DNA of 64,000 bases from Candidatus Latescibacterota bacterium (GTDB lineage: Bacteria; Latescibacterota; UBA2968): NCBI GenBank assembly GCA_965116885.1, contig OZ220741.1, forward strand, positions 3,158,932 to 3,222,931, given 5' to 3'. Below are positions 1 to 64,000 of the stretch, in pieces (the first letter of the stretch is position 1; every line of letters starts with the position of its first letter). The position numbers and the translations under genes were made by a program. Below the pieces are notes generated by a model. The model worked only from the letters and a program-made list of their open reading frames with translations. It did no database searches and had not been told where the DNA came from.

Positions 1-677
1 GCGATCTCAATGACCGCATAGATGTCGCGAAATCCGCTACGCGCCTGAGTGTCGTGACTAAGAATGCGTGGTCGCGAGATTTGCGTGAACTCGATAAGCG
101 CGCACAGGTCTGGCTCCAGGCGAATGCACCCGCTTTTGCCAATGAAGCATCGGGTTTGAGCATTGTCTTTGCCCACTTATCTCTACGAAATATCAATAGC
201 ATGTTGCGCGGTACGATCACTGCGATGGCACTTATTTCGTTCATCCTGATCTGGATTTTCAAGAGTGTTCGGGTCGGTCTGCTCAGCTTGTTGCCCAATT
301 TTATCCCCGCAATTATGAGCTTCGGTCTGTGGGGCTATCTCGTCGGTCATGTGGGCATTGCATCTTCGGTGGTGATCGCCGTTGTTTTTGGAATTGTCGT
401 GGATGATACGATTCATTTTTTGAGCAAATATTTGAAGGCCCGGCGCGATGGCCTTCCCGCACCCGAGGCCGTGCGCTATACTTTTAACACGGTGGGCCAT
501 GCGTTATGGACGACGACCGCAGTGTTGTCAGTGGGCTTTCTGGTGTTCGCCACATCGGGATTTGAGGTTAGTTGGGCACTCGGCCTTTTGGTCACGGTTA
601 CGATTGTCTTCGCGCTTGTTGCCGACTTTTTACTTTTGCCAACTCTGCTGATTGCTATTGATCGGAGAAATTCATGA
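1..677 (+). CDS. RND-superfamily exporter (MMPL/HpnN-like), C-terminal part; gene starts upstream of window
   Basis: Frame is open to position 1 and the ORF-track start at 54 is an internal GTG. The product is hydrophobic multi-TM with a GIVVDDTIHF-type motif typical of the RND/MMPL transmembrane domain. Its stop overlaps the next gene's start. Confidence 0.6.
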   Translation, partial: DLNDRIDVAKSATRLSVVTKNAWSRDLRELDKRAQVWLQANAPAFANEASGLSIVFAHLSLRNINSMLRGTITAMALISFILIWIFKSVRVGLLSLLPNFIPAIMSFGLWGYLVGHVGIASSVVIAVVFGIVVDDTIHFLSKYLKARRDGLPAPEAVRYTFNTVGHALWTTTAVLSVGFLVFATSGFEVSWALGLLVTVTIVFALVADFLLLPTLLIAIDRRNS

Positions 678-1483
678 TACCAATACGACCAATACACCTG
701 TTTTTCGCGTTTTGTCCAATTATTTTGTTTTGTCTCGGCGTGTCATCACCCGCTCGTTCCGAAACCGCAGAGGAAACCGGGTTGAAAATCGCTCAGGATT
801 CCCAGGATCGCGAGAAGGGTTTTGGTAATTTTACAGCCCAACAAACCATGGTGTTGCGCAACAAACACGGGCAAGAGAGCCGTCGCCAACTCCGGGTAAA
901 GGTTCTCGAGGTCTCCGAAGATGGCGACAAGAGCCTGTTTGTGTTCGATGAACCGCGCGATGTCAAGGGAACGGCGTTGCTTATTCACGCGCATAGGGAA
1001 AGCGCGGACGACCAATGGCTTTATTTGCCTGCTCTGAAACGCGTCAAGCGCATTAGTTCGTCCAACCAGTCCGGCTCTTTTATGGGAAGTGAATTTGCTT
1101 ATGAGGACCTGACCCCTCAGGCTGTGGAGAAATTTACCTATCGTTACCTGCGCGACGAGGCATATAGCGATTTGACATGCACGGTCTCAGAACGCTTTCC
1201 CGTGGATAAGAAATCGGGCTATAGCCGCCAGGTGGTCTGGAGGGATAAGGACGAACTTCGCGTCTGGAAAGTGGAGTATTACGATCGCAAGAATTCACAT
1301 CTGAAGACGCTTACTCTGGAGAATTACGCGCAGTATCTGGATCGTTACTGGCGCGCTGGGGAGATGACGATGGTCAATCATTTAACCGGGAAAAGTACGG
1401 TTCTGACCTGGACGGATTTTGAGTTTCAGACAGACCTCAATGATCGTGATTTCACACAAACTGGGCTGAAACGGGTGCGTTGA
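674..1483 (+). CDS. LolA-like outer-membrane lipoprotein-sorting family protein (RND-exporter accessory)
   Basis: 269 aa with an N-terminal signal peptide and LolA-like composition. It is translationally coupled to the flanking genes (ATGA overlap at 1480-1483), and this family is frequently encoded next to MMPL-type RND exporters. Confidence 0.45.
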   Translation: MIPIRPIHLFFAFCPIILFCLGVSSPARSETAEETGLKIAQDSQDREKGFGNFTAQQTMVLRNKHGQESRRQLRVKVLEVSEDGDKSLFVFDEPRDVKGTALLIHAHRESADDQWLYLPALKRVKRISSSNQSGSFMGSEFAYEDLTPQAVEKFTYRYLRDEAYSDLTCTVSERFPVDKKSGYSRQVVWRDKDELRVWKVEYYDRKNSHLKTLTLENYAQYLDRYWRAGEMTMVNHLTGKSTVLTWTDFEFQTDLNDRDFTQTGLKRVR

Positions 1484-2751
1484 TGTTACGTCGTACCGCT
1501 CTTCATATTTTAACTTTCGACGCTGTCTGGATTTTGTCCCTGGTCTTTGCCATTAGCGCAGGTGCCGAAATTGGGATTGACCGCGATTTTTCCGGGCGCG
1601 TGAATATCGAAAGCCGATGGTTTCCCCAAGCCGGTGCCTTTTCCGGCCAGGGGGCTCATGCCATCGGTTTTTTTGTGGAACCCAAACTCTATCTTGCAGA
1701 CGCTAAGGGTCGAAGCCTCACGCTATCGCCGTTCTTTCGCTACGACAATGCGGACTCACGCCGCACCCATGCCGATCTGCGCGAAGCCTATTTTCTGATA
1801 TTCGGCGAGATCGGCGATGGTGAATGGGAGTTGCGCGTGGGTATTGACCAGGTTTTCTGGGGCGTTACGGAATCGCAACATCTGGTCGATATTGTCAATC
1901 AGATCGATCTGGTTGAACATCCAAATGGAGAGACAAAGCTGGGACAACCGATGGTGAATATCACCTATTCCAGCGATTGGGGGATAGTGGAGTTTTTTGT
2001 TTTGCCGTATCACCGGGTGCGCACGTTTCCGGGGCAATCTGGCCGCCTGCGCCTTCCGCTCGTGGTGGAAGATGAGCAGGTCGAGTACGAGAGCGAAGGG
2101 GGGGAGTGGCATCTGGATTTCGCAGCCCGGTACAGTCAAAGTTTTGGGGTTGTCGATGTTGGCCTGAGTGTGTTCAACGGTACCAGCCGGGAGCCTTTTC
2201 TAATGCCGGGTTCGGACCGTAGTGGTGCGCCGGTATTGGTTCAGCACTACGATCAGATCCGTCAGTTTGGGCTGGATGCGCAACTCACTGTTGGCTCGTG
2301 GTTGTTCAAGCTCGAGGCTATTCAGCGTGCTGGTGCTCGCAATCTGCTCGGGATAAAAGAAGATTATGTGGCTTCCGTTTTTGGCGGCGAATACGCGTTT
2401 TATTCCGTCTTTGGCTCTGCAGTTGATGTCAGCTTGCTCGGCGAATGGAATTACGATGGGCGAGGGCGAAATGCGACGCCGAGTCGCTCGCCCAATACGC
2501 TCGAAAACGACTTCTTTTTTGCTACGCGCCTCGCGTTCAACGATGTTCAGAGTACTGAAATTGTCGCCAGTATTCTGGGAGATGTAGATCGCGCGACACG
2601 CGCACTATCTATGGAATTGGATCGACGCATCTCAGATCTGTTGTCTTTAAACCTGGAGGCGATTCACCTTCTCAGTATTGATAAAGCGGATATCCACTAC
2701 GATACGCGGCGCGATAGTTTTATTGATCTGAGGCTGATTTACCATTTTTAG
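1480..2751 (+). CDS. Predicted outer-membrane beta-barrel/porin-like hypothetical protein (third gene of the RND exporter module)
   Basis: 423 aa with a signal peptide, alternating amphipathic beta-strand-like segments and an aromatic C-terminus (…IYHF). It is coupled to the upstream gene. Confidence 0.35.
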   Translation: MMLRRTALHILTFDAVWILSLVFAISAGAEIGIDRDFSGRVNIESRWFPQAGAFSGQGAHAIGFFVEPKLYLADAKGRSLTLSPFFRYDNADSRRTHADLREAYFLIFGEIGDGEWELRVGIDQVFWGVTESQHLVDIVNQIDLVEHPNGETKLGQPMVNITYSSDWGIVEFFVLPYHRVRTFPGQSGRLRLPLVVEDEQVEYESEGGEWHLDFAARYSQSFGVVDVGLSVFNGTSREPFLMPGSDRSGAPVLVQHYDQIRQFGLDAQLTVGSWLFKLEAIQRAGARNLLGIKEDYVASVFGGEYAFYSVFGSAVDVSLLGEWNYDGRGRNATPSRSPNTLENDFFFATRLAFNDVQSTEIVASILGDVDRATRALSMELDRRISDLLSLNLEAIHLLSIDKADIHYDTRRDSFIDLRLIYHF

Positions 2752-2752
2752 T

Positions 2753-2862
2753 TATTGCACAATCTCTAATTAAAAAACAACCCCACCCGGAATACCCTGG
2801 CGGGGTTGTTTGGTTGTATGAAGAAGCGATCACATTACCACAGGTGACATACCCGGTTCGCC
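2753..2862. repeat. Repeat copy A: ~110-bp element with a GC-rich hairpin (caaccccacc…ggcggggttg) flanked by an A-tract and a T-tract, so a bidirectional intrinsic terminator, plus a conserved 3' segment caccacaggtgacatacccggttcgcc
   Basis: It aligns at about 85% identity in the same orientation with 10203..10317. It sits between convergent gene ends (stop at 2751 on plus, stop at 2920 on minus). Confidence 0.6.
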
Positions 2863-2919
2863 TTGTGAACTGCACGCATACGCCGAACGAATTGGTAGTC
2901 CTTCGGTCTAAGACGCACT

Positions 2920-4347
2920 TTACGCGTGACGCTTTGACACGGTCATGGGAACGGGAGCTTTCACCATGGAAAGCAGGAAGAGAGCGCTGACCCGTTCCTT
3001 GAGCGGACCGGGAGAGACAGTATCAAGTCGCAACCGCTGGGCGGTGCTCGCCAAAAAATAAACGCAGACGCGCATGGCAAATTCCCTTCCTGTACATTGG
3101 CGGGTATCATAACCGAACGGCATGTAGGCACACGGAGGGCGCTCCGGCTGTGGGTCCTTCAGCCAGCGCTCTGGCCGAAATTCTTCGGGTTGATCCCAAT
3201 ATTGCGGGTTCCGATTGTGGGCGTCTATAACGCTCAACACCATCGTCCCTTTGGGAATACTATAGCCACCGAGATCATAATCCTGCCTTGTGACCCGGTT
3301 CAGCACAGGTGCGGGAGCCCCAAGTCGCAGAGTCTCTGACATAATGGCCCTGGTATAGGAGAGCTTATCATAATCTTCGACCATGATCTGACGATCACCC
3401 AGGACATCATCGACCTCCTCTTCCAAACGCCTGCGCACTTCGGGATAATAGGCGATGTGGCCCACCGCCTTCGTGAGCGCAATCAGCGTTGGATCGATCG
3501 GAATCGTGATGTTTTCGACCAGCAGATCGTGAACCTCAAGGTCGCTGAGAAGTCCCTCTCCATCCTCCCTGGTATTCGCATCTATCAGACGCGAAGCCAT
3601 GCTGTAGGGGGCATGGGACCCATTGCGGACTTGTTCGATGGTCTTGTAGATCAAGGCACTCAATTCCCAGAACGATTTTTTGGAACTTCTGCTCCTTGGC
3701 AGGGGGAACTTTCTAAGCAGCGATGTGCCCGGAAGAGCGCAGAGTATCATGTCCTGCTTGTATCCCTCCATCGCATCCACGACGACGCTCGGCCGGATAG
3801 CGTCGAGTGCGTTTCCGAGATTCATGCGAATAACGCAATGCGCCTGGAGATCTCTCAATTCCTTCCAGAGGTGAATCATCTGGCCAGGCTTCCAGCGTGC
3901 GTGCAGTGCCTGGATATTCTCAATGATTCGCGCTGAATGTGCCTCCAGGAACTTACGGTCCAGGAGCCCTGGCCCCATCAGTTTGAGCGACCTTTCGTAA
4001 AACGCATCATCGCTCCCGTTCAGGCCCAAAGTACATTCGACAAAAAGACTCTTCTTTTCCGGGTTCATGTAGTCTATCGGGTTGAACTTGCGAAACGCCT
4101 GTACGGGTGGACCGTCTGGATTGTCTGGATCAGGGATTTTTGCTGTTAAAACTTCGTGTATGAGATCCAGATCATACACGATGCAGTAATTCAGGACCGG
4201 CATCTTGTAGTAGCTGATGTCACCGTATTTCTCGCGAAGCTCTTTCAGAAAACGGGAAAAATCCGACATATGTTTTATCAGATTGTACAGCTTGGGTCCC
4301 CTGGGACCGGGAGGCAATTTTGGGCTTTTTTTGATTGACTTTCGCAT
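2920..4347 (-). CDS. Cytochrome P450 monooxygenase
   Basis: The heme-binding signature PFGYDTRQCTG (FxxGxRxCxG) is present with the cysteine ligand. An N-terminal proline-rich PPGPRGP hinge is present. An SD sequence GAGGAGG lies 8 nt upstream of the ATG. Confidence 0.85.
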   Translation of the reverse strand: MRKSIKKSPKLPPGPRGPKLYNLIKHMSDFSRFLKELREKYGDISYYKMPVLNYCIVYDLDLIHEVLTAKIPDPDNPDGPPVQAFRKFNPIDYMNPEKKSLFVECTLGLNGSDDAFYERSLKLMGPGLLDRKFLEAHSARIIENIQALHARWKPGQMIHLWKELRDLQAHCVIRMNLGNALDAIRPSVVVDAMEGYKQDMILCALPGTSLLRKFPLPRSRSSKKSFWELSALIYKTIEQVRNGSHAPYSMASRLIDANTREDGEGLLSDLEVHDLLVENITIPIDPTLIALTKAVGHIAYYPEVRRRLEEEVDDVLGDRQIMVEDYDKLSYTRAIMSETLRLGAPAPVLNRVTRQDYDLGGYSIPKGTMVLSVIDAHNRNPQYWDQPEEFRPERWLKDPQPERPPCAYMPFGYDTRQCTGREFAMRVCVYFLASTAQRLRLDTVSPGPLKERVSALFLLSMVKAPVPMTVSKRHA

Positions 4348-4395
4348 ACGTCAATCCTCCTCATTTAGATCTATGTCATAGCAATTCAAAAGCTA

Positions 4396-7300
4396 TTAGA
4401 TTTGTGTCGCGTTTGCGCCGGGATGCCCGTTTTTTCGTTCCGAAAAATGGAAATACACCGTGGCCAGTGCGGGCACGATCATCATCAGAATCGCCGTTGC
4501 AAAGACGATTCCAAATCCCACTGACACGCCTAACGGGATTAAAAACTGCGCCTGAATACTTTGCTCGAGGATGAGTGGCGTGAAGCCGAGGAAGGTGGTC
4601 GCCGAGGTCACAAAAATCGGGCGAAAGCGCTCTTTGGCACCATTGATGATCGCATCTTGTATTGATACTTCCTCCTTCAACCGCTCGTTGATGAAATCGA
4701 TCATCACGAGAGAATCATTCACGACGACTCCGCTGAGTCCGATGATTCCCCACATGGACGTAATGCTCAAATCAAGCCCCATGATCAGGTGGCCCAGGAT
4801 GGCGCCGACGAGCCCGAAGGGGATGACGGCCATGATGATGAGGGGTTTGGTGTAGGAACCAAGAGGAATCGCCAGCAACGCATATATCACCAGCAAAGCA
4901 AGGACCAGGCCGCGCCCGAGTGCGTCGAAGGATTCGAGTTGTTGCTGCTGCTCGCCTCCGAACGTATAGGTGAGGCCCGGGTGAATGTTCGCGAGATCAG
5001 GGAGGATCGTACTTGTGAGGATGTTGGTCACCTCCTCCCCCGTGATCACGGCAGGATCTACATCTGCAGTGACGATGACAACGCGCTGGCCGTTTTTCCG
5101 CCGAATTGACGAGGGTGAATCGCTCAAATTTACGGAAGCAACACGGCTCAGAGGCACTTCGGCTCCGGCCGGTGTACGGATCAGATAGCCCTCGACATCA
5201 GCGATTGCGTCTCGTTCCACCGCGGGAAGGCGCACGTACACACGCACATCTTCCTTGCCCCGTTGCACTCGAAGTGCTTCGTTGCCGAAGAACGCAGATC
5301 GCACCTGCCGGGCCAGTCCATCGAGCGTGAGACCGAGCGTTCGTGCTTCTGGCCGCAACTCAAGCTGGATCTCCTGAAGGCCAGCGGCATGATCCGATTG
5401 AACATCGAAGACCCCCTGGAACCCGAGGAGACTTTCCACCACCGCGTCACCGATTGAACCGAGACGATCGGGGTCCGGATGGGAAAGCTCGATCTGGACA
5501 GAAGAGCCTAAGTCGATCAGATCTGCGGAGAACGTGAGGCTGCGAGCTACTGGTACAATGCCGACCTCTTCCCGCCATGCCTGTAGAAAGTCGCCCGAGG
5601 TAATATCCCTCCGCTCAGTTGGCTGCAGCTTGAACTCCACAGCGGCGATATGGGCCTGCGGCTTCAGGCTGGGTTCCTGTGCGATGCCTCCTCCGACCAT
5701 CTGAGGTCTTGCGCCGACGGTCAAGTTCACCCCGACCACCAGCGGCTCGACATTCTCGGGCTGTCCTGCAGACAGCCGATTGATGGCCCGATGTCCCGCA
5801 GCTTCGATTTCCCTGGCCAGTCCGCCAGTCCGCTGAGCTAGCGTTCCTTCCGGCATTTCGAGGTTGGCCGTCACGATGTCGGCCTCAACAGGTTCGTTCA
5901 AGATCATTCCAATGATTCCCGCGGGGATCAGGGCGACGCAGAGAATGATCATTCCTACGCCACTTGCGATCACCACGGCAGGTTGGCCTGTAGCCAGCCG
6001 TAGTATCCGGTCCAGGGGGCCTGCCACGAAGCGCTTCAACTCCCTATCCACGCGGTATTGGATGCGAGAGAAGAAGCGATCGAAGGGGTTGTTCGGTTTC
6101 CACTCAGGACCTGGCAAGTGGGACAAGTGATTTGGCAAGATCAACAGTGATTCCATCAGGGAAATCAAGAGTACGGTGATCAAGATCACCGGAACCGGAC
6201 CCATCATACGTCCGATTGGCCCGGGTAGGAAAAGGAGAGGTGTGAAAGCAGCCACTGTCGTGAGGACTGCGAAGATCACAGGTCCCTTGATCCGTTGGGT
6301 ACCGCGGATCGCCGCGAGGACCCCTGCCGTGCCCTTCTGCCGTTCGGCATGGATATACTCGGCCACGACGATGGCGTCATCCACCACGATGCCAACTGCG
6401 AGAATGAAAGCGAATAGGGAGATCGTGTTGATGGAGACATTGAGGATCAGCATGACTGCCAACGCGCCAACAAAGGAAATGCCAATTCCGGCGGCGACCC
6501 ACAGGGCAAGCCGAATTTGTAGAAAGAGGGTTAGAGATACGAGGACAAGCATCAGCCCCAGAAAGCCGTTTTTGAGGAGCAGGTTGAGTCGGTCCTCGTA
6601 GATATCCGCGTCGTTATTCCAGATCTCTATCGTTACACCAGTGGGAAGCGAGGGGATCACGTACAGGTGCAAGTGTTCTTCTATGGCCTCCACGACATCC
6701 AGCACTTGTTCCCCTTCGGACCGGTACACCTCCACGAACGCGGCTCGCTGCCCGTTGTAGCGGGTGATCATATCTATATCCTGGAAGCCATCGCGCACTT
6801 TGGCGATGTCGCCCAGACGAACCAGCGTACCGTCATCCCGGCTCAAGACTACGATATCCTCAAAATCCTGCTGGTCATAGTTCCGGCCCGTAGTTCGGAC
6901 CCGCACTTCTGCATCCCTCGTCTCGATTCTGCCGGCTGATAGCTCAAGGGATTCGTTGCGAACTTCCCGCGAAATGTCCTCAAGGGTCAGTCTCAGAGCC
7001 TGCAGCCGGCGGAGAGGCACTTCGATCGAGATCTCGTAGTTGCGTACGCCACTCGTCTCGACATAAGAGACCTCGGAAAGGGAGGAGAATTCGTCCTCAA
7101 TTCGGTGGGCCAGTTCCTTGAGCGTGCGCTCGGATACGTCCCCGTAAAGAACCAGACGCATCACGCTCTGGCGATTAGTCATCTGTCTGATTTCTGGGCG
7201 CTCGGCCCCGATGGGAAAGGTCTGGATTCGGCTGATCGCAGACTCAATATCGTCCAGTGCACGGCTGATGTTTGTGCCGATCTTCAATTCTGCCATGACG

Positions 7301-7602
7301 GATGCGTAGCCCTCCGTCGCGATAGCCGTGACCTCTTTCACTTCTTCAAGTGTTTCGACATGTTCCTCGATCTTGAGGACAATCGACTCTTCCACTTCAT
7401 CCGGGGTGGCGCCGGGGTAGGGCACCGATATCTCGATGTGGTCGAAAGAAAGCACTGGGAACGCTTCCTGCACCAGGCTATTCATCGAGATGAGTCCCGC
7501 CACCAGTATAAAGACCATCAGAAGATTGGCGGCGACGCCGTTCCTGACCATATAAGCTATGAGACCGCGCTGTTCTTGAGCGGAAATGTCGTCCTGGCTC
7601 AC
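4396..7602 (-). CDS. RND multidrug/hydrophobic-compound efflux permease (HAE1, AcrB/AcrD/AcrF family)
   Basis: 1068 aa with 12-TM architecture, two large periplasmic loops and characteristic AcrB-family sequence throughout. Its start overlaps the MFP stop (ATGA). Confidence 0.9.
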   Translation of the reverse strand: MSQDDISAQEQRGLIAYMVRNGVAANLLMVFILVAGLISMNSLVQEAFPVLSFDHIEISVPYPGATPDEVEESIVLKIEEHVETLEEVKEVTAIATEGYASVMAELKIGTNISRALDDIESAISRIQTFPIGAERPEIRQMTNRQSVMRLVLYGDVSERTLKELAHRIEDEFSSLSEVSYVETSGVRNYEISIEVPLRRLQALRLTLEDISREVRNESLELSAGRIETRDAEVRVRTTGRNYDQQDFEDIVVLSRDDGTLVRLGDIAKVRDGFQDIDMITRYNGQRAAFVEVYRSEGEQVLDVVEAIEEHLHLYVIPSLPTGVTIEIWNNDADIYEDRLNLLLKNGFLGLMLVLVSLTLFLQIRLALWVAAGIGISFVGALAVMLILNVSINTISLFAFILAVGIVVDDAIVVAEYIHAERQKGTAGVLAAIRGTQRIKGPVIFAVLTTVAAFTPLLFLPGPIGRMMGPVPVILITVLLISLMESLLILPNHLSHLPGPEWKPNNPFDRFFSRIQYRVDRELKRFVAGPLDRILRLATGQPAVVIASGVGMIILCVALIPAGIIGMILNEPVEADIVTANLEMPEGTLAQRTGGLAREIEAAGHRAINRLSAGQPENVEPLVVGVNLTVGARPQMVGGGIAQEPSLKPQAHIAAVEFKLQPTERRDITSGDFLQAWREEVGIVPVARSLTFSADLIDLGSSVQIELSHPDPDRLGSIGDAVVESLLGFQGVFDVQSDHAAGLQEIQLELRPEARTLGLTLDGLARQVRSAFFGNEALRVQRGKEDVRVYVRLPAVERDAIADVEGYLIRTPAGAEVPLSRVASVNLSDSPSSIRRKNGQRVVIVTADVDPAVITGEEVTNILTSTILPDLANIHPGLTYTFGGEQQQQLESFDALGRGLVLALLVIYALLAIPLGSYTKPLIIMAVIPFGLVGAILGHLIMGLDLSITSMWGIIGLSGVVVNDSLVMIDFINERLKEEVSIQDAIINGAKERFRPIFVTSATTFLGFTPLILEQSIQAQFLIPLGVSVGFGIVFATAILMMIVPALATVYFHFSERKNGHPGANATQI

Positions 7603-8792
7603 GGATCTCCTCCATCCGCAATTCGCACCGACATGCCTTCCGTGGCGATCTGAATCCCACCCACGACGACAGGTTGGCCCGCTTCGAGTGCTCCGATCAC
7701 GAATACCTCATCGCCGGAACGTTGTAGGATGCGTACCGGGACTATAGTCACAGTGCTATTGCGTATCGCCCAGACTTCGTTGCCAGTCCTGAGCGCCGGG
7801 GGAGGCACTCTGTAATACCTATCTGGAGCGATTCCCTGAATTTGCACTTCCACGAACTTACCCACGAGAAGAGGCGGGACAGAACCCATGTCTGCCGCCT
7901 CGACCTGGGTCCCGCTCGTGAAAGGATCCGGAACGCGCACGATTACGTCGATGGTCCGCGTCTGTTTGTCCAGGGATGCCTCCGCCCGATCCACATAGCC
8001 TTTCCAGGCGTAGCTTCTATTACCGTATTCAGCTATGACACGAGCCTTGACCCGCCTATCTCCGTCGCCCGCTTCCAGCTTCCAAAGGTCGGGAATAAGG
8101 GCCGTATTGGCATCGGAGAGGGGAACCACCACCTCTACTGTATTGGTCGCATAAAGTCGCCCTACACTCTGACCGGCTACCACAAACTGCCCCATATCTA
8201 TCGATTCTGCCTGCACGACACCTCTGAAAGGCGCGCGGACTTTTGTGCGTGCCAAAGCCAACTCGGCATCGGCGAGCACAGCACTATCTCTCGCCACTGC
8301 GGCTCGGGCTGCCTCGAGCTGAGGCTCCCATAATGCAAGGGGATTGGCCTTGGCTATATCCGTTTGGCTGCGTCTGAATTGGGCGTACTCAGCGCGTGCG
8401 ATCTGGGCTTCTTCATTCGTCCGGAGGAGTGCGACATGCTGTGCGACCACGTTGGCGCGGGCTTGCTTTACTCTGTTGCGGTAGTCGGCGTCATTGATGC
8501 GAAAGAGAATTTGTCCCTTGCGGACTCGTCCACCGCTCTGAAAGGTAGGAGCGACCCAGATAATCTTACCGTTGATTTCGGCGGCGACATCTATCTCTGC
8601 GACGGGCCGAACCGTTCCTGCCCCGTACACAGGGATGGCACCGGTACCGGCTATTACGGGAGTTGTGACTGCGAAGGGAATTTGGGAGGGAAGAGGCCGG
8701 AGTTCTGGCTCGGGCCTTAACCAGACCATAAACCCGGCAAAAAACAGGGATATGAGGAGGATAGCACCGGCCGGGAACAAGCGTCGATTCAT
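7599..8792 (-). CDS. RND efflux periplasmic adaptor subunit (MFP/HlyD family)
   Basis: 397 aa with a single N-terminal TM anchor, a coiled-coil hairpin region and beta-barrel/lipoyl-like segments. It is translationally coupled to the RND pump. Confidence 0.8.
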   Translation of the reverse strand: MNRRLFPAGAILLISLFFAGFMVWLRPEPELRPLPSQIPFAVTTPVIAGTGAIPVYGAGTVRPVAEIDVAAEINGKIIWVAPTFQSGGRVRKGQILFRINDADYRNRVKQARANVVAQHVALLRTNEEAQIARAEYAQFRRSQTDIAKANPLALWEPQLEAARAAVARDSAVLADAELALARTKVRAPFRGVVQAESIDMGQFVVAGQSVGRLYATNTVEVVVPLSDANTALIPDLWKLEAGDGDRRVKARVIAEYGNRSYAWKGYVDRAEASLDKQTRTIDVIVRVPDPFTSGTQVEAADMGSVPPLLVGKFVEVQIQGIAPDRYYRVPPPALRTGNEVWAIRNSTVTIVPVRILQRSGDEVFVIGALEAGQPVVVGGIQIATEGMSVRIADGGDP

Positions 8793-8826
8793 CTCTTATC
8801 TCTCTTGGCTCATAGCGGTCGATGGG

Positions 8827-10005
8827 CTACCATTCTTGCGTTTCATCTTCGTCGTGGAGTGCCGTCGGTAGCTTGTATGAAATTTCATACTTGCCCAAAT
8901 TCGACGTTTTCAGGATGATGTCGAAATGGGTGAAATCATGATGGTGAAACCAGCGCAGGTATAGCTTCTGAAGTACCCGCTCTACACGGTACTTTAATCG
9001 CATAAACGGAAGTATCCGAATTCGTTTCCCAGCTGGGAACCTGAATAAATCGGCCATATAGTTGCCGATTAACTCCCGGGATACTTGATAAAACGACTCT
9101 GCTTTCGCGCCGCGCTCCCTGGGTTCAGTGAATCCCAATACGATGGGTGCACTATTGATAATGCTATTTGCCATGATGATTTCATCGTCCTCCGGCAGAG
9201 GTTCGCATAATACTCCGATCACAAACGCTCGGCAGGCCGATGCTTCGTCGTGGAACATGATTGCATCGGGTATCCCCATGACCAACCCGGCATATCTCCA
9301 GACGTGAACGTAGGCTTCGCGTTCCTTTGCATTGAAGTCGCCGCCAAGGCGTTCGACGTGCTGCATGAGACGTCCGGAGAAGGCTGCGGCCCCGAGCAAC
9401 ATATGCGCTGCACTGAGCGGCATTCCATACGTTGTCTCGTCCCATTCATCCGAGTCCTTAATCAGCCTTCTCGACTGTGCATGCACAAGGCGGATTCGAA
9501 GATTCAGTTTCCAACCATCGCCTCCGGGATACAGTCCACCAGGTATAAACTGTTCCAATAGATGCAGGTTATTTTGCTTGAGCCGGCGAACGCCGTGTCC
9601 GATGATTCGGCCCCTGATGAGAAACGACTTGCTGATTAACGTGGAAAAACCCTCTACGATGGCACCGGTTGCCAGGCCTGCCAGAATTATTTCCGGGTTG
9701 CGAAGAAATGCCTCAGTGGCTATCAGGGCAATGTCTTGATCAAACCAGTCTGGGATGACTGCCGCCTCGGCGATGAGCGTTCTCAGAGATTCGGGCGTGT
9801 TTTTCGGCAGATTTTCATGATTATTAAGTGCCGCGCTTATGATCCTGTTTATTTGTTCAGGGGGGGTACTCTCCACTAGTTCCTCAACCACCCGATCCGC
9901 CAAAGGATCCCCGACAGTCGTATGGCGGATATAGGCCTCCGCGAACTCGGGATCTCTACGCCGGGCCGCATTGTATCCATTGACATAAGATGCTGGAATT
10001 TCCAT
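8827..10005 (-). CDS. Hypothetical soluble protein; possibly a DUF2236/MpaB-like (heme oxygenase-type) protein, a low-confidence assignment
   Basis: 392 aa, no TM or signal, and first gene of the minus-strand operon, 34 bp upstream of the MFP. The family call rests only on length, composition and conserved His/Arg positions and is not verified. Confidence 0.3.
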   Translation of the reverse strand: MEIPASYVNGYNAARRRDPEFAEAYIRHTTVGDPLADRVVEELVESTPPEQINRIISAALNNHENLPKNTPESLRTLIAEAAVIPDWFDQDIALIATEAFLRNPEIILAGLATGAIVEGFSTLISKSFLIRGRIIGHGVRRLKQNNLHLLEQFIPGGLYPGGDGWKLNLRIRLVHAQSRRLIKDSDEWDETTYGMPLSAAHMLLGAAAFSGRLMQHVERLGGDFNAKEREAYVHVWRYAGLVMGIPDAIMFHDEASACRAFVIGVLCEPLPEDDEIIMANSIINSAPIVLGFTEPRERGAKAESFYQVSRELIGNYMADLFRFPAGKRIRILPFMRLKYRVERVLQKLYLRWFHHHDFTHFDIILKTSNLGKYEISYKLPTALHDEDETQEW

Positions 10006-10202
10006 TTCGATTTTTTAGTCTATCTTTCTAATGTCTTTTGGTTGTATGATTTTGGAATTTACTGCCATTAATAATTATACTCAAAATAGACGATATATAG
10101 CCCTAAAGACGATATATAAACCCAAAATATATCATTATTAGTCTAAAAGATCAATTCTAAAAAAATCAGGTCTCATTTTCCCTTATGAGAGAAGATCAAG
10201 TC
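10006..10202 (-). promoter_or_regulatory. AT-rich (about 30% GC) upstream region of the oxygenase-like/MFP/RND/P450 operon containing a tandem direct repeat agacgatatata (10088..10099 and 10107..10118, 19-bp spacing)
   Basis: Base composition contrasts sharply with the ~50% GC surroundings. The exact 12-bp direct repeats resemble tandem transcription-factor half-sites. The region lies immediately upstream of the operon's first start codon. Confidence 0.3.
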
Positions 10203-10317
10203 CTGCACAATCTACAATTACATTAAAAACACCCCCGCCCAGAATGGCCAGGCGGGGGTTTGTTTGGTTGTATAAAAGGGGCGATTACGTCACCACAGGT
10301 GACATACCCGGTTCGCC
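10203..10317. repeat. Repeat copy B: paralogous ~115-bp element with hairpin acccccgcc…ggcgggggt, A/T flanks and the same 3' segment caccacaggtgacatacccggttcgcc
   Basis: It aligns with 2753..2862 in direct orientation. Its 3' part forms the last ~11 codons (…AGEPGMSPVVT) of the minus-strand sulfatase at 10285..11604, and the hairpin with T-tract lies just downstream of that gene's stop. Confidence 0.6.
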
Positions 10318-11604
10318 CGCGTGGTATGACGCCAGGCACCAGGGGTCTCGGGTTTCTTTGCGGAAGGTGCGAACTTTTTGTCGCATGACTTCGGCGATGT
10401 CCTGAACCTCCGGGTCGTCGATGATGTTGGTGGATTCCATGGGATCATTTTCGATATCGAAAAGGGCTTCTGCATCCTGGTGCAAAAATTTTTCCGTGCG
10501 GCGTTTGCCCATTTCCAAATTTTCTCTGCGGATGGCCTGCCAGGTGGGCGAGGCCCACAGGTCACTGGGCAAAGGGGTGGTGATTTCGGGATAGAGATTG
10601 CGCACGTATTTGTATTTGCGTCCACGCAGTACCCGATAGGGGTAGTAATTGGTGACTTCGTGGAAGGTGTGGGAAAAGAAGGTTTCGTCAAATCCCTCGG
10701 GATGTGCTTCGCCGAGGATGGGGACGAGGGATTTTTCAGGTAGCCCTTCGGGAGCTTCAACGCCACACCATTCAAAGACGGTGGGGGCGATGTTGTTCCA
10801 GTTGACGAGGGCGTCGCTGACAACAGCTGCGGCATCTGGGCGCGCAATGATGAGCGGACAGTGGTGACCCGTGTCAAAAGAAGAGGCTTTGCCGCCGGGA
10901 AAGGGCATGCCGTGATCGCTCATGACGATGATCAGGGTATCCTCGGCACGACCAGCGTCTTGAAGTGCCTGCACAGCCATGCCTATGCCGGTGTCGAGGC
11001 GAGAGACGGATTGGTAGTATTCGGCAAATTCTCGTCGAACATCTGGATGGTCGGGCAAAAAGTCGGGAACGATGACTTCGTCTGGGGAGTATGTGACTTC
11101 GGGAACGCCGGGATAGGTTTGTTTGTTGCCGAAGTCACGGTGAGGATCGGAATAACCGACGTGTAGATAGAATGGCTGGTCGCTGTCAATGGTTTCAAAG
11201 AATTTTGAGATGTTGTCTGCAATACCGCGCACATTGCGCCCACCACCAGCTTCGTAGTTCCAGGGATAGACAGATTCGGGTTGGACGTGGAGTTTGCCGA
11301 CAACGCCGGTTGTGAATCCGGCGGATTGTAGGGTTTTGGGAATTGACGGCATGTTGAGTTGTGTGTGGAAGTTGTGGATGCTATGCGAGTGACCGTATTG
11401 TCCGTGCGTGTGGCTGTAGTGCCCGGTGAGCAGGTTGGCGCGGCTGGCCGCACACGATGGGGTGGTGCAAAAGGCGTGCTTAAATAAGGTGCCCCGCGCG
11501 GCAAGGGCATCTACGCTGGGCATTTTGATAATATTATTGCCATAACATCCGGCAATGGGACTCCAATCGTCGGCAATGAGTAAGAGGACGTTGCGATAGG
11601 ACAT
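10285..11604 (-). CDS. Sulfatase (alkaline-phosphatase superfamily, arylsulfatase-like) with non-canonical active-site motif
   Basis: The N-terminus begins NVLLLIADD, matching the sulfatase metal-binding start. The active-site region is FCTTPSCAASRANLLTGH, where the CxPxR position reads C-A-A-S-R. No signal peptide is present. Confidence 0.85.
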   Translation of the reverse strand: MSYRNVLLLIADDWSPIAGCYGNNIIKMPSVDALAARGTLFKHAFCTTPSCAASRANLLTGHYSHTHGQYGHSHSIHNFHTQLNMPSIPKTLQSAGFTTGVVGKLHVQPESVYPWNYEAGGGRNVRGIADNISKFFETIDSDQPFYLHVGYSDPHRDFGNKQTYPGVPEVTYSPDEVIVPDFLPDHPDVRREFAEYYQSVSRLDTGIGMAVQALQDAGRAEDTLIIVMSDHGMPFPGGKASSFDTGHHCPLIIARPDAAAVVSDALVNWNNIAPTVFEWCGVEAPEGLPEKSLVPILGEAHPEGFDETFFSHTFHEVTNYYPYRVLRGRKYKYVRNLYPEITTPLPSDLWASPTWQAIRRENLEMGKRRTEKFLHQDAEALFDIENDPMESTNIIDDPEVQDIAEVMRQKVRTFRKETRDPWCLASYHAGEPGMSPVVT

Positions 11605-11615
11605 AAGATCTCCTT

Positions 11616-12932
11616 TTAATTTCTTATTGAACTGTTGTCGCGTTTTCGCTCATCGGCTATTTGTTCGAGCATGCGATGCACGCGGTCGAGTTGTGTAGAT
11701 GTTATATTTGCCGTTTCGTAAGGATCGGAACCGATGTGAAAAAGTTCGGTTTCTTCGGGGGTTTGGCCTTCTTCGTAGATCAATTTCCAATTGCCCGTTC
11801 GCATGCCAAAGGACGATCCTCTAAAATTCCAGAAGATAGACCGTTCTTCGGGTATAGCGATGTCGCCCGTGAGCAGGGGCCAGATGTCTTGGCCATCCCA
11901 TTGGGGATCGCTGTTGGGCGTATAGTCAATGAGATTGGTCAGGGTTGGCATCCAGTCGGTTATGTGCAAGGGGTGAAAGCATTTGCCGGGTTGCAGATGA
12001 AAAGGCCAATTAATCAGGGATGGCGTGCGAATGCCGCCTTCGTAGAGTTGAGATTTTTGACCTCGCAGGGGCAAATTGCAGCCCAGGCGCGGCATGTCTT
12101 CGTGTCGGCCCGGGTATTTGTCCGTGTCGTGAAGGGGACCGGCAGGGATGGCACCGTTGTCCGATGAGAAGATGATGATGGTGTTTTCGCGCTGGCAGGT
12201 GCGGGCAAGGGTCTCGACGAGTTGACCGATGGCGTGATCCATCTGGCTGGCGTACGCGGCATAGGTTTTGAATGAGCGGTCTTTGTTGTCGTCGAGGTCG
12301 TAGCGCCGGTCTGAATAGCGGTCTATCCAGTGTTGCGGCGCTTTGATGGGGGTATGAACAGCGGTGAAAGGAACATAGCAAAACCAGGGACCTGTTTGCG
12401 CTTCGATCCACCGGGTGGCTTCCCGAGCGATGAGGTCGGTGACGTGGCCGCGTTCTTCAATGAGTTCGCCATTGCGGTGCCAGGTGACGCTGAATGGTCC
12501 CGATTTGTAGCGGTGGTTATACGGGTCAACGCCGCCGGCAAGGCTTCCATAAGCGGCATTGAAACCAAATTGGTTGGGGCCGTATTCGGGAGAAGATCCC
12601 AGATGCCATTTTCCAAAGAGGCCGGTTTCGTAGCCCGCATTGCGGAAGGAGGAGGCCAGTGTTTCATAGCCATCTGGGAGGACGGGAGCGTTGGAGGGGA
12701 CGGTGGCGTGGCGTCCAAAGCGACCGGGATGGCGGCCCGTTAGGAGACAGGTGCGAGTGGGAGTACACATGGGACAGACGTAGTGCTGGTCGAGTTCGAT
12801 TCCCGTGGCTGCGAGGCGGTCGATATTGGGCGTGCGAATGTGTGAGCCGTGATAGCTGACGTCACCCCAGCCCATGTCGTCGGCGAGGATGAAGAGAATA
12901 TTGGGTTTTTCAATTTTTCCAGATTTGGTCAT
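11616..12932 (-). CDS. Sulfatase (arylsulfatase family) with canonical CTPTR motif
   Basis: ILFILADDMGWGD and CPMCTPTRTCLLTGR signatures are present. The most likely start is the internal Met of MTKSGKIEKPNILF, which avoids overlap with the upstream VanZ-like gene. No signal peptide is present. Confidence 0.85.
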   Translation of the reverse strand: MTKSGKIEKPNILFILADDMGWGDVSYHGSHIRTPNIDRLAATGIELDQHYVCPMCTPTRTCLLTGRHPGRFGRHATVPSNAPVLPDGYETLASSFRNAGYETGLFGKWHLGSSPEYGPNQFGFNAAYGSLAGGVDPYNHRYKSGPFSVTWHRNGELIEERGHVTDLIAREATRWIEAQTGPWFCYVPFTAVHTPIKAPQHWIDRYSDRRYDLDDNKDRSFKTYAAYASQMDHAIGQLVETLARTCQRENTIIIFSSDNGAIPAGPLHDTDKYPGRHEDMPRLGCNLPLRGQKSQLYEGGIRTPSLINWPFHLQPGKCFHPLHITDWMPTLTNLIDYTPNSDPQWDGQDIWPLLTGDIAIPEERSIFWNFRGSSFGMRTGNWKLIYEEGQTPEETELFHIGSDPYETANITSTQLDRVHRMLEQIADERKRDNSSIRN

Positions 12933-12954
12933 GTCAGGTGTCCTGTTAAATATT

Positions 12955-13362
12955 CTATAAAATCCACTGTCTGATTTTACCGTTTTCTCTGTGTTTCGCA
13001 TACCACAATAGCAGGATTATAATTGCGACACCTGTGCCATCCCACACCACATCGGTCCAGACGCCAGTGCGACTGGGTACAAAGGATTGATGGTATTCGT
13101 CCAATATCGCATAGAGAATGGATATCAGGACGCTCCACAATACACAGGGGGCAAATCGGTTCTTTGTCCATAGAGATCGGAAACACAGATAGGTCAGAAT
13201 AGCATATTCTGCTATGTGGGCAAATTTGCGTACGGCATGGTGTATTCGTTCACTAAAAAAGAAAATTTTTTCTGTATTCTCGAACGATAGCAGGCCGCTT
13301 GAACCAATAAAAATTAAGAGTAGCCAGACAAACAGGGCGATGCGCCAATGCATTGTTGTCAT
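12955..13362 (-). CDS. VanZ-like family membrane protein
   Basis: The conserved VanZ motif DEYHQSFVPSRTGVWTDVVWDGTGV (DExxQ…R…D…N/D.G) is present with four TM segments. The start was chosen at MTTMHW, downstream of the preceding gene's stop. Confidence 0.55.
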   Translation of the reverse strand: MTTMHWRIALFVWLLLIFIGSSGLLSFENTEKIFFFSERIHHAVRKFAHIAEYAILTYLCFRSLWTKNRFAPCVLWSVLISILYAILDEYHQSFVPSRTGVWTDVVWDGTGVAIIILLLWYAKHRENGKIRQWIL

Positions 13363-13375
13363 GTGTTTTTCCACC

Positions 13376-14116
13376 CTATTGTGCTGTTTTGAGGGCTTGT
13401 ATCGCGTCGTCGGTGGCGTCAATGACATGGGTACCTGAGGGTACGATAAATTCAAACCATTTGTCTTTGACGTCCGGATTGATGCTCAAATTGTGAAAGG
13501 TCTGCGTGATGATCTCATTGTTTTCGGCATCAAAAAATCCAACCCGGCGCAACAGACCGTCTTCGGGATTGATGAGTAATTGTGCTTTGACAGGGGGATT
13601 AGGCAGTTGTGCGTGTAAGAGATTGACTTTGATCTTTGCTTCAAAGACTCGGTGGGGGCGTTCTTCAAATATTTCGTCTGCGGTGTAGCGAATGCTCGTC
13701 CATTCCAGACCTCTAAAGGGACGCAGGGGGTCGGCCTGGTCTGCATCGGCTTCGAGGTTGGTGATGCGATAGACGCGCCCCAGGTTCACTTTGGAGACGA
13801 TTTTTTCTTCGCGGTCATAGGTCCACATCAGGCCGCCATCCGACAGGCGTTGTGAAATAATCACTTGATCTTGTACGGTATCGAGGCGCATCAGGTTGGG
13901 GCGTTTAAAGGTTGCGCTGGCATTGAGCGTCAGTTTCTGATCCATTACGCGAATGACTGTGGTCTGTTCGGCCTTACAGGTGGCGATTTCTCTGGCATTT
14001 TTTTGAATTTCGACCATTATTTCATCGGTTTTCCCATCTCCTGTTGACATTTTGTTTTCATTTTCCGCGCTGACCTGAGCTGTGAGGATCAGCATTGCGA
14101 CCACCCAGCGTTTCAT
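13376..14116 (-). CDS. Secreted LolA-like/DUF4292-like periplasmic protein (hypothetical)
   Basis: The signal peptide MKRWVVAMLILTAQVSA is followed by a ~225-aa soluble domain with LolA-like beta-rich composition. Confidence 0.35.
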   Translation of the reverse strand: MKRWVVAMLILTAQVSAENENKMSTGDGKTDEIMVEIQKNAREIATCKAEQTTVIRVMDQKLTLNASATFKRPNLMRLDTVQDQVIISQRLSDGGLMWTYDREEKIVSKVNLGRVYRITNLEADADQADPLRPFRGLEWTSIRYTADEIFEERPHRVFEAKIKVNLLHAQLPNPPVKAQLLINPEDGLLRRVGFFDAENNEIITQTFHNLSINPDVKDKWFEFIVPSGTHVIDATDDAIQALKTAQ

Positions 14117-14119
14117 AAC

Positions 14120-14725
14120 TTGCTCCTTATGAGAAATTTTATTCTTCGCGCTCGCAAAGGCCCGACCACACCAGATTTTTCGCTGGATGATCTGCGCCGA
14201 GTTGGACGATTGGAGATTGTGGCGCATTGTTTGGCTAACGCGCTTTTTTATTCTCAAAATATACGAACCAATACTACTGTACACCTCGTTTTTGATGGAC
14301 CTTCGGATCCGCCGAAAACCGTGCGTTTTGAAAGCGATCAGTTACCCTATTTGGGTGGATTTGATGAACGTACTTTAGCAGGGGTTGTACAAAAAGCACT
14401 ATCTGTTGGCAAGGGTTTGTCATTGGGCGAAGAGCGACAGGTTGATAACGGTCTTTTTGTGGCAAAAAAGGGATTTGAACGCGTTGTGCAAGATCACACG
14501 GAATCGCTCTATGTGCTCGAGCGCAGAGGTGTTGACATCCGTAAGGTGACATTTCCCCAGGATGTGACGTTTGTTTTTTCAGACCATCTCACAATGCCCA
14601 AAAAAACGGCTAAATATTTGCGCCGCCTCGGTGCTAAACCAATTTGCGTGGGGCCCCAGATGCTGTTTGCTTCTCAGTGTATTGTGTTGCTACACAATGA
14701 ATTGGACCGGCAAGATGTCTGGTGA
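14120..14725 (+). CDS. trmY: TrmY-like SPOUT methyltransferase (tRNA pseudouridine-54 N1-methyltransferase family, DUF358/COG1901)
   Basis: The N-terminal signature FILRARKGPTTPDF…GRLEIVAHCLANALFYSQNIR matches the TrmY/DUF358 family. The likely true start is the ATG of MRNFIL, 9 nt inside the ORF. Confidence 0.5.
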   Translation: MLLMRNFILRARKGPTTPDFSLDDLRRVGRLEIVAHCLANALFYSQNIRTNTTVHLVFDGPSDPPKTVRFESDQLPYLGGFDERTLAGVVQKALSVGKGLSLGEERQVDNGLFVAKKGFERVVQDHTESLYVLERRGVDIRKVTFPQDVTFVFSDHLTMPKKTAKYLRRLGAKPICVGPQMLFASQCIVLLHNELDRQDVW

Positions 14726-14734
14726 AGTGGTTTA

Positions 14735-15229
14735 CTAAAAGAGTTTGAATGTCGCGCCAATGTGTCCGGAGAATCCACTGATGACATCGTTTTGATCTTC
14801 GACAAATTTAATCCTGGCAAATAGCCCGAGTTTTTCACCTATTGGAAATTTGTATCCCAATTCCCCACCTATAAAACGTTCAGAAGCACCATCGGATAGT
14901 ACAAAACCAATACTCGGTCCAAAAAACAGCTTGTGGGTTTCAAAGTCGCGCATGCCAATCGCATAATTGAGGCTCGTGCCCAGGGTGTGCATCATAGGGC
15001 TGGCAAAACTTATGTCGTAAAACGGCGCGAATATGAATGATCCAGGCAGGTTGACATGGACAGAGGTGTGCAGGGCAATCCCGCCAGCTGAATCAAATCG
15101 CGGGCGAATACTGTCGTTCCACATAAAACCTCCACCCAGGTTTACGCCGTCGATAAATGCCGCATCGGCAGTGCCCATATTAGAAGACAACACGCATAGC
15201 GCAAGACAAAAACTTTTTAGAATCTTCAT
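14735..15229 (-). CDS. Small outer-membrane beta-barrel protein (OmpW/opacity-type fold, hypothetical)
   Basis: Signal peptide MKILKSFCLALCVLSSNMGTADA is present. Glycine/aromatic-rich alternating strands run to a C-terminal aromatic (…ATFKLF). Confidence 0.5.
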   Translation of the reverse strand: MKILKSFCLALCVLSSNMGTADAAFIDGVNLGGGFMWNDSIRPRFDSAGGIALHTSVHVNLPGSFIFAPFYDISFASPMMHTLGTSLNYAIGMRDFETHKLFFGPSIGFVLSDGASERFIGGELGYKFPIGEKLGLFARIKFVEDQNDVISGFSGHIGATFKLF

Positions 15230-15257
15230 AAAACCTCCTTTAAAGTTTGATTCCCGA

Positions 15258-16322
15258 TCACACGTATCGCTCGTCCAATGCCGCGACCACATCTTTTACG
15301 CGCTGAGAGCCATCGCGGGGTACAATAAGCAGGGCATCGCCCGTATCGACTACGATTAAATCCTCGACATCGACCAGCGCGATTATTTTGTCCTTGCCGC
15401 CATAAACGGTTGTGTTTTTCGCATTGAGCAATAGCACATCGCCCTGTAGTAAATTGCCATTTTCATCTACGGGCAAGACATCAGTCAAAGCGCCCCACGC
15501 TCCAATATCGCTCCAATCGATATCTGCTTGCAGGGTCGCAATATCTGACGCACGTTCGATAATCGCATGATCAATGGCGATGTTTTTCATTTGCGGATAG
15601 ACCTCGGTAATGACATCTGTTTCTCGTCCCTCTTTAACTGCGGTGCCAATTTTTTCGAGCATGGCATACATCTCGGGTTCAAATTTTGCAAAAAGATCCA
15701 GCATCGTTCTGGCTTTCCACACAAACATATTGCTATTCCACAGATATTGACCGCTCTCCAGATATGTTTTTGCAGTCGCTACATCGGGTTTTTCTTTAAA
15801 TGACTCTACGGCATAAACCGGCTCGTTGTTTACCCTGGCAATCACATTGCCTTTTTGTATATATCCAAAGCCCGTGTCTGCGCGCGTTGGTTTTACACCG
15901 AGTACAAACAGGGTATCTGGGCGACCCTCCAGCGCGTCTGCTGCTACTTTGAGCAACCGACAAAATTCCTCTGGTTTGCCAATGTGGTGATCAGAACCCA
16001 AACTCGCAATTGTACATCCGGGAAAACGGGCTTCCAACAAAGCGCATTCAAGCCCCACCGCAGGCCCTGTGTTGCGAAGTGTTGGTTCTAAAATTGTATT
16101 TTCAGGAGGTAATTCGGGCAATTGTTCTCGAACGCTATGCAATAGTTTTACGCCCGTGGATACAAAAAGATCATCCATTTTTGCCAGCGAATTGAGGCGA
16201 TTTACCGCCTCTTGCAACATCGTGTGTTCACCTGTTAAAGCGTGAAATTGTTTGGGCCTGTTTTGGCGACTCAAAGGCCATAGCCGCGTGCCAACACCAC
16301 CCGCGCGAATTACAAATTTCAT
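15258..16322 (-). CDS. Mannose-1-phosphate guanylyltransferase (GDP-mannose pyrophosphorylase) family nucleotidyltransferase
   Basis: The N-terminal nucleotidyltransferase motif FVIRAGGVGTRLWPLS is present, and a left-handed beta-helix-like C-terminal region with an overall length of 354 aa fits this family. Confidence 0.75.
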   Translation of the reverse strand: MKFVIRAGGVGTRLWPLSRQNRPKQFHALTGEHTMLQEAVNRLNSLAKMDDLFVSTGVKLLHSVREQLPELPPENTILEPTLRNTGPAVGLECALLEARFPGCTIASLGSDHHIGKPEEFCRLLKVAADALEGRPDTLFVLGVKPTRADTGFGYIQKGNVIARVNNEPVYAVESFKEKPDVATAKTYLESGQYLWNSNMFVWKARTMLDLFAKFEPEMYAMLEKIGTAVKEGRETDVITEVYPQMKNIAIDHAIIERASDIATLQADIDWSDIGAWGALTDVLPVDENGNLLQGDVLLLNAKNTTVYGGKDKIIALVDVEDLIVVDTGDALLIVPRDGSQRVKDVVAALDERYV

Positions 16323-16468
16323 GTCCTATATCCAGATATTACTAAACAAAAAGTAATGTCTCTTGCCAGAGGGCACAACCGAAACCTTGCAGCAAAGGCC
16401 GTCTTTTTATATCTTTACCCAAATACGCGTGAAATATCCCCAGGGGGATTGCTCCCCCACAACAGGAG

Positions 16469-17527
16469 TTGACTGTTATGGCACTGACTGCCACTACTTT
16501 GGAAGAGACCTATCAACAGATGGCCGAACGATTAGAGGGCATTGTGCCCGATATCGAATTGCGCTACAAAGCCGAATTGGCTTACGAAATTAATAAGCTT
16601 AAAAAAGAGCGCGGAGCCATTATCCTCGGGCATAATTACATGGAGCCGGCACTTTATCACTCTGTGCCAGATGTCGTGGGCGATTCGCTCGAGTTATCGC
16701 GTAAAGCCGCAGAAACCGACGCCGATCCCATTGTTTTTTGCGGCGTGCGTTTTATGGCCGAGACCGCAAAAATTCTCAATCCCGACAAAACCGTACTCTT
16801 GCCTGCGCGCGTTGCGGGCTGTTCGCTGGCTGCGAGCATTACTGCAGAAGACGTTCGCAATTTGCGCGGACAATATCCGGGCGTTCCCATTGTCACGTAT
16901 ATCAACACCTATGCCGATGTCAAAGCGGAATGCGATATTTGCTGCACATCGGGCAATGCTCACAAGGTTGTTGAATCGCTCAATTCGGATACCGTTATCT
17001 TTTTGCCCGACGAATACTTAGCCGCCAATGTGGCGCAAGAGACCGACAAACGCATTATTTTTCCCACAGTAACGGGATTTGCCGATCCCAAACCCGGTCT
17101 TGAATACGAAATGATCGGCTGGCATGGTCGGTGCGAAGTACACGAGCAATTTACCGTTCAGGATATTGAAAATGTGCGCGTGCAGTTTCCAGATGTCGTT
17201 GTTCTCTCCCATCCGGAATGCAGTCCTGAAGTGGTCGCTGCGTCCGATTTTTCGGGCAGTACCTCTCGCATGGTCGATTATGTTCGCGACATGGATGCCG
17301 AGCGTTATTTGCTGCTTACAGAATGCAGCATGGGCGACAACATCGCTGCGGAAAACCCGGATAAGGAAATGGTAGGCCTGTGCAGCATTCGCTGTCCACA
17401 TATGAACGAAATTACACTTGAAGACACGCTCAATGCACTTGAGTTTAACGAGCAAATTATCGAAGTGCCCGAAGATATCCGCGTGCGCGCATTAAAGGCT
17501 GTGGAACGCATGCTGGAAATTGTATGA
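16469..17527 (+). CDS. nadA: Quinolinate synthase NadA
   Basis: NadA motifs are present: VRFMAETAKIL, the Fe-S ligating cysteines …CSLA… and the TYINT/CTSGNA regions. The likely start is the ATG at 16478 (MALTATT), with GGAG 9 nt upstream. Confidence 0.85.
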   Translation: MTVMALTATTLEETYQQMAERLEGIVPDIELRYKAELAYEINKLKKERGAIILGHNYMEPALYHSVPDVVGDSLELSRKAAETDADPIVFCGVRFMAETAKILNPDKTVLLPARVAGCSLAASITAEDVRNLRGQYPGVPIVTYINTYADVKAECDICCTSGNAHKVVESLNSDTVIFLPDEYLAANVAQETDKRIIFPTVTGFADPKPGLEYEMIGWHGRCEVHEQFTVQDIENVRVQFPDVVVLSHPECSPEVVAASDFSGSTSRMVDYVRDMDAERYLLLTECSMGDNIAAENPDKEMVGLCSIRCPHMNEITLEDTLNALEFNEQIIEVPEDIRVRALKAVERMLEIV

Positions 17528-17556
17528 TCGTTTAAAAAATAAAGTTATGCGATACC

Positions 17557-17585
17557 AAAGGCCCGATACATCTCGGGCCTTTTGC
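17557..17585. terminator. Intrinsic terminator hairpin aggcccga-tacatc-tcgggcct followed by a T-run, between convergent nadA and the amidohydrolase gene
   Basis: An 8-bp GC stem and a TTTTG tail sit between the two stop codons. Confidence 0.4.
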
Positions 17586-17633
17586 GTTTCGATATTGCGT
17601 ATCAGACCTGTGTGTTTTTGGTCAACGCCAATC

Positions 17634-18965
17634 TCACTCACCATCATACACTTCTGTTTGGAACAGGTTATTTTGAAAATCGAGGTACTGCTCTTTTGTC
17701 ATCTCTGGCTTGTGATTTGCAAGGACGGCTTTTGCTTCTGCCGCGTGGTCGTATAGTAGATCCACTGCCATCATTGCCAGTGACTTTGCTGGCTCTACAT
17801 ATCCCATCTCTTTATCGGAAATATGCCATTCGACGCTGTGTCCTGGTCCCGTAGCACCCGACATATAGGGATGAATCGCGGGCATAATGCAGGATATATC
17901 GCCCATATCTGTTGAGCCGGTTCTGTGACCCACTGTACGAAATTCATCTTTTCCAAAACGCGCTCTGGCATTTTTTCCATAGAGTGCCTGCAAATCCGCA
18001 TTGTTTTTTAATGGCATATATCCCGGTAGCGTTTCTATTTCTACTGTTGCGCCAAGTGCTATTGCACCGGCTCGAAGTGCGCGATCTACTTTCATACTGG
18101 CATCGAGAATGGCTTCTGCTGTGCGTCCCCGAACATAAGTTTCCATACAAACTTCGTCGGGTATAACGTTGACCAAATCTCCGCCTTTGGTGATGATGGG
18201 GTGTACCCGAACTGTATCGTGGTCCTGGAATGTTTCACGCTGTGCATTGATGGCACTCAGAGCAATTTGAGCGGCATTTAGAGCATTGATGCCCCGGTGA
18301 GGTGCGCCTCCCGCGTGTGCGGCTTTGCCCACAAACCGAATCATCTTTGCCACAAATCCATTAGATGAGGCGGAGGCCGCGGCTTTGGTCAATGAATCAT
18401 CACTATGTGTATGAATCATAACTGCCATATCGACATCGTCAAAATGCCCGTGCTTGATCAATTCGGGTTTGCCACCCAAAAAGCTCAGTTTACCAGATTT
18501 TACCAGATTCAGACGGTATTCAACCTCTACAAATTCTTCTGCTGGCACGGCAAAAAAGACGACTCGGCCCGCCAAATCGTCAATCACGCGCGCATCCACC
18601 ATGCCCATCATTGCTCCCATCAATCCCGCAATCTGTGCATTGTGACCACAAGCATGTGCGGCACCCGTATCGGGATTGGCATTGGGATGACCGGAGACCA
18701 CGAGCGAGTCGAGTTCGCCAATCAGTGCAACGGTTGGGCCAGGTTCAGTTCCCTGCAACACGCCCTTTACACCTGTAATCGCCAACTCGGTTTCATATGG
18801 CACACCAAACTCATCCATTGTTTGCGATACCAGCTTTGCTGTCTCAAATTCCTTAAATCCCAACTCGGGATTCACCATAATGTGATCGCCAATGCGACAA
18901 ATTTGATCTCGACGTCGATCTATGGCTTCACAAACGCGTTTCTTGAGTTCGGTTTTTATAGACAT
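17634..18965 (-). CDS. M20-family amidohydrolase/peptidase (M20D aminoacylase/hippurate hydrolase-like)
   Basis: The metal-binding signature AHACGHNAQIAGLMGA and the dimerisation-domain architecture fit this family at 443 aa. It lies 18 bp downstream of mraY on the same strand. Confidence 0.7.
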   Translation of the reverse strand: MSIKTELKKRVCEAIDRRRDQICRIGDHIMVNPELGFKEFETAKLVSQTMDEFGVPYETELAITGVKGVLQGTEPGPTVALIGELDSLVVSGHPNANPDTGAAHACGHNAQIAGLMGAMMGMVDARVIDDLAGRVVFFAVPAEEFVEVEYRLNLVKSGKLSFLGGKPELIKHGHFDDVDMAVMIHTHSDDSLTKAAASASSNGFVAKMIRFVGKAAHAGGAPHRGINALNAAQIALSAINAQRETFQDHDTVRVHPIITKGGDLVNVIPDEVCMETYVRGRTAEAILDASMKVDRALRAGAIALGATVEIETLPGYMPLKNNADLQALYGKNARARFGKDEFRTVGHRTGSTDMGDISCIMPAIHPYMSGATGPGHSVEWHISDKEMGYVEPAKSLAMMAVDLLYDHAAEAKAVLANHKPEMTKEQYLDFQNNLFQTEVYDGE

Positions 18966-18983
18966 GTTTTCCTCCGTTTACTT

Positions 18984-20027
18984 CTACCTGATTTTTAGTA
19001 ATAATATCAGCAAGAGAGGCGTTACAATGGCTTGTAAGAGCGTAAATCTGACCAGTACCTGTGTATTGGACCAGCCCCATTTTTGACGGACGTGATCGTG
19101 CAGGGGATAACGCACCTGTTTGAAAATGCCGATTTTTAAAAAGCGCAACAAAGCGACTTTCAGAAGGCCTGTTGCGCCATTGACCAGCACCACCCCGGCA
19201 ACTACGATAATCAAAAACGGATTGCCACACGCCAGGACCAGCATACCGAGTAATAAGCCCAGAGGACGAGATCCGGCATCGCCCATTAACACGGCACTTG
19301 GATTGGCATTGTGCCACAAGTAGCCCACCAAACACCCCGTCATGACAAAAGCCATCACGGCCCAATTCGCGCCCTCTTTGTAGTGTGGCACAAGCAGGTA
19401 TTGGGCGATATCCCGATGTCCTACAATGCCGTATAGTGCACCACCTAAAAAAATAAAGGCCAGCATGCACAAACTGCCCGATAGGCCATCCACGCCGTCT
19501 GTGCAATTTGTAGCGTTAATCGTCATCCACAACAAGCACGTAGCAATAGGGATATAAATCCAGGGTGGGACAATAACCGGTGTTTTAATGAGCGGCAGCC
19601 ACACTTCAACTGATGCCATCTGGCACACTACCATCGCACCCAAAATGGAGATGATCAGATCGAATAACCCCATGCGGTATTCACTCCACTCATAGCGGTC
19701 ATCGAGAAATCCCACCAGCATCGCCAAAAACAGGCACCCCAATGCGGCCAGATAGCGCGTTCCAAGCGGCACAAATAAAAATCCGACGACAATAAAAATA
19801 GAAATAAAAATAATACCTGCCCCTACGGGTTTGCCCTTATTTTGGGCGGCGCCAACAGCATGCGCTCGCCCCTGATCGCGCGGTAATCGGTGCCACAATT
19901 TGGGCAAAATTCTCCAGGTGAACACGCAGGCGAGCGCGGTACCTGCACCAACTAAAAATAAATGAGAAGTAAAGAGGCGAAATGGCCCATAGACGTTCAA
20001 AAGTTGCTCCCCCAGCCAGTAGAGCAC
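18984..20027 (-). CDS. mraY: Phospho-N-acetylmuramoyl-pentapeptide transferase MraY
   Basis: The N-terminus MLYWLGEQLLNVYGPFRLFT parallels E. coli MraY. The DD motif VGFLDDRYEW, the NATNCTDGVDGLSGSL loop and the PLHDHVRQKWGW His-motif are present across 10 TM segments. Confidence 0.8.
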   Translation of the reverse strand: MLYWLGEQLLNVYGPFRLFTSHLFLVGAGTALACVFTWRILPKLWHRLPRDQGRAHAVGAAQNKGKPVGAGIIFISIFIVVGFLFVPLGTRYLAALGCLFLAMLVGFLDDRYEWSEYRMGLFDLIISILGAMVVCQMASVEVWLPLIKTPVIVPPWIYIPIATCLLWMTINATNCTDGVDGLSGSLCMLAFIFLGGALYGIVGHRDIAQYLLVPHYKEGANWAVMAFVMTGCLVGYLWHNANPSAVLMGDAGSRPLGLLLGMLVLACGNPFLIIVVAGVVLVNGATGLLKVALLRFLKIGIFKQVRYPLHDHVRQKWGWSNTQVLVRFTLLQAIVTPLLLILLLKIR

Positions 20028-20144
20028 AGCACAATCTCCCGTGTGATATGATTTGAAAAACGAAACAAATCAAGACCAATGTAAGGTCTCTATGATTAAA
20101 GGGCAAGTCTGAACTCATAGCTGGTTCCATTTGAAAGAAAAACC

Positions 20145-20400
20145 TTGACGCGAAAACAGAGACTTTCTATTTTGTGTACTATGAACGCATTGATCAAAAA
20201 CCCGGTTATTTTTTCAAATCCAAACACAATTTTGGCCGGGGATGCGTTTGTCCATACTGCCCAGCATCATACCCATCATGCTACGTCTGCGACTTTTTGC
20301 ATGATATGCTCGGCGGTGGATATGTCATAACAGTTTGTCCAATGAAATGAACAAGCCCGCTGTCGAGAGACAGTGGGCTTTTTTTTTTAGGAGAATGACA
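20145..20400 (+). promoter_or_regulatory. Putative hisI leader/attenuator: promoter, His-rich leader ORF, intrinsic terminator abutting the hisI RBS
   Basis: The promoter reads TTGACG (20145..20150), a 17-bp spacer and TATTTT. The leader ORF to the TAA at 20328 contains VHTAQHHTHHATS, with 5 His codons (all CAT) in 9 positions at 20253..20279. A 10-bp hairpin gcccgctgtc-gaga-gacagtgggc (20355..20378) is followed by 10 Ts (20379..20388), then AGGAG (20389..20393) and the hisI ATG at 20401. Confidence 0.35.
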
Positions 20401-20829
20401 ATGTCTATTAATCGTCAACTCGAAGAAGGCACAGAACTTCATCTCGATTTTGAAAAGCTACGCAAGGTTGCACAAACCGACCATTCCGTCATTCCCGTTG
20501 CTGTACAGGATGTGGATAGCAAAGCCGTTCTCTTGATCGGCTATGTCAACGAACGGGCACTTGATTACGCGCTTGAACACCGCGTGGCAACATTCTGGAG
20601 TACTTCGCGCAATGAACTCTGGATCAAAGGGGCTACGTCTGGCGATATGCTCGAACTGGTCGATGTGCGTATCAACTGCGAGCAAAATTCACTGCTTTAT
20701 CTCGTGCGCCTCAAAGGCGATGGATCGTGTCATACGAAAGAAAATGGTCGAGCGCGTTACGGCTGTTATTACCGCAGTATCGATAATGGAAAATTGACAT
20801 TTGTAAATCCCAAAACCATACCGGAGTAA
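20401..20829 (+). CDS. hisI: Phosphoribosyl-AMP cyclohydrolase HisI
   Basis: The conserved core IPVAVQD…LLIGYVNERAL…FWSTSRNELWIKGATSGD…CEQNSLLYLV…CHT is present. An SD AGGAG lies 7 nt upstream. Confidence 0.85.
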   Translation: MSINRQLEEGTELHLDFEKLRKVAQTDHSVIPVAVQDVDSKAVLLIGYVNERALDYALEHRVATFWSTSRNELWIKGATSGDMLELVDVRINCEQNSLLYLVRLKGDGSCHTKENGRARYGCYYRSIDNGKLTFVNPKTIPE

Positions 20830-20835
20830 TGAGTC

Positions 20836-21336
20836 ATGTCATCAGAGGTCGTTACCCGAATCCGTTCAGATCAATGGCGGATACTCAGGGATGTGCGCCT
20901 CCGCGCACTTGAAGATGCGCCTTACGCTTTTAGTACAACGCTATCAGAAGGCGAAAAAAGAACTAATAGAGACTGGCAGGATATGGCGAGGGACCATGCT
21001 ACTCTGTCGGATCGCGCCTATTTTATAGCTTATGTGGGGGATAATCCCTGTGGCATGGCGGGGTGTTATCGCAGAGCATCAAACGTAGTAATGCTCACCG
21101 CGATGTGGGTCGCGCCCGAATTTCGGGGGAAAAATATCGGTGAGCAGATTGTGTGCGCGGTCATAGAATGGGCACGAGAGGGTGGGGCCACCACGCTTGA
21201 AGCCTGGGTCAGCGAAAATAATCCAGCGCGTTTTTTTTATCAAAAAATCGGATTTGAAGAGACCAGTTTAACCGAACCGCTTCGCTCAGATTCCAAAATT
21301 CAGATCATTTTGATCAGGCGCGATATTGTACCCTGA
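20836..21336 (+). CDS. GNAT-family N-acetyltransferase
   Basis: The acetyl-CoA binding motif region MWVAPEFRGKNIGEQIV is present and the 166-aa length fits a GNAT fold. Confidence 0.7.
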   Translation: MSSEVVTRIRSDQWRILRDVRLRALEDAPYAFSTTLSEGEKRTNRDWQDMARDHATLSDRAYFIAYVGDNPCGMAGCYRRASNVVMLTAMWVAPEFRGKNIGEQIVCAVIEWAREGGATTLEAWVSENNPARFFYQKIGFEETSLTEPLRSDSKIQIILIRRDIVP

Positions 21337-21454
21337 AATCCGGGTTGATTCGCAATCTTCTCAATACTATATTGCTCACATGAGAAATGGTGTACAAATG
21401 CGACAGCAATTCATTCGGACAAATCAGAGCACCCGACGACAGGAGGGAGAAAAC

Positions 21455-22429
21455 GTGGGTTATGATCTCAAAGTTTTTTCGGGCAATACCAATCGGCCAT
21501 TGGCAGAAGATATTTGCAATATTCTCGACACTCGGCTTGCCGAAGCCACTGTGACTCGTTTTTCTGGTGGTGAAACACATGTGCAAATTGATGAAAACGT
21601 GCGCGGCTGTGATGTTTTTATTGTGCAACCTCTTTGTGCAAATGAAGAAGAAGGCATCTCGCCCAATGACGCCTTGATGGAACTTCTCATCTTGATTGAT
21701 GCTGCGCGACGCGCCTCTGCGCGACGCGTCACAGCGGTTGTGCCCTATTATGGCTATGCACGGCAGGATCGCAAAGACCGTCCCCGCGTGCCTATCACGG
21801 CCAAACTGGTCGCCAATATGATTTATACCGCTGGAGCGCGGCGAGTTCTAACTCTGGACCTGCACGCCAATCAGATCCAGGGTTTTTTTGACATACCCGT
21901 TGATCACCTCTACTCCATTAACATTTTAGGCGAATACTTCAGGCTAAAAAATTTCAAAGATCTCGTTGTTATGGCACCCGATGTCGGCGGTATAAAAATG
22001 GCGCGCGCTTATGCCGAATTGCTCGGTGCGCCGTTGGCTATTGTAGATAAACGCCGCTGGAGTGGTCAAAAAACCGAGGTTCTGAACGTCATTGGTGAGG
22101 TGAAAGACAAAAATATCGTCATTGTTGACGATATTATCTCTACGGGTAGTTCCCTAATCGAAGCCGCCTCTGCACTCAAAGACAAAGGCGCGCGCGATAT
22201 ATGCGCTACCATCGTCCACCCGGTGCTGGCAGATCCCGCTGTTGAGCGCGTGGAGAATTCCATTCTTACAGAGCTTGTTGTTTCCAATTCTATTCCCGTG
22301 CCCAAACGCGCCCAAAATGGGAAAATCAAAATTCTGTCAGTTGCCCCTATTCTCGCCGAATCCATCCGCCGCATCAACAATGATGAATCCGTCAGCAATC
22401 TCTTTGCGAATGCGAGGGTTGAGGGATGA
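21455..22429 (+). CDS. prs: Ribose-phosphate pyrophosphokinase (PRPP synthetase)
   Basis: The core LKVFSGNTNRPLAEDIC…DVFIVQ… and the PRPP-binding loop VIVDDIISTGSS are present. The start was chosen at the GTG after AGGGAG, and the ORF-track start 21326 is an upstream extension. Confidence 0.85.
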   Translation: MGYDLKVFSGNTNRPLAEDICNILDTRLAEATVTRFSGGETHVQIDENVRGCDVFIVQPLCANEEEGISPNDALMELLILIDAARRASARRVTAVVPYYGYARQDRKDRPRVPITAKLVANMIYTAGARRVLTLDLHANQIQGFFDIPVDHLYSINILGEYFRLKNFKDLVVMAPDVGGIKMARAYAELLGAPLAIVDKRRWSGQKTEVLNVIGEVKDKNIVIVDDIISTGSSLIEAASALKDKGARDICATIVHPVLADPAVERVENSILTELVVSNSIPVPKRAQNGKIKILSVAPILAESIRRINNDESVSNLFANARVEG

Positions 22430-22461
22430 AATGCGCGAGACGTAAAGGGTTTGATTTATAA

Positions 22462-22500
22462 AATAAAAACCGACCTCATTATCAGGTCGGTTTTTATTTT
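22462..22500. terminator. Bidirectional intrinsic terminator: ccgacct-cattatc-aggtcgg followed by tttttatttt and preceded by aaataaaaa
   Basis: A perfect 7-bp stem with A and T tracts on either side lies between convergent prs and the OMP gene. Confidence 0.6.
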
Positions 22501-22533
22501 GTAAAGCGTTACAGTTCTGCACTGAAAACGGCG

Positions 22534-23070
22534 TCACGGTTTGCCGATGTTAAAGCCAATCCCCACGGCTGTGCGCAGGGCACTTGCGTCTTCTTCCTCG
22601 CCGATGACCCAGCGAACCTCAAATAAAATCTCCATTCTGCGGTCCAATAATTGTTTTTCCATGCCGACCATAATAAAGTGAAGCGCAACCTGATATTCAT
22701 TTTGAAATTCGTTGATGATCAGCCTTTCGCGCCGCACCCGGTTCACTCCCAATCCACCGCCCATATACGCATATGCAGTTCCCGATTTATGCGGCCACAA
22801 GTACTTTAGAAAAGCCCCACCGCCTCTCGCCTGAATCTCTGTGCCGTCGAGGTCGGATCCGCTTCCTGTCTCAGCTCCTACCTCGAGGCGAAGATTGGGC
22901 GAAAATACAGTTGCAATATCTGCTTGAAGTACAAAGAAATGCCGCGTGTCGTTTGCCTGTACAACGTCTAAACCAACCTTAGTAGCCAGATTGTAGAGCT
23001 TAAAACCGGCCTGGGCACTTGTTGTAAAAAAAATTAAAACTAAAAGTCCGACACCAGCAAAAACCCTCAT
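22534..23070 (-). CDS. Small outer-membrane beta-barrel protein (hypothetical porin-like)
   Basis: Signal peptide MRVFAGVGLLVLIFFTTSAQA is present with alternating hydrophobic strands. It is the last gene of a TPR/DUF971/OMP minus-strand unit. Confidence 0.4.
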   Translation of the reverse strand: MRVFAGVGLLVLIFFTTSAQAGFKLYNLATKVGLDVVQANDTRHFFVLQADIATVFSPNLRLEVGAETGSGSDLDGTEIQARGGGAFLKYLWPHKSGTAYAYMGGGLGVNRVRRERLIINEFQNEYQVALHFIMVGMEKQLLDRRMEILFEVRWVIGEEEDASALRTAVGIGFNIGKP

Positions 23071-23088
23071 AATAATCTCCTCACAGCA

Positions 23089-23400
23089 CTACGACGCCAG
23101 TGCTAATTTTTTGAGATAAGAATAGGTATAAATTCCCGTATCGTGTCCATCTGTCCACCGAATTTGGATGGCATAATTTCCGACTGGAATGACATCCGAC
23201 AGATCTGCCGATGGCGTTTGATCCGCAGTAATCATCTGCAATTGCTCGTCTTGCTTTGCCCGCAGGTCCCCACACAATGCACACGGGCAGGCTTTTCGCA
23301 CATCGGATAATCTCACGCGCAAAATCTCATCGTCTGCCCAATCCATTTCGAGCCATCCCGCTGCGCGATCAACGCGGATACGTTTGGGTTTTTCTGCCAC
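23089..23400 (-). CDS. DUF971 family protein (gamma-butyrobetaine hydroxylase-like N-terminal domain)
   Basis: The family signature CPCALCGD…VGNYAIQIRWTDGHDTGIYTYSYL is present. Confidence 0.6.
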   Translation of the reverse strand: MAEKPKRIRVDRAAGWLEMDWADDEILRVRLSDVRKACPCALCGDLRAKQDEQLQMITADQTPSADLSDVIPVGNYAIQIRWTDGHDTGIYTYSYLKKLALAS

Positions 23401-23410
23401 AACCAGCCCC

Positions 23411-24103
23411 CTAACGCTTCAATTGATGCCTTAATCCCAATTCCTGAAGCAAAATACCGTATTGCTCGCGCAGATTGTTTTGCAGAGCAAAGGCGCGGTT
23501 ATAGGCGATTGCGGCATCTTCAAAAAACCCCTGAGCTGTCAGCGCGCGCCCCATTAAAATGTAATTGAGCGCGTAATGGGGCCTGCGTTCTGCGGTCTCA
23601 CTGGCCATGTCGAGTGCCCGCTCTAATTGGCCCTTTTTCAGGTAAATCCAGCCCAAACCCTGATAGGCTGCGATGACATCGGGATTCAGGGCAAGCCCCT
23701 GCTGATAATATTGCTCTGATAGAATTATATCGCCTATTCGCTGATATAAATATCCAAGCGTGACGAGAGCGCTTGCGTCAGTCGAGTCCTGGACGGTCAA
23801 TAGCTGGCAGGCGTCAATTGCGCGATCAAAATCTTTCATTCGCAAATAAGACGATATGAGAAGGCGCAATGCTTGTGTGTGTACAGGATTTTGTTCTAAA
23901 ATATCGCGCAAGACGACAGTAGCAGCACCGGGATTGCCAGCTTCCAGAGAATCGACAACACTTTTCAATGTGGGGTCGAGAATTACAGCCATCGAATCAT
24001 CCGAAACCACGACCATCGATTCACTGCTTTCAAACATCTCTTGGGCATTGGAATTCTCTGCACCCAAAAGCATAACAACGATTATTCCCAGTCGCAGTAT
24101 CAT
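23411..24103 (-). CDS. Secreted tetratricopeptide-repeat (TPR) protein
   Basis: A signal peptide is followed by multiple TPR-like helical repeats (…ALVTLGYLYQRIGD…AYQGLGWIYLKKGQ…). Confidence 0.6.
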   Translation of the reverse strand: MILRLGIIVVMLLGAENSNAQEMFESSESMVVVSDDSMAVILDPTLKSVVDSLEAGNPGAATVVLRDILEQNPVHTQALRLLISSYLRMKDFDRAIDACQLLTVQDSTDASALVTLGYLYQRIGDIILSEQYYQQGLALNPDVIAAYQGLGWIYLKKGQLERALDMASETAERRPHYALNYILMGRALTAQGFFEDAAIAYNRAFALQNNLREQYGILLQELGLRHQLKR

Positions 24104-24591
24104 ATACTTTCCTGACAGTACCTAAAAATCGCGTAACGCTTTAGATATGCCCACTCAGCAGAGTCGGGAGGCGATGTACAACTGGTCGTTAGACCAGTTC
24201 AAAGGATTTCCCTCCTACGATACACCTGTTGGAGCGGCATCCTTGCCGCGATCAATTTTCCTCTATAGATACAAGGGACGTCCAGTGTAGGGCCATTGAA
24301 CGGATGACTTTGGCAAATTCAGTCGAGTTGTCGCAGTTGTATCCCAAACAATGGGATCGATTATGGGATATTCAGTAGAGGTATGTGGCAAAATATTGTT
24401 TGTGCGATATAAGCGCAGACTTTGGCGTATAGAAAGGCCCGGCTCGTAAATTTCAATGGCCGGGCGATTGCACCACATCACAAGAACAAGGTCGGGGTCG
24501 ATCTCGATTCGCTGACAAATCAATTTGAGTATCAAGTAAACACTCGCCATAAATTTGGTCATAGAAGGCTTTCTATTTGTGGCCTTGGTCA

Positions 24592-25434
24592 CTAACCGCT
24601 CTTGCTGCCAAACGCGGCGACAAAGAGGAGAAAGTCTGGAAATTCAACTGTGCCGTTTCCATCCAGATCCATACGGGCATCAAAACCGTCATCAGATGAA
24701 GACTTGCCAAATTGCGCGACAAAGAGGAGAAAATCTGTAAAATCAACTTCGCCACTGCTATCAAAATCACCAGTTAGCGTAGTCGGTGGTGGCGGTGGTG
24801 GCGGTGGCGGCGGTGTTCCCGTATCTGTTGCTTTCGCAAAAGTAATTACGATCCTGATTGGATCATCTGGCGGTACATGCTGAGAAAGTGCGCTCATAGC
24901 CAGAGGTCTTACAGCTTCGGATAATGACTGCAGTAATTCATCTAAGAGAAGCGGGCGTATGATCTTTAGTGAATCCGTCGTGGCTGTGTACGTATAATTG
25001 AGCGGATCTTCATTTTCGCGTGTTATGGTGAGTGCATGGGTATCAGACGCGACCGTGTAATTGCCTGTGTATTGGCTCGTATCGAGTACAGCGACCGTAA
25101 GCGGAACCAATAACACCGCAGAGATATTGGTCGCTGTCCTGTAGTCAGATTTAACACTGCCATCTGAACCAAAAGTTATTGTGCCGTTGGTCTCGCCTTC
25201 AACGGTAAGAGGCGATACGGCCTGCACGAGCCCGGCCGGGACATAAGCGTTCAGCCCGACCTTCTCAGCTACCCAGGAGCCGACGATCTCGCCACCTTGC
25301 GGCGTGGGAGTTTCTGGTATCAATCCCGCATTCGCCTGTCCAAAAGTTATGAACGCCGTTATAAGTAGAGCGCAGTTTCTCAATACCTTAAACTGCCATT
25401 TTTTGACCGCGACGCCAAAATTTGATCCGTTCAT
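24592..25434 (-). CDS. Secreted protein with C-terminal dockerin-type domain and poly-proline linker
   Basis: A signal peptide precedes a beta-rich domain, a PPPPPPPPPPP linker, and two Ca-binding dockerin repeats GDFDSSGEVDFTDFLLFVAQFG and DLDGNGTVEFPDFLLFVAAFG. These are encoded by a ~40-bp nucleotide direct repeat at about 24600..24760. Confidence 0.6.
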   Translation of the reverse strand: MNGSNFGVAVKKWQFKVLRNCALLITAFITFGQANAGLIPETPTPQGGEIVGSWVAEKVGLNAYVPAGLVQAVSPLTVEGETNGTITFGSDGSVKSDYRTATNISAVLLVPLTVAVLDTSQYTGNYTVASDTHALTITRENEDPLNYTYTATTDSLKIIRPLLLDELLQSLSEAVRPLAMSALSQHVPPDDPIRIVITFAKATDTGTPPPPPPPPPPTTLTGDFDSSGEVDFTDFLLFVAQFGKSSSDDGFDARMDLDGNGTVEFPDFLLFVAAFGSKSG

Positions 25435-25597
25435 ATTCCCTCCTCCAGTGTTCATTTGTTTCTTCTAAAACACACGATCACTTTTCAATTTACGCAATTC
25501 GCGTGTCCTCTGCAATACTTAAACGCTTGTTGTCAAATCTTTCATCGCGTGCTATTTTGAAGTATCCCGTAAAATGATACTTGCGAAAGGAGCGCGT

Positions 25598-26542
25598 ATG
25601 CAATATCGAGTTCTCGTCGATGTCGATCTTCCCGATGAAATTCCAGAGATGATGAATAATCGCTGTGAACTTCACATTTTGGCACACGGCGATGTTTCAG
25701 ATGAAAAATTCGCGTCTGCACAAGGGCTGCTCACCTATGGACACCCGATTATCGGCGGTGATTTTATGGATCGCATGCCCAATTTGAAAATTATCAGCAA
25801 TTTTGGAGTTGGCGTAGATCACATTGACCTGTTAGCAGCCAAACAGCGCGGGATTCCAGTGGGGAATACGCCCAATATGCTCGATGGCGCGACAGCCGAT
25901 ATGACTTTTGCAATGCTTATGGCTGCGGCTCGCAATATCGTTATTGGGGATCGCTTTGCTCGCAGTGCGGCGTTTACGCACTACGATCCACGCATTTTGA
26001 TCGGACACGAAATTCACGGTACAACATTGGGTATTGTTGGCATGGGGAATATCGGCAAGGAGGTCGCGCGGCGGTCTCGGGGATTTGACATGGATGTGCT
26101 CTATCACAACCGAAAACCAGATCCCAAAGCCGAGGCCGAGTTGGGTGCGACTTATGTATCTCTCAACGATTTGCTCGAACAATCGGATTTTGTCACTTTG
26201 AATGTGCCTCTGACTGAGGAAACGCGAAATATGATTGGTCGAGATCAACTCAGGCGAATGAAGAGAACCGCCATACTGGTCAATCTGGCGCGCGGAGGTG
26301 TTATCGATCACGATGCACTCGTAGAAGCGCTTGAGAATAATTGGATCGCGGTTGCCGCGCTCGATGTGACCGAGCCAGAACCCCTTCCTCGCGATCATCC
26401 CCTCCTGTCTCTGGATAATGTGGTTATAGTTCCCCACCTGGGCAGTGCCACACGCCAGACGCGCATAGCAATGGCTCAGCGCACAGTAGATAATCTTATA
26501 GCTGGACTCACGGATCAACCATTGATCACTTATGTGGTGTGA
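25598..26542 (+). CDS. D-isomer-specific 2-hydroxyacid dehydrogenase (glyoxylate/hydroxypyruvate reductase-like)
   Basis: The Rossmann motif GIVGMGNIGKEVARR and the catalytic R/E/H region are present. An SD AAGGAG lies 5 nt upstream of the ATG at 25598. Confidence 0.8.
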   Translation: MQYRVLVDVDLPDEIPEMMNNRCELHILAHGDVSDEKFASAQGLLTYGHPIIGGDFMDRMPNLKIISNFGVGVDHIDLLAAKQRGIPVGNTPNMLDGATADMTFAMLMAAARNIVIGDRFARSAAFTHYDPRILIGHEIHGTTLGIVGMGNIGKEVARRSRGFDMDVLYHNRKPDPKAEAELGATYVSLNDLLEQSDFVTLNVPLTEETRNMIGRDQLRRMKRTAILVNLARGGVIDHDALVEALENNWIAVAALDVTEPEPLPRDHPLLSLDNVVIVPHLGSATRQTRIAMAQRTVDNLIAGLTDQPLITYVV

Positions 26543-26550
26543 GATAGGTG

Positions 26551-27900
26551 CTAAGCGCATTCAGCGCACATTTTGTCGCATCGTCGTCTCAGTCGGTTGA
26601 GTTGATCTGAGGATCTGGGATCTCTCGCGAGATTAAAGGATTCGTGGGGGTCCTTGCGGAGATCGTAGAGTTCCTCATAGACGGGCTGTTGCTCGTAGTA
26701 GCGAATGTATTTCCAGCGTTTTGTGCGTATGCCTTCGCTCTTGGGGATGTCGGCACGATGGAACCGGTGTTCGCAGAAGAACGCTTTTCGCCAGTCAACT
26801 TTCTCGTCGCGCAACAATGGAACAAGAGATTTGCCCTGCATTTTGTCCGAGGCGTCCAGATTCGCCAGTTCGAGGATGGTTGGTGCGATATCGATGTTTA
26901 GTGCTAATTCTTCGCGGATGAGACTCCGGTTGTCCTCGGCATCTCTTGGATCGAAGACAATAAGGGGAATGCGGATCGACTGTTCGTTCAACTGCCAGCA
27001 GTCGCTGAGTCCGCGATCTCCATAGTACATCCCATGGTCAGATGCGAAGATTACGACTGTGTTGTCGGATAATGACAGTTGATCCATCGCCTCGAGAATC
27101 CTGCCGATGTTCCGATCCACACCGCTCACCATTCGGTACAGCCCTCGCATGTTTCTCTGATAGTCCTCAGATGTCGAATAGCGCTTTTGCCATCGTGCGC
27201 GACTTTCCGTTTCGCGAAGAAATTTTGGCAACTGTCGGAAAAAGTCGGGATGGGCGTTGAATGGCTCTGGTATTTGCGTCTCTGTGTAGAGGGGATTTTC
27301 TGTAGCGGGCCAAATGTAGTAGCGCGGATCATTGTCCTGCGCGTGCGGCGCGTTGAAACTGATGGAGAGACAAAATGGCTGGCCGGGATAATCTGATTGA
27401 TGTGTGCGTAGGAAGTCGATCGTTTTGTCCCCTGTAATGTCGGTCAGGTGGCGCACACTGCCATCGGGCTGTCTGATTTCATACCCTTCTTCAGTCCAGT
27501 GTTCGTAGTTTTCGAATACGTCAAACATCTTTTCCACTGTATCCTCGTCCTGCAGAGAAGGGGCGATTCCGTTGGTGGCAATGCCGAATTTGCCGATTAG
27601 CCCTGTGCGATAACCCGCCATTTTAAGAGTAGCAGGGTAGGAGATGTCGGTGTATGCGCTTTGAAGGGGTGGTGTGAGGAAGGTGAATCGGTGGCGTTTT
27701 TCATAGGTGCCCGTGAGATAGCTGGCCCGGCTTGCGGCGCAGATTGGACTTGTGCAGAATGCGTTTTCGAACCGCACACCGCTTGCGGCAAGCCGATCTA
27801 TGTTTGGGGTTTTGATGATTGGATTGCCAGCGCAGCCGAGCAGGTCATTGCGCTGGTTGTCGGTCAGGAGGAAGAGGATGTTCGGAGGAGGTGCCCTCAC
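26551..27900 (-). CDS. Sulfatase (arylsulfatase-like) with non-canonical C-A-A-S-R active-site motif
   Basis: ILFLLTDNQRND is followed by FCTSPICAASRASYLTG. There is no signal peptide. The start overlaps the stop of the upstream Gfo/Idh/MocA gene. Confidence 0.85.
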   Translation of the reverse strand: MRAPPPNILFLLTDNQRNDLLGCAGNPIIKTPNIDRLAASGVRFENAFCTSPICAASRASYLTGTYEKRHRFTFLTPPLQSAYTDISYPATLKMAGYRTGLIGKFGIATNGIAPSLQDEDTVEKMFDVFENYEHWTEEGYEIRQPDGSVRHLTDITGDKTIDFLRTHQSDYPGQPFCLSISFNAPHAQDNDPRYYIWPATENPLYTETQIPEPFNAHPDFFRQLPKFLRETESRARWQKRYSTSEDYQRNMRGLYRMVSGVDRNIGRILEAMDQLSLSDNTVVIFASDHGMYYGDRGLSDCWQLNEQSIRIPLIVFDPRDAEDNRSLIREELALNIDIAPTILELANLDASDKMQGKSLVPLLRDEKVDWRKAFFCEHRFHRADIPKSEGIRTKRWKYIRYYEQQPVYEELYDLRKDPHESFNLARDPRSSDQLNRLRRRCDKMCAECA

Positions 27901-28967
27901 ATCTCACTCAATTCAATGCGTTGACCGGTGTCATTTGACCTGTATGCCGCTTCAATGATCCTGGCGACTTTTAAGGCGTCTTCTCCAGAGGTTGGGGCCG
28001 TACCTTTACCGGCAGTAGATCGAATAAAGTCATCTAAAAAAGCGATTCCATAAGCCCCGCCATAAGCATCGACTTCGGGTAGCGTGTAATCAAAGGTTCG
28101 CTGAGATGCCGTGTGCCAGCCTTCTGCAACGCTTTCGAGATACAATTCTGAGGGACCGCCCGAGGGCGTCCAGAACACGCGGCCCTCGTGACCGCGAAAT
28201 CCCATATACGTATCGTAATTCGGCCCCATATAACCCGCGCCACTTATTGATAGTTGATAACCGGCTTGCATGCTGCCCAGCGCGCCATTGGAAAACCGAA
28301 AGGATAGAGACGCCACATCTTCTACATCGATGTCTTCGCCGCTGAGTGTATCGACAACGGCAGAAACGGAGACGATGTCCGCATCCATGACATAGCACAG
28401 CAGGTCGATATAATGACACCCCAGCCACGACAAAATGCCGCCGCCAGAAATCGACCGATCAAATAGCCAGTGTTTGGGGTTGCGAAATTTTACCTGTGAT
28501 GTGACCATCCGGGACTCACAAGATGTCACCTGACCTATTGCACCGCCTTGCACGAGTCTTCGCGCTTCACAAGCGGTGGGGTGATAGCGATTCTGATACA
28601 TAACGCCCAGTTGTACGCCCGCTTTTGCGGCGCCATCCACGACCCGAGAAACAGTGGCAACCGAAGCACCGATGGGTTTTTCACTGATGACGTGAATGCC
28701 CTGCTCGAACAAGCGGAGACAAAGGTCGGGATTCTGGTCGTTTTGGGCGCAGGCTACACCAAAGGCTATATTTTTAGTGCCTAAAAGTACGCTGAGATCG
28801 GAATAAGTACCTGCGACTTTATCTGTTGAATTAAAGCTGTTCAGAGCCGAGGGGTCGGTGTCATACAGAATAATTTCATCTACCAGTGTAGAAGCCTGCA
28901 AGGTCTTGAAATGGGCTTCTGAATGGGGATGTGTCAGGCCAAATAAGCCAGCGCGAACGGGTTGCAT
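27897..28967 (-). CDS. Gfo/Idh/MocA family NAD(P)-dependent oxidoreductase
   Basis: The N-terminal Rossmann fold GLFGLTHPHSEAH… and the C-terminal Gfo/Idh/MocA alpha/beta domain are present. The start was chosen at MQPVRAG, with an AGAGGA SD. Confidence 0.8.
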   Translation of the reverse strand: MQPVRAGLFGLTHPHSEAHFKTLQASTLVDEIILYDTDPSALNSFNSTDKVAGTYSDLSVLLGTKNIAFGVACAQNDQNPDLCLRLFEQGIHVISEKPIGASVATVSRVVDGAAKAGVQLGVMYQNRYHPTACEARRLVQGGAIGQVTSCESRMVTSQVKFRNPKHWLFDRSISGGGILSWLGCHYIDLLCYVMDADIVSVSAVVDTLSGEDIDVEDVASLSFRFSNGALGSMQAGYQLSISGAGYMGPNYDTYMGFRGHEGRVFWTPSGGPSELYLESVAEGWHTASQRTFDYTLPEVDAYGGAYGIAFLDDFIRSTAGKGTAPTSGEDALKVARIIEAAYRSNDTGQRIELSEM

Positions 28968-28978
28968 TAGATTATCCT

Positions 28979-29788
28979 CTATAAATATGGCAGTACTTCG
29001 CGCTTGAGCGCGTTGAGATATGTCCATTCTTCACCGGGGTCCTGGAAGATCAATGTGTAATATCCCGAGAAATTGGCTTTGCGCGTCAAGTCCAGACAGG
29101 TGAGGAATTGGTCTCGCAACATGATCCCATCTTCGTAATCCGCTTTGGTATGGATCGTATCTGCGAATGGCAAAACTTTTGTGAGGTCGCCCAGCTTGTG
29201 TTCCCCTTTGAAGTTGCCAAAATCAGTACACAGTCCGATTTTTCCCTCGCATTTGTCCAAAATATCCAGCAGAGGAGCCGCGCGCTGGGTCAGCCGTTTG
29301 AAATTCTCGGTCATGACACGTATGCCACAATCGCGCGCATAGTCCGACAATTGCAGGAGATTTTGCGCGCTGAGTGCTATGGATTCCGGATCTGGATCTG
29401 CTTCGCCGGCGATTACGCGCACATTCGCTGCGCCACAGGCAGATGCGATGTCGATCCATCTTCGAATTTCTGCCAAATCCTTTTCCCTCTGTTCGGGATC
29501 GGGATGTGTAATATCCCAGGCGTCGATCAAGATGCTGTAAAGCGATACGCCGTGTCTGTCCAGTTCTGAGCGCAGGTCTGCTATAAATGCATCATCTGTT
29601 GTGGGAAAATGAAAATGGCAGATTTCCAAATGTCCAATGCCATGCGATGCTATTTCGCGGGGAACATTGAGTAGCTGTATGCGTCCCCCATGGCCATTTC
29701 GGTTCACAAATCCATCGGGCGTGCGATCGTACCACGCCTTGCCCAATGCGCGGTGTAAACTCCAGGTGGAAATAGATAATTCTGGCAT
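28979..29788 (-). CDS. Xylose-isomerase-like TIM-barrel protein (sugar phosphate isomerase/epimerase family)
   Basis: The 269-aa length and AP-endonuclease-2/xylose-isomerase-like TIM-barrel signature regions (…HLEICHFHFP…, …GLCTDFGNF…) fit this family. Confidence 0.75.
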   Translation of the reverse strand: MPELSISTWSLHRALGKAWYDRTPDGFVNRNGHGGRIQLLNVPREIASHGIGHLEICHFHFPTTDDAFIADLRSELDRHGVSLYSILIDAWDITHPDPEQREKDLAEIRRWIDIASACGAANVRVIAGEADPDPESIALSAQNLLQLSDYARDCGIRVMTENFKRLTQRAAPLLDILDKCEGKIGLCTDFGNFKGEHKLGDLTKVLPFADTIHTKADYEDGIMLRDQFLTCLDLTRKANFSGYYTLIFQDPGEEWTYLNALKREVLPYL

Positions 29789-29835
29789 GTTGTAATCTCC
29801 AGTGGTCAGTCGAGAAGAAGGCAGGTTTTCACATT

Positions 29836-30894
29836 TTACGTCTTGCAGCCCACTTTTTCAGCCAACTGGCAGATCGCCTGTGCGGCTTCGTCAACATCGG
29901 ATTTGGAGATGCCGATGTGTGGGATCAATCTTATCAGGTGTGTGCCGATGACGCTTACGCGTATGCCGTATTCGGCGAGCAATTGGTCGCCAAAATCGCT
30001 CGCGGGAATGCCCAATTGAGTCACGTCAAAGCGCACCATATTGGTTTCTACGCCTTCGACATCGATCCCAATTCCGGGTGCTTTTGCAATGCCTTTTGCC
30101 AGGCGTTTTGCATTGGCGTGATCTTCTGCCATTCGTTCGACGTTGTGTTCTAATGCGTAAATACCCGCAGCGGCAATGATGCCGGCCTGTCGCATGGCGC
30201 CTCCGATACGCTGTTTCCACTGCCAGGCATTGAGAATAAAATCCGAAGGTCCCGCCAGCACAGCTCCCACTGGCGCGCCCAGGCCCTTGCTCAGATCTAT
30301 CCACAGGGTGTCAAAAGACTCGGCGTACGCTTTTGGTGCAATGCCAGTTGCAACTGTTGCATTCAGGAGCCGTGCGCCATCCATGTGCGTTAGAGCACCT
30401 TTTTCATGCGCCATATCGCACACTGCGCGTATGTGTTCGAGGGGCCATATACGTCCCCCTGGCATATTTGTGGTTTGTTCGGCACAGACGAGGCGGAAGG
30501 GCGGTCTGTATCGCGTTGACGGCACCATAACCTCTGCCATTTGCTCGGGTGTAAACATGCCATTTTTCCCATCGATGGGATACAGCGTTGCGCGAGCGAG
30601 CACCGCTGCCCCGCCTGCTTCTGATATGAGCGGGTGTGCAGTGCGATCCACTAAAATGAGATCTCCTGCGCGGCAGTGAACCGCATAAGAAATCTGGTTG
30701 CACATGGTTCCCGATGGCAAAAAAAGAGCCGCCTCTTTGCCCAGCATCTCGGCGACCATATCCTGTAGGGCGTTCACCGACGGGTCTTCGCCCTTTTGCT
30801 CATCACCCACTTCTGCCCGACACATAAACTCGCGCATCGCTTGCGTTGGCACGGTGGATGTATCGCTGTAAAGATCAATTTTAATGTCAGTCAT
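29836..30894 (-). CDS. Low-specificity L-threonine aldolase family PLP enzyme
   Basis: The beta-eliminating-lyase/threonine aldolase fold is indicated by the SGTMCNQ region and the PLP-lysine region …LSKGLGAPVGAV…. Confidence 0.7.
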   Translation of the reverse strand: MTDIKIDLYSDTSTVPTQAMREFMCRAEVGDEQKGEDPSVNALQDMVAEMLGKEAALFLPSGTMCNQISYAVHCRAGDLILVDRTAHPLISEAGGAAVLARATLYPIDGKNGMFTPEQMAEVMVPSTRYRPPFRLVCAEQTTNMPGGRIWPLEHIRAVCDMAHEKGALTHMDGARLLNATVATGIAPKAYAESFDTLWIDLSKGLGAPVGAVLAGPSDFILNAWQWKQRIGGAMRQAGIIAAAGIYALEHNVERMAEDHANAKRLAKGIAKAPGIGIDVEGVETNMVRFDVTQLGIPASDFGDQLLAEYGIRVSVIGTHLIRLIPHIGISKSDVDEAAQAICQLAEKVGCKT

Positions 30895-31872
30895 TTATCT
30901 GCTTTCTCCTGGGCCAGATTTGAAAAGATTCAGAAACCGATCTTCGTAAAATGGATAGAGGTTCCAACGGTCGAGTTCGGCTTTGAGTTCATTGGCTTTT
31001 TTGTGAAACTGGTCTGTTTTTTTCACTTCGCTAAACATCTTTTCAATGCGTTTCATAACGGACTGCGGCACTTTATCTTCTTCGATTTTTCCGCCTGGAA
31101 ATTCGTTTTCTGGAATATCGTCCATGTGGGAAAATGTCTTTTGGATCTGCATCTCAATATCTTCCATTGTGCCTTGCATCTTTTCGGCAGCATCGTCAAT
31201 TTCCGACATATCGACTGAAAAATTTAACAAATCTGCCAAAGTCAGCACAATTTCTTTTGAAGCTTTGGGATTGGGAATGGGGGCAGCATATTGCGGCATC
31301 GTTCCCAAAAAACAGGCCGCATTGAGTTCGCGTTTTTTGGCAAAGCCCAGCAACAGGCCATTAAGTCCCGAAACCATCCCTTCTTTCAATATCTCCACTC
31401 CGTGAGATGATAGCAAATCTCGAAATTCAGAGTTGTTCGCCACCCCCAGCACATGTGCGTCTTCTTTGTGGCTGGCCTGGGTGAGATAGGCCGCGCCTGT
31501 GAGGACCGTATCGATGCCTACCCGTTGCCCTACATCCAGGACTTTGTCCAGCAATTCATCGCCGGGTGCTCCGCCTATTTGCGCCTCGCTTTGAAAAATA
31601 ATCAAATCGTGTTCTTCCACTGCATAAAATATATGAGCAGGTGGATTGGGAAAGGTCGCGATCCCGTCTTCTACAATCATAGTTTCGGGCGGGAAGTGAG
31701 ATTGCATGTCTATTTCAGCGAATGCGAAGGCATCGAGTTTGCGCCGGATATAGTCAATGGCACCAATGCCAACGCTACCCATACCAGGCCACCCTGCAAG
31801 CAATACTGATGCCCGAAAAGAACGGGGCAATTCTTTCAATACGTTTAGTTTCATTTTCTGACCTTTCCACAA
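30895..31872 (-). CDS. PAC2-family (proteasome-assembly-chaperone-2-like, COG1938) protein
   Basis: The N-terminal LLAGWPGMGSVGIGAIDYI motif is typical of the PAC2 family. An acidic/lysine-rich C-terminal tail is also present. Confidence 0.45.
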   Translation of the reverse strand: MWKGQKMKLNVLKELPRSFRASVLLAGWPGMGSVGIGAIDYIRRKLDAFAFAEIDMQSHFPPETMIVEDGIATFPNPPAHIFYAVEEHDLIIFQSEAQIGGAPGDELLDKVLDVGQRVGIDTVLTGAAYLTQASHKEDAHVLGVANNSEFRDLLSSHGVEILKEGMVSGLNGLLLGFAKKRELNAACFLGTMPQYAAPIPNPKASKEIVLTLADLLNFSVDMSEIDDAAEKMQGTMEDIEMQIQKTFSHMDDIPENEFPGGKIEEDKVPQSVMKRIEKMFSEVKKTDQFHKKANELKAELDRWNLYPFYEDRFLNLFKSGPGESR

Positions 31873-31925
31873 GGAACAAAGTGTTTTAGAAATAATATCA
31901 AATTACAGGCTTGAACACAACTATA

Positions 31926-33017
31926 TCAATGCCCAGAATCCCATTTCTCAAGCGGATGAGAACGATCGGCGTTTGGAAAAATAACGCGTTGTCCAGAAAT
32001 TTGAGATGCGTACGCCCCGTGAATCATTTCCAGTGCCCAACGCGCATCTCGATCACTGGAAATGGGTGCGCGATCGCGTTCTATGGCGTCAATCAGGTCG
32101 ATAATGGCGCGATAATTTCCCGTCTCCTGCAAGTGATCACCTGCAAGGTCGAGCGCTCGCCACGTATGACCACCTCTCCAGGGGGACCACAGGCCATCTT
32201 CGTAAATGGATATTGCTTCCGCGCCTCCGCTTATGGCTATTCTCCCAGATTCTCCGACGAGTACCAGGCCATAGCCCTGTCCGTTTCCCGCCTGGTTGGC
32301 CCGCGAGACAAATGATCCATCCACGCCATTGGAAAAAGAAAACAGACTGACCACGCCATCGCCCGCAATTGCGCCAATTGGCTCTGTGGCTTCCCGCACA
32401 TCCTCGGGTGCGATTTCACGGTCACCGACGGTTACGCGCGCCGTCATCCACAGGGGATCGCCACCCAAAAAGCGCATCATGTTGAAGAGATGTGTTCCCA
32501 ATACCAGCATGTCTTCGCCGCCTCCCCGATGGTCTTGTTTTCCATACGCATGCATGGATAGGAGTTTTCCTATTCGATTCTCCCGTATTAAATCGCGCAC
32601 TTGATGTACTTGTCTGAGGTAAACTCCCTGATGCGCTACGGCAATTTTGCGGTTGTGTTGTTCGGCAGCAGCTACAATGCGGTCTGCGGACGCGAGGTCA
32701 CCTGCAAGTGGTTTTTCTGCATAGACATGGCACCCAGATTCGATACACGCTACGATCATTTCCTCGTGACAATCGACCCACCGGGGGCACACGCTAACGA
32801 TATCGAGGTCTTCTTTTTTTAGCATGTCGCGATAGTCCGCATACCCTCGCTGGGCTCCGGCATCTACAATTGCCTTTTCTCGTCCAGCTGCGTCTGGATC
32901 GGATACGGCGATCATATCCACGCAGTCGATTTTTTGATAGGGCACATGCAGGCCATGTCCAAAATTGCCCTGCCCGGTCCGACCGATAGCACCGGCGCGA
33001 TAGCGTTTTGCTGGCAT
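31926..33017 (-). CDS. Gfo/Idh/MocA family oxidoreductase
   Basis: The N-terminal Rossmann fold (AGAIGRTGQGNFG) and C-terminal Gfo/Idh/MocA domain are present. Confidence 0.8.
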   Translation of the reverse strand: MPAKRYRAGAIGRTGQGNFGHGLHVPYQKIDCVDMIAVSDPDAAGREKAIVDAGAQRGYADYRDMLKKEDLDIVSVCPRWVDCHEEMIVACIESGCHVYAEKPLAGDLASADRIVAAAEQHNRKIAVAHQGVYLRQVHQVRDLIRENRIGKLLSMHAYGKQDHRGGGEDMLVLGTHLFNMMRFLGGDPLWMTARVTVGDREIAPEDVREATEPIGAIAGDGVVSLFSFSNGVDGSFVSRANQAGNGQGYGLVLVGESGRIAISGGAEAISIYEDGLWSPWRGGHTWRALDLAGDHLQETGNYRAIIDLIDAIERDRAPISSDRDARWALEMIHGAYASQISGQRVIFPNADRSHPLEKWDSGH

Positions 33018-33028
33018 TATGACTCCTT

Positions 33029-34081
33029 TTAGGGTAAAAACACGACACCCAGTGCAGCGTTGGGATTCTGGATGAGTTCTTCACATGCTTCGGGTGCGTC
33101 ATCTAATGCAACCCGATGGGTGATGAGGGGGGCTACTTTTAAGTGTCCGGTATCCATGAAGCGTAAGCATTCCTCCAGGTTTCGCTTCGTTGTCCACTGC
33201 ATAAAAACGGGGGGATAATCCGCACCGTGTTCCCATTCTTCGTCGTGATAGCCCGGTCCCGTGCGTGCGGCACTGCGGACATCCAGATTGCCCAGCGCGG
33301 ATGCAAAGCCGTGTTCTATCCGGGCACCGCCCACAATGACAATGCGCCCCATAAGGTGCGTGTCGGGTGCTTTTTTGATCATTTTGCTAAGCGTGATAAA
33401 AGCCGGCGTGCCATCGCCACCAAAGGCAATTACACCACCATCAATCCCATATCCGCGTGCAAAAGTCTGCGATACTTCTACCGGGTCTTCCTCTGTGATA
33501 TTGACCTCGCGCAGTAAGCCACAGGTTGCGGCTTTTTTAAGACGCATGGGCAATTGGTCCAGGCCCATTACATAACATCCCGAAATGCGCGCCCACTGGC
33601 AGGTGAATTGTCCCACAAGTCCCAGGCCTGCCACGGCAATGTGTTCACTGAGTTGAAATGCGCCGCGCCGCACGGCATTTAAGGCGGTTGCGACCAGATG
33701 AATAGACGAGGCGTCTTCATCGCTGACGCCATCGGGAATGGGTACTGCCATATTGCGCGGTACACAGGCATGGGTCGCATGTTGGGCATATCCGCCCCCC
33801 ATACAGGCTACGCGCGTTCCAAGCGGTATGTCTTCACATCCCGCGCCTTGCGCCACGACCACGCCGGCATTGGAATACCCAAACGGGCGAGGTGCGGCAT
33901 CCGATGGGTTTTCTCGCCGCCTTTTCACCCCACCCAACTCCGTACCAGGGCTGACCATGCTCGCCGTGACTTCTATTTGAACCTGGCCTGGCTTTGGGGC
34001 TGCAATGGGTTCTTCGATGATCGAAATTCCGCCTTGACCGTCAATTGCCGCTACTTTTCGCATTGCCATTCGTGTCCTCAC
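33029..34081 (-). CDS. MDR-superfamily (alcohol-dehydrogenase-like) oxidoreductase lacking the classical catalytic-zinc Cys motif
   Basis: A GroES-like N-domain and a Rossmann C-domain (VAGLGLVGQ) are present, but the GxCGSD.H motif is replaced by SMVSPGTELGG. Confidence 0.7.
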   Translation of the reverse strand: MRTRMAMRKVAAIDGQGGISIIEEPIAAPKPGQVQIEVTASMVSPGTELGGVKRRRENPSDAAPRPFGYSNAGVVVAQGAGCEDIPLGTRVACMGGGYAQHATHACVPRNMAVPIPDGVSDEDASSIHLVATALNAVRRGAFQLSEHIAVAGLGLVGQFTCQWARISGCYVMGLDQLPMRLKKAATCGLLREVNITEEDPVEVSQTFARGYGIDGGVIAFGGDGTPAFITLSKMIKKAPDTHLMGRIVIVGGARIEHGFASALGNLDVRSAARTGPGYHDEEWEHGADYPPVFMQWTTKRNLEECLRFMDTGHLKVAPLITHRVALDDAPEACEELIQNPNAALGVVFLP

Positions 34082-34869
34082 ATTGCCACAATTTGTTTCA
34101 TGCGTTTTGCCATCTCAATTTGTATGTCTCGATCGCCACCTACTTCGTGGATGACATATCGGTCATAGCCAATATCCCGCAATCCTTTCATGACTTCTGC
34201 CCAATCTGTATCTCCATCCATCAGGGGGACAAAATCGCGTTGCTGACGAACAAAGTCCTTAAAATGTACCCGTTTAATGCGGTGTTGAAGCCCGCGAATC
34301 CAGTGCTCTGGATAGCCGTAAAACATCATATTGGCTGTATCGAGATAAATGCCGACCCAATCGTTGCCCACGGCATCGACAAACTCGCGCGCTTCTTTCG
34401 GGTTGAGTAAGAACTTATTCCACACATTCTCTATGCCAACTGCAACGCCTTTTTCCTCGGCATAAGGGACGATTTCTTTCATCGAGACCAGAAAATCATC
34501 CCAGGCGTCTTCATAGGTGCCATCAACCGGGAGCTGGCCCGGATGGAGTAAGACCGCGTCGGTTTCGACCAGATGCGCCACATCAATGGCGCGGCGCAAG
34601 CTCTTCATGCCAGCTTCGCGCTCTGCCGGATCGCGGCTGAGAAAATTGCCCCGATTATCATATCTGGCAATCGCACTGCTGATTTCAATGCCCGCGTTGT
34701 CACACCGCGTTTTGACACCGCGGACCTCGTCGTCACTCATATCTACATTAGGATCGCCTTCTGGTGAAAATACCAGTTCGAGTGCTTCGTAACCCGCATC
34801 GCGGCACAATTGCAATGTTTCATCCAGTGTCAGCTTTCCCAGGATAATTTGTGTCACTCCTATTTTCAT
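34078..34869 (-). CDS. Xylose-isomerase-like TIM-barrel protein (sugar phosphate isomerase/epimerase family)
   Basis: 263 aa with a TIM-barrel signature. Its stop overlaps the start of the MDR gene. Confidence 0.75.
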   Translation of the reverse strand: MKIGVTQIILGKLTLDETLQLCRDAGYEALELVFSPEGDPNVDMSDDEVRGVKTRCDNAGIEISSAIARYDNRGNFLSRDPAEREAGMKSLRRAIDVAHLVETDAVLLHPGQLPVDGTYEDAWDDFLVSMKEIVPYAEEKGVAVGIENVWNKFLLNPKEAREFVDAVGNDWVGIYLDTANMMFYGYPEHWIRGLQHRIKRVHFKDFVRQQRDFVPLMDGDTDWAEVMKGLRDIGYDRYVIHEVGGDRDIQIEMAKRMKQIVAM

Positions 34870-34881
34870 CGCGTGTCTCCA

Positions 34882-36561
34882 CTAGATTGGGTTGTGTGTT
34901 TCGGGGGTATTTGCGCCTCTGTTTTGCAACTCTTCGGCGATTTCTTCCATCAGAACAGCCAGTTCAAGGACATTTTCGCTCGTGACTGAGCCAAGAAATA
35001 CACCTGTGTCTCCATCTGTGATTGGGATTACGGACAACGAATGATCCGTCATGCGCTTGAGCACGTCTTCAATTGGCTCATCGGGCTGAGCCTGCGGCAA
35101 ATCTGTGCGCAACACAGTGCCCAGGCTCAGGTTTGCCCGCAAACGCGAGGACATTGCCTGCAGGCGGGGAAGCGAGACGATCCCTACAACCTCGCCGCGA
35201 TCAACCACGAGATAATCCCGTTGATTTGGCACGGGCCAATCATTAATAAAATCCTCTGCCGAGAGCGTAGAATTGGGATATGTGCGCGTGCTGTCCATGA
35301 CGTGGTTGACGGTAATATCCTGCATTGCGCGGCGGGCAAAAGAAAGCGGTACAGATTTCGGTAGCTTAGGTTGGTGCGTTTTCTTGGCTTTGTTGATCGC
35401 CAAGTTGATTGCTTGCGGCATCAGCATAATATAGCCGAACATCATGAGCACGAATAGCGAAAAGACATCCTTGCCGATTACGCCGTTCTCGAAGAGGACG
35501 AGGAGGAGGGCGATTTCCGCCACGCCCTTTGCCATCAATCCCGTGGCCTGGGCAAAGGGATTGTCCAGACGCGCCATATAGGTACCGATAACGGCACCGG
35601 CGAATTTGCCCAGAGACGGGAACACGACCAACGTCGCGATGGTCGCGATTGGCAAGGTCAGAAAAGAAAGATCCAGGTGCAAACCGGCCGAAGCGAAAAA
35701 GAGCGGGACAAACAAGCCCTCTGCCGCGCTTCGCAAACCGGGCAGGACGTCTTCGTGGACCTGACGGGGCATACTCGACAGGGCCGTGCCGAAAAGCAGC
35801 GCTCCAATGGAGCCGTGCAGGTGGAGATGTTCGGCACCCACTACCATTAAGAAAAGGCTGCCGATCAGCAGCCCAAACGACAGTTCGGGTACATTTAAGA
35901 CCTTCTGCAAGAAGACAATCGCATGGGGCAGTAGTCGCGCCGATATGAACCAGGCCACCACTGCAAAACTCGTCATTTGTATCAGCAGCAAGAGCACGCT
36001 GGCAACACTCAGTTCGTATTCGTGCGTGCCAATTTCGCTGATGGAGAACCCGACCACGAGGAGGGCGATCAATTCGGCGATGATGACTGTGGTGAATATC
36101 TCGAGGCCGATAGGTTCTTTGAAATGTCCTTTGTCGGCGAACACCTTTGCCACAAGCCCCAGGCTGGACAGCGAGAGAATGCCAGCCAGTGCCAGTGCCT
36201 CTGTGAAATTGAGGTTGAGGGCAAAGCTGATGTTGAATAGGTTTGATGTGAACACCAAAGCGACGATGAGTGAGATGAGCACCGACACGGTGGCCGCGAC
36301 AAAGAACCGTCCGCGAATCGTTGCCACAAAACTGGGGATGTCGATTTCATCGAGGCCGACTAAAAAGAAGAAGACGAAGATGCCGATGCCCAAGAACGTC
36401 TGGAGTTCTGGCGTTGGTTCGACGATATTTGTGATGGGGCCGAGCAAGGTGCCCGTGATTGTATAGGCGACGATTGAATTTAAGCCAAAACGGTTAAACA
36501 GACCCTCGAAAATTTTGCATACGACAATGAGCAGGCCAAGGGGTAGCAGGGCGTCAATCAT
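34882..36561 (-). CDS. Cation:proton antiporter (CPA family) with C-terminal tandem CBS domains
   Basis: About 12 TM segments (…GLDEIDIP…) are followed by two CBS-like segments (…TVNHVMDSTRTYP…VVDRGEVVGIVS… and …SVIPITDGDTGVFLGSVTSENV…). Confidence 0.75.
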   Translation of the reverse strand: MIDALLPLGLLIVVCKIFEGLFNRFGLNSIVAYTITGTLLGPITNIVEPTPELQTFLGIGIFVFFFLVGLDEIDIPSFVATIRGRFFVAATVSVLISLIVALVFTSNLFNISFALNLNFTEALALAGILSLSSLGLVAKVFADKGHFKEPIGLEIFTTVIIAELIALLVVGFSISEIGTHEYELSVASVLLLLIQMTSFAVVAWFISARLLPHAIVFLQKVLNVPELSFGLLIGSLFLMVVGAEHLHLHGSIGALLFGTALSSMPRQVHEDVLPGLRSAAEGLFVPLFFASAGLHLDLSFLTLPIATIATLVVFPSLGKFAGAVIGTYMARLDNPFAQATGLMAKGVAEIALLLVLFENGVIGKDVFSLFVLMMFGYIMLMPQAINLAINKAKKTHQPKLPKSVPLSFARRAMQDITVNHVMDSTRTYPNSTLSAEDFINDWPVPNQRDYLVVDRGEVVGIVSLPRLQAMSSRLRANLSLGTVLRTDLPQAQPDEPIEDVLKRMTDHSLSVIPITDGDTGVFLGSVTSENVLELAVLMEEIAEELQNRGANTPETHNPI

Positions 36562-36698
36562 AGGCAGGGTCTCATCAATTGTTGGAGATTTAACCAGTCA
36601 AGGTGGGATGAATTATACTCGTATTTGATATGAAAAATAAATCGCCTATTAAAAAAAGCAAGCCTTTCTCGCGCCCTTGCCCAGCGTTTATATAATGC

Positions 36699-36727
36699 TT
36701 GACAAGGTACATTTTTTTCGCTATCAC
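36699..36727 (+). promoter_or_regulatory. Candidate sigma70-type promoter for the SBP gene: TTGACA, 17-bp spacer, TATCAC
   Basis: A perfect -35 at 36699..36704 is followed 17 bp later by a -10-like hexamer at 36722..36727, about 65 bp upstream of the ATG at 36794. A perfect TATAAT also occurs at 36691..36696. Confidence 0.3.
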
Positions 36728-36793
36728 ATCGTCTTGTTCACGCTGTTCGCAAACCGCCATCACATACAACACAGTATCTCTGGAGATTGCGCT

Positions 36794-38104
36794 ATGAAGC
36801 ATATATGTATTCTATTTGGCCTGATATTTCTCGTTGTGGGCTGTAAACCCGCTGAGTCGCCGACACCTGTGGAGCGCTCTATCACAATATGGTGGGCGCA
36901 GTGGGATCCCGCGGATGGGCTTCAGGAATTGGGCAATAAATTCGAACAGGAAACGGGTATTGCCGTTAAGGTCCACCAGATTCCCTGGCCGTCTTATCAG
37001 GATCAGGTCTTTCTCAATTTTGGCAATAATAAAACGGATTTTGACATTGTGATTGGCGATAGTCAGTGGATTGGACGAGGCGCGACGCGCGGTCTTTACG
37101 TCGATCTGACCGACTGGTTGCCCACGGCAATTGATATAGACAAAATTCATCCCCGCGCCGCGCGTTATTTGTGTGAGTATCCGCCCGGTGGTGGCAAATT
37201 TTATGCTGCCCCATGCGAGACCGATGCCGTCGGATTTGTCTATCGCAAGGATTGGTTTGAAGACCCTGCTGAGCAAGCGGCATTTAAAGAAAAATACGGG
37301 CGGGATCTGACGATTCCCGACAATTGGGATGAATTCCGCGATCTGGCTGAATTTTTCCATCGTCCCGATCAGAAACAATACGGCTGCGCTTTGCTCACAG
37401 GCCGAGGGTATGATTCGATGACGATGGGTTTTCAGATGTTTATGTGGGGTTTTGGAGGCTCGTGGGGTGAGTTTGGCGAGTTTGCGGTGGATGGGTATGT
37501 CAATAAACCGGAAGTGGCAGAAGCCCTTGCGTATCTGAAAGAGTTGCTACAATACGGTCCCAATGGCGCGACAAATTTCGACTATGGCAAAACCTTCGAG
37601 GCATTTATCAATGGTTCGACGGCTATGAGCATGAATTATTTCGCCTTTTATCCCGGTATTGTGAAACAGATGGGGGACAAGGCGGGGTTTTTTATGGTGC
37701 CCAAAGCTGGCGACAAGCGCGTGGTGAGTCTGGGGGGGCAGGGGTTCAGTATTTCGACCAAAACATCCGCAGAGCAACAAGAACTGGCCAAGCAATTCAT
37801 CGCGTGGTTCTTGCAAACGGATATTCAAAAAGAATGGATTACCAAAGATGCCGGATTTACCGCCAATACGGATATTCTCAATAGCGAAGAATTTCGAAAC
37901 GCATCTCCGTACAACCGCGCTTTTGCAGAGTCGCTCGATTATCTTCAGGATTTTTGGAATGCGCCTGTCTATAACGAGTTGCTCGCGGTTTCACAGCGCT
38001 ATTTGGGCGAAGCGATTGACGGGGTTACGCCAGCGCAGGAAGCCCTTGACAAAATCGCTGCCGAACACGAGCAGATTTTCAAAGATGCCGGTTTGTTGAA
38101 GTAA
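36794..38104 (+). CDS. ABC-transporter sugar-binding lipoprotein (extracellular solute-binding protein family 1)
   Basis: The lipoprotein signal MKHICILFGLIFLVVGCK is followed by a family-1 SBP fold (…FGNNKTDFDIVIGDSQWIG…). No permease or ATPase genes are adjacent. Confidence 0.75.
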   Translation: MKHICILFGLIFLVVGCKPAESPTPVERSITIWWAQWDPADGLQELGNKFEQETGIAVKVHQIPWPSYQDQVFLNFGNNKTDFDIVIGDSQWIGRGATRGLYVDLTDWLPTAIDIDKIHPRAARYLCEYPPGGGKFYAAPCETDAVGFVYRKDWFEDPAEQAAFKEKYGRDLTIPDNWDEFRDLAEFFHRPDQKQYGCALLTGRGYDSMTMGFQMFMWGFGGSWGEFGEFAVDGYVNKPEVAEALAYLKELLQYGPNGATNFDYGKTFEAFINGSTAMSMNYFAFYPGIVKQMGDKAGFFMVPKAGDKRVVSLGGQGFSISTKTSAEQQELAKQFIAWFLQTDIQKEWITKDAGFTANTDILNSEEFRNASPYNRAFAESLDYLQDFWNAPVYNELLAVSQRYLGEAIDGVTPAQEALDKIAAEHEQIFKDAGLLK

Positions 38105-38133
38105 TCATAACTCAAAAAGGAAAGTACAATTCT

Positions 38134-39168
38134 ATGTCCTCTTTCAAAACGCCTGAAGACATCAAGGTGGGTGTTATCGGCTACGGCGGCGCATTCAATA
38201 TGGGCCGTCAGCATCTCACATTTATGAAAAAGGCGGGTATGACGCCTGTTGCGGTTGCAGAACTCGACGAAAAGCGCTTGAAAGTCGCGCGCGAAGAATT
38301 TCCCGGTATTGAGACCTATACTTCTGTGTCTGCTATGCTGGACAAATCCGGTGTCAATCTCGTTGTGATCATCACCCCACACAATACCCATGCCGAACTG
38401 GCATTGCAATGCCTGCGCGCAGGGCGCCATGTCATCAGCGAAAAACCGCTGGCGATCACGACTGAGGAATGCGATGCGATGATCCGTGAAGCCGCAAAGC
38501 AAAACCTGCTTCTTTCTACTTATCACAATCGCCATTGGGATGGGTGTATCCTGAATGCCCTTGAACAAATTCACTCGCGCAAGGTTATTGGCGAGGTCTA
38601 TCGCATTGAAGCCCATATGGGTGGATATAATCGACCGGGCGACTGGTGGCGCAGTAGCAAGAGCATTTCTGGGGGTATCCTCTACGATTGGGGTGTTCAT
38701 CTGCTCGAATACTCGCTTCAGATTCTGCAATCTGATATTGTGGAGGTCACCGGGTTCGCGCACACCGGTTTCTGGGCTGATGAGACCCCCTGGCAGGCGG
38801 ATACCAATGAAGACGAGGCCACGGCTATTGTGCGTTTCAAAAACGGGACATGGATCAATCTCACGATGTCGAGTATCGCATCTGCACCCCGCAAGGGCTG
38901 GCTCGAGATTACCGGTACGGCCGGTACTTATATTTTTGATGGTGGGACGTACGAAATTTTGCAGATGAAAGATGGGGAAAAGGTTGTCTCCTCTGGTAAG
39001 AATCCCGGTCACCAATACGATAAATACTACGATAATATTGCCGCGCATCTCTCGACGGGTGAAGACCTGATTATCACGCCCGAATGGTCTCGCCGCCCTA
39101 TTCACATCCTGGACCTTGCCTGCAAAAGCGCGGCGATGGGACAAACGCTCCGGGCGAAGTACGCATGA
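38134..39168 (+). CDS. Gfo/Idh/MocA family oxidoreductase
   Basis: VGVIGYGGAFNMGRQH Rossmann motif, EKP motif and the C-terminal domain are present. It lies 29 bp downstream of the SBP gene. Confidence 0.8.
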   Translation: MSSFKTPEDIKVGVIGYGGAFNMGRQHLTFMKKAGMTPVAVAELDEKRLKVAREEFPGIETYTSVSAMLDKSGVNLVVIITPHNTHAELALQCLRAGRHVISEKPLAITTEECDAMIREAAKQNLLLSTYHNRHWDGCILNALEQIHSRKVIGEVYRIEAHMGGYNRPGDWWRSSKSISGGILYDWGVHLLEYSLQILQSDIVEVTGFAHTGFWADETPWQADTNEDEATAIVRFKNGTWINLTMSSIASAPRKGWLEITGTAGTYIFDGGTYEILQMKDGEKVVSSGKNPGHQYDKYYDNIAAHLSTGEDLIITPEWSRRPIHILDLACKSAAMGQTLRAKYA

Positions 39169-39228
39169 TATGTGCAGCCTGATCTGTAGATAGACCCGAC
39201 TTTTTTAGTTTGGAAGAAAGGCGCCAAA

Positions 39229-39477
39229 ATGGATAAGACGTTTTCTTATTTAGAGATGCTGTCGCGAGAAACGGATAAGTCCGAGTCTGAGGTAATGACC
39301 ATAGCGTTTCAGAAGGGGGTTCAGCAAATGTGGCGGGAACGCATCTTGGGACGCTATTTGCAAAAACAGATCACTCGCGATGAGGCCATAGAAACCGTGG
39401 GTGTGGATTGGGTGGAATTAGCAGAGCGCCAGCACGAGGCGATGATGGAGGATATCGCGTGGGCCTTGGAAAAGTAG
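39229..39477 (+). CDS. UPF0175-family antitoxin (type II TA)
   Basis: This 82-aa helical protein is encoded immediately upstream of, and overlapping, a DUF3368 PIN-like gene, which is the canonical UPF0175/DUF3368 pairing. Confidence 0.5.
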   Translation: MDKTFSYLEMLSRETDKSESEVMTIAFQKGVQQMWRERILGRYLQKQITRDEAIETVGVDWVELAERQHEAMMEDIAWALEK

Positions 39478-39959
39478 AACGTGCTGTTGCTGATGCGGGT
39501 CCTCTGATTCACCTTTACGAGGTGGGGCATACCAATCTACTAAACTTATTTGATATGCTTTACATACCTGATGCTGTGTGGGCAGAAAGTGTTGGCAAAA
39601 GCAGAATTCCTCCCCTATCTCTCGCTAATGTACAACGTCACACTGTTGCAGGTATCGATATCGAGCACTTTGTGCAGAAGCATTCGCTGAGCAATTTACA
39701 TGCAGGTGAGCGAGAAAGCCTTTTTCTTTGCCAACAGTTAGCGGTTCCCCTTCTACTGACAGACGACCTGGCCGTTCGGGATGCGGCCAAGCGATTACAA
39801 ATACGTCCCGTAGGCTCATTAGGCATTGTCGTCAGAGGATATAGAGAAGGCCATCTGACACGTTCTGAAGCTGAGCAAACCCTCGTGGCACTACATGAGG
39901 AGAGTAGCTTGTTCGTGACCCAAACCATCGTGGAGATTGCCATCGGGCAGTTGGTCTAA
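39459..39959 (+). CDS. DUF3368-family PIN-like toxin (type II TA)
   Basis: The start was chosen at the GTG overlapping the antitoxin by 19 nt. PIN-like acidic residues lie in DAGPLIHL, ESLFL and LLTDD. Confidence 0.5.
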   Translation: MGLGKVERAVADAGPLIHLYEVGHTNLLNLFDMLYIPDAVWAESVGKSRIPPLSLANVQRHTVAGIDIEHFVQKHSLSNLHAGERESLFLCQQLAVPLLLTDDLAVRDAAKRLQIRPVGSLGIVVRGYREGHLTRSEAEQTLVALHEESSLFVTQTIVEIAIGQLV

Positions 39960-40070
39960 TTGATTCGATATGGTCAATCAAGCCAATCCGTAGAGTATAT
40001 TGTAAATCGCGAAAAAATAAAAACGGCCCATGTTTCTCAACACAGGCCGATTTCGTTTTTTATTACTGGA

Positions 40071-40793
40071 CTAAATGCCCATCCGCTTTGGGAATACTGT
40101 TACCCCCCAATTCACATACCGATCTCGTTCCTCAGGTGTCTCGGCGCTCATACCTACTTTTACAGGTGTGTCTTTTACCTGGTCGAGTACGTGTTTTACG
40201 CAGTCTTCCACCGTTCGATATGGAAATTGGGGGTGCGCCTCAATGCTGAACAGCAGATCGTTTGGTCCAAAGTTCAATACATCCACCCCTGGCTTAGCTA
40301 ACTGCGCGGCGTTGATTACGGCTTCGACAGATTCAATTTGAATTGCCAGCCATCCGTACGCATTCCACCAGGGAGCGTATTCCAACCGGTCTGGCCGCTC
40401 GTCCAGTCCAACCCGATGTACGCCACCCCAACTGCGCTTGCCCATTTGGGGATAATAAAAGGCGTTCACGGCTTCATCTACAATCGACTCACTTTCTACT
40501 TCAGGCACCATAATTCCCGAAGGTCCCAAATCGAGATAATTGCCGATCAGATAGGCGTGGCGGGTGTGCTTAATCCGGATCTGAACGGGTAAATTCAATT
40601 CCCGGGCCATTATGCAGAAAGCTACCAGTTGGGCTTCGTTAAAAGGCCCGTGTTGTGCATCTACATTTAGATAGTCACATTCGTGTTTTGACAGAATATC
40701 TGTTAGCTCACCTTTTTCAATATCCATTGGCACGCCAATAGAGTTTACAATTTCACCATTCCGAATCCGCTGTTTTAGAGTTTGTTTCGACAT
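40071..40793 (-). CDS. HpcH/HpaI-family aldolase (2-keto-3-deoxy sugar-acid aldolase-like)
   Basis: 240 aa with a TIM-barrel class II aldolase signature (…DYLNVDAQHGPF…, …GIMVPEVES…). Confidence 0.7.
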   Translation of the reverse strand: MSKQTLKQRIRNGEIVNSIGVPMDIEKGELTDILSKHECDYLNVDAQHGPFNEAQLVAFCIMARELNLPVQIRIKHTRHAYLIGNYLDLGPSGIMVPEVESESIVDEAVNAFYYPQMGKRSWGGVHRVGLDERPDRLEYAPWWNAYGWLAIQIESVEAVINAAQLAKPGVDVLNFGPNDLLFSIEAHPQFPYRTVEDCVKHVLDQVKDTPVKVGMSAETPEERDRYVNWGVTVFPKRMGI

Positions 40794-40807
40794 GACACAC
40801 CTCGCGT

Positions 40808-41911
40808 TTAGTCCAGGTTGTAGAGTTCCCGGGCATTCTCTCCCATAATTTGTTTTTTAACGTCTTGATCCGATACATGGCTCAGTGCCTGGTCGGGCGA
40901 ATCAAAGTCCCAGTGCGGATAATCGGTCGCAAACATCAGTTTATTGTCCATGTCCATGTGCGCCAGCATCTGCTCGAAATACGCCGGGTCTGAAGGTTCT
41001 TCTACGGGCTGTGTGGTCAGATAGAAATGATCCCGGATATATTCTGAGGGCAGGCGCTTTAAATAGGGCACTTCCATCTTGAGTTTTCGGTACCAGTTGT
41101 CCATTCGCCACATCAAAGGTGCGACCCATCCGAAACCGCCTTCGATTAGAACGATTTTTAAGCCGGGAAATTGCTCAAAAACGCCTTCGTACACATAGCT
41201 CGTTACCTGTGCCTGAAACGCCATGGGCATCCCCCCGTGGTCCTGAATATAATGCGCCGCCTTGCCCGCGCCCGTAATCGGGCCAATACCCGTGCCACCA
41301 AAGTGAATGCCGATGGGGAGGTCGTAGTCAACGGCTGCCTCGTAAATTTTCCAGTATTTACGGCGGCCCAGTGGCTCCATTGTGCGGGCCATGAACATCA
41401 GTTGTACAAATCCCGGGTGATCGCCCAGGCGTTCAATTTCAGCGACGGCGAGATCGGCGTCTTCATACGCGACAGTTAGGGATGCGCGCAATCGCTCATC
41501 TTTTTCCAGCCATTCTGCTATTTGCCATTCATTAACCGCTTGTGCAATCGCCGCTCCGTATTCCAGGTTTTGCTGTCCTCCAGCAGGCGATAGCGGGTTC
41601 AATATGCCGTAGTCCATTTCCCAGGTGTCCAGCAATTGTTCCTGCATAAAGCCCAGATGCGACCCAGGGGGTCCTTCGGGGGGGAATGCATCGTTTCGCG
41701 CTGCAAAGGGCACAGCTCTCGGACAATTGGACCCGGATCGTCTGCGCCCTGCAATGCTCAAATGATAATCCTTCCAGGCACTGGGCATATAATCTACCCA
41801 GACCTCAGTGGCGGGGGATTGGTATCCATCTACATTGTGAATATCGCAATCGATTACCGATAGCTTTTCTCTTTTTTTGATCTCTGGCTTTTCTAAAAGC
41901 GTCATTGCCAT
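40808..41911 (-). CDS. Amidohydrolase-2 family (COG2159/ACMSD-like) metal-dependent hydrolase, possible sugar lactonase
   Basis: The metal-binding HxH is represented by VIDCDIHN. The FATDYPHWDF C-terminal motif is typical of Amidohydro_2. Confidence 0.7.
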   Translation of the reverse strand: MAMTLLEKPEIKKREKLSVIDCDIHNVDGYQSPATEVWVDYMPSAWKDYHLSIAGRRRSGSNCPRAVPFAARNDAFPPEGPPGSHLGFMQEQLLDTWEMDYGILNPLSPAGGQQNLEYGAAIAQAVNEWQIAEWLEKDERLRASLTVAYEDADLAVAEIERLGDHPGFVQLMFMARTMEPLGRRKYWKIYEAAVDYDLPIGIHFGGTGIGPITGAGKAAHYIQDHGGMPMAFQAQVTSYVYEGVFEQFPGLKIVLIEGGFGWVAPLMWRMDNWYRKLKMEVPYLKRLPSEYIRDHFYLTTQPVEEPSDPAYFEQMLAHMDMDNKLMFATDYPHWDFDSPDQALSHVSDQDVKKQIMGENARELYNLD

Positions 41912-41923
41912 AGCGATATCTCC

Positions 41924-42991
41924 TCACAATTTGTAAAACGCGCGTGCATTTTCTCTCAAAATTTTTTCCAGTAGCGAATCGGACAGCCCTTTTGGAATGG
42001 CGTCATCCGGCCCGTCAAAATGCCAGTGCGGATAATCGGTCGAAAACATCAGTATTTCATCCGAGTCCAGTTGTCCAATCATTTGCAACAGGTGTTCGGA
42101 GTTTATGGGCGCGTCCATTGGTTGTAGTGTCATCCGAATGTGTTCTCGCACGTAGTCCGATGGCGGTCGCACGACCCAGGGGGTGTCTCGGCGCAGACCT
42201 TTCCACTCTTTGTCCATGCGCCACATCCAGGCAGGCATCCAGACAAATCCACTTTCGATTAACACCACCCGCAATTCGGGAAATCGCGCAAACGCACCTT
42301 CTGAGATCAGGCTCAGGACTTGTGCCTGAAAAATCTGCGCCATATCGGCACATTCTTCAATATAGGTCGAAGGCCAGCCCACGGGTGTGGGGGGAAGCGA
42401 TGAAGCGCCGCCAAAATGAATGCCAATTGCCAGGTCGTGCTTTACTGCTGCCGCGTACATCGGATTGTATTCGCTTTTTCCATATAGAGAATAGGAGCGA
42501 ACAGGGAGTATTACCTGGACGAAGCCGGGATGATCGCCAAAGCGTTCAATTTCTCGCGCGGCGAGGATGGGATTCTGGCTGGGTACGACCAATGAAGCGC
42601 GGAGACGCGCGTCTTTCTCCAGCCAGTGATCGATCTGCCACTGGTTGACCGCTGTTGCAAGCGATGCTGCGAGGTCTTCGTTGTGTACGCTTTGCACCCA
42701 GTAGCCACAGGTCAAAATCCCCACTTCTACATTCCATGGGTCGAGTACCTGTTTTTGCGTTAGTTCCAGATTGGAACCCGGGGGACCATTTGCGGGTCGA
42801 GTACCTTTCCGCGCAGATGTGGGTGCGCCACCCGGATAATCATTCGCGCCGGGACCCCGAAAATGGGATTCGCGAATATACGCGACCCAGTGGTCTTCCA
42901 GATATGGGACAAGGGTTTCCAGAGAGGCAAACGCATTGTGAATGTCGCAATCGATAACGGGGCGGCCGAGCCCTGTAAAATCAGCGGTCAT
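41924..42991 (-). CDS. Amidohydrolase-2 family metal-dependent hydrolase (tandem paralogue)
   Basis: The same VIDCDIHN and FSTDYPHWHF motifs are present. It is a tandem paralogue of the previous gene. Confidence 0.7.
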   Translation of the reverse strand: MTADFTGLGRPVIDCDIHNAFASLETLVPYLEDHWVAYIRESHFRGPGANDYPGGAPTSARKGTRPANGPPGSNLELTQKQVLDPWNVEVGILTCGYWVQSVHNEDLAASLATAVNQWQIDHWLEKDARLRASLVVPSQNPILAAREIERFGDHPGFVQVILPVRSYSLYGKSEYNPMYAAAVKHDLAIGIHFGGASSLPPTPVGWPSTYIEECADMAQIFQAQVLSLISEGAFARFPELRVVLIESGFVWMPAWMWRMDKEWKGLRRDTPWVVRPPSDYVREHIRMTLQPMDAPINSEHLLQMIGQLDSDEILMFSTDYPHWHFDGPDDAIPKGLSDSLLEKILRENARAFYKL

Positions 42992-43012
42992 ATTTTTCTC
43001 TTCGGGATGTGA

Positions 43013-44683
43013 TCATTGCGAGACGCCGCCGTGTGCGTCAAAAAAATCGAAAATAGACGGTAGGGCTGTGTACCATATCGTGTTGTGCGTATCGTCGGGA
43101 TATTCGGTATAGGTGAAATTTGTCATATACTTTGCCAGCAGTTTTGCGGTGCGTCGCGCGGGTTCTGCCAGTGCGACCATGTCCTTTGCGCCTTGTGAAA
43201 ATAGCACGGGTAGATCGGCATGCGGTTTGACGTGTCTCGATCTTACCCATCGTCCGCTGGCCGCGATTGGCGCGATGGCGGCGAATTTTTCGGCATGTCT
43301 CAATCCCAAAATCCAGGTACCGCCTCCGCCCATCGAATGTCCGGTGAGGTACACGCGCTCTGGATCGATATTGTAGATGGATAATACGCGATCCAACACA
43401 TCCATGACATCTTGCCCGCCAATTCCGCGATACCCTGTAAAAGGCCCGCGTCCACTCGGCGCGACAAGTAAATATCCGCGTTCTTGTGATAGACGCTTAC
43501 ACAGGTTCTCCGTTTCGCCTCTTCTGCGCCGGTCCAACCAGGTGTTTTCGCTGCCAGAAGCGCCGTGAAGACCAATGATCAGCGGCCATGATTGATCCGG
43601 TGTATAGCCCTCTGGCACAAATATGCGATAGGGTACGAGTTGGCTGTCAACTGCTGAGCGATACGCGAGGTGAAAGTCGCCAGTGCTTTTCTTCAGGGGG
43701 TCTTTTCCCGCCAAAAGTGCCGAAGATAGGGTTTCGGCGAGATCGATGTCTGCCGGTATGTTAATCGCGCCGCGCCAGGTCAATCCTCTGCCACCACCGC
43801 GGTATTTCATGACCATAGGTTGCGCTGTTCGCCTGAGATCTCCCACGTATTTGGCGCGCATTTCCTCGAGGTGCGCGACGATATATTCGATTGTTTCAAC
43901 GGCTACCCGCTGGGTCGTACCAAGGGAAGCGATATTCTCACTCTGCAAGGTTTTTAGCCGCGTTTGCAAAATTTTCAGGCGTGAAGACATTGTGTCTGTA
44001 TGCAAAAAAGCCCGCGTGACTCTCAGCAGAAGTTTGCCCGCTGGATCGCGCAATTCATAGCGCACGCCTGCGCGTCCTTCGGGCAAACCCGCTGTTGATA
44101 AGGCGCTATCGAAAGCGCGGACAGACGAAATTGGTAATGTGTGCTCGTCAACTACGCCCTTCGTTCCTCGTAGCGATAGCCGCGCCGTATATTCGCCTGA
44201 AAGCGGCTGTCCCAGGGTAAAGAGGGGTTTCAGTTGTACGTGAAGTGTGTCGTCTGTGTTCGTGATGGTGCGATTTAATACCAGGTTGTAGCTTGCAGCG
44301 AGTTCTGTACCTTCGCCAGAGCTACTGTCTCGCGTCATTGCCATAAAGCGTATAAACAGGCGATAGGCGCGATAGTTGTCTTTTTTTTCAAAAGCAGCAA
44401 AAGCTGAATCAGATAGTGTCTGGAGGTTGGGCGGTACGCCCTCATCTGTTTCTTTCAGGCGGTTCAATGTAGAACGCGTGACCACTGTAAATGCGCGGGC
44501 ATCTTCCCAGGCGATATCGCCGAGTTGCTCGCCTTCGAGTGTGGTGATAGAGGGCTGGGCATGGCCTCTTACACAGGTTCCTATTATACAAATGACACAT
44601 ATCGAGGCGTATTTAAAAAGAAGATGTGGGAAAGAGATGGGCATAAGTATCGCCTTTTTCTGAGTCAATAAATCATTTGACAA
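43013..44683 (-). CDS. Alpha/beta-hydrolase esterase with N-terminal extension and signal/anchor
   Basis: The nucleophile elbow GHSMGG and the oxyanion region IGLHGASG are present. An N-terminal hydrophobic segment precedes a ~300-aa domain of unknown function. Confidence 0.7.
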   Translation of the reverse strand: MSNDLLTQKKAILMPISFPHLLFKYASICVICIIGTCVRGHAQPSITTLEGEQLGDIAWEDARAFTVVTRSTLNRLKETDEGVPPNLQTLSDSAFAAFEKKDNYRAYRLFIRFMAMTRDSSSGEGTELAASYNLVLNRTITNTDDTLHVQLKPLFTLGQPLSGEYTARLSLRGTKGVVDEHTLPISSVRAFDSALSTAGLPEGRAGVRYELRDPAGKLLLRVTRAFLHTDTMSSRLKILQTRLKTLQSENIASLGTTQRVAVETIEYIVAHLEEMRAKYVGDLRRTAQPMVMKYRGGGRGLTWRGAINIPADIDLAETLSSALLAGKDPLKKSTGDFHLAYRSAVDSQLVPYRIFVPEGYTPDQSWPLIIGLHGASGSENTWLDRRRRGETENLCKRLSQERGYLLVAPSGRGPFTGYRGIGGQDVMDVLDRVLSIYNIDPERVYLTGHSMGGGGTWILGLRHAEKFAAIAPIAASGRWVRSRHVKPHADLPVLFSQGAKDMVALAEPARRTAKLLAKYMTNFTYTEYPDDTHNTIWYTALPSIFDFFDAHGGVSQ

Positions 44684-44795
44684 AATAAGTTGCTATTGGG
44701 AAAAATGCAAGGCTAAGGAACAATTCCGACTTGTGCGATACGGAATCCCACTTTATCATGGTCTCTACTATTGCCAATCTTATGCAAAGGAGAAA

Positions 44796-46331
44796 ATAAT
44801 GACTTCTACTGTTCGCAAATCCATTGTCGCCCTGTTGTTATTGCTTCCATATCCCATTCTCGCAGATGTTTCTATGCCCGCGATTTTTTCAGATAATATG
44901 GTGTTGCAGCAGCAAACTGCAATATCCGTGTGGGGAAATGCCAGTGCGAATGAGGAGATTGCTATTGAGTTAGATACCCAGCGCGTGACGATCACAGCAG
45001 ATGCGGGGGGTACGTGGCAGATTCACCTGAATCCTATGGAAGCGGGAGGCCCATATCAGCTCACCGTGCGCGGCGAGAATGTCGTCACTTTTAACAATGT
45101 GATGGTGGGGGAGGTCTGGGTCTGCTCGGGGCAATCCAATATGGCCTGGTTTGTCAGGCGTTCTCAAAATGCGGAGGAGGAGATCAAAGCGGCAGATTAT
45201 CCCAATATCAGGCTTTTTACGGTCAAACGCAGTGCCGCGCAAAGGCCCACGCAAGATGTTGAGGGCACCTGGAGCGTTTGCGATACGAGTAGTGTCGGCA
45301 ATTTTTCTGCGGTGGCCTATTATTTTGGACGCCGCCTGCACAAATCTTTGAATGTGCCCATTGGTCTTATCAATACATCCTGGGGTGGTACACCGGCTGA
45401 GGCCTGGACGTCATTGCCCGCGCTTCAAGTTATACCGGAGTATGCGCCGCTGGGCAAGCGCTGGGCTGAATACATCGCCGCTTATCCAGAAGCACGGGAG
45501 GAATACCAGGCCAAGCTCGCCGTATGGCAGGCAAATACCGATAGCTTGCGCGCTTTGGGGCAACGCCGTCCGCGAAGACCGTGGCGAAATCCGAATAGTC
45601 CCCATCGCCCGTCTGTGCTCTACAATGGGATGATCGCACCTCTCGTTCCATATCCCATTCGCGGTGCGATCTGGTATCAGGGGGAATCAAATGCTGGCCG
45701 GGCATATCAATATCGCGCGTTGTTTCCAGCGATGATTCAGGACTGGCGTTCGAGTTGGGGGCAGGGCGCATTTCCATTTTTCTTTGTACAGCTTGCCAAT
45801 TTTAGACCAGTAAAGGAAGATCCCGAGGAGAGTGCCTGGGCTGAATTGCGCGAGGCGCAATTGATGACGCTTTCATTGCCGAATACAGGTATGGCTGTGG
45901 CGATTGATATTGGTGAGGCAGACGATATTCACCCGAAAAATAAACAGGATGTTGGCTTGCGTCTGGCTCTGGGTGCAGAAGCTATGGTCTATGGTATGGA
46001 TCAACCGCATTCTGGTCCTATTTATCGGTCTATGGCGGTTGAAGAAGACAAAATTCGCCTGAAATTTGATCACGCGTATGATGGCTTAAAAGCAAAGGGC
46101 GACATGCTCAAGGGTTTTGCGATTGCCGGTCAAGATCGCAAATTCGTTTGGGCAGAGGCAAAGATTGATGGCAACGATGTGCTGGTCTGGAGCAAAGATA
46201 TTCAGCAACCCGTTGCAGTCAGATACGCATGGGCAGATAATCCAATTTGCAATTTGTACAATGGTGCAGATTTGCCGGCATCGCCATTTCGCACGGATGA
46301 CTGGCGCGGTATCACCGCTGACCGGCAGTAG
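44796..46331 (+). CDS. Sialate O-acetylesterase-like (SASA/SGNH) carbohydrate esterase
   Basis: The signal peptide MTSTVRKSIVALLLLLPYPILA and the catalytic GQSNM motif (VWVCSGQSNMAW) are present. The start was chosen at the ATG with an AAGGAG SD. Confidence 0.7.
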   Translation: MMTSTVRKSIVALLLLLPYPILADVSMPAIFSDNMVLQQQTAISVWGNASANEEIAIELDTQRVTITADAGGTWQIHLNPMEAGGPYQLTVRGENVVTFNNVMVGEVWVCSGQSNMAWFVRRSQNAEEEIKAADYPNIRLFTVKRSAAQRPTQDVEGTWSVCDTSSVGNFSAVAYYFGRRLHKSLNVPIGLINTSWGGTPAEAWTSLPALQVIPEYAPLGKRWAEYIAAYPEAREEYQAKLAVWQANTDSLRALGQRRPRRPWRNPNSPHRPSVLYNGMIAPLVPYPIRGAIWYQGESNAGRAYQYRALFPAMIQDWRSSWGQGAFPFFFVQLANFRPVKEDPEESAWAELREAQLMTLSLPNTGMAVAIDIGEADDIHPKNKQDVGLRLALGAEAMVYGMDQPHSGPIYRSMAVEEDKIRLKFDHAYDGLKAKGDMLKGFAIAGQDRKFVWAEAKIDGNDVLVWSKDIQQPVAVRYAWADNPICNLYNGADLPASPFRTDDWRGITADRQ

Positions 46332-46355
46332 GTTCAACCTCTACAGGAGATTCCA

Positions 46356-47390
46356 ATGTCCGCTATGAAAGCAGCACTTTACAAAGGTATCCGCGAAATA
46401 GAATGGGAAGATGTCGAATACACCCCTCCGGCACCGGGGTATATCACTCTTCAAACGAGAAGTTCTGGTATCTGTGGTAGCGATTTGCACAATTATTTTG
46501 GCGAGTGGAAACCCTCGCTCGAACGCGCCGCGGGGCACGAGTTGTGTGGCACGGTTGCCGAAGTTGGCGAAGGCGTTACGGGTATCGAGGTAGGGGATCT
46601 CGTTACTGCCGAATGTTTCTCGCATTGCGGTACATGCCACTACTGCGTTACAGGTCGCTACAACCACTGCGCCAATCGCAAGTGGTTTTCGGGCGAATCT
46701 CATGGTGGCTTTGCAGAATACACAACTGCACACAAAAATAGTGTCTTCAAATTGCCCGATATGACTTTTGAACAGGGTGCGCTTGTAGAACCCCTCGCTG
46801 TCGCGCATCGCGCACTCGCGCAGGCAAAAGCGTCTTATCAGGATCGGGTGGCCGTGATCGGTGGGGGAACAATTGGTCAACTTTGCCTGGCGGTTGCCAA
46901 AGCTATTGGAGTGCGCGAAACGCTTATCACCACCAAATATTCGCAGCAGGCCGACCTCGCACGCGACCTCGGTGCGGATCACGTCGTCGATATTACGACG
47001 ACCGATGTGAAGGATGTGGTTAAAGACCTCACCGATGGCATGGGGTATGACGCCGTTATCGAAACTGTGGGTACCGCGCAGAATTTCGATGATTCCATCG
47101 CGATATCGCGCCGCCATGCCATGATCGTTCTCGTGGCCGGTTATTTCAAGCCCCTCGAGGTTGACTTGCGCTCAATTGTCTGGTCCGAAGTCAATATCAC
47201 TGGTTCCAATTGCTACGGTTTTAGTGGCATGCGTACTGATTTTGATGTCGCGATTGATCTCATTACTTCTGGGCGCGTGCAAGCTACGAAACTCGTCACC
47301 CATCGCTATCCCTTTGCCGATATCGCCGAAGCTTTTCACACCGCCGCTGATAAAAAATCCGGCTGTGTCAAAGTTCATCTCGTGAGATAA
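46356..47390 (+). CDS. Zinc-dependent MDR alcohol/polyol dehydrogenase (sorbitol/threonine dehydrogenase-like)
   Basis: The catalytic Zn motif GICGSDLH, the structural Zn cysteines CHYCVTGRYNHC and the Rossmann motif VIGGGTIGQ are present. Confidence 0.8.
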   Translation: MSAMKAALYKGIREIEWEDVEYTPPAPGYITLQTRSSGICGSDLHNYFGEWKPSLERAAGHELCGTVAEVGEGVTGIEVGDLVTAECFSHCGTCHYCVTGRYNHCANRKWFSGESHGGFAEYTTAHKNSVFKLPDMTFEQGALVEPLAVAHRALAQAKASYQDRVAVIGGGTIGQLCLAVAKAIGVRETLITTKYSQQADLARDLGADHVVDITTTDVKDVVKDLTDGMGYDAVIETVGTAQNFDDSIAISRRHAMIVLVAGYFKPLEVDLRSIVWSEVNITGSNCYGFSGMRTDFDVAIDLITSGRVQATKLVTHRYPFADIAEAFHTAADKKSGCVKVHLVR

Positions 47391-47395
47391 AACCC

Positions 47396-48598
47396 ATGGG
47401 CATTCGTCTCGGTATTGTTGGCGTGGGGGCATTTGCACAGGGTTTTATCCCCCTGTTCAATGCACATCCAGATGTGGATCAGGTCGTGCTGTGCGATCTG
47501 GATGCTGAAAAACGCCAGAGTAATGCCGAAAAACACGGGATCGTGCAGACGTCGCCTTCTCTCGATGATCTGTGTGATACCGATGTTGATGCTATCGCGC
47601 TTTTTACCCAGAACTGGTTGCACGGGCCGCAGGCAGCGCAAGCACTTCGCGCGGGGAAACACGTCTATTCAGCCGTGCCACCGGGCATGGCACTCGATGA
47701 ACTTCGCGCTATTGTCGAAGCTGTGCGGGAAACGGGTAATATCTATATGCTCGGTGAAACGAGTTACTACTATCCGGCAGTTATCTACTGTCGGCAGCGA
47801 TTTCGCGAGGGCGCGTTTGGCGATGTTGTGTACGCCGAAGCCGAGTATTATCACGACTGGGATCACGGTCTGTACGCTGTTGCAAAGTGGCGCGGCGGAG
47901 AAAATTGGCGCGAAACCGCTGGTGTGCCGCCCATGTTTTATCCCACCCATTCGACGAGTCAGATTCTCTCTATCACGAGCGCGCGTATGACCCATGTTTC
48001 ATGCCAGGGCTTTACAGATCGCCACGAAGATGGAATCTACGCATCAAATAAGTGGCATAATCCGTTCAGCAATGAATCTGCGCTGTTCAAGCTGTCCGAT
48101 GGCAGCACCGCGCGCATCAATGAATTTCGACGTGTTGGTCATCCGGGGGCGGTGCGTATGACGATGTTTGGCACACAGGGCAGCTTTGAACACAATGCCT
48201 CGGGTGCGGTCTGGCTCACAAAAGATCGGTCTGAACGCGAATCTCTCGACGCGCAACTCACCTGCCGAGTAGCGGCAAGGCGCGTTGAGGGCGATATGGA
48301 TAAGGTTACCGCAGACGATGGGACGCATCACTCTGTCGCGCCCATTCATCCGGCTCACCGTTTGCCCGATGCATTTAGAGGTTTGTCCAATGGTCACAAT
48401 GGGTCACATCAGTTTCTGGTTGACGATTTTGTTCGCGCCTGTGTCTCGGGCAAGACGCCGCCGAACAATATTTACGAAGCTGCGCGCTATATGATCCCCG
48501 GCCTCATTGCCCACGAATCGGCCCTCAAGGACGGTGAATTGCTCGAGATTCCCGATTTGGGCGATCCGCCCACAGATAATCGTCTGGAACTCGATTGA
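47396..48598 (+). CDS. Gfo/Idh/MocA family oxidoreductase
   Basis: The Rossmann motif LGIVGVGAFAQG and C-terminal Gfo/Idh/MocA domain are present. It lies 5 bp after the MDR gene. Confidence 0.8.
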   Translation: MGIRLGIVGVGAFAQGFIPLFNAHPDVDQVVLCDLDAEKRQSNAEKHGIVQTSPSLDDLCDTDVDAIALFTQNWLHGPQAAQALRAGKHVYSAVPPGMALDELRAIVEAVRETGNIYMLGETSYYYPAVIYCRQRFREGAFGDVVYAEAEYYHDWDHGLYAVAKWRGGENWRETAGVPPMFYPTHSTSQILSITSARMTHVSCQGFTDRHEDGIYASNKWHNPFSNESALFKLSDGSTARINEFRRVGHPGAVRMTMFGTQGSFEHNASGAVWLTKDRSERESLDAQLTCRVAARRVEGDMDKVTADDGTHHSVAPIHPAHRLPDAFRGLSNGHNGSHQFLVDDFVRACVSGKTPPNNIYEAARYMIPGLIAHESALKDGELLEIPDLGDPPTDNRLELD

Positions 48599-48638
48599 TC
48601 AGTTGTGGGGAGAGTAGAATTCATCCATAAACAGGGAG

Positions 48639-49382
48639 TTGGCCATGTCTTATTTTTCTAATGAAGAAAAAGCCTTTTTTAAAAAAAATGGCTATGTTGT
48701 CAAACCCGACCTGATTGCTCCAGAGCTACTCAAAAATGCGCGGGATGCCGTGTGGGAATATATCGAGGCGGATCGCGATGATCCTCAGACATGGATCAAT
48801 GCGGGGCCAAAAGGCAATCTGCCGTGTAGCGACCATCCCGCAGTCGCGGCTATGAGGACAGACACACCGCTTTACGACATGGCCGAAGAACTCGCGGGTA
48901 AGGGACGTCTTCGCCCGCCTGGCAATGGGCTATGTAAGATGATCTATCCTTGTGGTCATACAGATTGGCAGCCTCCGAGAGGGCATCTGGATGGGTATCT
49001 TATCGAAGGTGTGGCGGATACTTTCACCGTTGCCGTTACCATTAATATCGGCGATGTTTTACCCCGCGGCGGTGGTTTTACCACATGGGCGGGGGCACAT
49101 CTCAAGGTTGCCCGATACTTTCAGGGGCATGCGCTGACTAATTTGAGTGGTCTCAAAGTGCCCGGTTTTTTACATCCCGATACGCGCTATGAACACGCCG
49201 CACCTGCGGGTACGGTTTGCTTTTGGCACCACTATATGTTGCACACGGCCAGTATGAATTGTCGGACAGATATCCGCATGGCGATTGTCAATCGCTTTGC
49301 TTTCAAGAATCTGAGCGATATCCTGTTCGATCTGCCCTTCGATCTGTGGGATCACTGGGAAGGCTTGCGCGATATCAACTGA
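48639..49382 (+). CDS. Phytanoyl-CoA dioxygenase (PhyH)-family Fe(II)/2-oxoglutarate oxygenase
   Basis: The HxD (GHLDGY) and distal His/Arg (WHHYMLHT…R) arrangement is consistent with a PhyH-type double-stranded beta-helix fold. Confidence 0.55.
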   Translation: MAMSYFSNEEKAFFKKNGYVVKPDLIAPELLKNARDAVWEYIEADRDDPQTWINAGPKGNLPCSDHPAVAAMRTDTPLYDMAEELAGKGRLRPPGNGLCKMIYPCGHTDWQPPRGHLDGYLIEGVADTFTVAVTINIGDVLPRGGGFTTWAGAHLKVARYFQGHALTNLSGLKVPGFLHPDTRYEHAAPAGTVCFWHHYMLHTASMNCRTDIRMAIVNRFAFKNLSDILFDLPFDLWDHWEGLRDIN

Positions 49383-49393
49383 AAGGATGCCGT

Positions 49394-50365
49394 ATGGCAC
49401 GAATGAAACGACTTGAAAAGCTCGATGGCTTCGCCAATGTGCAGATGGTCGAAGTCGAACGGCCAGAACCCGGTCCCGATCAGATGCTGATTGAGGTCAA
49501 GCGCAGCTTGATCAGCAGGGGGTCGGAGCTATTTTGGCGATACGTCCGGGAAGAGGCGGTAAGTCCTGAAATGATGGGGTATTCCGACGCGGGTGAGGTC
49601 GTGGGCGTGGGGGCTAATATCCAGGATTTCGCAGTGGGACAGCGCGTCATGGCGAATACCCCGCACGCTCAGTACGTCATTGCCGGCGAAACGGAAAGAT
49701 CCCGGCGCGCTTTCCTCCTTCCAGACGAACTCAGCTATGAGACCGCGACCTTTCTCCCACTCGCGACCAGTTCTGTGATGTGGATGCGCACTTCGCCAAT
49801 AGAACCCGGGCAGACCGTTGTCGTGCTCGGTCAGGGGATTGTAGGTGCGCTGTGCGCTCAGATCGTCTGGGAACGCGATCCCGGACGTGTGATCGTCGTC
49901 GATGCACAGCCTCTCCGATGCGATATCGCGCGGAAACTGGGGCACGAGAATGTGATCGATGTCTCCCAGACCGACTCTGTGGCAGCAGTCAAGGAACTCA
50001 CAGATGGCAAGGGTGCCGACCTCGTCGTCGAGTGCGTCGGTGGCTACGCTGGCATCCAGTCCTTCGAACAAGCTCAGAAGATGCTCGCACCCAGGGGAAC
50101 GATTCACCTCATCGCGAAGTATCAAGGTGCGCCATTGCCCCTGGTAGGGGACGCGTTCATGAACAAGCAGATCATCGCGGGCATCCGCATCGACACACCG
50201 AGAGAGGCGTGTATGCAGGATGCAGCCCAGATGCTAATCGACGGACGGGTCAAAGTCGCCGAACTGATTACCCACAGACTCCCCTGGGAACAAACTCCGG
50301 ATGCGTATCACCTGCTCTATCACAAGCCGGACGAAGCACTCGGCGTTATTCTGGAGTGGGATTGA
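49394..50365 (+). CDS. MDR-superfamily oxidoreductase (non-classical, no catalytic-Zn Cys)
   Basis: A GroES-like N-domain and Rossmann C-domain (VVVLGQGIVG) are present. The start was chosen at the ATG with an AAAGGA SD, and the ORF-track start 49217 is an upstream extension that overlaps the PhyH gene. Confidence 0.7.
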   Translation: MARMKRLEKLDGFANVQMVEVERPEPGPDQMLIEVKRSLISRGSELFWRYVREEAVSPEMMGYSDAGEVVGVGANIQDFAVGQRVMANTPHAQYVIAGETERSRRAFLLPDELSYETATFLPLATSSVMWMRTSPIEPGQTVVVLGQGIVGALCAQIVWERDPGRVIVVDAQPLRCDIARKLGHENVIDVSQTDSVAAVKELTDGKGADLVVECVGGYAGIQSFEQAQKMLAPRGTIHLIAKYQGAPLPLVGDAFMNKQIIAGIRIDTPREACMQDAAQMLIDGRVKVAELITHRLPWEQTPDAYHLLYHKPDEALGVILEWD

Positions 50366-50392
50366 TCTGATTTTGAGCAGGGAGGAGACACT

Positions 50393-51589
50393 ATGAAGAA
50401 ACTTCGATTGGCTGTTGTGGGGTGCGGTGCTTATGAAAGTTCCCGCGCCCGCGGATATATCGCGACGATGGTCAAGCTGACCGATCTCTACGATTTGTGC
50501 GCGATCTGCGATCATAGCGAGCAGTCGTTACAGGTTGTTGGCGAGCGTTTTGGCGTTGATGCGCGATATACCGATTTTGAATCTATGCTCGATCGGGAAA
50601 AGCCAGATGTGGTTTTTATTCTCGTTCCCACAGATGGACAGGCGGTTATGGCTTTGACGGCTATTGAGCGCGGTTGTCATATTATCACGGAGATTCCGTA
50701 TGCCCACACGCTGGCAATTGGCGATGCAATTGATCGGGCGTGCCGGGATAGAGGGGTTGTTTGGGAGGTCGCTGAAAATGTCTGGCTCTGGCCCCAGGAA
50801 CAATTAAAACAAAAGATCGTTAGAGAAGGGTTGCTTGGGAAACTGACGCATGCGCGTCTGTGGTACACCTCTGGTAGCTATCACGGGATCAACGGGGTCA
50901 GGATGATTCTCGACAAGGCCGCGACCCGTGCCCTGGGCTATGCACAATCGGTAGAGGTGTTGCCATATAGCAATTATGGCGGGGTGGAGGAAACGAGCCG
51001 ATGGTGGGAGAGTGCTGTTGTCGAGTTTGAAGATGATGTGGTCTGTCTATACGAAATGTCGCCTGCCGGTGCGCGTGGCAATTTCTGGGATGTCGAAGGG
51101 GTGGAAGGGCATCTTTCGGGCCATGAGTTGGTGCTTTATGGCGGCGGTGAACGCGCATCTTATCCGATTCGGGAGGTGTTTGAGGAGATTGACGGCGAGC
51201 AGGTTCTCTCGGCCGTTCGCGTGGATACCGATCCACCGGTTGTCTGGGAGAATCCATTCAAGTACCAGAAGGTTTCCCATACGGACGATGTGGCTAAAGC
51301 CGCGATTCTCGATAGCCTTCACAGGGCAGTGACAGAGGGAGCAGAACCGCAGTACAGTCCCGCAAATGCACGCAGGGATCTGGAGATCTGGATTGCGATT
51401 CGCGAGAGTGCGAATAGGGGGAGTGTCTGGATCGACCTTCCGCTGACAGAAGAGACGGATCTCGAGCGACGATTTGAAGCCGAATTTGTTCGGCAGTACG
51501 GCGGTCATCCCATTACAGATCGCAAGCGTCTGCTGAATGCGCCTTTCCAGCGTCTCAGTCCACTGTGGACCGTGGCCGGTTGGTTGTGA
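50393..51589 (+). CDS. Gfo/Idh/MocA family oxidoreductase
   Basis: The Rossmann motif LAVVGCGAYESS and the C-terminal Gfo/Idh/MocA domain are present. Confidence 0.8.
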   Translation: MKKLRLAVVGCGAYESSRARGYIATMVKLTDLYDLCAICDHSEQSLQVVGERFGVDARYTDFESMLDREKPDVVFILVPTDGQAVMALTAIERGCHIITEIPYAHTLAIGDAIDRACRDRGVVWEVAENVWLWPQEQLKQKIVREGLLGKLTHARLWYTSGSYHGINGVRMILDKAATRALGYAQSVEVLPYSNYGGVEETSRWWESAVVEFEDDVVCLYEMSPAGARGNFWDVEGVEGHLSGHELVLYGGGERASYPIREVFEEIDGEQVLSAVRVDTDPPVVWENPFKYQKVSHTDDVAKAAILDSLHRAVTEGAEPQYSPANARRDLEIWIAIRESANRGSVWIDLPLTEETDLERRFEAEFVRQYGGHPITDRKRLLNAPFQRLSPLWTVAGWL

Positions 51590-51614
51590 TGCAAATTACT
51601 CAGATCGGAGAGAT

Positions 51615-52283
51615 ATGATGCGTTTTTTAGTGGCATTTTTGTCGATGATTATTGTTTCAGTTCAAACCGTGCAGGCGCAACCGGCGGATGTCAAAAGTCA
51701 TGTTACGGCGCTTAAAGGCAAGACGTTCTGGATTAAGATTGATTTTGTAGAGGTAAATGACGGGATTCGAGGTATTGATGCGGCAAATGTTTTTGAGAAT
51801 GGGGAAGTTTCATACCGCGCCACAATAGGCGGTTTTCGCCAGTCTCAATCTCAGTCTGCAGAGGATTTTGCCGAAGAAGCTCGGAATATCATTATAAGAG
51901 ATGAGCTTGCAGGGTGGAGTGTGCGGGTGATCCAACGAGGTGCGAAAGTTCAAATCCGAAAAGCCGAGGCAAGGGAGAAAGAAGTTTATATTGAACTCGA
52001 CAGACTGTCAGGTGCTCGCCATGCCGTTCGGCTCAAGGTCAATAGAGATAAATACACGATTCCCGAAGTTGAACGTCTTTTCAATGTCGCTTTTGCTACA
52101 AGCGAAGCGGAGTTAGAAGGTGCAGAGGAGACCGTTTTGCTCAAAATGAATATGTCTATTGAAGAAGTGATCGCCCTGAAAGGCAAACCCAAAACGCGCG
52201 TTGACCTCGGCTCCAAAATCGTTCTCACTTACGACGACTTGAAGTTGATATTCAAAGATGGGAAGTTGGTTGATGCGGAGTAA
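51615..52283 (+). CDS. Secreted hypothetical protein
   Basis: The signal peptide MMRFLVAFLSMIIVSVQTVQA is present, with a GGAGAG SD and no recognisable family. Confidence 0.4.
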   Translation: MMRFLVAFLSMIIVSVQTVQAQPADVKSHVTALKGKTFWIKIDFVEVNDGIRGIDAANVFENGEVSYRATIGGFRQSQSQSAEDFAEEARNIIIRDELAGWSVRVIQRGAKVQIRKAEAREKEVYIELDRLSGARHAVRLKVNRDKYTIPEVERLFNVAFATSEAELEGAEETVLLKMNMSIEEVIALKGKPKTRVDLGSKIVLTYDDLKLIFKDGKLVDAE

Positions 52284-52865
52284 AGCATATAATGAAGGAG
52301 CTTATAGAAATTAATATTTCTAAACCACCATCTCCTACGAATCACTCGCAACTCGTCCAGCTATGCTATCCCGTACAGTCCCTCCAGATCCCCACCCTAT
52401 ACCCAATGTCCTTGATGTCTTCGGATCCAGAGACAATGTGATTCGAGAGCACTTTCAGCGCGTTCTCAGTCTCTCTGCGCCAGCGATTCGGAAGTCAAAA
52501 CCGCGGGAACGTCTACTCTTCACATTGCCGGTCGAAACCGGGCTTTGGATGCGAGATTCACCAGCTAATGTGGGGCTTGTATTTTGTGGCTGTTTACGGC
52601 TCTCTTTATTTAATAGTCATCTATGACAAAAATTTATAGGCGCGATATTGCCCTGTGTGCTCAGTTTCCTTATATTGATTTGGTCTATAACAAAGTTGAA
52701 GCCCTGTGACTATCACGATTCATACGATAGAAGACCTCATTTGTATTCGGGGCGATAATTCTGAGTGGCCTGATGTGCCGCGCCCTATCTCCTCGTGCGA
52801 AATGATTGGGAAGCCGCGTGCTATGAACTCGCACTCAAGAAGGTAAATTAGAGAAAGGTTGTGAC

Positions 52866-53093
52866 GTGAAAAATCAAGAAATTACAATTTGCGTAACGCC
52901 AGAGGCTGCTCGCGTTTATCAGTCTGCATCGGTACAAGATCGGCAAAAATTAAATGTTTTGTTAAGTCTGCAATTGAGTGGTTTGAGAAAAAAGTCACGT
53001 CCAATTGAAGATATTATGCGCGAAGCCAGCGAAGAAGCGCGAAAAAATGGTTTGACGCCTGAAATATTGAAAGAACTGCTTAATGAATCATAA
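52866..53093 (+). CDS. Putative VapB-like antitoxin (type II TA)
   Basis: This 75-aa protein overlaps the start of a PIN-domain gene by 11 nt. Confidence 0.5.
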   Translation: MKNQEITICVTPEAARVYQSASVQDRQKLNVLLSLQLSGLRKKSRPIEDIMREASEEARKNGLTPEILKELLNES

Positions 53094-53505
53094 ATCGCGC
53101 TATGTATTCGATACGAATGTCATTGTTAGTGCTCTTCTTTTTGCCCAATCAACATCTGGTCGTTCATTAAAAATTGCGCTGAATCAAGGTGTGTTACTTC
53201 TTTCAGAGGCAGTCGCCGAAGAATTGGAAGAGGTGCTCCGAAGGGATCGTTTTGATCGCTATGTGAAAAGAGAAACACGCAAAGAATTTCTTCAATCGCT
53301 CATTCAAAGCGCAACATTTATTGAAATAATAGCGCACATAGAGATTTGTCGAGACCCCAAAGACGACCAGTATTTGGAACTGGCAGTCAATGGTAAAGCG
53401 GACTGTATTGTCAGCGGGGATGCAGATCTCATTGTTCTAAGTCCTTTTCGAGGAATTGACATATTGCCACCTCATGAATTTCTAATGACGCTCGGTTCCA
53501 AGTAG
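53083..53505 (+). CDS. vapC: PIN-domain toxin (VapC-like, TIGR00305-type)
   Basis: The four PIN acidic motifs are present: YVFDTNV, …EAVAEEL…, DPKDDQYLELA and SGDADL. Confidence 0.7.
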   Translation: MNHKSRYVFDTNVIVSALLFAQSTSGRSLKIALNQGVLLLSEAVAEELEEVLRRDRFDRYVKRETRKEFLQSLIQSATFIEIIAHIEICRDPKDDQYLELAVNGKADCIVSGDADLIVLSPFRGIDILPPHEFLMTLGSK

Positions 53506-53584
53506 AGTCCCTACCTCACATCTCCTGTTTCAACGCTGGCAATATGGGCAGGCGGGCACTTCGCTTTGTGCCGGAGAGAAACCA

Positions 53585-53905
53585 ATGAAGCTAAAATATG
53601 CGGTGGTCTATGAACGCACGCCGAACAACTACTCAGCCTATTCGCCTGATTTGCCGGGCTGCATAAGCACTGGAGAAACCTGGGAGGAGATTCAGGAAAA
53701 TATTCGGGAGGCGGTCACCTTTCACATCGAGAGTCTGATGGAATACGGCGACCCGGTTCCCCAACCGCAGATGTCTATTGAGGAATCAATGGCTTTCCAT
53801 TGCAAAGCCCTCAAAGAGTACAAGGATCCGATTCCTCAACTGGAGACCACAGTAGGCATAGCCGAGGTTGAAGTCAAACCATCACAGGCGGCAAGAGCAA
53901 GTTAA
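53585..53905 (+). CDS. HicB-like (UPF0150) antitoxin-family protein, orphan (no adjacent HicA)
   Basis: The N-terminal YSAYSPDLPGCISTGETWEEIQENIREAVTFHIESL matches the HicB RNase-H-like fold. An internal duplication MEYGDPVPQP / KEYKDPIPQL is present and no DNA-binding domain is evident. Confidence 0.5.
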   Translation: MKLKYAVVYERTPNNYSAYSPDLPGCISTGETWEEIQENIREAVTFHIESLMEYGDPVPQPQMSIEESMAFHCKALKEYKDPIPQLETTVGIAEVEVKPSQAARAS

Positions 53906-54002
53906 TATAAACAGACTGGATTCCAGTTAGCGCCGGAGTGACGGCGTGCTATGTGTGCGGCAGGTTCAATAAGTACGATGTTTATATCTTTCCTATCTAA
54001 TC

Positions 54003-54785
54003 CTATACATTTTCCAGCACATCTCTCATCGCTTTTCCCTCTTCGCGGAACCATTGCATTAAGATGCTCACGTCGGTTCCCACGCAAAAGTGTTTCACGC
54101 CCATGTCCAGATATCGCTTCGCGCCTTTGGCATCTCCGAGTTCTGCCCGGGGCGCGATGCCCATTTTAAGCGATGTTTCGATCACGTATTTTTCGGCTTC
54201 TTGTACTTTTTCCCTATCATAGCCCGTGCTCAGAGAATAATCCCCTGGCCCGAACTGTATCATATCCAGGCCCGGCACGGAAAGCAGTGCTTCCAGGTTT
54301 TCGACGGCTTCCTTCTTTTCGATCATGATCGCAATAACTGAATCGCGACACGACTGAATAAATTCAGCCCCTCCTGTGTCCATACCAAACCGCACGTACC
54401 GGCGCATATTCACCCCGTGATGTCCACCATCCTCTGGCGTGTCGGGTCGCACGGTTTCCACACACGCCTTCACATCTTCTACTGTGCGCACGTCGGCGAA
54501 TAAAATATTCTGAATGCCCGCACCTATGGCGCGGTTTGCAATATGTCCACGTGGGTCTTCCTCGACCTTGATCATTGCCGACATATCGTCGAATAGATCG
54601 ATAGCCCGACCGATATTGTCCATGGTGTGTAAATCATAAGGGGCGTATTCGGATACGTATTCGATATAATCAAACTGTCCCGAATATCCCACCATTTCAA
54701 ATACCGATGGCCACGGGCTGTGTACGTGGGTTCCCAGGCTGGGTTGATCGGCATTGAGCAGTTCTCTCAGCTTATTTCGGCGCAT
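54003..54785 (-). CDS. HpcH/HpaI-family aldolase (4-hydroxy-2-oxo-acid aldolase-like)
   Basis: 260 aa with class II aldolase TIM-barrel motifs (…SPWPSVFEMVGYSGQFDYIEY…, …MIQFGPGDYS…). Confidence 0.7.
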   Translation of the reverse strand: MRRNKLRELLNADQPSLGTHVHSPWPSVFEMVGYSGQFDYIEYVSEYAPYDLHTMDNIGRAIDLFDDMSAMIKVEEDPRGHIANRAIGAGIQNILFADVRTVEDVKACVETVRPDTPEDGGHHGVNMRRYVRFGMDTGGAEFIQSCRDSVIAIMIEKKEAVENLEALLSVPGLDMIQFGPGDYSLSTGYDREKVQEAEKYVIETSLKMGIAPRAELGDAKGAKRYLDMGVKHFCVGTDVSILMQWFREEGKAMRDVLENV

Positions 54786-54995
54786 GGTTCCTCCTTGAAG
54801 GTGTTATGATAGGGCGTCTTATTTCCTATGAATACGCAAAAACAGCGAGAAAATCCAGTGAACTTCTCTGCGCGCATCCAGACCTCGACAATTTTGGGTT
54901 GCCTCTTGAACAAGATGAAGATATACTATTAGTAAGATTTATATAAATTTATTTTTGTGAAAAATATTCGAGATAAATCATTGAAAAACAGCATT

Positions 54996-55024
54996 TTGTT
55001 ATTTCGATTGCTGGGGTATAGAAT
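54996..55024 (+). promoter_or_regulatory. Candidate promoter for the DUF1800 operon: TTGTTA, 17-bp spacer, TAGAAT
   Basis: The -35-like hexamer at 54996..55001 is separated by a 17-bp spacer from the -10-like hexamer at 55019..55024. This lies within a 275-bp AT-rich divergent intergenic region, 37 bp upstream of the ATG at 55061, which has a GGGGGA RBS. Confidence 0.3.
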
Positions 55025-55060
55025 CACAATTAACGAGGTATTTCAGCAAAGGGGGAAACA

Positions 55061-56449
55061 ATGTCGAATACCGATATTGCGTTAATGGCCCACCTGATGC
55101 GTCGCGCCGGGTTTGGGGCCACGAGAACAGAACTGGAGGACTATGTCGAAAAGGGCTACGAAAACGTCGTGGAGGACCTGATCGAGCCGGAGCGCTGCGA
55201 TCCGGTTGATGAGGATATTTTGCACCGTTATTTTGGCAGCTTTGAGGCGGGTTACGTCGAGAAATGGATGTATCGAATGATCCGTAGCAAGCGCCCGCTC
55301 GAAGAAAAAATGGCTCTTTTCTGGCATCACGTATTCGCCACCGGGGTGGGGAAAAATCAGCACCTTCTCGCCTCTGCTCGCCAGATCGATACTTTTCGTC
55401 GTGTGGGTCTTTCAAATATGCGAGAAATTTTGATCGAACTGTCCAAAGATCCGGCCATGATCTTCTGGCTGGACAATAACGAAAATCGCAAGGGTGAGCC
55501 TAATGAGAATTACGGCAGGGAGCTGTTGGAACTCTTCTCAATGGGCGTTGGCAATTACACAGAAGACGATATTAAGAATTGTGCCCGCGCCTTTACGGGA
55601 TGGACATTCGCACAGCCGCCGCCCCTGTATCCGCAAGGCTTTTACGATGCGAAATTCGTTTTCATTGAGGAAGACCACGATGATGAGGAAAAGACGTTCT
55701 TGGGGCATACGGGCAATTTCAATGGCGACGATATCATCGACATTATAGTCGAACAGCCTGCCTGCGCCAAATTCATATCCAGGCATCTCTATAACTTTTT
55801 TGTCACGGACGAGCCGCAGGTTCCATCCTGGCATGTGACTCCGCCGCAGGATCCCGAAGCGATTGAAATTCTGTCAAATGCTTTTATGGAGTCGAAAGGC
55901 AATATGCGCCACATCCTGAGAACGCTCTTTAACTCTGACTTCTTCAAAGACGCGCGAGGGAAAAAGGTGAAAAGTCCTACCGAACTCGTTACGGGCATTC
56001 TAAAACTGATCGGCACCTATCAGCGTCCCGATCCGGGTATGGGAAGATATTCGGGTGCTACCACGTTAATGGGGCAGAAATTGCTGGATCCTCCGACTGT
56101 GGAAGGCTGGCACACCGGCAGGGAATGGATTGATGGCGGCACGCTGACCGAGCGCGTGAATTTCGCCGTTCGCGAGGTAAGCGATGCGTCCAGGCCGGGC
56201 ATACGTGGAATCATCGATCGGCTCAAAGCCGAGGGGCGGGCACTCGCTCCTGATGAGTTCGTGGAAAAATGTCTGGATCTCGCAGGTCCTATGACCGTGA
56301 GTGATACGACCCGCGAATCTTTGAGCAAATTTGCGGAAGCAGGTGGCGATCTCGATCTATCTGCGGACAACGGATCTGGGGAGAGCACAGATCGCGTGAT
56401 ACAGATGCTGCAACTCATTGTCGCTTCGAGAGAATATCAATTTGCGTAG
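55061..56449 (+). CDS. DUF1800 family protein
   Basis: The N-terminal HLMRRAGFGAT…ELE motif and WLDNNENRKG / NENYGRELLELFSMG regions are characteristic of DUF1800. No signal peptide is present. Confidence 0.7.
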   Translation: MSNTDIALMAHLMRRAGFGATRTELEDYVEKGYENVVEDLIEPERCDPVDEDILHRYFGSFEAGYVEKWMYRMIRSKRPLEEKMALFWHHVFATGVGKNQHLLASARQIDTFRRVGLSNMREILIELSKDPAMIFWLDNNENRKGEPNENYGRELLELFSMGVGNYTEDDIKNCARAFTGWTFAQPPPLYPQGFYDAKFVFIEEDHDDEEKTFLGHTGNFNGDDIIDIIVEQPACAKFISRHLYNFFVTDEPQVPSWHVTPPQDPEAIEILSNAFMESKGNMRHILRTLFNSDFFKDARGKKVKSPTELVTGILKLIGTYQRPDPGMGRYSGATTLMGQKLLDPPTVEGWHTGREWIDGGTLTERVNFAVREVSDASRPGIRGIIDRLKAEGRALAPDEFVEKCLDLAGPMTVSDTTRESLSKFAEAGGDLDLSADNGSGESTDRVIQMLQLIVASREYQFA

Positions 56450-56470
56450 CGTTCTGAAAGGAGGAATAAA

Positions 56471-57607
56471 ATGGCTTATAGAGATCGGATCCTCGTCATT
56501 GTTGAGTTGAAGGGCGGCAATGACTTCATGAATACGATTATCCCTTATACCAACGGCATATACCACGATTGCCGGCCCATTGTGGGGCTTCGGCAGGATG
56601 AGGTTTTGCCGATGAACGACACGCTGGCCTGGCATCCCAATACGGTGCCTCTGAAGGAGATGTTTGAGCAGGGTGATGTGGCGATTGTGCAGGGTATCGG
56701 GTATCCCGATTCGAGCCGGTCGCATTTCAGGGCTATGGATGTCTGGCATACCTGTGAACCCATAGATATCGGCACTGAAGGCTGGCTGGGCAGAGTGGTT
56801 CGGGATCTGGATCCGAAGGGGGAGAATGTCTTGACGGGCATTAACTTTGGAAAAGGACTTTCCAGAGCGCTGGCTGTTTCTGGCGTTCCCGTGACATCTG
56901 TTGACGATCTCGACAATTACGGATTGATGACCAGCATCAAAGAAGACCCAAAGCGAATGCAGGCTATTGAGATATTCAAGACTATGTACGAACCCGCGAT
57001 TGGTACAGGTGTGGTGATGGATTATCTTTCGCAGACGGGCCTGGATGTCATCAGAGGTTCCGATGAGCTGAAGAAGGCTCCGGCGATGTATCAGTCCGAT
57101 ATGGAGTACGGAAGCAATTCGATTGCGAAGGCACTGAGAGATGTCGCGCGCGTTCACCTTGCCGGTCTCGGCACAAGGATCTTTTACACGCAGCACGGGG
57201 GCTATGACCACCATGCAAATGAAATGCCGTCACATCCCAAGTTGCTGACGGAGTTGTCGGAAGCAATCCGCGATTTTTTCCAGGATTTGCGAAACCACAA
57301 TGCCTCACAAGAGATTGTCATGCTCGTTTTTTCTGAGTTTGGGCGGCGTATGAGGGATAATGCCAGTGGCACTGACCACGGTACAGGTGGCGGTGCATTT
57401 ATCATCGGTGATGGTGTGAATGGCGGGTTATACGCAGAATATCCCTCTCTTGACCCATCTCGATGGGCCAATGGCGAAGACCTTGAGCATACAATTGACT
57501 TCCGCGGCATATACGCAACGCTCCTGGAGCAATGGATGGGAATGGATGCCACTCCGATTGTGGATGGGACATTTGAACAGATCCAGCCTTTCAAAGAGGC
57601 CGTGTGA
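56471..57607 (+). CDS. DUF1501 family protein (alkaline-phosphatase/sulfatase-like fold)
   Basis: The hallmark motifs RILVIVELKGGNDFMNT, SRSHF, DVWHT and FSEFGRR…GTDHG are present. It begins directly with the mature domain, with no Tat/Sec signal, 21 bp after the DUF1800 stop. Confidence 0.75.
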   Translation: MAYRDRILVIVELKGGNDFMNTIIPYTNGIYHDCRPIVGLRQDEVLPMNDTLAWHPNTVPLKEMFEQGDVAIVQGIGYPDSSRSHFRAMDVWHTCEPIDIGTEGWLGRVVRDLDPKGENVLTGINFGKGLSRALAVSGVPVTSVDDLDNYGLMTSIKEDPKRMQAIEIFKTMYEPAIGTGVVMDYLSQTGLDVIRGSDELKKAPAMYQSDMEYGSNSIAKALRDVARVHLAGLGTRIFYTQHGGYDHHANEMPSHPKLLTELSEAIRDFFQDLRNHNASQEIVMLVFSEFGRRMRDNASGTDHGTGGGAFIIGDGVNGGLYAEYPSLDPSRWANGEDLEHTIDFRGIYATLLEQWMGMDATPIVDGTFEQIQPFKEAV

Positions 57608-57627
57608 TAATGAAAGGGAGGTGAATC

Positions 57628-58623
57628 ATGGGCAGACCTTATGGCCTGTTGCGGGCAGGGTTTCCATTTTACAAGACTTTGGGTATGAGGCGGCTGACGA
57701 ATTTTCCGATCGATATTGCTCTGGGCGAGGAAGGCTGTCTCTACATATTGTGTCGGAACAGAGATGCATCGACGATCAGGAAGTACCATATCGATGACAA
57801 AGACCTGGGTACCGTTGGCCGTGGGCTTACGTGGGCGGTTTCAATTATTGCCGATAGCGAGGAGAATCTCTATGTCTCCGACGAGGCCGTGCATTGTATT
57901 TTGTCTTTCGACAAAGATGGCAAAGAGTTGGGGAAATGGGGTGAGTACGGCGATGGCGATGGACAACTGAACGGTCCGGCGGGTATCGCCTTCGATGCAG
58001 AAGAGAATATCTATGTTGCTGACAGCCTGAACCACAGAGTCCAGAAGTTTACCAAAGATGGTGAATTTATCTCAAAGTGGGGGAAGTTTGGCGATGGGGA
58101 GGGCGAGTTTAACATGCCCTGGGGGCTTACAGTGGATGAACTGGGCGATGTTTATGTCGCAGATTGGCGGAATGACAGAATTCAGAAGTTCACTGGTGAT
58201 GGAGAGTTTATCTTCGCGTTCGGGAAGTCGGGTAGCGGAAATGGGGATCTAAATAGGCCGACCGGTGTGGCCGTAGATGAGCATGGCGATATTTATGTTT
58301 CGGACTCGGGAAATGACCGGGTACAATTGTTCAATTCCGAGTCGAGGTACGTGCAGAAATTCCTGGGGGATGCAACCCTGTCAACGGTCGCAATTGAATA
58401 TATGATGACAAATGCCGGTCCAAATCGCCTGAGGGATATGGCAGACCTCGAGCCGCAAAAGTACTTTCGACGTCCGGGAGGGGTGGCTGTCAATGGAGAT
58501 GGACTGATGTTTGTAGCGGACAATGGCTCCTATCGGGTGCAGGTCTATCAGAAGCAGGCTGTCCCGCTTACGGAAGAGCAATTTTCCGCGCCGAGACGTT
58601 CGCCTACACTTCACCAGGAATAG
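57628..58623 (+). CDS. NHL-repeat beta-propeller protein
   Basis: At least five NHL repeats are present (…GDGDGQLNGPAGIAFDAEENIYVADSLNHRVQKF…, …GEFNMPWGLTVDELGDVYVADWRNDRIQKF…). No signal peptide is present. Confidence 0.75.
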   Translation: MGRPYGLLRAGFPFYKTLGMRRLTNFPIDIALGEEGCLYILCRNRDASTIRKYHIDDKDLGTVGRGLTWAVSIIADSEENLYVSDEAVHCILSFDKDGKELGKWGEYGDGDGQLNGPAGIAFDAEENIYVADSLNHRVQKFTKDGEFISKWGKFGDGEGEFNMPWGLTVDELGDVYVADWRNDRIQKFTGDGEFIFAFGKSGSGNGDLNRPTGVAVDEHGDIYVSDSGNDRVQLFNSESRYVQKFLGDATLSTVAIEYMMTNAGPNRLRDMADLEPQKYFRRPGGVAVNGDGLMFVADNGSYRVQVYQKQAVPLTEEQFSAPRRSPTLHQE

Positions 58624-58692
58624 GTTGAACGCGTCGAATACAGAGGCCCTCATTTTTCGCTGGGGGCTATTTTTTATGACTTCTTACCCTGT

Positions 58693-60669
58693 GTGCAAAC
58701 AATGAGCAATCCTTTACAAGCACACCTGTTATCTTCGAGAGAGCGAGAGCCATCGGTGCGCCCGGGCGCTATTGGCCTGGGGGTAGTGCTCACATTTTGC
58801 ATCAACGGTTTCGACCCTATTTCCCGCTACTTGATCCACTCTTCCTCGTTCACACACAGCCAAATGCCCTTTGCCTTGCTGGTGGGGATTCTGCTCCTGG
58901 GCTATCTCTACAATCCCCTCGTTCGAAGGCGATTTCCCCACCTCGCTTTGACGCGGCGGGATATGGCTGCCGTGCTCGCTATTGGGTTTCTCGGCACAAC
59001 AGTGCCCACCCTCGCCCAGCGATTTGTAGCCGTGATCTCGGCTCCGGATTACTACGCTTCTCCGGAAAATGAATGGCCCACCTACACGCTGCCCAACCTG
59101 CAGCGCTGGTTGTTCCCCAGCAATGCCGGAGATGGCGTTGGAATGTTCTATCGCGGGCTGGTTCCCGGTGTGCCTTTGCCCTGGGAGATATGGGTTGGTC
59201 CGATCTTCTGGTGGTTCAGTCTGCTCATTGCGATCATGCTGGCCTGTTTTTGTCTCTCAGTCATTTTGAGAAAACAGTGGTCGGAAAGCGAGCGTCTGGC
59301 ATTTCCCTTTGTCGAGCTTTCGCTGATGCTGGTAGAGAATCCCGGTCCCAGACGAAACCTGCCTCAATTTTTCGGCCTGCCCCTTTTCTGGATCGGGTTT
59401 GCGATTCCGGCAATTATGCTTTTTTGGAATACAGCAGGCCACTTCTTTCCGGGCCTTCCCACATTCGCGTTTCTCAATATTAGAACACTGCTCCCCATCG
59501 GACGGGGATTTATGCCTTTCTTTCTCCAGTTCGATTTCTACGTCATTTGTTTCGCGTATTTCACCACCCTGGAAATTCTCTTGTCGATGTGGCTTTTCCA
59601 CATTTTGGGCATGTTGCAGGCAGGCATTTCCAACCGTATCGGGTTTGGTCCAAGAGGCTATGGTTCGGGGGTGATCTCTCAGAACAATTACGGCCTGATG
59701 GTTTTTGTGCTGTGGAGCCTCTGGATCGCACGCGGTCACATCCGCGATGTCTGGCGCAAAGCAATTGGAAAAGGCCGCGAGGTAGATGATTCGAGTGAAC
59801 TGCTCTCCTATCGCACAGCAACCTTCGGTTTCGTCCTTGCCAGCCTTTTCATCTTTTTTTGGCTCTGCAAAACCCGGATGAATCCGGGGGTGGCCGTGGC
59901 ATTTATGTTTTTTAGCCTGATTCTCTATTTGGGGATGGCCAAGATCGTGGCGCTCAGCGGATTGGTGTCTTTACGGGGTTCGGGACCTACCGGACCCGTT
60001 AAGGGATTGATCGGTATCTGGAATATGGATGATACGACGATTGCGGCTCTGAACCAGATGGGCACGCTTTACGGCAATGCAAAGGGATTTGCGATGCCAG
60101 GTGCGGTGAATGCCGCCAGGGCTGGCGACCACACCGATCCTCAAAGACGCCGATTGGGAGGGGCAATTCTCATTGGCGGAATTCTATCAATTTTCGCCTT
60201 TGTGATTACTACCCTTATTCTGGGTTATTACGGGCCGGGAGCTGAGAATTTTGGAGATTACAGTTATACGCGAGGCAGCCGGGCCTTTTTTAATTATACT
60301 GTTTCGGATATCAAAGGGCGTCCAGATGCTGAAAGGCAGTGGTGGGACCTGGGCTTCGGAACCTTCGGAGCAGCGATGACTCTGCTGCTGATTTTTCTGA
60401 ACCAGCGGTTTTCCTGGTGGCCTCTGCACCCGGTGGGATTCACCGTTTCCCTCCAGTATCCCACCCGCGCGTCCTTTTTTTCGGTATTTATCGCCTGGCT
60501 GATGAAAATAATTGTTCTCAAAGTCGGCGGTATTGAGCTTTTTAACCGCTCTCGTGTTTTTATTTTTGGCGTCCTCATGGGCTATACGCTGGGTGTTCTG
60601 GTTTCTTTTGTTCTGGATATTTTCTTTTTTTTGGGGCAAGGCCACCGCATGCACACACCGCCGCTGTAA
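58693..60669 (+). CDS. Large polytopic integral membrane protein of unknown function (about 14 TM)
   Basis: 658 aa with many hydrophobic segments rich in aromatics (WWFSLLIAIML…, FWIGFAIPAIMLFW…). It lies 69 bp downstream of the NHL gene and is followed by a terminator. Confidence 0.6.
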   Translation: MQTMSNPLQAHLLSSREREPSVRPGAIGLGVVLTFCINGFDPISRYLIHSSSFTHSQMPFALLVGILLLGYLYNPLVRRRFPHLALTRRDMAAVLAIGFLGTTVPTLAQRFVAVISAPDYYASPENEWPTYTLPNLQRWLFPSNAGDGVGMFYRGLVPGVPLPWEIWVGPIFWWFSLLIAIMLACFCLSVILRKQWSESERLAFPFVELSLMLVENPGPRRNLPQFFGLPLFWIGFAIPAIMLFWNTAGHFFPGLPTFAFLNIRTLLPIGRGFMPFFLQFDFYVICFAYFTTLEILLSMWLFHILGMLQAGISNRIGFGPRGYGSGVISQNNYGLMVFVLWSLWIARGHIRDVWRKAIGKGREVDDSSELLSYRTATFGFVLASLFIFFWLCKTRMNPGVAVAFMFFSLILYLGMAKIVALSGLVSLRGSGPTGPVKGLIGIWNMDDTTIAALNQMGTLYGNAKGFAMPGAVNAARAGDHTDPQRRRLGGAILIGGILSIFAFVITTLILGYYGPGAENFGDYSYTRGSRAFFNYTVSDIKGRPDAERQWWDLGFGTFGAAMTLLLIFLNQRFSWWPLHPVGFTVSLQYPTRASFFSVFIAWLMKIIVLKVGGIELFNRSRVFIFGVLMGYTLGVLVSFVLDIFFFLGQGHRMHTPPL

Positions 60670-60682
60670 TAAGTAGAGCCAT

Positions 60683-60726
60683 AAAAAAAGCGGAGAAATC
60701 CAGTAGATTTCTCCGCTCTCTTTTTA
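60683..60726. terminator. Bidirectional intrinsic terminator: gcggagaaat-ccagtag-atttctccgc flanked by aaaaaaa and tctcttttt
   Basis: A perfect 10-bp stem with A and T tracts lies between the convergent membrane-protein gene and cox subunit IV. Confidence 0.6.
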
Positions 60727-60738
60727 TCTGTGATATTG

Positions 60739-61055
60739 TTACTGCAAATAGTGGCTCGCCGGCATGCCCAACCAGCCGCGACTGACGTAATCTGCCATTG
60801 CAAAGGCAAATAGGATCAGCAAGAACAGGATGCCTGCACCTGCGAGCAACCAGGTCAATCGGCTGGCGTATTTGACGTGCATAAAAAACAGAATCACAAT
60901 CGTGGCTTTTGTGCAGGCGATACCCAGTGCTACCACGTCATTAAACATGCCCAATTCTTGATAAGCCACCCAAACCGTTAGCGCGGTTAAAAACATCAAG
61001 GAGGCAAATACCGCCAGATAAATGCGTACAGTCGGGCCGTGGTGATCATCAGCCA
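60739..61055 (-). CDS. Cytochrome c oxidase subunit IV (caa3-type, small 3-TM subunit)
   Basis: This 105-aa hydrophobic protein begins MADDHHGPTVRIYLAVFASLMFLTAL. It sits immediately after subunit III in the cox operon, and the ORF-track start 61131 is an upstream extension. Confidence 0.5.
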
Positions 61056-61727
61056 TCAGTGTCCTCCCTGTAAGCCGAGAAGATAGAGCAGTGGAAATAG
61101 GAAGATCCAGACAATATCGACAAAGTGCCAATACAGACCAAATATTTCAATAGGGGCGTTGTATTCAGCCGTGTACGTCCCCTGTGCAGTTTTAACAAAT
61201 ACCCAGATCAACAGGCCAATACCAATAATCATATGCAGGGCATGCATTCCGGTCATTCCGAAATACAGAGAATAGAAGAGAGCCAGTTGGGGCGAGTTTT
61301 CACCGTGCGGATGCCAGGCCAGGCCGGGGACCAAACCGTACTCGATTTTTGCGGAGTATTCAAAATATTTGACCACCAAAAAGGTAAGCCCTAAGATTCC
61401 GGTCAGAGTCAGATAGACCAGTATCCCTCTTTTATTGCCTTCATGCGACTTGTGTACAGCCATCGCCATTGTCAGGCTGCTGACAATCAATACTATGGTA
61501 TTAAATGCTCCCAGAGGAATATCCAGGTGACTACTGCCTTCAAAAAATGCCTCGGGATAATAGGAACGGTAGATCAGATACGTCGCAAAAAAGCCGCCGA
61601 AAAACAAAATTTCTGTGATCAGAAAGCTCCACATGCCAATGACAGCGGATTCTTTCTGTTGCGGCATATCCTCGAACTGGTGAGCCAGTCCGTGCGGGTG
61701 ATCGTGATGTAGTGCGTGATCGGCCAT
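61056..61727 (-). CDS. coxC: Cytochrome c oxidase subunit III
   Basis: Conserved subunit III helices are present (…GMWSFLITEILFFGGFF…, YWHFVD). Confidence 0.85.
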   Translation of the reverse strand: MADHALHHDHPHGLAHQFEDMPQQKESAVIGMWSFLITEILFFGGFFATYLIYRSYYPEAFFEGSSHLDIPLGAFNTIVLIVSSLTMAMAVHKSHEGNKRGILVYLTLTGILGLTFLVVKYFEYSAKIEYGLVPGLAWHPHGENSPQLALFYSLYFGMTGMHALHMIIGIGLLIWVFVKTAQGTYTAEYNAPIEIFGLYWHFVDIVWIFLFPLLYLLGLQGGH

Positions 61728-63358
61728 TAGTGCTCCTCAATTGGTCCGTACTCATAGGCTTCTTCTGTCACGAGAGGCGTTTCTTCAAAATTAAATGTGG
61801 GCGGTGGGGAAGTCGTTTCCCACTCCAGGCCTTTGGCGCCCCAGGGGTTATCAGGTGCTTTTGGTCCCTTAAAAATTGACCATGTCAAATACGCGCCGGG
61901 AACCAGATACCCCAGAGCCAGAATTGACGCGCCCAGAGACGATGCCACATTCAAGACCTGAAATTCGTCGGGATAGACGTGATAACGCCTCGGCATGCCC
62001 ATATACCCCAGAATGAACTGTGGGAAAAACGTCAGATTAAAACCGAGAAATACCAGCAGGGCCGAAACGCGGCCCCAAATATCGGGAAACATTTTACCCG
62101 TAATTTTCGGCCACCAGAAGTGCATGCCCCCCAGATATCCCATCACCTGGCCGCCAACCATAATATAATGGAAGTGCGCGACCACAAAATACGTGTCGTG
62201 CAGGTGAATGTCCAGGCCCATACTCGACAAAAACAGTCCGGTTAAACCACCAACCAAAAACAAACCGAGATACCCATATACGTAAAACATTGAGGTATCA
62301 TATACAATTGACCCTTTGTATAAGGTCGCTGTCCAGTTGAATGTTTTGATCGCAGAGGGCACTGCTACGAGAAATGTGATGATGGAGAACACCATGCCGG
62401 CATACGTCGATTGGCTGCTCACAAACATGTGGTGTCCCCATACCAGGAAGCCCAAAATTGCAATGGCTACACTTGAGAACGCGACAAATTCATATCCAAA
62501 GACGCGCTTGCGCGCAACAGCAGCCACCATTTCGCTCATCACGCCCATTGAAGGCAAGATCATGATATAAACGGCTGGATGCGAATAGAACCAGAACAAA
62601 TGCTGGAACAAAACGGGATCGCCACCGAGGTTCGGATCGAAAAACCCAAATCCAAATCCGCGTTCGAGCATGAGCAGCACCAGCGTAATTGCGATAACGG
62701 GTGTGCCCAATAACATAATCAAACTGGTGGCATAATGCGACCAGACAAACAGCGGCAGGCGGAACCAGGTCATCCCTGGCGCGCGCATGGTGTGGATCGT
62801 CACCACAAAGTTGAGTCCCGTCAGAATGGACGAGAAACCCGCCATAAAAGCGGCCATAGCGGCCAGAATCACATTTGAGTTTGAATAAGTGCTACTATAC
62901 GGCGTATAAAAAGTCCAACCCGTATCAACGCCGCCACCGACTACGGCAATTGTTCCCAAAATCCCCGCAACGACATAAACATACCAACTCAAGAGATTGA
63001 TGCGCGGAAAAGCCAGATCTTTTGCGCCGACCATTATGGGGACTAAAAAGTTGCCAATGGTTGCGGGAATGGACGGCACCAGAAAGAAAAAGACCATGAT
63101 GATGCCGTGCATTGAGAAAACTTTGTTATAAGTATCCGAAGACATCAAATCGCCTTCGGGGGTCATCAGTTCAAAGCGAACCAGACTGGCAAATAACCCG
63201 CCCAGAGCGAAAAAGATAGAAATTGAAATAATGTACAAAACGGCAATGCGCTTGTGGTCCCTGGTTAACAGCCAGGACTTCAAGCCATAACCGTTATTCA
63301 GATAATTGACGCTCGGCGCATCTTCAGACGCTTGAACATCTTGCTCGGTGATTGCCAT
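61727..63358 (-). CDS. coxA: Cytochrome c oxidase subunit I (heme-copper oxidase catalytic subunit)
   Basis: The conserved [14 protein letters not shown] and the HHMF… His ligands are present in a 543-aa, 12-TM protein. Confidence 0.9.
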
Positions 63359-63364
63359 GACGCA

Positions 63365-64000
63365 TCACTCCATACTCGTGAGTTCGGGGGCTTTCAGCGA
63401 TTTGATATAGGCGATTAACTGAATGATTCCTTCTTCGCTGATCTGACCTTTGAAAGTTGGCATAATGGGTTTGTATCCGGCCATGATCTTGGCGGAAGGG
63501 TTCAGAATCGATTCCCGAATATAGGCTTCGTCAACCAATGCAGTACCGCCGCCTTCCAGAGCCACTGTTTTTCCAAAGAGACCCGCCAGAGATGGACCGC
63601 GTCCTGTCCCGTCCGTCTTGTGGCAGGTATGACAGGCGTATTGTTCAAATAATCTTTCTCCGGCCACTTCCATTGGCTCATTCGCAGTCCCACCAGTCAA
63701 CCAGGCCTCGTAATCTTGAGGCTCCAGAACGTGTACTGTACCAATCATACGCGAATGCTCGGTGCCGCAAAATTCGGCGCAAAACAGATGATACGAACCG
63801 ACCTGCGTCGCTTTAAACCACAAATTGGTATATCGCCCGGGCACCACATCCTTTTTGACGCGGAATGCGGGAATATAAAAGCTGTGCAACACATCTTCTG
63901 ATGTCATGGTCAAGCGCACCGATTCACCCAGTGGCACGTGTAATTCGTTAATCTCTTTTTTCCCTTCAGGATGTTGCAATTTCCACATCCACTGTTTGCC
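63365..64000 (-). CDS. coxB: Cytochrome c oxidase subunit II with fused C-terminal cytochrome c domain (caa3-type); N-terminus beyond window end
   Basis: The CuA site [13 protein letters not shown] and the heme-c motif CHTCH are present. The ORF is still open at the window edge. Confidence 0.85.

Follow-up and report, generated by a model that had tools for sequence, protein, structure and literature searches.

A conserved three-gene cassette of signal-less DUF1800, DUF1501 and NHL-propeller proteins lies beside a predicted OPT/Yellow-Stripe-fold transporter gene in a Candidatus Latescibacterota genome

The very large bacterial family DUF1501 often has DUF1800 as its partner, and in the literature searched no paper characterised a member of either family, in agreement with a preliminary description of the present locus that knew of no such system. 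In Planctomycetes and Verrucomicrobia, DUF1501 has undergone strong expansion, and the PSCyt/PSD1(DUF1553)-DUF1501 modules found there are exported, with cytochrome c and domains that bind carbohydrate (PMC3542564). In the four canonical DUF1800/DUF1501 pairs that we examined (Lacipirellulaceae, Chondrinema, Miltoncostaea, Azospirillum), a Tat signal is present on DUF1501 and absent from DUF1800 (4/4). This arrangement suggests that the two proteins are exported jointly, as a folded heterodimer, and so associate in a complex.

The locus studied here lies in a 64,000-nucleotide stretch (the window) of a metagenome-assembled genome of Candidatus Latescibacterota (Table 1). ORF mapping bore out the four ORFs previously described and their gaps of 21, 20, and 69 nt, and Pfam searches returned all of the DUF1800, DUF1501, and NHL assignments. 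The proposal of a tight four-gene operon did not hold: a conserved terminator-like hairpin separates the third and fourth genes, the fourth gene is absent or non-orthologous outside Latescibacterota, and the four-gene order is kept only in close Latescibacterota relatives (at least 87% identity). Shared direction, short gaps, and conserved order were found together for the first three genes only. Given the conserved terminator and the patchy fourth gene, the locus consists of a three-gene unit and one further gene.

Table 1. Features of the cassette region, in window coordinates.
Feature	Position	Strand	Basis
HpcH/HpaI-family aldolase gene, divergent neighbour	54003..54785	-	PF03328, E=3e-13
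Promoter-like TTGCCT-17-TATACT, candidate cassette promoter	54899..54927	+	Consensus match only
Promoter-like TTGTTA-17-TAGAAT, weak candidate	54996..55024	+	Consensus scan, 9/12
DUF1800 protein, 462 aa	55061..56449	+	Maximal ORF; no signal peptide
DUF1501 protein, 378 aa	56471..57607	+	Maximal ORF; PF07394; no family-typical Tat signal
NHL-repeat beta-propeller, 331 aa	57628..58623	+	Maximal ORF; NHL repeats; cytoplasmic
Intrinsic-terminator-like hairpin (GGCCCTCA...TGGGGGCT) and T-run, ending the cassette	58645..58676 (hairpin and T-run also given as 58645-58668)	+	Scan
DUF6785+DUF6784 polytopic membrane protein	58693..60669	+	Maximal ORF, 658 aa from GTG
Strong bidirectional terminator	60689..60717	.	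12-bp stem, 6 GC pairs, A-run upstream, T-run downstream

The hairpin between the NHL and membrane protein genes had not been noted before. All 12 Latescibacterota loci retain it, with compensatory changes, and Poribacteria have a homologous hairpin, also at loci where no DUF6785 gene follows (L035, L040, L051). Upstream of the cassette, the TTGCCT-17-TATACT element is nearly conserved in all 11 aligned Latescibacterota loci; transcription from it would leave a 5' UTR of ~130 nt. The promoter originally proposed, at 54996..55024, fared poorly: it is an incomplete consensus match, lies in a poorly conserved stretch of the 11-locus alignment of which part is deleted in two loci (L021, L022), and belongs to a class of sites found at chance level in the region (8 found vs. 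7.2 expected in shuffled sequence). The terminator previously placed at the end of the locus stood up as a stem between an A-run and a T-run, and is shared with convergent cytochrome oxidase genes. No Rfam family, hence no riboswitch, was found between positions 54500 and 61000. Shine-Dalgarno sequences precede the DUF1501 (AGGAGG) and NHL (GGGAGG) genes. The cassette is equipped with strong ribosome-binding sites, a terminator of its own, and a candidate promoter region. The aldolase gene is located upstream in all 11 Latescibacterota loci that reach that far and is not at that position in other phyla.

A complete, co-directional cassette is present in 63 of the 68 loci found with DUF1501, distributed across five phylum-level groups: Latescibacterota, Poribacteria, Entotheonella/Tectimicrobiota, Dehalococcoidia/SAR202, and Nitrospinota. 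Gene order is DUF1800-DUF1501-NHL in 59 of these loci and DUF1501-DUF1800-NHL in the other four; the NHL gene is present in 63/63 and adjoins 0/4 of the canonical Tat-type pairs. Identities of the three proteins co-vary across loci (r = 0.98–0.99), and cassette DNA is 75–78% identical over 3.5 kb between Latescibacterota and Poribacteria. Neighbors beyond the cassette vary by lineage and include, by our own reading of the sequences, genes for an aminotransferase, transaldolase, pyruvate kinase, and acyl-CoA dehydrogenases. In keeping with this DNA identity and the homologous terminator hairpin, transfer of the cassette between phyla seems to have been en bloc. Searches against PADLOC defense families gave no match except a weak one to NHL repeats.

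The preliminary description had also claimed that the DUF1800 and DUF1501 proteins lack signal peptides, and this proved correct. In relatives, in-frame stop codons occur 0–25 codons (also given as 5–25) upstream of DUF1501, 1–9 codons upstream of NHL, and often 0–14 codons upstream of DUF1800; the ORFs are already the longest in frame, so no signal peptide is possible, and a hidden upstream start encoding one was ruled out by these stops. The three soluble proteins also lack any hydrophobic stretch (maximum Kyte-Doolittle 19-residue mean <1.0). The absence of a signal is unusual for DUF1501 as was supposed, but not for DUF1800, given the canonical pairs above. A DUF1501 search of a 1.84-billion-protein library returned 12,669 cluster representatives (E ≤ 0.001), of which the 150 best-scoring were examined: 118 carry an RR motif ~45–65 residues before GGxDxxN, and only 16 have a short N-terminus lacking this motif. 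Every member of the present clade begins a few residues before the domain, and identity is at least 50% within the clade vs. 33–41% to Tat-bearing relatives. The signal-less DUF1501 proteins are thus a discrete clade without a Tat signal. Taken together, these findings support that the DUF1800, DUF1501, and NHL proteins are cytoplasmic, signal-less, and co-operonic. The cassette would descend from the widespread, normally exported DUF1800/DUF1501 pair, and loss of the Tat signal from DUF1501 in this clade would have kept the pair in the cytoplasm.

The residues conserved in the DUF1501 protein point to it as the putative catalytic subunit. PF07394 matches with 80.6 bits (cut-off 27; E = 1.7e-22), over residues 155–330 only, corresponding to profile positions 178–342 of 390; the N-terminal GGxDxxN and RSHF motifs nevertheless align with a canonical member. 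Residues that are invariant in the alignment, including a Tat-type relative, are D18, R83-S84-H85-F86, D246, H248, E289-F-G-R-R293, N297, and D302-H303-G304. Among these, D18, R83-S84-H85, D246/H248, and D302-H303 would fit the metal site and serine nucleophile of the alkaline-phosphatase superfamily, in whose clan Pfam places DUF1501. This residue pattern marks DUF1501 as a putative metal-dependent hydrolase or transferase, whose substrate would be a phospho- or sulfoester or an ester of similar type. Direct searches gave no closer relative: hhalign against the three sulfatases of the window was not significant (probability 0.2), neither the single sequence nor the profile matched PDB sequences, and a relaxed Pfam scan of 33 DUF1501 members returned noise, except for one Phosphodiest match at E = 0.19.

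Its probable obligate partner, the DUF1800 protein, matches PF08811 across almost the whole profile (positions 1–418 of 419; 339.3 bits vs. cut-off 26.1; E = 5e-101). This protein is all-alpha, contains numerous His, Asp, and Glu residues that are invariant in the alignment, has no solved structural relative, and gave no match against PDB sequences. Weak matches to PSD1, below the Pfam threshold, were observed for 22/55 DUF1800 members (best E = 3.7e-4), as well as to PSD2, which hints that DUF1800 and the PSD1/PSD2 partners may be related.

The third protein matches the NHL repeat (PF01436; E = 7e-40), with four repeats passing individually, and TRIM-NHL structures at E = 5e-84, a figure inflated by repeat registers. 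Its invariant residues are those of the repeat motif D-x-x-N-x-R-x-Q, and no His is invariant in the alignment. A six-bladed NHL propeller would seem to have been gained as a third subunit, probably for binding or scaffolding; this role is a guess, because the protein carries no conserved catalytic-looking residues. We infer that the cassette proteins form a complex.

The membrane protein, previously said to belong to no recognisable family, matches two: DUF6785 at its N-terminus (PF20581; E = 2e-91; 307.3 bits vs. cut-off 25) and DUF6784 at its C-terminus (PF20580; E = 7e-21; 74.7 bits vs. cut-off 26.4). Its gene probably starts at the ATG at 58702 (655 aa), as in the 95% relative P0001. The predicted structure contains the YS-core and scaffold fold of HvYS1, and on this basis we predict the protein to be a secondary transporter of OPT/Yellow-Stripe fold. 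Sequence identity to structures of the OPT/YSL family (TC 2.A.67) is 11–13%, a scan of ten diverse members drawn from the 89-member DUF6785 alignment gave no Pfam OPT match even at E up to 10, and the DUF6785 sequence matched no PDB sequence. Comparisons with GT-C glycosyltransferases and O-antigen ligases, as initially suggested, left no such structure above background, and only OPT/YSL folds matched. In the literature searched, no paper mentions DUF6785. These DUF6785/DUF6784 proteins form a multi-paralog family common in Latescibacterota, Poribacteria, Gemmatimonadota, and related uncultured lineages.

We consider that the cassette encodes a cytoplasmic DUF1800/DUF1501 enzyme pair with an NHL propeller, possibly fed by a neighboring importer, with a probability of roughly 50%. 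The link between transporter and enzyme we infer from adjacency. A DUF6785 gene follows the cassette in 12/12 Latescibacterota loci, and in most Poribacteria loci a 27%-identical paralog occurs within 10 kb downstream, being directly adjacent in five. Nine Dehalococcoidia loci have an Opp/Dpp-type ABC importer (SBP_bac_5, BPD_transp_1, OppC_N) within ~5 kb, which in L063 is directly upstream and co-directional. At other loci, DUF6785 genes also neighbor those of cytoplasmic enzymes (PhyH dioxygenases, Amidohydro_2), in line with such a link. The DUF6785 protein would be a proton-coupled importer of OPT/Yellow-Stripe fold, through which the cassette may receive, for processing, a small organic solute of peptide-like, chelate-like, or esterified character. 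In the window, the DUF6785 gene lacks a Shine-Dalgarno sequence, and the space before it hardly suffices for a separate promoter; both suggest expression by read-through, and the gene is probably expressed by partial read-through of the cassette terminator.

The strongest competing explanation is that the cassette and DUF6785 are unrelated neighbors: the cassette would have an endogenous substrate in the cytoplasm and a housekeeping, stress-related, or cofactor-related role, and the transporter would serve other catabolic enzymes. The conserved terminator after NHL, present even where no DUF6785 gene follows, speaks for this reading, as does the absence of a transporter gene adjoining the cassette in most lineages (Entotheonella, SAR202, most Dehalococcoidia, and Nitrospinota). 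The three-gene cassette of Entotheonella, SAR202/Dehalococcoidia, and Nitrospinota is accompanied by no DUF6785 gene at all. Likewise, an 86%-identical DUF6785 gene (P0002) occurs on its own, DUF6785 genes elsewhere usually lie beside those of cytoplasmic enzymes other than DUF1501 (PhyH dioxygenases, Amidohydro_2), the flanking genes are variable and often housekeeping, and the cassette itself is very highly conserved. Between Latescibacterota and Poribacteria, the DUF6785 proteins share 27% identity compared to ~80% for the cassette, so the transporter was not transferred with it; where a genome has several DUF6785 copies (seven consecutive ones in L001), chance adjacency is likelier. However, importers of two types, OPT-fold and Opp/Dpp ABC, adjoin the cassette in three separate lineages, and the signals missing upstream of the window's DUF6785 gene also weigh against independent expression. 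We therefore regard unrelated neighbors as a sizeable, if minority, prospect.

It is improbable that the cassette is part of an intracellular vesicle or compartment, e.g., for metal or mineral handling, in bacteria of complex cell plan, with the OPT/YSL-like protein importing metal chelates. Of the 15 most abundant proteins in the Entotheonella vesicle fraction, two are DUF1800 proteins (PMC12981691), the cassette is present in Entotheonella (L041–L044), the transporter has a single solved structural relative, which carries Fe(III)-phytosiderophore (PMC9691689), and the many invariant His, Asp, and Glu residues of DUF1800 are in keeping with such a role. Nevertheless, W4LJC4 and W4LDN1, the DUF1800 proteins of the vesicles, could not be tied to that of the cassette, as the cluster found carries no accessions; the cassette also occurs in free-living SAR202 (ALOHA MAG) and in TARA ocean sequences, and neither a membrane anchor nor a targeting signal is present on its proteins.

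Export by hitchhiking on another Tat substrate is well established, and DUF1800 itself seems to depend on it in canonical pairs. That the cassette proteins are still exported in this way, or from an unrecognised start codon, as ordinary periplasmic members is nonetheless very improbable: directly upstream in-frame stops exclude a longer N-terminus in dozens of loci, the neighborhood contains no conserved Tat-bearing partner, and a sharp gap in sequence divides the clade from its Tat-bearing relatives. Equally hard to credit is the original model of a cytoplasmic-face membrane complex, in which a GT-C-like or ligase-like protein presents a lipid-linked substrate to DUF1501: the genes are adjacent and on a common strand in the window and close relatives, but the four-gene unit is interrupted by a terminator and not conserved, and the OPT/Yellow-Stripe fold argues for import of a soluble solute and against a lipid-linked one. 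Delivery of a substrate by the membrane protein is still plausible.

On a broader and decidedly tentative proposal, which we think doubtful as a whole, a Tat-exported DUF1800/DUF1501 enzyme has been redeployed to the cytoplasm, functionally joined to an NHL propeller, and spread horizontally as a promoter-to-terminator cassette among abundant bacteria of the sea and of sponges (SAR202/Dehalococcoidia, Poribacteria, Latescibacterota, Entotheonella, Nitrospinota). Working with importers recruited to it (DUF6785 of OPT fold or Opp/Dpp ABC), it would constitute an unrecognised pathway for processing an imported esterified, peptide-like, or chelate-like compound, and DUF6785/DUF6784 would add a new bacterial branch to the OPT/Yellow-Stripe superfamily. 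Since the cassette is soluble, signal-less, tightly conserved, and has a fixed third partner, it offers a practical entry to the function of the whole family; expression and assay should be easier than for Tat-exported forms. The predicted fold also gives DUF6785/DUF6784 a testable function, solute import.

Compared to the canonical DUF1800 and Tat-signal DUF1501 pairs of Proteobacteria, Bacteroidota, Actinomycetota, and Planctomycetota, the cassette has the same two Pfam families, adjacency, gene order, and invariant DUF1501 residues, and DUF1800 lacks a signal in both. In contrast, the cassette DUF1501 has no twin-arginine signal and is 33–41% identical to its canonical counterparts, the pair is cytoplasmic, conservation across phyla is unusually high, and an NHL gene is always attached, as it never is in the four pairs examined. 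The PSCyt/PSD1(DUF1553)-DUF1501 modules likewise couple DUF1501 with a large helical partner, whereas their cytochrome c, carbohydrate-binding domains, and export are all absent from the cassette. The motif pattern of DUF1501 is compatible with the alkaline-phosphatase superfamily (sulfatases, phosphodiesterases, phosphonate hydrolases), as an Asp follows the first strand, Ser/His stands at a helix N-terminus, and the motifs D-x-H and D-H-G are present, but the protein lacks the C/S-x-P-x-R formylglycine motif and any significant profile or PDB sequence match. The NHL protein has the canonical repeats of TRIM-NHL proteins, the PknD sensor domain, and PAL lyase, and strongly matches the TRIM71 and Thin structures. 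Unlike these propellers, it is a stand-alone, bacterial, cytoplasmic protein in a fixed operon with DUF1800 and DUF1501. The zinc site of PAL lyase requires His residues, and the NHL protein has no invariant His for a site of this type. Finally, the predicted DUF6785 fold is shared with barley HvYS1 (PDB 7WSR/7WST) of the OPT/Yellow Stripe-like family, from which DUF6785 differs in being a bacterial multi-paralog family usually encoded beside PhyH or Amidohydro_2 genes.

Four open reading frames were found at exactly the coordinates given in the preliminary description, separated by gaps of 21, 20, and 69 nt. Strong Shine-Dalgarno sequences precede all three soluble genes, i.e., AGGGGG (DUF1800), AGGAGG (DUF1501), and GGGAGG (NHL). 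The membrane gene lacks a Shine-Dalgarno sequence and probably starts at ATG 58702, which yields a protein of 655 aa, the same length as in its 95% identical relative. An NCBIfam scan of the four proteins returned no name and only sub-threshold ScyF-like NHL matches, no match to defence-system families was obtained, and an Rfam scan in and upstream of the genes detected no riboswitch or other family. The NHL protein also matched the NHL domain of Drosophila Thin (E = 5e-84) and TRIM71 (E = 1e-79), values overstated through alignment of the same repeats in several registers; this likeness is one of repeat consensus only and provides no evidence for a specific eukaryotic origin.

Coordinates of genes, regulatory elements, and surrounding features in the window
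Feature	Position	Strand	Details
DUF1800 gene	55061-56449		Pfam E = 5e-101
DUF1501 gene	56471-57607		Pfam E = 1.7e-22, partial match, residues 155-330
NHL-repeat gene	57628-58623		Pfam E = 7e-40
Membrane gene	58693-60669		Pfam DUF6785 E = 2e-91, DUF6784 E = 7e-21
Internal hairpin	58645-58676		GC-rich, with T-run; between NHL and membrane gene
End terminator	60689-60717		12-bp stem between A-run and T-run
Candidate promoter	54899-54927		
PIN_3-domain protein	53083-53505	+	
HicB-like antitoxin-domain protein	53585-53905	+	Follows PIN_3 gene
Sulfatase-like (three), adjacent Amidohydro_2 (two), SASA-type carbohydrate esterase, several Gfo/Idh/MocA oxidoreductases	within 10285-13001, 26551-27900, 40808-42991, 44733-46331	-, -, -, +	

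The DUF1800 and DUF1501 proteins had been described as lacking Tat and Sec signals, and this claim withstood closer analysis. All four ORFs are maximal in length. Across 60–70 homologous genes, the DUF1501 N-terminus always reads M-x(3-6)-K-D-P-V-L-V-V-V-[QE]-L-x-G-G-N-D, with in-frame stops 5–25 codons 5' of the gene in many loci, and the DUF1800 start coincides with the conserved domain edge AHLMRRAGFG; for the NHL gene, most loci have a stop one codon upstream. Hydrophobic segments are absent from all three soluble proteins. As a positive control for the N-terminus scan, the DUF1501 protein of a Lacipirellulaceae Tat-type pair (L077; 37% identical) begins MYTTRRKFLATLAGGSAVISLGA, which is a classic Tat signal. 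When 1.84 billion cluster representatives were searched exhaustively with HMMER, 12,669 DUF1501 relatives were retrieved, and N-termini were classed in the best 150: an RR motif was present within the first 50 residues in 118, with GGxDxxN at approximately residue 45–65, while 16 had a short RR-less N-terminus, comprising the clade of the window and a few others. Identity is at least 50% inside this clade and falls to 33–41% for Tat-bearing relatives. Given this split and drop in identity, together with the maximal ORFs and upstream stops, the signal-less state of DUF1501 is real and defines a discrete clade.

We used a DUF1501 scan of one genome per GTDB species to assess conservation of the locus, which yielded 69 loci, 68 of them with usable matches. 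A complete co-directional DUF1800/DUF1501/NHL cassette was present in 63 of the 68; the exceptions were two loci truncated at contig boundaries, two orphan DUF1501 genes, and one Tat-type pair without NHL. Of the complete cassettes, 59 have the gene order 1800-1501-NHL and four have 1501-1800-NHL. The cassette occurs in Latescibacterota, Poribacteria, Entotheonella/Tectimicrobiota, Dehalococcoidia/SAR202, and Nitrospinota; Caldilineaceae and TARA ocean sequences provide further cassette-protein matches in the large database. Percent identity to the window counterparts co-varies among the three proteins across loci (r = 0.98–0.99), and the flanking genes vary by lineage, including by our reading of the sequences aminotransferase, transaldolase, pyruvate kinase, and acyl-CoA dehydrogenases. 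Eleven Candidatus Latescibacterota MAG assemblies, of which eight are complete chromosomes, contain genes with 95–99% identity to the window DUF1501 protein.

Some loci depart from this layout. The two orphan signal-less DUF1501 genes (L056, 10001-11098; L073, 10001-11107) are 57% and 65% identical, respectively, and neither DUF1800 nor NHL is encoded within 10 kb of them; the gene of L073 adjoins an ABC permease gene. Four loci (L065, L066, L068, and L069, at ~1-1740) carry a partial second module approximately 8 kb upstream of the full cassette, in which an NHL gene precedes a signal-less DUF1501 gene (51% identity) and DUF1800 is missing. The cassette of L063 ends in three tandem NHL paralogs rather than one. 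In the 95% relative L010 (639-7706), the usual upstream flank gives way to IS605-type TnpB and methyltransferase genes, and the DUF1800 call covers only 390 aa, which may reflect either truncation or another choice of start codon.

The four genes had been taken to form one tight operon; gene order is clearly conserved for DUF1800/DUF1501/NHL, but not for all four genes. The internal hairpin is kept in 12 of 12 Latescibacterota loci, with compensatory substitutions, and the same hairpin, (A/G)GCCCTC(A/G)GTC...GACTG(A/G)GGGC plus T-run, lies 3' of NHL in most Poribacteria. Since it is conserved even in Poribacteria loci where no DUF6785 gene follows (L035, L040, and L051), we take it to be the cassette's own terminator, leaving a three-gene cassette with the fourth gene outside. 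The strong terminator reported behind the fourth gene was confirmed. The proposed promoter falls where the alignment is poorly conserved and partly deleted, and a better-conserved candidate lies further upstream. In the close relatives L010 and L011, an Antibiotic_NAT (aminoglycoside N-acetyltransferase family) gene sits between the DUF6785 and COX4 genes (11981-12745); the window has the bidirectional terminator alone at this place (60670-60740).

Among the best 120 matches, DUF1501 is at least 69% and DUF1800 at least 63% identical. The whole 3.5-kb cassette is 75–78% identical in DNA between Latescibacterota and Poribacteria, which, together with the homologous terminator, points to transfer between phyla.

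The membrane protein was previously thought to match no family, with a GT-C-like or unknown enzyme suggested; its DUF6785 and DUF6784 matches and its predicted fold overturn both views. A structure model built on an 89-sequence alignment (pLDDT 94, pTM 0.93) matched the barley OPT/Yellow-Stripe transporter HvYS1 in Foldseek (7wst/7wsr; E = 4e-8, probability 1.00, TM 0.61/0.66; next match TM 0.12), and the protein is thus a predicted OPT-fold importer. DUF6785 lies directly behind the cassette only in Latescibacterota (95–96% identity) and one related MAG (87%). In Poribacteria, two convergent DUF6785 paralogs that share only 27% identity with the protein of the window lie between 40 nt and 8 kb downstream, and no DUF6785 gene was found within 10 kb of the cassette in Entotheonella, SAR202, most Dehalococcoidia, or Nitrospinota. 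Elsewhere, a lone gene (86% identical) is flanked by a dehydrogenase gene on one side and an esterase/sulfatase pair on the other, and DUF6785/DUF6784 genes form tandem arrays in L084 (3652-13010) and L001 (5243-20797; seven copies in 16 kb, 58–61% identity), interleaved with PhyH dioxygenase, GHL10, and Amidohydro_2 genes. PhyH adjoins DUF6785 in five unrelated loci. Such neighbourhoods, with cytoplasmic PhyH dioxygenases and Amidohydro_2 enzymes, would be expected of a catabolic importer.

A functional link between transporter and cassette is plausible, at roughly even odds. In its favour, importers adjoin the cassette in two phyla (OPT-fold) and in Dehalococcoidia (Opp/Dpp). Between the two phyla, identity is only 27% for the OPT-fold transporters, compared to ~80% for the cassette, so the two were not co-inherited. 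Nine loci of a Dehalococcoidia subclade have an Opp/Dpp-type ABC importer (SBP_bac_5, BPD_transp_1, OppC_N) at most ~5 kb from the cassette; in L063 (4318-14280), an SBP_bac_5 protein and two Opp-type permeases are encoded directly upstream on the same strand. Opp/Dpp-type importers carry peptides and metal-chelate-type solutes. The same solutes are carried by OPT-family importers (PMC9691689). Against the link, the terminator lies between cassette and transporter gene, any adjacent transporter is absent in most lineages, and the high copy number of DUF6785 makes chance adjacency likelier.

Invariant residues of DUF1501, conserved even against the Tat-type relative, are D18 (in GGNDxxN), R83-S84-H85-F86, D90, D246-x-H248, E289-F-G-R-R293, N297, D302-H303-G304, and D343-x-R345. 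Such a set of residues is what would be expected if DUF1501 were an alkaline-phosphatase-superfamily enzyme, with Ser as nucleophile at its metal site, and Pfam places DUF1501 in that clan. The NHL protein conserves the repeat scaffold motif only and is hence taken to be a putative binding or scaffold subunit. We propose that DUF1800 and DUF1501 would form a heteromer in the cytoplasm, joined by an NHL partner, and hydrolyse or transfer an ester group on a small solute, which may be imported by the neighbouring transporter.

The surrounding genes, including three sulfatase-like genes by our reading of motifs, would give the window an organosulfate and glycan catabolic profile, as is usual in sponge-associated uncultured bacteria. 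The PIN_3/HicB-like toxin-antitoxin-like pair lies just upstream of an HpcH aldolase gene.

For DUF1800, AF2 gave a model of good overall confidence (pLDDT 81) that is weakest at the most conserved motifs (residues 139–160 and 347–359), a pattern that fits a possible interface role. Invariant charged residues and histidines are numerous in DUF1800, for which no structurally solved relative was found. The protein gave weak sub-threshold matches to PSD1/DUF1553 and PSD2, which are DUF1501 partners in Planctomycetes (PMC3542564). In Entotheonella, two members of the DUF1800 family (UniProt W4LJC4 and W4LDN1), which may or may not include the protein of the cassette, occur at high abundance in the vesicle fraction (PMC12981691).

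The preliminary description was largely right in observation, and its interpretation needs three corrections, namely the three-gene cassette, the OPT fold, and the loss of the Tat signal from DUF1501. The OPT-fold importer reading would be the first functional assignment for DUF6785/DUF6784, and the signal-less cassette offers a tractable route into the DUF1501/DUF1800 problem. Canonical pairs, i.e., those of Lacipirellulaceae and annotated pairs of Chondrinema litorale, Miltoncostaea oceani, and Azospirillum replicons, carry a Tat signal on DUF1501 and none on the adjacent DUF1800. Most simply, the two proteins would fold together and be exported as a complex on the signal of DUF1501; with such co-export, loss of this single signal would be enough to keep both cytoplasmic. 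Absence of a signal from both proteins had been viewed as an oddity, which holds for DUF1501 but not for DUF1800, where it is normal. Compared to canonical pairs, the sole unusual signal feature is the loss of the DUF1501 Tat signal, and the cassette is a moderately interesting variant of known but uncharacterised families.
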